Below are positions 1 through 33,827 of a DNA stretch of 33,827 bases, piece after piece. Position 1 is the first letter of the stretch. The number at the start of each line of letters is the position of its first letter. Both the position numbers and the translations under genes were made by a program. The stretch is from a virus (Duplodnaviria > Caudoviricetes). The notes beneath the pieces are model-generated. The model was given only the letters and a program-made list of their open reading frames with translations. It did not search any database and had not been told where the DNA came from. Location: the IMG/VR virus record IMGVR_UViG_3300021364_000086, positions 1-33,827 of that record; one strand, written 5' to 3'.

Positions 1-343
1 CTAAATCCGCTCTAACTACATATGCTCTATTTGCTACTCCTAAGAATGAGTATGCTGCTTGTAGTCCGTATTCGTTTTGCTCTCCGGCATGTACTGGATT
101 ATTACTTGCATCAGTTTGGAAAACTGGGTCTCCAAATGTTTCTGATAGTTCACGTTGTGAACTCATCAAGTAAACTTTACCTGCATTTGCTTTTGTTGTT
201 CCTGGGGCTACGCCTGTGCCTCCTGGGTTTGTCTTATCTGTTGCTGTTGCTACAAAGATAAGCGGTGTTGTGCCTGGTTCCGCTGGAGTATAGAAACTCT
301 CGTCTATAACGCTAACCTGAACACCTGGTGATGTTAATGCCAT
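1..343 (-). CDS. gp18: Tail sheath protein (T4 gp18-like), N-terminal part; runs off the left edge
   Basis: Not in the ORF track. Manual translation from ATG at 343 gives MALTSPGVQVSVIDESFYTPAEPGTTPLIFVATAANK...SQRELSETFGDP...NEYGLQAAYSFLGVANRAYVVRADL, open to the window edge. The SPGV..D.S start and the 'L..TFG.P' and 'YVVR' motifs are typical of contractile sheath proteins. SD AGGAGA at 351-356. Confidence 0.9.
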   Translation of the reverse strand, partial: MALTSPGVQVSVIDESFYTPAEPGTTPLIFVATATDKTNPGGTGVAPGTTKANAGKVYLMSSQRELSETFGDPVFQTDASNNPVHAGEQNEYGLQAAYSFLGVANRAYVVRADL

Positions 344-381
344 TTTAATTTCTCCTCGTGGGTATATGTTGTTGCTAATAA

Positions 382-387
382 TATTTA
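382..387 (-). promoter_or_regulatory. T4-like late promoter core TAAATA upstream of the sheath gene
   Basis: GCTAAATA on the minus strand about 40 nt upstream of the sheath ATG. The same core recurs upstream of most structural genes in the window (T4 consensus TATAAATA). Confidence 0.65.
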
Positions 388-440
388 GCCGTATATGGTG
401 AAAATACCGTGATTTTAGCGGTTATATGCGCAGTTTATAC

Positions 441-469
441 TTGACAAAGCAATAAAAGGTTGTTATAGT
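441..469 (+). promoter_or_regulatory. Sigma70-type (early) promoter
   Basis: TTGACA (441-446), 17-nt spacer, TATAGT (464-469) with an extended -10 TG at 461-462; SD AAGGAG at 482-487 before ATG 494. Confidence 0.8.
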
Positions 470-493
470 TAAAAACAATTAAAGGAGCATTAT

Positions 494-769
494 ATGAGCA
501 TTGACTACAAATTTGACGAAAACAAATATATCGAAGAATTTGCAAAATATATTGATGCAACATACGGTCAACATTATGCAAAAGATAAATTTCAAGCCAC
601 AGAGTTTATTGTAGATGGCGGGCACGGAACAGGCTTTTGCATTGGTAATGTGTTAAAGTATGGTCAACGCTATGGTAAAAAAGGTTCTAAAGAAGATGCT
701 CGCAAAGATCTAATGAAAGTACTTCATTATGCTTTAATGCAGTTGTATGTGCATGACAATGATCTTTAA
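494..769 (+). CDS. DUF3310-like protein (T7 gp1.7 nucleotide-kinase-related family)
   Basis: 91 aa with HY, GFCIGNVLKY..RYGKK and DL.K..HY motifs characteristic of DUF3310 phage proteins; strong promoter and SD. Confidence 0.7.
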   Translation: MSIDYKFDENKYIEEFAKYIDATYGQHYAKDKFQATEFIVDGGHGTGFCIGNVLKYGQRYGKKGSKEDARKDLMKVLHYALMQLYVHDNDL

Positions 770-1524
770 CCTATAAGGAATCCATAGCCAGTGCCACCAG
801 CAACTGCTAGTGCTACTTCAGCTTCTAATTTTTCCATTTCGGTTTGAGCTTCTGCTTTTAGACTTGCTCCATTAAGGCTAGTACCACCTTGCGGACCTGC
901 AATAGTAGCAAACTTTTCGCGGGCTTCACCTAGCATATATTTACAGCTTGCTAATGTATAATCTTTAATCCATTGTTTTGCTCTATAGTCTTCTAACAAT
1001 TGACTGTCTGGTCTATAATTGTAGCACCATAATAAAACTTCTTCGTTGGCTCTTGGACGTTGCAAGATAGTTAAATTTTTTGTTGTTGCATTCCAGTTAA
1101 ATTCGATAAAGCTACCAAACATACGTCCTACTAGTTCTTGTCGTTGTGCAAATAATTCGTATGAAGCAAGGCCGCCAACACCACTGGCTGCTAACAAATA
1201 TGTGTTAGTGTAGGCAAGGTTAAATGGTTCAAACAAACTACCACCATCTCCGCCGCCTGTTCTTGAACCAATACTACGTCTAAATATTTGTCTTACTTCT
1301 TCGATTTCATGTGGCAATGTGTAATTGTTTTTATCTTCTTCTAGTTTTAAAGAAATATAACTTTCTTCTACACTGTGCTCTGTGCGTTGTCTGTATTTTG
1401 AAAGAGACTTTGTTAAAGCACTTTCATAGTGTATAGGATCAAGTTCCACATCGACCATTCCTCCGCCTAGAAATGCGTTTACATAGTCAAATACTTCTTG
1501 TTTTTGCGTTACTAAATCAGCCAT
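766..1524 (-). CDS. gp13: Neck/head-tail adaptor protein (T4 gp13-like)
   Basis: 252 aa; LGG..VDVELD, WIKDY.LA..K..LGEAR.KF..I.GP.GG..LNG..LK.EA and C-terminal F.IG motifs of gp13 homologues; adjacent to gp14/gp15-like genes. Confidence 0.8.
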   Translation of the reverse strand: MADLVTQKQEVFDYVNAFLGGGMVDVELDPIHYESALTKSLSKYRQRTEHSVEESYISLKLEEDKNNYTLPHEIEEVRQIFRRSIGSRTGGGDGGSLFEPFNLAYTNTYLLAASGVGGLASYELFAQRQELVGRMFGSFIEFNWNATTKNLTILQRPRANEEVLLWCYNYRPDSQLLEDYRAKQWIKDYTLASCKYMLGEAREKFATIAGPQGGTSLNGASLKAEAQTEMEKLEAEVALAVAGGTGYGFLIG

Positions 1525-1540
1525 TGATATTCTCCATTAG

Positions 1541-1555
1541 TATTTATGCTAAATA
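1541..1555. promoter_or_regulatory. Back-to-back divergent late promoters for gp13 (-) and gp14 (+)
   Basis: TATTTA at 1541-1546 (TAAATA on the minus strand) and TAAATA at 1550-1555 on the plus strand, inside a 36-nt intergenic gap. Confidence 0.65.
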
Positions 1556-1560
1556 TACGT

Positions 1561-2718
1561 ATGCCACGCTTATCATTATATAGACCAAACAAAACAGCCG
1601 ACTATGAATTCTTAGATAAAGTTATCTATGAACAATTCAGTATAGGTGGCACAGATATTAACATACACAAATATTTAGGTGCAAATAATCCAAGCGATGA
1701 TGATGCAACAGCAACTACACCTCAATATGATGCTGTAAAAGAAACAAATATACAAGATTTATTGTTTTTAGAAAACAGAGACAGAAAATACGACACAGAT
1801 GTTTATACTATCAGAGCTGTCTATAATGTAGCAGATACAGATTTTAATCTTTCACAGTTTGGTTTATTTTTACAAAATGATACACTGTTTATGACAATAC
1901 ATATTAACAGCAGTGTAAAAACATTAGGTAGAAAAATATTAAGTGGTGATGTTATTGAATTTCCTCACTTAAAAGACGAATATGCACTCAATGATTATAG
2001 TGTTGCACTAAAAAGATACTATGTAGTTGAAGATGTTAATCGTGCAGCAGAAGGATTCAGTCAAACTTGGTATCCTCACTTGTATAGAGTAAAATTAAAG
2101 CAAATCTACGATGGACAAGAATTTAAAGAAATACTCGATTTGCCTGCAGGCGACGATGCTGATAATACTTTGCGTGATGTATTGAGTACATTTGAAACCG
2201 AAATGAATATAAACAATGCTATCATTCAGCAAGCAGAAGCAGATGCAGCAAAAAGCGGATACGATACAAGTAATCTATACACACTACAAGTTGATAACAC
2301 AGGAAAGCCAGAGCTTATTACAGCTGATATCAATACATTAGATGCTTCAACACAATCGATACTTGTAGATAAAATTGCACAAACTCCAGCAAGAGAAGGG
2401 TATCAAGGATACTTAATTGGTGATAACATTGCACCAAATGGAGAAGCATTTGGCAGCGGAATTACATTTCCAAATAATAATGTTGTTGGCGATTACTTTT
2501 TAAGAACAGATATGTTGCCAAATAGATTATTTAGATATGATGGAAGTAGATGGGTAAAAATGGAAGACGGCGTAAGAATGACACTGAGTAATACTGATAC
2601 ACGAAGTACTCTCAAAACATCATTTGTGAACAATACAACAACATCTACAATAGGTGGCGAAAGTGTCACAGAAAGACAAAGTTTGTCTAAAGCACTAAAA
2701 CCCAAGGCAGATAATTAA
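1561..2718 (+). CDS. gp14: Neck/head-closure protein (T4 gp14-like) with C-terminal extension
   Basis: MPRLSLYRPNK...; LSQFGLFL..D.L.MT.H, GDVIEFPH and 'YPHLYRVKLK' motifs resemble gp14; lies between gp13 and gp15. Start placed at 1561 rather than 1546 because the 1546 start overlaps the promoters. Confidence 0.7.
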   Translation: MPRLSLYRPNKTADYEFLDKVIYEQFSIGGTDINIHKYLGANNPSDDDATATTPQYDAVKETNIQDLLFLENRDRKYDTDVYTIRAVYNVADTDFNLSQFGLFLQNDTLFMTIHINSSVKTLGRKILSGDVIEFPHLKDEYALNDYSVALKRYYVVEDVNRAAEGFSQTWYPHLYRVKLKQIYDGQEFKEILDLPAGDDADNTLRDVLSTFETEMNINNAIIQQAEADAAKSGYDTSNLYTLQVDNTGKPELITADINTLDASTQSILVDKIAQTPAREGYQGYLIGDNIAPNGEAFGSGITFPNNNVVGDYFLRTDMLPNRLFRYDGSRWVKMEDGVRMTLSNTDTRSTLKTSFVNNTTTSTIGGESVTERQSLSKALKPKADN

Positions 2719-4208
2719 TGCAACATTTTTATGATGGACAAATTAGACGATATATTACACAGATTATTAGATTGTGTAGTAATTTTACCTACAAAGACGG
2801 CAGTGGAACAGTCAAAAGTATTCCAGTGACATATGGTGATCTAACTAGACAAGTTGCAAACATTATCAGAGACAACAGTGAAAACAAACTTCCAACTGTT
2901 CCTCGTATGGCAGTTTATATTACAAACTTAGAATTAGATAGAGAACGATTAGCAGATGCAAGTTATGTTGAAAAACTCAACATTAGAGAACGTGCATATG
3001 ATGAAGACGGAAACGAATATCTAAATACACAAGGTAAAAATTATACAGTCGAACGTATTATGCCTACGCCATATATGTTAAGAGTAAACCTAGATATCTG
3101 GAGTAGCAACACTGATCAAAAACTACAAATTATGGAACAAATATTAATGATGTTTAATCCTAGTTTGGAAATACAAACTACTGATAATTATGTAGATTGG
3201 ACAAGTTTAACTACTGTATATTTAGAACAAATTAGTTTTAGTAATAGAACTCAGCCAATCGGTGTAGACAGCGAAATTGATGTAGGAACACTTTCATTTA
3301 GCACACCTATCTTTATTTCACCGCCAACCAAAGTCAAAAAACTTGGCGTCATTACACAAATTGTGACCAACATATTTGACGAAACTCGTGGAACAATTAA
3401 TTTAGGTGACTCGTTCCCAGAACTTAGCGCATATGCAGATACTCCTGTGCCTATTGATAAAACAACAACAGTAAACAGCGATCCGGCAACAAAAACCGAT
3501 ATCAAAGCAACTGTTTCTCAAAGATCAACTGTAGCACACAATTATAAAAATTATGGTGTATATATTATTGGCAGTACCGCAAGACTAGTCGACCGAGGAA
3601 AAGTTGGCGAAGTAAATTGGCGCTCAGTTATTGAATCATATCCTGGCACATATATAGCCGGGTTGAGTCAAATACGTTTACAAACAGCAAGTGATAGTTT
3701 TGTTATAGGTGATATTACACTTAATAGTTTAGACGAAACACAGTTAGTAGTTAATTGGGATACAGATACTTTACCTACAGGTGATATAGTTGAAGGACCT
3801 GCAAGAAATTCAAATAGCTACACAAGTTTTGATAAAATTGTAGAGCCTTCAAAATACAATCCTACTAACGATAAGACACCTGGACTTAGACTTCTAATAT
3901 TAGAGCCATTAAATCCAAGTGATAATGTTGGTGGAGATGTAGGAGACACACCTTACAACTTTGTATACGATGGCCCAGATGCTTGGAAGAATTCCAACGG
4001 TACTGACTTTGTTGCAAATGCAAATGATGTAATCGAATGGGACGGAAACAATTGGCATATTGTAATCGACAGTGCTGATAGCACAAACGGTATTAATCAA
4101 CGAAACTTAGCTACAAATGTTATGTATACATGGACAGGTGAAGAATGGATACAGAGCTACGAAGGCGAGTATTCAGTAGGAACATGGGAACTGTTCCTTG
4201 ATCCATAA
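2718..4208 (+). CDS. gp15: Tail terminator / sheath-stabilising protein (T4 gp15-like) with C-terminal extension
   Basis: 496 aa; the N-terminal half has FYDGQIRRY, IPVTYG, LP..PRM, P.PY....NLDIW and QIMEQIL..FNP motifs of gp15. Translationally coupled to gp14 (TAATG overlap). Confidence 0.8.
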   Translation: MQHFYDGQIRRYITQIIRLCSNFTYKDGSGTVKSIPVTYGDLTRQVANIIRDNSENKLPTVPRMAVYITNLELDRERLADASYVEKLNIRERAYDEDGNEYLNTQGKNYTVERIMPTPYMLRVNLDIWSSNTDQKLQIMEQILMMFNPSLEIQTTDNYVDWTSLTTVYLEQISFSNRTQPIGVDSEIDVGTLSFSTPIFISPPTKVKKLGVITQIVTNIFDETRGTINLGDSFPELSAYADTPVPIDKTTTVNSDPATKTDIKATVSQRSTVAHNYKNYGVYIIGSTARLVDRGKVGEVNWRSVIESYPGTYIAGLSQIRLQTASDSFVIGDITLNSLDETQLVVNWDTDTLPTGDIVEGPARNSNSYTSFDKIVEPSKYNPTNDKTPGLRLLILEPLNPSDNVGGDVGDTPYNFVYDGPDAWKNSNGTDFVANANDVIEWDGNNWHIVIDSADSTNGINQRNLATNVMYTWTGEEWIQSYEGEYSVGTWELFLDP

Positions 4209-4216
4209 TTATATGT

Positions 4217-4651
4217 ATGAGTCAAATAATTTGTAGTGGTGCACTATTTTATACATTAGATACACAAAGATTTTTATTCTTGCATAGAACACAAAGTAGG
4301 AATAAAAACGTATGGGGTTTAGTTGGAGGCACTAATGAAGATAAAGAAACTGCTTGGGAAGGTTTACAAAGAGAAATCAAAGAAGAAATAGGCAGTATTC
4401 CTAATATTAAAAAAACTATACCCTTAGAAACATTTATAAGCAAAGATGAAAATTTTTTATTTCACACATATCTTTGTGTAATTGAAAAAGAATTTATTCC
4501 TATGTTAAACAACGAACACAACGGTTATGCATGGGTATCGTTTAACAGTTGGCCAAAGCCTTTACACAATGGCCTAGCAAATACTCTGCGTAATAAACAA
4601 AATCAACAAAAATTAAAAACTGTTTTTGAACTTATTAAATTGTTCGTATAA
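4217..4651 (+). CDS. Nudix hydrolase
   Basis: Nudix box GGTNEDKETAWEGLQREIKEEIG plus 'LN.EH.GYAWV' and 'PKPLH'. The 3' end overlaps the convergent 1496-aa gene by 39 nt. Confidence 0.9.
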   Translation: MSQIICSGALFYTLDTQRFLFLHRTQSRNKNVWGLVGGTNEDKETAWEGLQREIKEEIGSIPNIKKTIPLETFISKDENFLFHTYLCVIEKEFIPMLNNEHNGYAWVSFNSWPKPLHNGLANTLRNKQNQQKLKTVFELIKLFV

Positions 4652-7600
4652 CCAATCAAAGTCATTGATTTTATTCAAATAATCTAAGTTTTTTGCCGCA
4701 TATTCACCGTATTTTTTGCCTTGATTAGCCCCGTTAATCGCCGCATTACCAAAAGGTTTATCTTTACCTCTACTACACCAAGCATTTAATCTAAATTCAG
4801 TTTCTTCATCTAGTTGTCCGTCAATTGCACGAGAACTTAACTTTACACATTCTCTAAATGCACTGCGCCATGTGCTAAATTCATCTGTATCAAATTTTGT
4901 AATATTAGAAATTTTGTTTACTACTTTGAACAACGGACTTATACTTGTTGTCATATCAGGTTTATTAGTATCCATATTCAGTGTTAATTCTCTAGGTAAT
5001 AGCTTTACAGCACCATAACCGTAAATTAATCCATTTATTGGATTTTTAGATTTCCAAACATGCACAGTGCGTTTACTATCAGGATCATAAGTAGGAATGT
5101 AGTAATCAAAATTAAAATCATCTACAATTTGTGCGTCAGCGTCTACTACATAAAACATTTCAGTTTCAGCAGTTTTTGCAGCCATGATATGTGCTTGATG
5201 AATACCTTCAATCCCATGCACTCTGTGTATTGTTTTATCTGGAAATTGATTGAATAATTTTTTAAAGTTTTCATCTGCATTTTTTTCATCTTTGCTAATA
5301 AACACAATATCGTAAGATTTTGGTTGACTTGCTGTAATATTGTATTCTTTTTTATTTGCAAAAAACCGCATTTGAATTTCTCGTTCTGTAATATTAGATT
5401 TTTTGCTTACCAGTGCTACACCGTCCCAAGCATTGCCATTTTTAAACACATGATTTGTAGATCTTTCAAAATCTTGATCATGTGAAAAATACAAGTCAAA
5501 ATTAAAATCAGGTTCTATATTAACCTCTCTTGGAATTATCCAAAACATTTCTGTTTTTGACATGTTGTATGCTTTTTTATAATCGTTATATGTGTTTATT
5601 GTAAATTTATCATAACTTACAGGGCCACTGGCAATAACATCCCATTCTTTACGTCTGCCTATAGTTCTATACTCAATTTCTTTTTGCGTTAAAGGCGCAT
5701 GTTTTGTAAACAAAAATAATCCGTTGTATGTTTCTTTACCGTTTACACTATGCTTGAAAGCATGGTTAATTGTTCTGTCATAGCTGTTATGTACATCGAT
5801 ATACATGCCCATATCAAAATCTTCATGTATTTTGATATTAGGAGTAGTTCCCCAAAACATATTTGATGGCGACTCGTCAAATGCATTAAGATAATCATTG
5901 TATGTTTCAATGTTGTAAACAGGAAACGGTTTTGGTGTGCTTGCAACTACATCGTGTTTTTTACTGTTAGCATAAAATCTATGTTCAACTTCTTGTTGTG
6001 TGACTGGAGCATGTGTTGACATAAGAGCAATACCATCCCAATATTCACCATTTCTAAACACATGATTTGTAGTTCTATCAAACACATTATCGTGAGTAAA
6101 ATACATTTCAAAATCAAAATCTATACATACTTCTACATCACTAGGTATAGCCCAAAACATTTCTGTTTTTGCACTGTCCATAGCAGCCAAGTAGTCGCTG
6201 TAATTGTTTACTACGTATCTTTCGTATTTTACAGGTAAACTAGCAACCACAGGCCAGTTTTTTGCTTTGACTAAATGTCTGTGTTCAATTTCTTTTTCAG
6301 TCACAGGTGCATGTTTGCTGAACAAAAACAAACCGTTCCTATAACCTTTATCGCCTACTTCGTGTAAAAATGTGTGATTAATTTTTCTATCAAATTCGTT
6401 ATCGTGAGAAAAATAGTAATTGAAATCAAAAATACTAGTGTCAATATTATTTGATAATCCCCAGAACATTTCTGTATCGCTTGCTTTTAATGCATCTAAA
6501 TATTGACCATATGTTTCAATAATAAATTCGTCATACATGCACTCTGAACTAGCAACTATATCCCAATGTTTAGCATCAACTATATGTCTATACTCAATTT
6601 CTTTTTGAGTAATCGGTTTGTGTTTACTTAATAAAAATACGCCATTATACAGATGTGTATTTTTTACTTCATGTATAAATGCATGATTTGTAAATCTATC
6701 AAATCTGTTTGTATGATCAAAGTGTAAATCGAAATCCCAATTATCAGTATTAATATTTCTACTAACTGCAAAAAACAGTTCAGTCACACTTTTTTCCATT
6801 GCTTCTAAATATTCGTCGTATGTATCAACAAAGTGTATATCATATTGAGCATATTTACTTGCAATTACTTTCCATTCTTTTACATTCAATATATGTCTGT
6901 GTTCAATTTCTTTTTCAGTCACAGGAGATTTTTTACTAAACAAAAAATATCCATTGTAATTTACACTGTCAAATCCTTGATTAAGAAATGCATGATTTAT
7001 ACTTCTATCATATTTGTTATCGTGTGTAAAACTCAATGTAAAATCAAAATCATCAACATCTTCTAAATTACTAGACACTCCCCAAAACATTTCTGTTTTG
7101 CTATGCTTAAATGCATACAAATAATCACCGTATGTGTCAATAATAAATTTATCATATTTTACAGGAAAACTGCCTACTATACTATGCTGTTTTACATTAA
7201 CAAGATGTCTGTGCTCGACTTCTTTCTGCGTTAAAGGACTATACTTGCTGCATAAAAATAATCCATTATATAAACAACCAGCATGATTGTCTACTTTGTG
7301 TAAAAATGCATGATTAATATTTCTATCATATGTATTTTTGTGTTCTATTACAAAATCAAAATCAAAACCACTTGTGTTAATATTTCGACTACTCATCCAA
7401 AACATTTCTGTTCTTGAAGTTTCAAGTGCAGTTAAATATTCTTCGTAATCGTCAATTTGAAAATATTCATAAGGTGCAGGCACACTCATAATTACATGAT
7501 GCTCTTTCCTGTTTACAGGATGCCTATGTAGTATTTCATTTTCAGTGAGAGTTAAATTTTGAGGAACCAGCATGAGACCGTTAAAGTTTGAATCACCGTC

Positions 7601-9103
7601 GTGATCGTGTTCAAATACATGTACCTGATTTCTGTCTATAATATCATGATGACTTATGTAGAATTGATCTCTTGCACTTTGATAATCATTTATTTGTGGG
7701 CTAGATATCCAAAACATATCTGTTGTTGCTTTGTTTTTTGCATCTATATAATCTTGATAATTATTAACCTCAAATACATCAAATGGTTTTGGTATACTGT
7801 AAACTTCATTCCATTCTTTTTTCTTAGAATAAAATCTGTGTTCTACTTCTTTTTTTGATAATTTTACTTTGGTGCTATATAATACAACACCGTCATATGT
7901 TTTTTTATTTAGAAAAACATGTGTAATATTTCTATCGTATTGATTGTGATGTGAAAAATACAAATCTAAATCATTACATACATTAACATCACTTGGTATA
8001 CCCCAAAACATGTCTGTAGTTGTAGTTTCCAAAGCACGTTTGTAGTCAGACCAAGAATTAACTACAAACGTATCAAACTTTTTTGGGCGGCTTGCTACCA
8101 CCTCGTGTTCTTTTTTTGCTACAATAAATCTATGTTCAAATTCTTTTTTTCCTATAGGACAATGCTTACTGAATAGCATAACACCGTCATAACTTTTGTC
8201 ATTTAAAAACACATGATTTATATGTCTGTCGTATTGATTCATATGGTCAATATAAAAACTAAAATCAAAGTTTTCTTCAAGTTCAACATCATCAGGTATC
8301 CACCAAAACAAATCACCTTCAAAATTATCCAATACTTTTCTGTATTCTTCATATGTTTTAAAATTGTATTGTGGAAATTTTTTTGGTTTACTTGCTACAA
8401 TGCTTACATCTTTTTTCTCAGCGTAAAACCTGTGTTGCAGTTCGTTTGCTGTTGGGGTGTAAGATTTACAACCTAAAATAATACCATCTTTGCTACGTGT
8501 TGAGCCATTGCTAAACACATGAATATACTGTTGACTCCAATCATCAGGCATATATGAAAATTTAAAAAATTCACTAACTTCAACATCATTGGGTACTAAC
8601 CAAAACATATCAGTATCTGATTTACTTTGTGCATCATAATAGTCTTTTGCAATTTGTGTGTTTGGAAAACGTCGAACTAGTTTTTGATATTCGTCATCGG
8701 ATTCTTTACCAACAAAAAATATATTAAAACTTTCTTCGCCACACAAAACATCATATTTTGCACAAATATGTTTTTGTTCAATTCTGTATTCTGTATCAAC
8801 TTTTGTAGGAACCAGTTTGACTTTGTCCCAACTTAGTATTCTTTTACTACGTTTGTAAACATATGGAAAACAATGAATTCCAACTTCTGTAGGTTTAAAA
8901 TGCCAAGGAAAAGTTCTTAGTGTTTCGATATTTTTGTCAACTATCCAAACATAATCATGATCTTGATAATTTTTTACAACAGAATAATCCATTGTATCTT
9001 CTGTGTAATGTATAGGATAAGAATGTAAAAAATGATTTTTTAGAACATCCTGTCCGTTGTAAATTTTTTGTCCATAGCGTTCAAATCTATCAAATGCTCT
9101 CAT
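4613..9103 (-). CDS. Large glycosyltransferase-like protein: about 12 degenerate ~100-aa GT-A-like repeats plus a C-terminal DxD-bearing domain
   Basis: The C-terminal domain has YDIVFIS..E.NA, 'GI..AH..AA..A.TEMFYVVDAD' (DxD at 5135-5143) and YGYGAVKL, typical of phage GT-A-fold proteins. The upstream repeats are copies of this segment lacking the DxD. Confidence 0.7.
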   Translation of the reverse strand: MRAFDRFERYGQKIYNGQDVLKNHFLHSYPIHYTEDTMDYSVVKNYQDHDYVWIVDKNIETLRTFPWHFKPTEVGIHCFPYVYKRSKRILSWDKVKLVPTKVDTEYRIEQKHICAKYDVLCGEESFNIFFVGKESDDEYQKLVRRFPNTQIAKDYYDAQSKSDTDMFWLVPNDVEVSEFFKFSYMPDDWSQQYIHVFSNGSTRSKDGIILGCKSYTPTANELQHRFYAEKKDVSIVASKPKKFPQYNFKTYEEYRKVLDNFEGDLFWWIPDDVELEENFDFSFYIDHMNQYDRHINHVFLNDKSYDGVMLFSKHCPIGKKEFEHRFIVAKKEHEVVASRPKKFDTFVVNSWSDYKRALETTTTDMFWGIPSDVNVCNDLDLYFSHHNQYDRNITHVFLNKKTYDGVVLYSTKVKLSKKEVEHRFYSKKKEWNEVYSIPKPFDVFEVNNYQDYIDAKNKATTDMFWISSPQINDYQSARDQFYISHHDIIDRNQVHVFEHDHDGDSNFNGLMLVPQNLTLTENEILHRHPVNRKEHHVIMSVPAPYEYFQIDDYEEYLTALETSRTEMFWMSSRNINTSGFDFDFVIEHKNTYDRNINHAFLHKVDNHAGCLYNGLFLCSKYSPLTQKEVEHRHLVNVKQHSIVGSFPVKYDKFIIDTYGDYLYAFKHSKTEMFWGVSSNLEDVDDFDFTLSFTHDNKYDRSINHAFLNQGFDSVNYNGYFLFSKKSPVTEKEIEHRHILNVKEWKVIASKYAQYDIHFVDTYDEYLEAMEKSVTELFFAVSRNINTDNWDFDLHFDHTNRFDRFTNHAFIHEVKNTHLYNGVFLLSKHKPITQKEIEYRHIVDAKHWDIVASSECMYDEFIIETYGQYLDALKASDTEMFWGLSNNIDTSIFDFNYYFSHDNEFDRKINHTFLHEVGDKGYRNGLFLFSKHAPVTEKEIEHRHLVKAKNWPVVASLPVKYERYVVNNYSDYLAAMDSAKTEMFWAIPSDVEVCIDFDFEMYFTHDNVFDRTTNHVFRNGEYWDGIALMSTHAPVTQQEVEHRFYANSKKHDVVASTPKPFPVYNIETYNDYLNAFDESPSNMFWGTTPNIKIHEDFDMGMYIDVHNSYDRTINHAFKHSVNGKETYNGLFLFTKHAPLTQKEIEYRTIGRRKEWDVIASGPVSYDKFTINTYNDYKKAYNMSKTEMFWIIPREVNIEPDFNFDLYFSHDQDFERSTNHVFKNGNAWDGVALVSKKSNITEREIQMRFFANKKEYNITASQPKSYDIVFISKDEKNADENFKKLFNQFPDKTIHRVHGIEGIHQAHIMAAKTAETEMFYVVDADAQIVDDFNFDYYIPTYDPDSKRTVHVWKSKNPINGLIYGYGAVKLLPRELTLNMDTNKPDMTTSISPLFKVVNKISNITKFDTDEFSTWRSAFRECVKLSSRAIDGQLDEETEFRLNAWCSRGKDKPFGNAAINGANQGKKYGEYAAKNLDYLNKINDFDWLYEQFNKFKNSF
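5330..8760 (-). repeat. Intragenic tandem array of about 11 repeats (~300 nt / ~100 aa each)
   Basis: Recurring unit F.I.TY..Y..A...S.TEMFW.......FDF...F.HDN.YDR..NH.F....Y(N/D)G..L.SK..P.T.KE.EHR.....K....VAS.P. The MFW-type motifs fall near 8600, 8300, 8005, 7710, 7400, 7085, 6770, 6460, 6150, 5850 and 5540. Boundaries are approximate. Confidence 0.9.
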
Positions 9104-9675
9104 AGTGTAAAACTCTTTGTTCCATAATGTGCTACATTCTTACTTAATGTAGCGTCTACAAAAATGTCAAATCCTGCATCATTTGCATTTTTGCAAAAGT
9201 ATATATCTTCACCCATTAACGATTGTGTTGCTTTGTAATCAACATATTGATAATATGGTTGTTCTAAATATTTGTATACTTTAGTATTGACTAACATACA
9301 ACCCATTCCTACAGCCCACACTTTGTGTAAACCTTTTGTGGCATCTAATCTTTTACTAAAGTCATTAGGATCTACAAATGCTACACTTTGGTGTGGAGGC
9401 ATACGTGTGCTATATGTTGCTGCTACTATTTCTTTATTGTGTTCTAATAATTTTATTGCTGTGCTTTCAGGAACATGCATATCGCTGTCAAGCCATAATA
9501 TGTGTGTAGCATTTTTTTCTAGTGCTTCTTTTACTAATTGATTGCGTTGCTGAGGAATAATAGTTCCTAAGTTAATCAAAATTTCACAATCAATTGTTTT
9601 AGATAATTTAGCCAGAGAAAGAGCAAATCCTGCATGGACAAGATCTCTTGCCGGCACACATATAGCAAGTTTCAT
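9100..9675 (-). CDS. GT2-like glycosyltransferase
   Basis: 191 aa; N-terminal KLAICVP strand, QRN.LV..AL, HILWLDSDM (DxD), VGMGCMLV and GEDIYFC motifs; ATGA overlap with the downstream gene. Confidence 0.8.
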   Translation of the reverse strand: MKLAICVPARDLVHAGFALSLAKLSKTIDCEILINLGTIIPQQRNQLVKEALEKNATHILWLDSDMHVPESTAIKLLEHNKEIVAATYSTRMPPHQSVAFVDPNDFSKRLDATKGLHKVWAVGMGCMLVNTKVYKYLEQPYYQYVDYKATQSLMGEDIYFCKNANDAGFDIFVDATLSKNVAHYGTKSFTL

Positions 9676-10055
9676 TAGGTAATTGTTTCAGAAATTGTAT
9701 CAGTGTTTAAATTTGCTTCTGCTGCTACTGTTTGGTCATTGAGTGCTCTTGCTTTTCCAACCGCTACTGTGACTGCTTGTGTAAAATCTTCTTCTGATAA
9801 TGCTGCCATTTCTACCATGTTTTCTGGTTGCACTTTTCCTAAAGCAAGTAAGTCTGCTGCTGCTTTGTGTGCAATAACATTAATCCAATGATGTCTATCG
9901 TCATCCTCTGGAATATCCATACCTTCAATTGCTGTTTTCACCGCAATTTCAACTTGTGCATCACCAATAACCATTGAGTCTAGTTTTGCTAATTTACGTG
10001 CTTTGGTGTATTCTTGTGCTAAGTCAATATTAATAACTTCGTAAAAACTTTTCAT
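9675..10055 (-). CDS. Hypothetical alpha-helical protein
   Basis: 126 aa, SD AGGAG upstream, TAATG coupling to the GT2 gene; no function recognisable. Confidence 0.75.
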   Translation of the reverse strand: MKSFYEVINIDLAQEYTKARKLAKLDSMVIGDAQVEIAVKTAIEGMDIPEDDDRHHWINVIAHKAAADLLALGKVQPENMVEMAALSEEDFTQAVTVAVGKARALNDQTVAAEANLNTDTISETIT

Positions 10056-10064
10056 AATATGCTC

Positions 10065-10229
10065 CTATGTTCCTAGGCCGCCAAATGCTGCGCTCAAACT
10101 AATCGAACCAGAGGAAATACCAATGTAAGCACCTAAAGTACCACGCAAGTTGATAGGTGTGGCGGTGCCACCAAAGTAATTTCTTACTTGGGACATTGTA
10201 ATTGTATTTCCTGTGTCTGGTAACGCCAT
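10065..10229 (-). CDS. 54-aa small protein, possible tail-fibre tip attachment peptide (missing from the ORF track)
   Basis: Manual translation MALPDTGNTITMSQVRNYFGGTATPINLRGTLGAYIGISSGSISLSAAFGGLGT*. It fills the gap exactly, has TAGGA upstream, and its TAG stop overlaps the SD of the next gene. The MALP..G..I.MS.V....G...ISLS..F.G pattern resembles small proteins I associate with S74-type fibres. Confidence 0.75.
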   Translation of the reverse strand: MALPDTGNTITMSQVRNYFGGTATPINLRGTLGAYIGISSGSISLSAAFGGLGT

Positions 10230-10238
10230 TTAGATTCC

Positions 10239-10277
10239 TATTTATATAATAATAACATACTATTTAATATGTGTCAA
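10239..10277 (-). promoter_or_regulatory. Composite promoter: sigma70-type plus late TAAATA elements
   Basis: On the minus strand: TTGACA (10277-10272), 17 nt, TATTAT (10254-10249) with extended TG; TAAATA at 10266-10261; exact TATAAATA at 10246-10239. Confidence 0.65.
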
Positions 10278-10279
10278 CA

Positions 10280-10306
10280 GTGTAGCCGGAAAATTCCGGC
10301 TTACAC
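10280..10306 (-). terminator. Stem-loop immediately after the giant fibre gene
   Basis: Minus strand GTGTAAGCCGGAA-TT-TTCCGGCTACAC inverted repeat directly after the TAG stop. There is no clear U-tract, so it may be a weak terminator or a 3'-stabilising hairpin. Confidence 0.5.
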
Positions 10307-13300
10307 CTATTTATCTAGCAATTTTTTCACCATTTCTTTAAGCTCTGCAATCTCGGCTGCTTGTGCTTCAATTTTTGCATCTTGTTCTTTGATTGCTTCA
10401 ATAAACAACGGAGCAAGTTTTTCGTACTTAACTGTGATATAGTCTTCACCTGATTTACTCTTATACTCTCTTGCTTCGCTATCCCATTCTTGGTCAAAAG
10501 GTGCTTTAGCAATTGCTTGTGGCAACACTGCTTCAACTTCCTGTGCAATAACACCAGCATCATTGATTTGGTTTGTAGGATGGAAACCTAAATCATTGAC
10601 TTCTGATTTCCAATCAAAATTTACACCGTTTAATGATTTAACTTTATCCAATGCATTTTCAATCGGAACAATGTTTTCTTTGAGTCGTCTATCAGATGAA
10701 TAAGCTGTGACTTCGCCTACTGCATTAACATTACGTCCCATTGTTGCGTCATTGTTTGTCAAGTTCCAGTAAGCAGGCCATTGACTGTTTACCTGTGCCC
10801 AACTAGTTGCATCGTCTGGACCACGTAGAATATAGAACAAGTCGCTGTTGGTATGTAGCATGGCAACATTGTGATCAGTATCACGTAAATATAATGTCGG
10901 TGATGTATTTCTGATATAAATGTTTTGACTTGCTGTAGCAGTGCTTCGTATAAAGCCTGTGCTGTCAATACCGTCGAGTGTATCAGCATTATCAGCTGTG
11001 ACACCAGTAATACCACTACCGTCACCTGTAAATGCATTGGCTGTGATATTGCCTGTGATGTTAATACTACCTGCGCCGCTGATTGTTCCAGAGAAGCTGT
11101 CGTTTGCATCACTGCGTAAGAAACTACCGCTATCTATTCCGTCCAACGTATCTGCATCTAGTCCACTTGCAGCCCCATCGTTGCCTGCATGCCAAACTGT
11201 GTAATTTGTTCCGCCAACATTGTAAATTAGACCATTTACACCACTGTTGACATCAAGATATTCATCAGTTCGGTCATTGTAGATACGCATTGCTCCGCCA
11301 TTAACATACTGAATATAACCTCTGCGAGTTCCTGCTTGATAGAAACTAATGTATGGACTTTGTGTCGAACCTTGTGTTTGCAAACGTAGTTGCTCACTGC
11401 TATTGCGATTTATTGTAAGCAATCCTGTTGTAGTATCGTTTTCATCACTGCGTAAGAAACTTGCGCTATCAATGCTGTCTAGGGTAGCAGCATCAACACT
11501 AGTTAATCCACTACCATTACCTGTAAATGTACTTGTACCAATATTGATATTTCCGAAGTTGCTGCTAATGCTACCTGCGTCAAGTGCACCAGTTCCAGTT
11601 AGGTTGCTGTATGTTCCGTCGATACGTGCATTTGGAACAGTTCCATCGCCTAAGTTGCTTGCATTTAGGCTTGTAAGTCCGCTACCATTGCCGTTGATAG
11701 TACCGTTGACATATACATCTTTTGCAATACCAACACCGCCATCTACAATTAGAGCACCGTTTGTTGATGCTGTAGATTGTGTTGTATTATCAATATTAAC
11801 AACTGTTGAGCTGTTAAAGTTAATGCTTACACCATTGTCTGCACCAATTGTATCCAATGCAATGCTACCAACATTAGTAATGTTATTATCGTTAAAGCTG
11901 GTTGCACCTAAACTTACACTACCTGTTGCTGTAAGATTATCAGCACCAATATTAATTGAACCAAATCCGCTAGTGATACTACCAGCATCAAGTGCGCCTG
12001 TGCCTGTAATATCTAATTGGTGTTGTACAACACTGCTTGAACTAATTCTAGCATCAGGAACAGTACCGCTTGTAAGTTGATCAGCATTTAGTGCTGTTAG
12101 GTTAGTACCTACACCACTAAACCCAGTTGTACCACTAAATGATAATGTAGTAGTGTTTACACTTAGATTTACACCTGGAACACTCAAACTGTTGTTTGAT
12201 GCATTACCAATTTGCATAAAGTTGCTTGTTGTGTTTGCAGCAGTTTCAATACCTTTACCAATAAGAATGTTGTTGCTACCGGATGTAAGTGTTCTACCTG
12301 AACTTGCACCAAGCACTGTGTTATCACTACCTGTCACAATCTCAAGAGCTTGATAACCTACAGCAGTGTTATCATCACCAGCTGTGCTGTTTGCCATTGT
12401 GTCTGCACCAACACTGGTGTTGTTATTACCTGCATTAGTTCTTTGTTCTTGACTGTCTGAACCAATAGCAGTGTTATTGTTAGCACTTGTAAGTGCGCTC
12501 AGTGCCACATAACCTACAGCAGTGTTTTTATCACCGCTTAGAGCACCATGTATACTGCCGCTACCAATACCAGTGTTAAACTGAGCACCGGTAGTAATAC
12601 TATCACCATCTCCAAAGATCAAGTTAGTTGATTCGGCTAATGCACCTTGACCAATTCTAAATCCATTTACAGTAATATCACTGGTAAATGTTTTACCTGC
12701 TTGGCTAGTTGGCAATCTTGCATCATTTACAGTTCCAGTTGCAAGGTTGCTTGCATTTATGTTAGTAATGCCACTACCGTCACCTGTGTATACTCCACCG
12801 ACGTGTAAGTTTTTGGCAATACCAACACCGCCATCTACTATCATAGCACCAGTTGTTGTACTAGTTGCTTGTGTAGTATTGTCAACGTTTACTTGTGTAG
12901 AACTTGCAAAGTTCATGCTAGTTCCATTATCTCCACTGATAGTATCTAGTGCAATACTTCCAACATTTGTAATGTTATTGTCGCCAAAACTTGTAGCACC
13001 TAGTGTAATAGTCCCTGTTGCTGTAAGATTACTTGATCCAATGTTGATATTACCAAAGTTGCTGGTAATGCTACCGCCATCTAGTGCGCCAACATTTTGC
13101 AAACTACTGTTTATAACATTAGCACCAAGTGTGTTTGCATCCAAAACACTTGCGTTGTTGATGCGATATTCTTTGCCACTTATAATGTTTACATGTTCAC
13201 TAAAGTCCCAACTATCGTTTGCATTTGACCATGTAATTGTATGATCAGTTGTGCCTTTTAATGTAATACCACCACCATCTGCTGTAGTATCAGTTGGAGT

Positions 13301-16300
13301 AGCAACAGTTCCTAATTCAATGTTTTTATCATCAATTTGAAGTGTAGTTGAATTAAGCGTAGTGGTTGTTCCGTTAACAGTTAAATCGCCTGTAATTGTT
13401 AAATCACCTGCAATACCTGTATTACCAGTAGCATATGCAATAGTGAATTTAGTAAGTCCATCTCCAAAACCTAGATCTCCAGTTGCACCAATTTGCATAC
13501 GCTGTGTACCGGCTGTTAAGAAATCAAGCTCATCATTATCAGCACCAGCACTAGTCTCCGGTCTAATGAGTGTATCTTGATCAACGTCTTTAACACCACC
13601 TAGTGAACCCCAGTTTGAACCATCGTAGCCTTCAAAAGTACTATCGCTTGTGTTATAACGAATTTGACCTTGAGCAGCAGCTACATATATTCCTGATTCG
13701 CCTGGACGTTGCGCACTTGTACCAACAGGAACTTTAATACCTGTTGTATCAGTGAATTTAGTGTATCCAGTAAATGTAGTGACACCTTCAGTATCAATGC
13801 GCATACGTTCTGTGATTGTTTGTAATCCTTCGCCTGTGGTTCCTTCTTCTCCTGTTTCTACAATAAAGTCACCACCAGTAGCATTACCAGTACCAATACC
13901 AGGACGCAATGTAAGTGATCCACCACCCACGTCTGTTCCAATACCACCTTCACCTTTTATCAATGCTGGCAAAGGACTTGTTCCAAATTCGCCACCACCA
14001 ATTACAACGTTTTGGTTTTTAATTACAATAGTATTTTCTTTTGATATTGTTCCAATCTGTGTCACAGCTGGATCAGCGTTTACGTTGTTGTTTGTTCTGA
14101 TTGTGAACGAAGTAGCATTTTCAGTTGCACCAATTACTGGCCATTGTCCGTCAAGATTTGTGACGCCACTACTTGCAACAATCACAGTATCACCTACTCT
14201 TATACCCAATGTTAACGGTGTGTTTGTAAATGTAATGGTTGTGCCTGTTAAAACACTACCTGTTAAATCTTCACTTAAAAATACTTCTTCTTCGGTAATA
14301 CCAGTGACAGTTGTGTTAGCTGGAATACTACCACTACCAGCCACAGTCATGCCAAATGCAATTTGTGAAGTATCACTAAACAACAATACCTTTTCACCAT
14401 TTGCACTTGCAGCAGATGTTGATACATTTACTTCTGATAAATTAACTACTACATCCTGCGTGTTAGTTGCTTCATATGTATCAACACTTGTGCTAATATT
14501 TCTGCTATCACTGTTTTTACCTATTTTTACATTTTCAGCATCGCCACCAATTTCAAGTGTTGTGACGTTATCGTTATAAACTTGACCTGTAGCTGTACTA
14601 CTTGAACTTAATCTAGCCGAACCAACGTCCAAACCTTCTGCAAGATCAAGTGCTGTACCCCATTCTGGTGTGACACCATTTGATTTTAGGAATGTATTCT
14701 GTCTACCAATATTAAGTGTATTCAAACTTGCAGCTGATTGTGCGTAAATAATATCACCAATTGCATAAGTTGAAATATTAGTACCACCTCTGTTTACAGG
14801 AACCGGGCTAGTTAAGTTAGCAGGGTTTAGGAAGTATGCACTATCAAGTCCGTCCAGCGTACCCGCATCTACAATACCATCTTTGATGAAAACTTCACCA
14901 CTACCGTTTGAATTAACGTCAAACTGCGTCTGTAAGAATCTACTTGTTCCAAGTGTTGAGAAGTTTCCAAGTGGATCGTAATCTGCATTAGAAATACCAA
15001 TATTTACTGGATCACCGTAGAATTCAGCATTTGAACTCGATCCTGTAAGTGTAATTGGGTTATCTGTTGTGTTTGCTTTTTTAATACTTTGAACAACAGT
15101 GTCATATCTGCTATCACCAAATAAAACTGTATCGCTGTTTGGTACACCACTAGCACCAAGTCTACTTGGAGAAATTGTGCCTGAAATAATGTTTTCAGCG
15201 TCAATGTTGGTAGCAGCAAGTGTATTCCAGTTATTTTTAATTCTACTAGAAGTGTTAACCACTGTGCTTACTCTAACATTGCTTGGCGTAACTCTTGCTG
15301 CACCTACACCTTTTGTACCAATGTCTTTTCTGTTTGTCACAAGTCCATTAATACTGCTTAGAGCATCTGAACGCAGTGTGTGTAATGTAAATGAGTTTGT
15401 TGTGACTGAGCCTACAAAGAATCTAGCACCATCTACAATTTCTTTACCGTCGATGTTAGGAAGTGCATTAGTGGTTGATCCATCTGTAAGAGTGTTGATT
15501 CTAATTGCATCACCTGTAGTCAAACCGTGATTTTGAACAATCACACTGTCATCTGTTAAGTTGATTACATGTCTTGTAAAGTTATGATTGTTGTTTAATG
15601 GTGTTGTTAAGAATTCAATTTGATTTAACAAACTGTAATCTTCGTATACTTCAATAGTATCGTCATCGATTTTCTTAGCATAATACACCTGACCATTCAA
15701 AAGTCCACCGATAGCAACATTACCCAATGTATCGTATGTCAGTGGATCACCGTCAAGTAATCTGTGATCTGTGACAGTAATTCTATCTGTTGAATAGTCA
15801 ACACTACCTCCAGAACCTGTTGTACCTGCTAAAAAGTTTAAACTTACTGTATTGTCTAATCCAATATCAAATGCTGTATTTACAGCATCAACATCTTCAA
15901 CAAAGTCAATACTCGATGTCGAAGCAACAAATAATTCACCACCTAAGATATTAACATAAGCACGTTTTTCAATAGCAGAAACTTCGATTTCGAAGCTGCT
16001 ACCTGTGCCACCTATATCACTGGCATTTGCACTTAGTGTATCACCAACTGCATATCCTGTTCCACCTCTGCGAAGGTCAACATCACTTACTGCACCTGCG
16101 GTGACTGTGATATCTGCTCTTGCGCCTGTACCAGAACCACTTACTGTTGTTAATGCAACATCTTCATAAATTTTATTACCAGAAGTTGGTGTATATCCAC
16201 TACCTCCGGTAATATCTCCGTTGTCTACATTTACAGCAACACCAAATCTTGTTTCGGTGACTGCACCTTGCGCACCACCGTCAGCACTTGTCACAATACT

Positions 16301-19300
16301 GAAAACATTGCCTGTTCTACTTATAGTTGATACATCAATACCTATATTTGCAATTGTAAAACTTGTGCTTGTTGGAATACTTATAACTTCACCATTAACA
16401 TTGAAAGTTTCATCTTCGGTACATTCTACTCTAACTTGGTTTCCAACATTTAATCCGTGTGCAGAAGATGTCACAATAGTTTGTACATTGCTGCTTCTTG
16501 ATACACTGCTCAACTCTACAATAGTGAAGTTATAATCTTCACTAGGATCAAGATTCAAATACTGACTAGTATTGGAACTTTTTAGGAAGAAGTTGTCAAT
16601 AATAGCACTAGATGCACCTTTACTTGTTGGGTAAACTCCTGAATCAACACCGTCAACAAACAAGTTTAAGTTGTTCGTTGTATCCCATGGATCACCAACA
16701 CTATCGTCTGTTTCGTCCCATGCGCCGTCAAGTGTGGCAACAAGAATGTTTGTACTGGTGCTGAAAGTACCTTTTGCATAACCAGTGGCGCCAGTGACAC
16801 CAGGCTGCGTAATAACTGCACCGTCTGCTGCGGTAATTGTACCACTTAAATTTAATTCTACTTGCTCGTAGTTTTCTGTAGCAATGTCACCCGCAGACAA
16901 GTCAGCAGCAGGAATATCATCAACTTGTAAAAGTCTTGACAAATATCCGTTTGTGTTTGTGTTTGTAAATTGACGTGTAGCTGGAATAAGTTCGCCGTTT
17001 AACTGACCGTTTGTGTTCAACTGAACAATAGCACCTGGAACAGCCGCAGTACTCACAGTTTTGTCAACAAAGCCACCTAGTCTGTTTGAAATAAAACTTC
17101 TAACTGCTAACTGTGTTGAAAGTCTGGCATTACTTGGACCGCCAATTTCGTCATCACCTAAGTTTACATCAGTTGAAATTTCTTCAATAGCAACGTTTGA
17201 CAAGCTCAGTCTCAAAGCATCAAGTTCGTCCACCTGAACTTTGTTTCTAAATGTAATATTACCTGTTCTGTTGAATGCTGTAATAAAGTCACCAACTTTA
17301 AAGTCACCTAGTTCGTTTGTACCTGATGAGTACACACGTCCTGGAAGTTCTTCATACTGTTCAAATTCAGATCTTGTATTACCACCGTTTTGTGGTAGAG
17401 CGTTATAGTCAGTACCAGAACCTGCATATTCCCATGTGTGTGCAGATGAGTTAACAATACTCGGTCGGTGGAACCATACTTGTTTCTCAGGTAAATTTGC
17501 AGTATTACTCACACTACTACTACCATCTGTAGCAGTAATACTAAATGTTGCTGTACCTAGTCCTGTTTTTGTAGAAACTTCGTTAATTGCAATTGTTGAG
17601 TTTGGACTTGCAGAATGGTCTTGTGTAATTGTACTAGTTGCATCAAATTGGATTCTCAAAACACTAGAACCAACAGCTACTTCTTCAATACTAACAATAA
17701 GTCTACGTTCGTTTGGTTCCCAACTATGAACAAATGCACTGTTGTTATTTGCACCTGTTGTACCTTGAATAGATCTACCTGGTACAAAATGATAACTTTC
17801 AGCACCAGATTCGAGAATCAATGTTTGATAGGTTTGGTGTGAACTTAAAATTTCTTCTACATAGAATTCAATGATGTCTGTTCTAAAAATATGTGTTCCG
17901 CTATTTGAAACATTTTGGAACAATGCAACAGGAAATTCTAAACTGTCGTCAAATGTCAAACTAAATGTGTTTTCATCTAATACGTTAGCATAGTATGTTT
18001 GTTCATCGTTTAATCCACCGATAGACGCATTTCCATTGTTATCGTAAATTAATTTTTCACCGTTTGAAAACCCGTGTCCGGTCACAGTAAATACACCAGT
18101 TGTTAGATCAACATCTGCTGCTGCATCTATATTTGTAGTAGTCGGTGTTGGAATATAACTATTTGTTATGTCGCCTTCACTTGTAGATTCTGCAGGTGCA
18201 GGAATCTCTTCTGGAGATCTAATTGCTTCACTTACAATGTTAAATCTACCTTGGACAAAATCTTCAATATCTGTTGTAATACCAGGTTTGCCTGTAATTT
18301 CTGCATTTGTCAATGTTGCAGCTTGCTGGATTGCTGCAATAGTTTGTAGTTCTTGCCCACTAATACTGCTTCTAGTTGAGTCAGCAAGGTTGGCTGTAAA
18401 ATAACTTAAACCAGCACTACGTGAATATCTATTACCAGTATCCCAAGTATCTTTAGCTACAGCTTCAAGAATTAGTTTTGTATCTCGTAAACATTTAGAT
18501 TGATCGTACTCGAAGTTATACCATTTTGCTGCATCAATACTTTCGTTAATATAACGTGTGACTCTTTGCGCAATGTTATCTTGACCACGTGCATTTAATC
18601 TAATAAAGTCATCTTTTAGTGCTTGAGATACACCGAGAGCATCTAAGTCAGGTTCAATTAAGTTAATGTCAATTGTACCATCTTTGTCTAAATAACTTAC
18701 AATTTCACCAACTCTTGCTTCAACAAAATCTTCTTCTGTGACAGTTGCTGGTGTTCCGCTTGTATCTTGTGATAATACGTTTCCTGTTGAAACTGCTACC
18801 GGTGTTTCTGTGACAACTTGTCCTACGACAGTTTTTAATCTATTGTATGCTGCAATAGTCTCGTCTTTTTGTCCGTTTGCAAGTTGTGATTGTGTACCAA
18901 CAAAATATTGTATTGCTGCATCTATAGTTTGTAAGTTGCCGCCTGTTGATATATCGTAAACAAGTGCATCAATAATTAACCCAATATCATTTTCACATTT
19001 TGCTTGATTGTAGGCAAACGAAGGTGAGAATGGATTGGTTGCTGCTGCAACTTGACTTGCAATCCATGCAGTGATTTCTTTTTTGATAAATTCTTTGTTT
19101 GCAATAAGTTGATTTCTTGCATTAAGTGCATTTGTGTCAATAGCAGTTGGTAAAATTCTTGCATCAACCAAATCATCGCCAGCAACACTTGCACTACTAC
19201 CTGCTTCTAATACTTCTACAATTTCGTCCCATAGTGCATCAGATCTAGATTCAAATGTTGAATCTTGTATAATTTGTGCTGTAAATGTTTTGGCATTTTG

Positions 19301-21010
19301 GAAAGCGTCAATGTGTTGATCTTTTTGATTTGCATAAGTTGATGCGTCAAATCTACCATTGAAATATGTTAACACAGACGAAATTGTTCTAGCATTAGAA
19401 TTTAATGCAGCATCATATCTAATTGCATCGACTAATAATTTAGTATCTCTTTGACATTTTGCTTCATCATAGCTAAATCCTGCATAGATACTAGGAGAGC
19501 CAGCCGAATTGCTAATTTGTAAATTAATCCAATCAACAACATCTTGAGCAATAGCATCTCTCTTGTTATCGATCAAAAGTTTTGCAAATTTATAGCCAGG
19601 TTCTCTAAATCTTAAAACAAATTCTTCAACAGGTGCATCACGATTAATACCTACAATAGTAATAGTTTGTTTACCTTGGCTAGCACCAGTTGACACAGCA
19701 TGAGCACGGTCAAACTCGAACGCTTTTGGAGAATAACCAGATGAACGCAGAGCATACAAACCAAAGTTAGTAGCAGAGTTGGTAATAGAACAATAACCAC
19801 CAGATTGTGTGTAAACACCGTTTAGTAGGAAGATTTGGAAACAGCTAACGATCTGTGCATAAGCATCGTTAAGTAGACGCCAACCTGTGCCACCAAACGA
19901 AAGCATGGTATATGCGTTAGCAACCATTGATTTACCTTGTTCAGGTACAGCACCTATTACTGGATTTTCAGCCTCAATGTTGTATCGAGGAACGTTTGGA
20001 GATTCAACCAATGCACCATCAATCTTAGCACCACTACCGCCTAAGAACGAAATAATCGAACAGTTCTGTGTATATGGAGAAGTGACAATTGTAGGCTTTG
20101 TGTTTGGCAGGTTAGTATACTGATCGCGGTCTGTGACATCAGTAGCATCTGGATCGTCAAAAACTGTTGCATAATCCCAAGTAATCAAAGGAACTTGGTT
20201 TTCATCAACACCATCGCGGAATGTAAATTCACCAAAATAACATGCGTTTCTTACACGGAACATATCCAAGTTAGCATTTGCCGGACGTACAATACATCCA
20301 CGCAAGCCGTCGCCTTTGATAACAACGTTGTCTGGAATAATAACAGGGTTGTCTTCTGTGTAGTCTCCAACCGCAACTTTTACGTTTACTCTCACACCAT
20401 TTATTGTTCCATCAGTATTGTATACTAATCCAGAAGCAATTTGACAGGCTCTCTTAACAGTTTTAACTGGAGCGCTCTGTCCATCGTTGTCGTCGTCACC
20501 TTGTTCTGCAGAAACATAAACAACATTACCACCAAACACGTCAGCATCAGCAAACTCTAATTGTCCATTACCATCTGTTTTTAAAATTTGTCCAACAGTA
20601 CCATTGACTAGAGGCAGAGTCAAATTATAACTGTTTGGCAAGTTGTAAGGAGCTTGAATACTAATACCGTCTTCACCTGATGCAATACTTTCACGCCAAG
20701 TGATTTTACCAAAGTCTTCCATATCAAGGTCATCTTTGATGTTAAACCCTGCATTGGTTAATGTCATCTTTTCATCGCCATTGACGGTCATGCTAATTTC
20801 AGCACTAGCACTATCGCCTAGGTCGTCTACTCTAACTTCGGTATTGTTTTCAAAAATTCTTTTTGTAATATCTTGTACGGTGTTATCATCTCTAAGTAGA
20901 TAAACTTTACCGTCTGCTGTGTTGATGGCTAATTCGCCTGATTCAAGTTGTGATACACTAGGTTGATTACCAGCGACCGCACTTCGCTTGTGTCTAATTG
21001 TTGTTGCCAT
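10307..21010 (-). CDS. Giant tail-fibre-like protein (3567 aa) with 3 phycobiliprotein-like domains and a C-terminal peptidase S74 intramolecular chaperone
   Basis: N-terminal I.HKRS.....P....L..GELAINTADGK fibre-attachment motif; beta-helix-like segment (YVS...GDD.NDG...PVKTVKRA); G/T/S-rich fibre repeats; LDADTLDG.DS..FLRSD repeats; C-terminal SDRRLKENI.PI.NALDKV..L.GV.F.WK...GVIAQEVEAVLP...V.YEKL.PLFIEAIKEQ. SD AGGAGG upstream. Confidence 0.85.
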   Translation of the reverse strand: MATTIRHKRSAVAGNQPSVSQLESGELAINTADGKVYLLRDDNTVQDITKRIFENNTEVRVDDLGDSASAEISMTVNGDEKMTLTNAGFNIKDDLDMEDFGKITWRESIASGEDGISIQAPYNLPNSYNLTLPLVNGTVGQILKTDGNGQLEFADADVFGGNVVYVSAEQGDDDNDGQSAPVKTVKRACQIASGLVYNTDGTINGVRVNVKVAVGDYTEDNPVIIPDNVVIKGDGLRGCIVRPANANLDMFRVRNACYFGEFTFRDGVDENQVPLITWDYATVFDDPDATDVTDRDQYTNLPNTKPTIVTSPYTQNCSIISFLGGSGAKIDGALVESPNVPRYNIEAENPVIGAVPEQGKSMVANAYTMLSFGGTGWRLLNDAYAQIVSCFQIFLLNGVYTQSGGYCSITNSATNFGLYALRSSGYSPKAFEFDRAHAVSTGASQGKQTITIVGINRDAPVEEFVLRFREPGYKFAKLLIDNKRDAIAQDVVDWINLQISNSAGSPSIYAGFSYDEAKCQRDTKLLVDAIRYDAALNSNARTISSVLTYFNGRFDASTYANQKDQHIDAFQNAKTFTAQIIQDSTFESRSDALWDEIVEVLEAGSSASVAGDDLVDARILPTAIDTNALNARNQLIANKEFIKKEITAWIASQVAAATNPFSPSFAYNQAKCENDIGLIIDALVYDISTGGNLQTIDAAIQYFVGTQSQLANGQKDETIAAYNRLKTVVGQVVTETPVAVSTGNVLSQDTSGTPATVTEEDFVEARVGEIVSYLDKDGTIDINLIEPDLDALGVSQALKDDFIRLNARGQDNIAQRVTRYINESIDAAKWYNFEYDQSKCLRDTKLILEAVAKDTWDTGNRYSRSAGLSYFTANLADSTRSSISGQELQTIAAIQQAATLTNAEITGKPGITTDIEDFVQGRFNIVSEAIRSPEEIPAPAESTSEGDITNSYIPTPTTTNIDAAADVDLTTGVFTVTGHGFSNGEKLIYDNNGNASIGGLNDEQTYYANVLDENTFSLTFDDSLEFPVALFQNVSNSGTHIFRTDIIEFYVEEILSSHQTYQTLILESGAESYHFVPGRSIQGTTGANNNSAFVHSWEPNERRLIVSIEEVAVGSSVLRIQFDATSTITQDHSASPNSTIAINEVSTKTGLGTATFSITATDGSSSVSNTANLPEKQVWFHRPSIVNSSAHTWEYAGSGTDYNALPQNGGNTRSEFEQYEELPGRVYSSGTNELGDFKVGDFITAFNRTGNITFRNKVQVDELDALRLSLSNVAIEEISTDVNLGDDEIGGPSNARLSTQLAVRSFISNRLGGFVDKTVSTAAVPGAIVQLNTNGQLNGELIPATRQFTNTNTNGYLSRLLQVDDIPAADLSAGDIATENYEQVELNLSGTITAADGAVITQPGVTGATGYAKGTFSTSTNILVATLDGAWDETDDSVGDPWDTTNNLNLFVDGVDSGVYPTSKGASSAIIDNFFLKSSNTSQYLNLDPSEDYNFTIVELSSVSRSSNVQTIVTSSAHGLNVGNQVRVECTEDETFNVNGEVISIPTSTSFTIANIGIDVSTISRTGNVFSIVTSADGGAQGAVTETRFGVAVNVDNGDITGGSGYTPTSGNKIYEDVALTTVSGSGTGARADITVTAGAVSDVDLRRGGTGYAVGDTLSANASDIGGTGSSFEIEVSAIEKRAYVNILGGELFVASTSSIDFVEDVDAVNTAFDIGLDNTVSLNFLAGTTGSGGSVDYSTDRITVTDHRLLDGDPLTYDTLGNVAIGGLLNGQVYYAKKIDDDTIEVYEDYSLLNQIEFLTTPLNNNHNFTRHVINLTDDSVIVQNHGLTTGDAIRINTLTDGSTTNALPNIDGKEIVDGARFFVGSVTTNSFTLHTLRSDALSSINGLVTNRKDIGTKGVGAARVTPSNVRVSTVVNTSSRIKNNWNTLAATNIDAENIISGTISPSRLGASGVPNSDTVLFGDSRYDTVVQSIKKANTTDNPITLTGSSSNAEFYGDPVNIGISNADYDPLGNFSTLGTSRFLQTQFDVNSNGSGEVFIKDGIVDAGTLDGLDSAYFLNPANLTSPVPVNRGGTNISTYAIGDIIYAQSAASLNTLNIGRQNTFLKSNGVTPEWGTALDLAEGLDVGSARLSSSSTATGQVYNDNVTTLEIGGDAENVKIGKNSDSRNISTSVDTYEATNTQDVVVNLSEVNVSTSAASANGEKVLLFSDTSQIAFGMTVAGSGSIPANTTVTGITEEEVFLSEDLTGSVLTGTTITFTNTPLTLGIRVGDTVIVASSGVTNLDGQWPVIGATENATSFTIRTNNNVNADPAVTQIGTISKENTIVIKNQNVVIGGGEFGTSPLPALIKGEGGIGTDVGGGSLTLRPGIGTGNATGGDFIVETGEEGTTGEGLQTITERMRIDTEGVTTFTGYTKFTDTTGIKVPVGTSAQRPGESGIYVAAAQGQIRYNTSDSTFEGYDGSNWGSLGGVKDVDQDTLIRPETSAGADNDELDFLTAGTQRMQIGATGDLGFGDGLTKFTIAYATGNTGIAGDLTITGDLTVNGTTTTLNSTTLQIDDKNIELGTVATPTDTTADGGGITLKGTTDHTITWSNANDSWDFSEHVNIISGKEYRINNASVLDANTLGANVINSSLQNVGALDGGSITSNFGNINIGSSNLTATGTITLGATSFGDNNITNVGSIALDTISGDNGTSMNFASSTQVNVDNTTQATSTTTGAMIVDGGVGIAKNLHVGGVYTGDGSGITNINASNLATGTVNDARLPTSQAGKTFTSDITVNGFRIGQGALAESTNLIFGDGDSITTGAQFNTGIGSGSIHGALSGDKNTAVGYVALSALTSANNNTAIGSDSQEQRTNAGNNNTSVGADTMANSTAGDDNTAVGYQALEIVTGSDNTVLGASSGRTLTSGSNNILIGKGIETAANTTSNFMQIGNASNNSLSVPGVNLSVNTTTLSFSGTTGFSGVGTNLTALNADQLTSGTVPDARISSSSVVQHQLDITGTGALDAGSITSGFGSINIGADNLTATGSVSLGATSFNDNNITNVGSIALDTIGADNGVSINFNSSTVVNIDNTTQSTASTNGALIVDGGVGIAKDVYVNGTINGNGSGLTSLNASNLGDGTVPNARIDGTYSNLTGTGALDAGSISSNFGNINIGTSTFTGNGSGLTSVDAATLDSIDSASFLRSDENDTTTGLLTINRNSSEQLRLQTQGSTQSPYISFYQAGTRRGYIQYVNGGAMRIYNDRTDEYLDVNSGVNGLIYNVGGTNYTVWHAGNDGAASGLDADTLDGIDSGSFLRSDANDSFSGTISGAGSINITGNITANAFTGDGSGITGVTADNADTLDGIDSTGFIRSTATASQNIYIRNTSPTLYLRDTDHNVAMLHTNSDLFYILRGPDDATSWAQVNSQWPAYWNLTNNDATMGRNVNAVGEVTAYSSDRRLKENIVPIENALDKVKSLNGVNFDWKSEVNDLGFHPTNQINDAGVIAQEVEAVLPQAIAKAPFDQEWDSEAREYKSKSGEDYITVKYEKLAPLFIEAIKEQDAKIEAQAAEIAELKEMVKKLLDK
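18210..19600 (-). repeat. Three phycobiliprotein-like helical domains within the 3567-aa fibre
   Basis: YDEAKCQRDTKLLVDA (Cys codon 19454-19456), YNQAKCENDIGLIIDA (18995-18997) and YDQSKCLRDTKLILEA (18491-18493). The repeats are seen directly; the fold assignment is inferred. Confidence 0.65.
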
Positions 21011-21084
21011 TGTGGCTGCCTCCTATATAGGTAACGGGTCAGGTCCTAAGACGCCCAATTAAAAACGATAGAGATCGTTATTAC

Positions 21085-21090
21085 TATTTA
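21085..21090 (-). promoter_or_regulatory. Late promoter core TAAATA for the 3567-aa fibre gene
   Basis: CATAAATAGT on the minus strand, 75 nt upstream of ATG 21010. Confidence 0.65.
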
Positions 21091-21116
21091 TGAAGGAAAG
21101 AAAAGTAGTAGCTTAA

Positions 21117-24100
21117 TTAAAAGCTACCACCATCAATTGTGTCAGTCCAGACTGGTGTTGCATCACTACCACTTGTGACAGTAAGTATTTGGAACGAATC
21201 GCTTGCATCGCTAGTGCCTGCTGCATCAGTGACTTGAACTGGATTTTGTGCATTACCGTACAAAATACCGTCTGTAGTAAATGTGCTTGTACCTGTACCA
21301 CCGTATTGCACTTCAAGATCAGTCACAAGTGTTAATGTGCCTGCATCCAAGTTTGTGACAATAATTCTGTTGTTGATAGCATCCAGCATTTCTGTACTAT
21401 CGTCTGCAAAAATACTACCTCTAAACCCTGCTGCATCAAGTATACCGGTCACAAACAAGTCTTGATCAATTTGAACATTTGTCGTAAATGTACTTGTGTT
21501 TTCGCTTAGTCTTAGTTTTTCAACACTTGCACCTGCAATTCTAGTTGTAAATACCATGTCAAAATCTTCGTCACCTGTGGTGACATCAGTGCTTACAACA
21601 TCAATTCTACCAGCAGTCACATAATTGTTGTTTGTGATTTCTTGTTCAAATGGTAAACCTATACCTGCACCAATTACAGCATTACCAGTTTGGTTATGGT
21701 GTGCAAGTATAATTGGATCAACAACATTATCTGTTGCACTATCTGATTCATTGCTGATAATTTTGAAGCTATCAGTTGTTCTAATAGTATTAGCCGGAAT
21801 AAAGATTTCATCAGTTGCTTTTTCTGTAAGTTGTAGAACATCGCTTTCGTTGCCGCTGATGTAGCCTCTAACGTGCAAGTTTCTTGCTATGCCAACGCCA
21901 CCTGATACAATCACTGCACCAGTATCATATGATGTGCTCTCAGTAGTGTTATCAAACTCTGTAAGGATTGTTCCTTTAATACTTAGTGTAGTTGGATCAA
22001 GTGTAATTCTCTGTACACCGTTGGTAAAGAATTCAAGTGTATCTTCATCCGATGCTGGTGATGTTTCAGGACGTATAAATGTATCTTGATCAACGTCTTT
22101 AACACCACCTAGTGAGCCCCAGTTAGCACCGTCATATCCTTCAAAGGTTTCGTCTGTTGTGTTAAAACGTATTTGACCAACTGCGGCTGTACTATCTGCT
22201 CCACGTTGTGCTGTTGTACCTACCGGAATCTGTAGTGTACCAACACTGTTAAATATTACAATCTCACTGTTTACTTGGAACACACTGTCTGTTGATACAG
22301 CACCCATTGTAATAGTGGTTGCATCACCAAATGCATTTACATTTTGTACATTTGTATTCAACAAGTTAAACGTGTCAAGAACGTTTGTTGTAATATCACC
22401 ACCGTCAACATTTAGATCTAAATCAATATCAACATTGTGTTTAATAGTTGTAGTACCAATACCTACTGCACCAATTGTTAACTGTGTTGTTCCACCTGCA
22501 AAGTTTAAATTGTTTGCATTGTCGTTTAACAAGTTAAATGTTGTACTTGTAGTTGTAATGTCTCCGCCGTCAACTGCAAGATCAGCATCGATTTCAACAT
22601 CACCTAATACAGTGCCGCCTGTGAGTTTGTTTAGATATCTATTCTCAACATAGTTTACAACTGCAACTTGTGTTGGAACAGTGTTAATATCACTTGCACC
22701 TGTACTTGCTCTCAAGTCTGAACTGTTGCTAACTTCTTTGAGTTCAACACCAACTGGAATACCAAAACGTTTGAACGGACCAATACTTGCAATACCGCTT
22801 AGACTAATTTCTTCAGCATTCAATGTAATAGCACCAGTAAGTGCGTTAACATTAAAGAAATTACCTACTCTAAAATTACCAATTTGGTCAACTGTACCAC
22901 CGGCAAATACTTTACCGTTGTCTGTTTCTGTGATTTCGTTTTCTGCTATAGCACTACCACCAAAGAACGGTAATGCGTTATAAGTCACACCTGCACCAAC
23001 ATATTCAAACGCATGTCCTGATGTCGAAACAGTCGATACGTTTTGCATACTACCAAGTGTGCCTTCTGCAACATATGTGACTTGAGGGAATAGATCTAGT
23101 TCTGCAACGCCTCCGTATTGTAGGTTAAGTAATCTAATTGCTTCATCTTCGATTGCTTTTGCATCAGCCAATACTAGTTCACGTTTTGCATTTGCACTTG
23201 TTTCAGCATTAGATTCATAATCATGATCAATTTCGTTTGGCAATACTGGGTATATACCTTGCGAAATTACTTCTGCAATTTTAGTCACGTTGTTTTCAAT
23301 TGAAAGTGTTGCAGTTGCAGTACCACCAGTAGCATTGTAAGTTTGAGTCAAACTATTGTCATCACTTACTACAACCTTTTGGTTTTGTCCAATCTTGCTC
23401 ATTATACTTGCAAGATGTTTGTATGCAAATTCTGTGACACCTTCTTGATCAGCATTGCTACCTGCTGTAGTAATACCTGCAAGAATTGTTCCTGTGTAAT
23501 ATGCTTCGCCTGCTCTGCGTGTTTGCTTATTACCGCCATACATCATATCATAAAGTGCAGCATCAATGATGTACTTTGTATCTCTTTCACACTTTGCAAC
23601 GTTGTAGCTAAATCCAATAATATTATCTCTGATAAAGTCTATAACACCTTGTTGAATTGTTGTATTTGCATTTGAAAGTGCATCTAGTGCAACGTTTGTA
23701 GAAACTGTGACCCAACTTGTGTCAGGTTCTTGATCAGTTGGTGTGCTCAACAAGTTGCCTGCTGTAATAGCATCGATTGTGATATTAAACAAGTTATTAG
23801 AAGTTGTAGCTTCATTGCTTGTACCGTATGGTCCGACTAAAGATTGTGTTTCTGTGTTGCCTGCACTAGGTGTGACTGCAATACCTTGAATTACTTGAGC
23901 AGCAACGGTTTTAACTCTTGTAAGAGCATCTGCTGTTTCAGTTTCTTGTCCGTATACTTGGCTATCACCGTCTAAGAAGTAGCTTCTTGCACTTGCCAGT
24001 GAACTCACATTGCCTGTGTATAATAAATCATGTGTTGTTGATTCAACAAGATATCCAACGTCTCTACGACACTTGACTTGATCATAACTAAATCCGTTTT

Positions 24101-27100
24101 GGTTTGTGTTTATGTAGTCAATAACACTTTGTACCAAGTCAGCACTACTGCTATCTCCAGTTGCTTGTATTAAATCTCTACTGTCTATTCTTGCAGTAGG
24201 AGCTCCTGTTTCATCAATTGCAGTTTCGGTTGGCAATATTTCTAAAGTATTTGCTCTTACAACATCTTCTACAATAGTAGAAAGCACATTAACCTGTGTT
24301 GCCTCAGTGGCGCTTGCATTACCAGCACTTGTATTTTGTCCAGGATAAGTTCCAACAACAATCTGTTGTAAAATTACACCTAGTTGATTTAGTGCATCTG
24401 CTGTACCTTCTTTTTGACTGTATGGCAAAACACTTGCATTATTTTCAAAATATGCTCTTGCATTTTGAATACTTGCAAGGTTGGTGCTATACATAATATC
24501 GTGACTTACTGCATCAATAATATATCCTGTGTCTCTTTCGCACTTAGTTTGATCAAAACTTAGACTTGGAAGATTTGCTGTAATCCAACTAATTAATTCA
24601 CTGATAATAAATGTTCTGTTGTTTTGCAGTTGTAATTGTGCATTGTTTCTGTTTGTATTTCCACTAGGATTAGGGAAACTTAATGCATCTGCATTACCAG
24701 TTCCGTTTTGAATAATATCAATGATTTCATCAAACAGTGCATTACAAGTTGCGACACTTGTAGCATCAGATGCAATTAAGTTAGCAACTTCACCCTTTAA
24801 ATGTGTAATTGCTGCAATTGTTTGAGTAATTTGATCGCTGATTACATATGCACTAACTGCTCTGTAATATGATAGTCCTGCTGTGATACTGTTGTAATTT
24901 GAACCTGTGATCAAGTCATTGCAAACAGCGTCTAGAATAAGTTGTGTGTCTCTAGCACACTTAGCACTATCGTATACAAAGTATTGATCGTTTATATATG
25001 CAATTGCTTCTTCTTGCAAGAATGCTTTGTTTTCTTGTAGCTGTCTGGCTGCATCAATTAGTTCTTGACTTGCTGGCACAGGTGCAGGATATGTTTGTCC
25101 TTCACTTGGCAGTGTTTGATATTCAAGCAATGTTAATACAGTGTCAAACCCATCTGTGACTCTAGTTGTAGCAGTTGTATCATCAGTGGTGTATGTAAGT
25201 GCTAAACGTTTTGCTTCTCTAATAGCAAGTATAGTTGCAGGTAATTGATCATCTTTAACTGTAGATGCATTTGCTCTAATGTATGCTTGTCCTGCTACAA
25301 TAGCATTATGATTTGTGTTTAATCTTGCATCTCTTACCACAGCATCGATAATTAATCCTGTGTCACGTTTACATTTTTCTCTATCGTATGTAAAGTTTGG
25401 ATAATTTGCAAGGATCCAAGTTGTTGACGCCGCAGCAAAGTTATCTTGTTGACCAAATATAGAACTAAATGCTGTTTGTAAGCTGGCATCTGCCCAGTCT
25501 GTGACTGCTCTGTTGGCAGTAGGCAAGTTATCAAGATTACCGTCATCTAACACATCAATAATAATTTGTATCAAGCTAGTTGCTGCGCCGACTTCTGTTG
25601 CACTTGCAGGATCACCTGTTGTATCTTGTGTTTCGTTATTTCCAGGACTTTTTGTCAGTGCTGACTCTAAAAGAATACCTGTGACTACACCTTGCAAATG
25701 TGTGTATGCTTGAATTGTAGCTGTTGTTTCTGCTGTACTGCCTAATTGACTTGAAGTTCCTACAAAATAGCTACTTGCTGTTTGTCTTGTAGCACTATTA
25801 CCCTCATACAAAATGTCATATATTAATGCATCAACAATGTATCCAACATCTCTTTCGCACTTGTCAGCATCGTATTCAAGTGTTGGGTTTTGTTGGTTAA
25901 CATATGCCCTTACTTCCTTTTTAATGAAAGTTCTGTTTGCAATAAGTTGATCTCTTGCATTAACTCTATTTGTAATTACACCAGTGGGCAATGGATATGT
26001 AATTGCATCTGCATTTGTAATATTACCAATTGTAATTTCTTTAATAACTGTATCTTGAATAGTTGTTTTAGCATTTTTCCAACTATTAACATCAGTTTGG
26101 ATACCTGCTGCTGCCCATGTATATGTTGGTTCAATAAGTGAAGGCATTCCGCTTACACTATTTGCTGTAATTACATCAGCAATAATTCTTACCAAACTTT
26201 CTGCATCAGCAACTTCATCAGAACTACCTAAGTTTCCAGTAGTAGTTTGTCCTGGGTAGTTTTCAATAACAATTTGACTTACAATGTTGTATGCCAAGTT
26301 ATTGTATGCGGCAGCAGTTATAGCTCTTTGATCTGCTGGTAGTTGACTTGTTGTACCTTCAAAGTATGCATCAGCTGCTCTGCGTGTTGCAAAGTTGCCG
26401 CCGTATTGAATATCAAAACTAATTGCATCAACAATGTATTTTGTATCTCTTGCACATTTAAGAGTATCGTATACAAAAGTAGGATAGTTAGCTGAAATCC
26501 AAGAATTTACTTCGCTTGCAATAAAATCTCTATTTGCTTGTAATAGTATTCTTGAATTTGTTGCGCTGCTGTTTGTTCCTGGATCAGTCCAAGTAATAGT
26601 ATCTGCTGCAACATCTGTGCTGACTTGTCCATTCTCTAAAATGTCTAAAATCTCATCAAATGCTGCATCTGATCTTGCTTCAGCAGTTGCATTTGACATG
26701 TAAGTGCCAGTTGCAAGTGTTTTCATGTATTGGTAAGATGCTTTTGTTTGATCAAACTGAGCGCTTAACACATATGCACTGTTTGCACGTTGATATGATA
26801 AGCCTGTGGTGACTGCATTATAGTTAGTGCCAAGTGCAACATCAAATGCAACACTGTCTACAATGTATCCAACATCTCTTCTACAAGTATCAGAATTATA
26901 AGCTCTGCCTGTAATGATATCAATAACTTCATCCCATGCTTCTGTGACTCTTGTTGTTGCTGTAGAATCAGCAGCCACATCAGACAATGCTAGTGTTAAT
27001 CCCTTAAGATAGTTGTAAGCAGCCACTGTCACAGTGGTTTGTGATCCTGTGGTTGACGAAGTTGTGTTGTAAACATCAGCACTTGCTCTTGCATATGCAA

Positions 27101-28979
27101 GTCCTGCTGTAATACTGTTATAGTTTGTTCCAAGCACAGTGTCGTATGCAACTGCTTCAGTAATAAGTCTTACGTCTCGTTCACACTTTTCTTGGTCATA
27201 TGATAAGTTTGTAAATTGTTCTGCAATATATTTTATTGTTTCTTCTACAATAAAATCTTTGTTTGCAACAATTGCATCCTTAGCAGCAACAGCACCTGGA
27301 CTACTTGCATTTGTATCATCGTATACAATATCCGGTGCAGCACTACTATCTTCATTTGCAATGAAGTTTGTAATAATTGCTGTTTTTTCAATTACGTCAT
27401 ATCTGTATTGTTCGTTTGCAGGATCACTGTCTGGAATACGTGCAAGTATTTCATCTCTAGTTGCTTCAATACCAAATATAGTAGGCTGTAGCTGTTGGTT
27501 TAAAACTTTAGCACTATTTGCTCTAAGATAACTTCTACCTGCTGAAATACTTTGGTAGTTGGTTCCTAGTGCAACATCGCCCATGATTGCATCAATTATT
27601 CTAGCAACGTCTCTTCTACAAACTGTTTCATCGTAAATAAATGGCTGCTGAGTAATGTCATTACCGGTCACATAGTAAACTGTGCTATCGCCTTCAAACT
27701 TAATAACACTACCTGTTTGCGGAATGTCTCTCAAACTGTTTACTACAACACTGCGATTTTTAATCAAGTTAGCTGTTGCAGTTGCAATCGAACTGAATCC
27801 ACCTCCTGTGAGTGTGACACCTGGTACGCTTCTATATCCACTACCAGGATCGTCAACTGTAATACTTGTGACTTCGCCACGTAATAAATCAACACTGGCT
27901 GTACCTTGAGCAGTAGTTCCTCCAGGTTCCTCAGGAGGCTCAAATGTCACAGTAGGTACTCCTGTATATCCAGCACCTGTGCTGTTTACAGTCACACTAC
28001 CTACAGTTGATGTGTATGTTTGAGACGGTCTTGCTGTGGTATAAACTTTATCAAATAATCCGTCAGCAATAATACCAAATGTTCCAAAGTCACTAACCGA
28101 GTTTGAAATACTGAGATAGCCACCTTTGGTAGCCATAAAACCGATACGAGTAAAAACAGTAAAGCAGCTAACAATCTGTGTATAGCCAAAGTTTGTAATA
28201 TGGAAACCAATGCCACCTTGTGCAATCTGTGTAAATGCGTCAGCAACAAAGCTGAATACCAACGAATCTTGATTGTAATCATTACCATCAACTAACATTC
28301 CATTGCCGCCGCCGTTTGTGTTAACACGTTTTGCAAGCGGTACGTTTGGATCGTTTTCAATTGGTCTTGCACCTGCTGGTACACCTGGAATTTGTTCTGT
28401 GACAAAAGGAGTAAATTCTGTTCCGTCGTTTAACCAAGGACCGTTCATGTTTGTACAGTTTTGTACATAAGGTGATACTGTCACTAGTGCGCCTTCTTTA
28501 ATTCTAGCACACCAACCTGGATCACGCAATGCCCTAAATGTAAGTTGGAATAGATAACATGCATTATCCATTAAGAAGATATCATTTGTAGGATTGTTTG
28601 GAAAAACTTGACAGTTTCTTAAACTATCACCTCTAACAGTCATACGTTCTTTTAGACTGATTGGATTGTCTTCGTAATAATCACCTGGTGCAAGTTGAAT
28701 TGTTGCACCTGCTGGTGCTGCTTCAACAGCTGACTTAATTGTTCTTTTTGCCCTTGATGCGCCTGCACCTTTACCGTCATTTTCGTCATTGCCTTCTAAA
28801 GAAACATAGTATATTAAATCGTTAGTTGGACCTGAGCTCGATCCAGTAACTTTCAAATCACCTGAAACTTTCACCGTTCCAGTGGACGGTGTAAGTTCAA
28901 TTGTGCCGTCATTGTTAATGATCAACTCGTTGTTGTCAATTTTTCTCTGATATATACTCTGTTTCTTTACGTATTCCAT
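21117..28979 (-). CDS. Giant virion fibre/structural protein (2620 aa) with 10 phycobiliprotein-like domains; paralogue of the 3567-aa protein
   Basis: Shares with the 3567-aa protein the beta-helix-like N-terminal region (YVS..G.D.NDG, GDY.EDNP, SPY.QNC, YxQIVSCF), the H.(W/F)EY.G.G..YNALP..GG block and the GQIR.NT...TFEGYDG.NWGSLGGVKDVDQDT block. It ends in IDGGSF. Confidence 0.8.
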   Translation of the reverse strand: MEYVKKQSIYQRKIDNNELIINNDGTIELTPSTGTVKVSGDLKVTGSSSGPTNDLIYYVSLEGNDENDGKGAGASRAKRTIKSAVEAAPAGATIQLAPGDYYEDNPISLKERMTVRGDSLRNCQVFPNNPTNDIFLMDNACYLFQLTFRALRDPGWCARIKEGALVTVSPYVQNCTNMNGPWLNDGTEFTPFVTEQIPGVPAGARPIENDPNVPLAKRVNTNGGGNGMLVDGNDYNQDSLVFSFVADAFTQIAQGGIGFHITNFGYTQIVSCFTVFTRIGFMATKGGYLSISNSVSDFGTFGIIADGLFDKVYTTARPSQTYTSTVGSVTVNSTGAGYTGVPTVTFEPPEEPGGTTAQGTASVDLLRGEVTSITVDDPGSGYRSVPGVTLTGGGFSSIATATANLIKNRSVVVNSLRDIPQTGSVIKFEGDSTVYYVTGNDITQQPFIYDETVCRRDVARIIDAIMGDVALGTNYQSISAGRSYLRANSAKVLNQQLQPTIFGIEATRDEILARIPDSDPANEQYRYDVIEKTAIITNFIANEDSSAAPDIVYDDTNASSPGAVAAKDAIVANKDFIVEETIKYIAEQFTNLSYDQEKCERDVRLITEAVAYDTVLGTNYNSITAGLAYARASADVYNTTSSTTGSQTTVTVAAYNYLKGLTLALSDVAADSTATTRVTEAWDEVIDIITGRAYNSDTCRRDVGYIVDSVAFDVALGTNYNAVTTGLSYQRANSAYVLSAQFDQTKASYQYMKTLATGTYMSNATAEARSDAAFDEILDILENGQVSTDVAADTITWTDPGTNSSATNSRILLQANRDFIASEVNSWISANYPTFVYDTLKCARDTKYIVDAISFDIQYGGNFATRRAADAYFEGTTSQLPADQRAITAAAYNNLAYNIVSQIVIENYPGQTTTGNLGSSDEVADAESLVRIIADVITANSVSGMPSLIEPTYTWAAAGIQTDVNSWKNAKTTIQDTVIKEITIGNITNADAITYPLPTGVITNRVNARDQLIANRTFIKKEVRAYVNQQNPTLEYDADKCERDVGYIVDALIYDILYEGNSATRQTASSYFVGTSSQLGSTAETTATIQAYTHLQGVVTGILLESALTKSPGNNETQDTTGDPASATEVGAATSLIQIIIDVLDDGNLDNLPTANRAVTDWADASLQTAFSSIFGQQDNFAAASTTWILANYPNFTYDREKCKRDTGLIIDAVVRDARLNTNHNAIVAGQAYIRANASTVKDDQLPATILAIREAKRLALTYTTDDTTATTRVTDGFDTVLTLLEYQTLPSEGQTYPAPVPASQELIDAARQLQENKAFLQEEAIAYINDQYFVYDSAKCARDTQLILDAVCNDLITGSNYNSITAGLSYYRAVSAYVISDQITQTIAAITHLKGEVANLIASDATSVATCNALFDEIIDIIQNGTGNADALSFPNPSGNTNRNNAQLQLQNNRTFIISELISWITANLPSLSFDQTKCERDTGYIIDAVSHDIMYSTNLASIQNARAYFENNASVLPYSQKEGTADALNQLGVILQQIVVGTYPGQNTSAGNASATEATQVNVLSTIVEDVVRANTLEILPTETAIDETGAPTARIDSRDLIQATGDSSSADLVQSVIDYINTNQNGFSYDQVKCRRDVGYLVESTTHDLLYTGNVSSLASARSYFLDGDSQVYGQETETADALTRVKTVAAQVIQGIAVTPSAGNTETQSLVGPYGTSNEATTSNNLFNITIDAITAGNLLSTPTDQEPDTSWVTVSTNVALDALSNANTTIQQGVIDFIRDNIIGFSYNVAKCERDTKYIIDAALYDMMYGGNKQTRRAGEAYYTGTILAGITTAGSNADQEGVTEFAYKHLASIMSKIGQNQKVVVSDDNSLTQTYNATGGTATATLSIENNVTKIAEVISQGIYPVLPNEIDHDYESNAETSANAKRELVLADAKAIEDEAIRLLNLQYGGVAELDLFPQVTYVAEGTLGSMQNVSTVSTSGHAFEYVGAGVTYNALPFFGGSAIAENEITETDNGKVFAGGTVDQIGNFRVGNFFNVNALTGAITLNAEEISLSGIASIGPFKRFGIPVGVELKEVSNSSDLRASTGASDINTVPTQVAVVNYVENRYLNKLTGGTVLGDVEIDADLAVDGGDITTTSTTFNLLNDNANNLNFAGGTTQLTIGAVGIGTTTIKHNVDIDLDLNVDGGDITTNVLDTFNLLNTNVQNVNAFGDATTITMGAVSTDSVFQVNSEIVIFNSVGTLQIPVGTTAQRGADSTAAVGQIRFNTTDETFEGYDGANWGSLGGVKDVDQDTFIRPETSPASDEDTLEFFTNGVQRITLDPTTLSIKGTILTEFDNTTESTSYDTGAVIVSGGVGIARNLHVRGYISGNESDVLQLTEKATDEIFIPANTIRTTDSFKIISNESDSATDNVVDPIILAHHNQTGNAVIGAGIGLPFEQEITNNNYVTAGRIDVVSTDVTTGDEDFDMVFTTRIAGASVEKLRLSENTSTFTTNVQIDQDLFVTGILDAAGFRGSIFADDSTEMLDAINNRIIVTNLDAGTLTLVTDLEVQYGGTGTSTFTTDGILYGNAQNPVQVTDAAGTSDASDSFQILTVTSGSDATPVWTDTIDGGSF
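23120..27640 (-). repeat. Array of ten CxRD-containing phycobiliprotein-like helical domains
   Basis: Consensus (F)xYDxxKCxRDxgyivDA..xD...gxN..s..A..xY. Cys codons at 27618, 27183, 26883, 26454, 25857, 25371, 24957, 24540, 24069 and 23589 (lowest coordinate of each codon). Confidence 0.7.
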
Positions 28980-29309
28980 TTATACTTCCAAATAACTTAT
29001 AGTTGCGCTCAATCTATTTGAGTCAGGGCTATTCAAGACCACAGAGTCTCCTTCCTCTAAAATTAGACGTTCAGTGTTAAACGAAAATGTTTCCTGAGCT
29101 GGCATATCAATTGTATTCAATACTTTGTTAGCGTTGTTTTTTGAATCACCACTTGGTATTACATGCATGTTAAAACTACTATTAAAACTTACATCATCTG
29201 TTGTAGCGTAGTTGCACACTACTATTGTTGTAATTGCATATTTTTTGCCAGCAGGAACTAACAGTATCGTTGTGTCTGTTGCTAATATTAGGTTACTGTT
29301 AATTGCCAT
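28980..29309 (-). CDS. Small conserved beta-rich protein, probably virion-associated
   Basis: 109 aa; ends with ERLILE.GD......S.....L.ATISYLEV, a pattern seen in small genes preceding structural fibre genes; SD AAGGA; abuts the 2620-aa gene. Confidence 0.7.
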   Translation of the reverse strand: MAINSNLILATDTTILLVPAGKKYAITTIVVCNYATTDDVSFNSSFNMHVIPSGDSKNNANKVLNTIDMPAQETFSFNTERLILEEGDSVVLNSPDSNRLSATISYLEV

Positions 29310-29320
29310 TTGCTTTTCCT

Positions 29321-30358
29321 TTAAAATATAATACTATACAATAGTGCTTTGTTTCTACTAATAATTTCGTCTTGCGTTGAGTTTTCGTTTATAAAGAATA
29401 TACCAGTTCCTCCGTCTGCTTCGTCTTTTGCATAAATTTTTACGCCATCGCTTGGTGCTGTTGGATCTGTAATTTTTGGAAACAGAGCCGGAGTACCAAA
29501 TTCGACACTACCTGTTCAAGTGCCTTCGATAACAACGTTTGAGTTTAAGTCGATTGTTGAAATTGTATTTGCTTCAATCTTAACTTGTAATAATTCTATA
29601 CTTGCTTGATAAAATTTTGCAACTTCACTGCCGTCTACAGTGACCATAGCTAAACTTGCGCTACTGGTTTCATCTTGGTCAGCAACAGATACAGTTGTAT
29701 CTCCGCTTTCGATTGTATCAGTGAAGTTGTAGGTGTTGTATGCTTTGACATAGTCTTTTACCGCTTTGACATTTGGAATAGCGTCATCGTCATAAGGGGC
29801 AGAAATTCTATCTTCTAAGTTTACGTTTGGAGTAATATTATCTCCACTGTAAGGCCAAAGTTGTTTCTCATAAGATACTGTACCTCTAACAGAAACAACA
29901 TTTTGTCCTTCACCTAATAAAACTAAATCGTCATCAGCAAACGTTCCGACAAAATTGGTAAAAATACCTATTGTTTGATTATTGTTGTCTTTAAATACCC
30001 AACCACCTTTGTTGGCATCTACACCACCAGTTCTCGAATCATACCAGGTCACATCTTCATCATACAAAAGTTTTGCATCTGGAAAATTACCTCTGTCAAT
30101 TACAAATCCAGCTGTGTTTAGTGTCACACCATTTCCGGTTTCACCATTGTTAAGTGTAATAGTATTGTCTGTAATATCTAAGTCTTGGCTATCAATTGTG
30201 GTTTGTGTTCCAACCACATTTAAATTACCATAGAAATTAAATGTTCCTGTGGTCGCTGGAGTAAGTCCGTCTCCAGCACGGAAGTCTACAGTTCCACCGT
30301 CATTGATTTTGACTTTGTACAGATCAACGTTGTATTCACTTATCTTGGCGCTAGGCAT
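29321..30358 (-). CDS. Virion structural/fibre-like protein interrupted by a single in-frame TGA at 29516-29518 (345 aa if read through)
   Basis: The track ORF stops at ...VVIEGT*. The same frame continues TGSVEFGTPALFPKITDPTAPSDGVKIYAKDEADGGTGIFFINENSTQDEIISRNKALLYSIIF to TAA at 29321-29323, which sits directly before the SD of the next gene. Contains the fibre-type motif GNLNVVGTQTTI....L.I.DN.I.LN.GE. Confidence 0.7.
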
Positions 30359-30374
30359 TTAAATAACTCCTAAC

Positions 30375-30833
30375 TTATGCTTGGCGTGGTAATGCTACAC
30401 TAAGAGTCGTATTGGGGTTATTACTATCTTCTAAAGCACTTGCATCATAACCAATGTTATAAATTGCGTTATCTCCAGTAGTCACTGCTGCACCGCCTGC
30501 TGAACCTTCGATTTGTACAGTTCTGTTTCTTAATTTTGAAACTTGGTATACTGTTGAATCACTACCAGTTGCATCAATTCTAAATGAAGCAGTTGGCATA
30601 GCTGCGTTTGCTGCCGTTGTTAATGTGCAAATTGTATCACTTGCTGCGCTACCTGGTGCTGGCAAAAATGTATCTGTTGCATCAGAATCCAGTCTAATCA
30701 TAAACTTTGCATCGCCGATTTGTTTTACAATATGTGCTGCTGTTGTTGCTTCTGAACCAGACAAGTTGTGTCTGCTTACTGCGATACGGCCAGAACCGTA
30801 TCCGATTTTATCTTTATTAATTGGACGTCCCAT
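30375..30833 (-). CDS. Hypothetical late protein (152 aa, MGRPINKDKIG...), likely virion-associated
   Basis: A strong SD (AAAGGAGA) precedes ATG 30833, so this start is preferred over 30890. It has its own late promoter and an A/T/S/G-rich composition. Confidence 0.75.
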   Translation of the reverse strand: MGRPINKDKIGYGSGRIAVSRHNLSGSEATTAAHIVKQIGDAKFMIRLDSDATDTFLPAPGSAASDTICTLTTAANAAMPTASFRIDATGSDSTVYQVSKLRNRTVQIEGSAGGAAVTTGDNAIYNIGYDASALEDSNNPNTTLSVALPRQA

Positions 30834-30893
30834 TGTTTTCTCCTTTGTTGACGTTCTAGGTCTACGCTGCGGGTACAGCATAATTGACATATG

Positions 30894-30899
30894 TATTTA
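30894..30899 (-). promoter_or_regulatory. Late promoter core TAAATA
   Basis: GCTAAATAC on the minus strand about 60 nt upstream of ATG 30833. Confidence 0.65.
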
Positions 30900-30921
30900 G
30901 CCTTTTTGTAAAAATGGGTTA

Positions 30922-31113
30922 TTATGTATCGTGTTCTAATGTCACAGCCCAACATCTGCCATTTTTTGACTCATATGTAAATAATACCTTGTCACCTATT
31001 TTGAATTTTTTGTCATTGTTCTTAAACAAAATATCTTCTCTAGTTTGCCCAAATTCATGAGGTCTAATACTACCTGTATTACCGCTAAATTTATATACTT
31101 GTCCTTTGTACAT
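30922..31113 (-). CDS. Degenerate cold-shock-domain (OB-fold) protein
   Basis: 63 aa; the pattern KGQV.KF...G.I.P......DILF.......K.GDKV.F......GR..AV follows the CspA layout; SD AAGGAG and TAAATA (31131-31136) upstream. Confidence 0.6.
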   Translation of the reverse strand: MYKGQVYKFSGNTGSIRPHEFGQTREDILFKNNDKKFKIGDKVLFTYESKNGRCWAVTLEHDT

Positions 31114-31130
31114 GTTTGATCTCCTTGTAG

Positions 31131-31136
31131 TATTTA
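31131..31136 (-). promoter_or_regulatory. Late promoter core TAAATA
   Basis: GTAAATAC lies immediately downstream of the gp23 terminator and upstream of SD AAGGAG. Confidence 0.6.
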
Positions 31137-31139
31137 CTC

Positions 31140-31167
31140 AATAAAATAGGCCCCGTAGGGCCTATTT
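31140..31167 (-). terminator. Rho-independent terminator after the major capsid gene
   Basis: AAATAGGCCC-TACG-GGGCCTATTT followed by TATT on the minus strand: a perfect 10-bp stem with a C(UACG)G UNCG tetraloop, as in T4-type terminators. Confidence 0.9.
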
Positions 31168-31192
31168 GTTAATTTTATAAAGTCTTTATAAC

Positions 31193-32365
31193 TTAGCTGA
31201 AGCTTAGGTTTGCAGTTGTGACTGCAACTTTGCTTAGGTAGTCAGCTGCATTACCAAGAGATGAAGCTGTGTTGTTTAGCTCAACATATCCATAACGAGT
31301 CATAAATGATACAACTGGTTCGAATGTGTCTGGGTCAAGTACAACACCGCTTGACATCAATGGGATGTATGGGCAGTAGAACGCTGCTGCGTCTGATTCT
31401 GATGTACCTTTGTAGCCTACAAGAACATCGTCTGATGTTGCATATGTGTTTACATATACTTTCATTGCGTTGTTCAATGTACCAACTAGTTTTGTGTTAG
31501 TTGGTGCTTCAAATGTTCCTTCAGTTGTTCTTGCGAACGCTGAAGTTGTTGCTGATTGCAAGATTGTCAATACAGTTGGTGAAACAACAGCCCAGTTGCC
31601 TGCGCCTCTGCGTGTACGCTGAGCAATTAGGTTTGACACTTTGTTAATTTGAACTGCAAGTGCTGCATGTTCGTCACCAACAAATGTTGCTGTACCTGAT
31701 ACGCCTGCTTGGTTGTATGTTTCAGCTGCTGTGCCTGCCAATGATGTTAGGCTTGCAATTACTTCTTGATCGATCTCAGCAGTAATCTCTTGAGCAAGTG
31801 CTGCCATGATTTCTGCTTCCACGTCAATACCGTGTTGCGACTGAGCGTCCTGTGCTGCCTCAAATGTCCAACGTGCTGATAGCTTACGTGATTTAGCTTC
31901 AACAGTTTGTTTCAAGATCTGGATGCTTAGTCTGTTGCCAGCTGCACCTTCAAGTGCTGATGTTGTTGCTGCTTTGTCGTCAGCTGCACCTGAATAACCT
32001 TCAGCGATTTTGAATGGGCTTAGTGCCTCATCGCCTGCGGTTGTGTCTGTTCCACTTGTTGAGTTGAATGCATCTGCATAACGTACTCTTAGTGTGTGGA
32101 TTTGACCAACTGGACCAGTCATTGGCTGAACGCCAACCAACTCGTTAGCAATAACGGTTGGCATAACACGTCTGATCACTGGAAGGATCACACGGTTTAA
32201 TGTTGCGACATTACCAGCAGAAGTAGCACCAGCTGTTGCGGTCTCCATCAAATGCTTACGAGTATTTTCAAGAGTTGTTTCCATAACAGCTTTTTTGTTG
32301 CCTGCAAGGCCTTCAGTCAAGGCACCTTTTGTCTCCTGCCAGCGACTTTCTAATAGTTCTGACAT
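31193..32365 (-). CDS. gp23: Major capsid protein (T4 gp23-like)
   Basis: IRRVMP..IA.ELVGVQPMTGPVGQI..LR.RY, VEAKSRKL.A.WT.E.AQD....HGID.E.E, AAFYCPYIPL and DP.TFEP...FMTRYG motifs. Confidence 0.97.
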   Translation of the reverse strand: MSELLESRWQETKGALTEGLAGNKKAVMETTLENTRKHLMETATAGATSAGNVATLNRVILPVIRRVMPTVIANELVGVQPMTGPVGQIHTLRVRYADAFNSTSGTDTTAGDEALSPFKIAEGYSGAADDKAATTSALEGAAGNRLSIQILKQTVEAKSRKLSARWTFEAAQDAQSQHGIDVEAEIMAALAQEITAEIDQEVIASLTSLAGTAAETYNQAGVSGTATFVGDEHAALAVQINKVSNLIAQRTRRGAGNWAVVSPTVLTILQSATTSAFARTTEGTFEAPTNTKLVGTLNNAMKVYVNTYATSDDVLVGYKGTSESDAAAFYCPYIPLMSSGVVLDPDTFEPVVSFMTRYGYVELNNTASSLGNAADYLSKVAVTTANLSFS

Positions 32366-32375
32366 TTTCTTCTCC

Positions 32376-33461
32376 TTATATTCCAGCCAAACGCTTAATG
32401 TCTACGACATTATGATCGCTTGGTGAGTTAGAACTTTGTATTTCTTTATTGCCTGTAATTTCTTTTGCCTCTGTGAGCTGTGCCTTCTGCTTCGCTGGAC
32501 TATGACCATCAATAACCGATGGTAGATACTTGTCAAATGCAGAACGTAGTTTTGCAGTTTGAACTGATTCCAGTAAGTCTGTCATAATGTCTTTTTGGTC
32601 CTTGCTTAAAGGTCCAATAAGTTCGTTCATTACTTTTGAACGTTCTTGAGCTTCAACTAGACGCTTAACTTCAGCATCTTTCGCTTCTGCAATAGTTTTA
32701 GCTTTTACAGCTAAATCTTTCGCTTCTGCAATTTGTTTGTCTTTAGCATCAACAACTTTCAATAGTTTTTTGGTTTCTGATTTTTCATTTAGGTGTGAGC
32801 CCATGTATTCGTTAGCGAATGCTTCGAAAATCTTTCTACCAAAATCATTTTGACGTGCTGAGTCAATATCTTCTTTAAGCTGACTAATTTCGCTGCGTAG
32901 AGCTGAGTCAACTGTTTCTGAAATTGCTTTAGCACTTCTTTCGATAAAGTCTTTACGTACTTTTTCGAAGTGTGCCTTACCTTCACGTACTAAACGTACT
33001 TTTGTTTCAGCAAGGTCTTTTTTATCTTCATTAAACTCTGCAATTTCTTTTGCAAGTTGTTCAACAACAAATTCTTCAAGCACGGTAAACTTGTTAGCCA
33101 TTGCTTTTTGGTCTTCGTGTAGTTCTCCAACCTCTTTAGCTAATGTTTCTGTGACAAACTGACTCATCAAGTTTGCATTTTCCTTCATAGCTACTGCATA
33201 TTTTGCTTTTTGTTCAGCAAGTTGCTTACGGTCTTCTGCAAACTCAGCCATTTCCTCTGATAACTTTTCAGTCATCATAGCGTCAATAGCTTCAATCATC
33301 ACACCTTTGTCGTGCTCATATTTTTTTGCAAATTCCTCACGAAGTTCACTAGTGACAGCTAGGCGGTTTTCTTGTACCTTACTGTTCCAAGCTTCTTCAA
33401 TTTCTTGTTTCATTGCTTCTGAAATTACATCGCTTTCTAAAAGGGATTTTAGTGCTTCCAT
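32376..33461 (-). CDS. gp22: Prohead core scaffolding protein (T4 gp22-like)
   Basis: 361 aa, acidic coiled-coil with 'GRKIFEAF..E'; located between the protease and the MCP. Confidence 0.85.
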   Translation of the reverse strand: MEALKSLLESDVISEAMKQEIEEAWNSKVQENRLAVTSELREEFAKKYEHDKGVMIEAIDAMMTEKLSEEMAEFAEDRKQLAEQKAKYAVAMKENANLMSQFVTETLAKEVGELHEDQKAMANKFTVLEEFVVEQLAKEIAEFNEDKKDLAETKVRLVREGKAHFEKVRKDFIERSAKAISETVDSALRSEISQLKEDIDSARQNDFGRKIFEAFANEYMGSHLNEKSETKKLLKVVDAKDKQIAEAKDLAVKAKTIAEAKDAEVKRLVEAQERSKVMNELIGPLSKDQKDIMTDLLESVQTAKLRSAFDKYLPSVIDGHSPAKQKAQLTEAKEITGNKEIQSSNSPSDHNVVDIKRLAGI

Positions 33462-33472
33462 TATTTTCTCCT

Positions 33473-33826
33473 CTATTGGAGCCTGTCTATTATGTTTAAT
33501 AGACTCTCTGCAATGTATTTTTGTGCCTTAGGATCGCCTTGAACTTCTCTACTTGTGAGAAATGCCTTATATCCGCCCTTTTCGTTCATGATATGCTCAT
33601 AAATTGGAGTTGGATATGCACCAGGGGCGCTGGGCTGAGCCACAACGTCCACAGTGATTATTTCAAAACCTTGGACATTACCTTGGTTGTCAACTTCACC
33701 AGAGCCCCTTGATGAAACACCTAGCTTTACGCCGCTTTCTAGCATTGTTTTAACTAGTTGTCCCATTGGAGTTGGTAAAATTTTTAATTTTCCATAACCG
33801 TTTGGGCCATCCATCCACATATCTGT
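33473..33826 (-). CDS. gp21: Prohead protease (T4 gp21-like), C-terminal part; 5' end outside the window
   Basis: GK.KIL.TPMG......L..GV.LGVSSRG.G and D.VAQPSAPGAY motifs; the frame is open to the right edge. Confidence 0.93.
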   Translation of the reverse strand, partial: TDMWMDGPNGYGKLKILPTPMGQLVKTMLESGVKLGVSSRGSGEVDNQGNVQGFEIITVDVVAQPSAPGAYPTPIYEHIMNEKGGYKAFLTSREVQGDPKAQKYIAESLLNIIDRLQ

Positions 33827-33827
33827 G

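Follow-up and report, generated by a model that had tools for sequence, protein, structure and literature searches.

The closest described systems to the locus reported here are the phycobiliproteins and the bilin-binding globins called BBAGs. BBAG-1 and BBAG-3 are CXRD globins that occur outside the cyanobacteria, in genomes with both heme oxygenase and bilin reductase genes, and they require no lyase (PMC10151467). The same source describes the BBAG holoproteins as photoinert with a low fluorescence yield, and assigns the CXRD motif to BBAG-1/3 and the phycobiliprotein clade but not to the biliverdin-specific BBAG-2 (PMC10151467). By that description, the phage domains of the near-complete relatives treated below would resemble BBAG-1/3 as predicted CXRD globins accompanied by heme oxygenase and bilin reductase. 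BBAGs are presented there as stand-alone proteins of cells whose genes cluster with pre-PcyA, V4R, and FeS genes (PMC10151467), whereas the phage domains are multi-copy virion modules located far from a PcyX-type cassette. The function of the phage heme oxygenase/bilin reductase cassette is called "still enigmatic" in one paper (PMC11480375). Our literature search, with most subscription papers and all supplements outside its scope, found no earlier description of such domains. On balance, we judge it probable that these phycobiliprotein-type domains of a virion fiber carry a linear tetrapyrrole in covalent linkage to the CxRD Cys, with light-modulated attachment as the most plausible use.

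The window, a 33.8-kb virus record, is a structural module encoding a protease, a scaffold protein, the major capsid protein (31193–32365, minus strand; PF07068, E 4e-102), two giant fiber-type proteins, a neck protein, a tail-sheath stabilizer, and a sheath protein, with the protease and the sheath fragment named from sequence and position. Because the capsid is 72% identical to that of Vibrio phage 2.275.O and 67% identical to those of PA5oct and GAP32, capsid sequence places the phage as a GAP32/PA5oct-like jumbo myovirus and not as a T4-like cyanophage. ORF A (21117–28979, minus strand) encodes the protein with the ten-domain array, a 2620-aa virion protein of tail-fiber type, which matches PHROG 5342 (tail fiber, E 5e-107), PHROG 4527 (short tail fiber, E 5e-92), and PHROG 701 (virion structural protein, E 9e-31). 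Its paralogue ORF B (10307–21010, minus strand; 3567 aa; PHROG 5342, E 3e-174) is a tail fiber ending in an intramolecular chaperone domain (PF13884, Peptidase_S74, aa 3439–3499, E 6e-18). The fiber assignment of both draws on the PHROG tail-fiber matches, the position downstream of the capsid genes, and the S74-ended paralogue. The N-terminal part of ORF A (aa 50–440; 27660–28832, minus strand) is 29% identical to ORF B aa 162–435 and matches PF07602 (23.8 bits, cut-off 20.3), PF12708 below cut-off, and, weakly, the start of 3vst and 5mqp; the two proteins begin with related segments whose first part resembles beta-helix proteins in sequence. Elsewhere in the window, a 1496-aa protein (4613–9103, minus strand) is built from roughly twelve ~100-aa units in tandem, the last of which contains a DxD-type stretch; it matched no PHROG, nor any Pfam family at E below 0.1. 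Its gene is preceded by a glycosyltransferase-like gene (9100–9675; PHROG 12406, E 1e-6), and the two possibly form a virion glycosylation module.

A preliminary description of this DNA had placed ten helical repeats carrying CxRD motifs at 23120–27640. All ten motifs were found in the order given, 100–199 aa apart, within the single minus-strand ORF A; the array is real, with its boundaries corrected to 23244–27782. Located by motif, repeat alignment, and profile, and all on the minus strand, the units are repeat 1 (Cys454, CRRD; 27336–27782), repeat 2 (Cys599, CERD; 26901–27335), the short repeat 3 (Cys699, CRRD; 26613–26912), repeat 4 (Cys842, CARD; 26145–26603), repeat 5 (Cys1041, CERD; 25524–26009), repeat 6 (Cys1203, CKRD; 25101–25523), repeat 7 (Cys1341, CARD; 24687–25106), repeat 8 (Cys1480, CERD; 24234–24689), repeat 9 (Cys1637, CRRD; 23742–24233), and repeat 10 (Cys1797, CERD; 23244–23741). 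These are true repeats, but not all complete, as repeats 1 and 3 lack the two N-terminal helices before the Cys helix. The count of ten is right for ORF A and misses three further repeats in ORF B (Cys519, CQRD; Cys672, CEND; Cys840, CLRD; 18203–19612, minus strand), so that CxRD is present in 10/10 ORF A and 2/3 ORF B repeats, aligned to the alpha and beta Cys of phycobiliproteins and in register with Cys84-x-Arg86-Asp87. By sequence, the 13 units share 17–45% pairwise identity over about 140 aligned residues, with Cys, Asp, Asp+14, Asn+20, and Tyr+30 invariant. ORF A contains 17 Cys, namely the ten in CxRD, two more in repeat 7 (Cys1353 and Cys1412), and five in the N-terminal part; none of 10,000 shuffles of the protein had more than two C.RD motifs. 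A short extra segment between repeats 4 and 5 (aa 946–986; 26022–26144, minus strand), weakly matched by the repeat profile (6.1 bits, E 6e-4), may supply helices to a truncated repeat. Such orphan N-terminal helix pairs alternate with domains lacking them here and in L311, L411, and L585, an alternation that suggests nested or swapped domains.

The preliminary description had further proposed a phycobiliprotein-like fold without the N-terminal X/Y helices, and both points were supported, the fold by prediction. The model of repeat 7 is of phycobiliprotein type, with phycobiliproteins at ranks 1–8 of its structure matches and scoring 2–5 Z units above heme globins. All ten repeats are predicted to share this globin fold, with repeat 7 modeled and the others assigned by alignment. 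Matches begin at PF00502 position 29 and alpha residue 40, past the X/Y hairpin. The nearest phycobiliproteins are phycocyanin and phycoerythrin alpha by sequence, and the ApcE bilin domain and allophycocyanin by structure. The bilin-binding globin domain of photocobilin (8j2w, 8j2y) superposes on the repeat model with a higher rmsd of 5.8–6.1 Å and, unlike photocobilin, the fiber has no B12-binding domain detectable by Pfam scan. PF00502 matched 2/13 repeats, both below the gathering cut-off (best 19.1 bits against 22.2 bits; repeat 5, E 0.046). Since the repeats lack the X/Y hairpin, fall below the Pfam cut-off, and stand in tandem in a 2620-aa phage fiber rather than in alpha-beta heterodimers, we place them outside the light-harvesting family, from which the new invariant Asp+14 and Asn+20 also separate them; judged by sequence, they would work like a phycobiliprotein or BBAG without being a member of that family.

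The sequence signal is concentrated at the motif, and masking eight columns around it lowers the profile match to alpha subunits to 0.34. This counts against our reading and would suit a fold taken over as a helical spacer or adhesion module without ligand, its motif kept for folding or disulfides. Repeated spacers are frequent in fibers, and P-SSM4 (L435) retains three domains without either cysteine in a 7312-codon frame whose protein is homologous to the Cys-bearing one of Syn9, a natural negative control. Against such a role, each domain has a single Cys with no conserved second one: the largest Cys–Cys pair count among 2242 distinct domains is six. In the 1613 domains of the best 150 proteins listed, the Cys, Arg, and Asp of the motif are conserved at 94, 94, and 98%, figures inflated by profiles seeded from motif-bearing repeats. 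The Cys is missing in 169 of the 2242 domains, many of which are orthologous positions and hence not independent. In 109 of these 169, Phe, Tyr, or Trp takes its place, and across the Cys-less domains Arg, Asp, Tyr+30, and Thr+46 are eroded, whereas Asp+14 is retained. Motif conservation and this coupled loss are indirect signs of a ligand pocket, and the coupled loss counts against a ligand-free spacer, as does the covariation of a second cysteine site described next, and we consider such a role improbable even though Mosig and P-SSM2 have bilin enzymes without the domain.

In cyanophage domains, a second Cys often precedes the last helix and aligns by profile to beta Cys153, together with an upstream Asp that aligns to beta Asp39; in phycobiliprotein beta subunits, Asp39 ligates the Cys153/155 chromophore. 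Among 36 cyanophage domains covering both sites, 26 have both residues, five have neither, five have the Asp only, and none has the Cys only. In the wider set, the Asp occurs in 26/28 second-Cys domains picked by regular expression, compared with 234/2189 others. The window's repeats lack the pair at this register; in repeat 7 the Asp is present and a Cys lies seven residues further along. The site that T-type lyases serve is Cys-beta155 (PMC2327270), and cyanomyoviruses commonly have cpeT (PMC10452541). The link between cpeT and second-cysteine domains is not one-to-one. Phage CpeT reportedly failed to load host subunits in vitro (Gasper 2017). In S-PM2 (L311:3848-17163), the 3779-aa gene with the domains has cpeT ~1.4 kb upstream, and in S-RSM4 cpeT lies ~1 kb from the equivalent gene. 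The S-PM2 record also places tRNAs within the 3779-aa coding sequence, apparently an annotation error.

A search with the repeat profile recovered 1464 clusters at 50% identity, with 1 to 36 matched stretches per protein and 5–36 in each of the best 150. The 241 matching records of annotated phages all belong to cyanophages or one marine virus, and an insensitive scan found no cellular relatives of the domain. The domain occurs in 14/15 cyanomyoviruses tested, six of which were picked because they already matched; the exception is P-SSM2. Giant structural proteins of T4-like cyanophages (PHROG 5342, 4527, 701), which are fiber or baseplate-wedge proteins, contain the same domain family, as in S-PM2 p091 and YP_195253, P-HM2 gp7, and S-SZBM1_208, all annotated only as tail or structural proteins. 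S-SZBM1_208 has seven domain matches, and 71 of its peptides were identified in purified virions (PMC9146016). The domain is not confined to fibers, because one CxRD copy is an insertion within a protein of the nitroreductase family (PF00881, E 4e-6) among radical-SAM-looking genes (G028, L404:5535-6659, minus strand) and a second, stand-alone single-domain protein is encoded at L403:5425-6216. A complete 271-kb phage of another lineage (G015; L400, L401, L215), with a capsid 41% identical, has 14 domain matches and a Cys-less single-domain gene following a 13-domain protein. It also encodes a heme oxygenase, a CpeT-family protein, and a reductase whose residue at the PcyA position is Glu; psbA was not found in it.

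The window itself has neither a heme oxygenase nor a bilin reductase gene. Both were sought in relatives, as the preliminary description had suggested, among 41 domain-bearing records (chosen as longer contigs), and the same eight encode the pair, including 5/5 that are at least 90% complete, a co-occurrence that is clade-wide, so that the genomes are not independent. The other 33, all less than 90% complete, carry no such enzymes, and one of them is a 98-kb contig 94% identical to the window. Of 80 reductase-bearing contigs, 13 were picked by length; the domain is present in the six over 100 kb and in none of the seven under 100 kb. Four cultured relatives have neither the domain nor the enzymes. 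The two enzyme genes are adjacent in relatives and sit apart from the fiber genes, among hsp20- and clpS-like neighbors (named from sequence), with none of the BBAG-type clustering with pre-PcyA, V4R, and FeS genes. In four of the five near-complete relatives, the capsids are 83–88% identical to the window's and the reductase has Asp where PcyA has Glu. This Asp is characteristic of PcyX-type enzymes (PMC13446030), and phycoerythrobilin is therefore the predicted product. In the uncultured records, psbA/psbD were found in 0/13, CpeT in 1/13, and CpeS in 0/5. S- and T-type lyases, which were to be sought alongside the reductases, were not found in close relatives, so attachment there would be lyase-independent or host-assisted. 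Unfiltered whole-genome searches found no domain in Pelagibacter phage Mosig, which has heme oxygenase and reductase, or in P-SSM2, which has a reductase, and the enzymes thus have other uses. In Mosig (L310), the two genes lie directly before the neck genes. Conversely, S-PM2 and Syn9 have domains without a reductase; their hosts make bilins.

The putative pocket might instead hold another ligand or partner: biliverdin or heme taken up as an iron source, or a molecule of the host surface that serves as receptor. BBAG-2 proteins are described as binding biliverdin (PMC10151467), iron supply is discussed for phage hemO/pcyX (PMC11480375), and the copy in the nitroreductase-family protein implies non-virion uses. 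We nevertheless find this unlikely, since the CXRD motif is typical of BBAG-1/3 and the phycobiliproteins and absent from BBAG-2, the structural scores favor phycobiliproteins over heme globins, and a reductase, not an oxygenase only, accompanies the domain.

For the bilin-binding fiber that we favor, the phage heme oxygenase and PcyX-type reductase would likely make phycoerythrobilin as the ligand. Apo-domains would be loaded covalently in the infected cell before assembly, autocatalytically as in BBAG-1/3 and without an S- or T-type phage lyase, and then built into fibers to give a pigmented virion, a sequence of steps that we hold to be quite likely. Because the X/Y hairpin is missing, the domains would be strung along the fiber as monomers rather than forming alpha-beta trimers. 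Bilin-loaded fiber domains could then let light modulate attachment to the host, and we propose only tentatively that light control of attachment is their purpose.

Published work reports that P-HM1 and P-HM2 fail to adsorb in darkness, that S-PM2 adsorption requires light but not host photosynthesis, and that dim red light has no effect on adsorption (PMC6628666, 10.1101/167650). P-SSM2 adsorption, though possible in the dark, is still enhanced by light, and the light-only adsorption of some cyanophages is ascribed there to light-sensitive receptors or tail fibers (PMC6628666). P-HM1, P-HM2, and S-PM2 all have Cys-bearing domains, while the dark-adsorbing P-SSM2 and P-SSP7 have none, a very small comparison of one myovirus with three, two of which are one species, in a group where the domain is present in 14/15. 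S-PM2 is said to adsorb less in red than in blue-to-yellow light (Jia 2010). Two points count against a light sensor: phycoerythrobilin lacks the C15=C16 double bond that could isomerize, and BBAG holoproteins are reported to be photoinert. That behavior and the low fluorescence yield would suit a passively carried bilin that has no part in signaling and prolongs virion survival in lit water, either by coating the particle as a photoprotectant or antioxidant or by serving as an energy sink. The range of copy numbers per protein suits such a bulk function, and relatives without photosystem genes make timing to host photosynthesis less obvious. The domains, though, belong to fiber and baseplate-wedge proteins and not to capsid proteins, and a few hundred visible-light chromophores would probably shield little DNA. 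We regard this passive role as nearly as likely as light-modulated attachment.

More broadly, large aquatic phages, cyanomyoviruses included, might build pigmented virions in which bilin-loaded fiber or baseplate arrays act as a light sensor gating adsorption, and these domains, not host antennae, might be the real substrates of phage hemO, pcyX, pebS, and pcyA and, via the beta-155-type second Cys, of CpeT; we advance this generalization as doubtful.

Together, the array is real, a variant form of bilin-binding globin placed in a virion protein, and it would be categorically new if the virion is pigmented and light-gated. Given the predicted fold and the motif, the virus particle is likely to be pigmented with bilin, and light may set the timing of its attachment. 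As virion biliproteins, the domains would enlarge the bilin-binding globins by a large branch of 1464 clusters at 50% identity, and small monomeric tags that bind bilin could be made from them. Light-only cyanophage adsorption becomes testable, as S-PM2, P-HM1, and P-HM2 are cultured and domain-bearing. As phage-encoded candidate acceptors, the domains also make it testable why heme oxygenase and bilin reductase genes persist in phages whose hosts have no phycobilisomes. A virion biliprotein, if confirmed, would constitute a novel class of viral structural protein.
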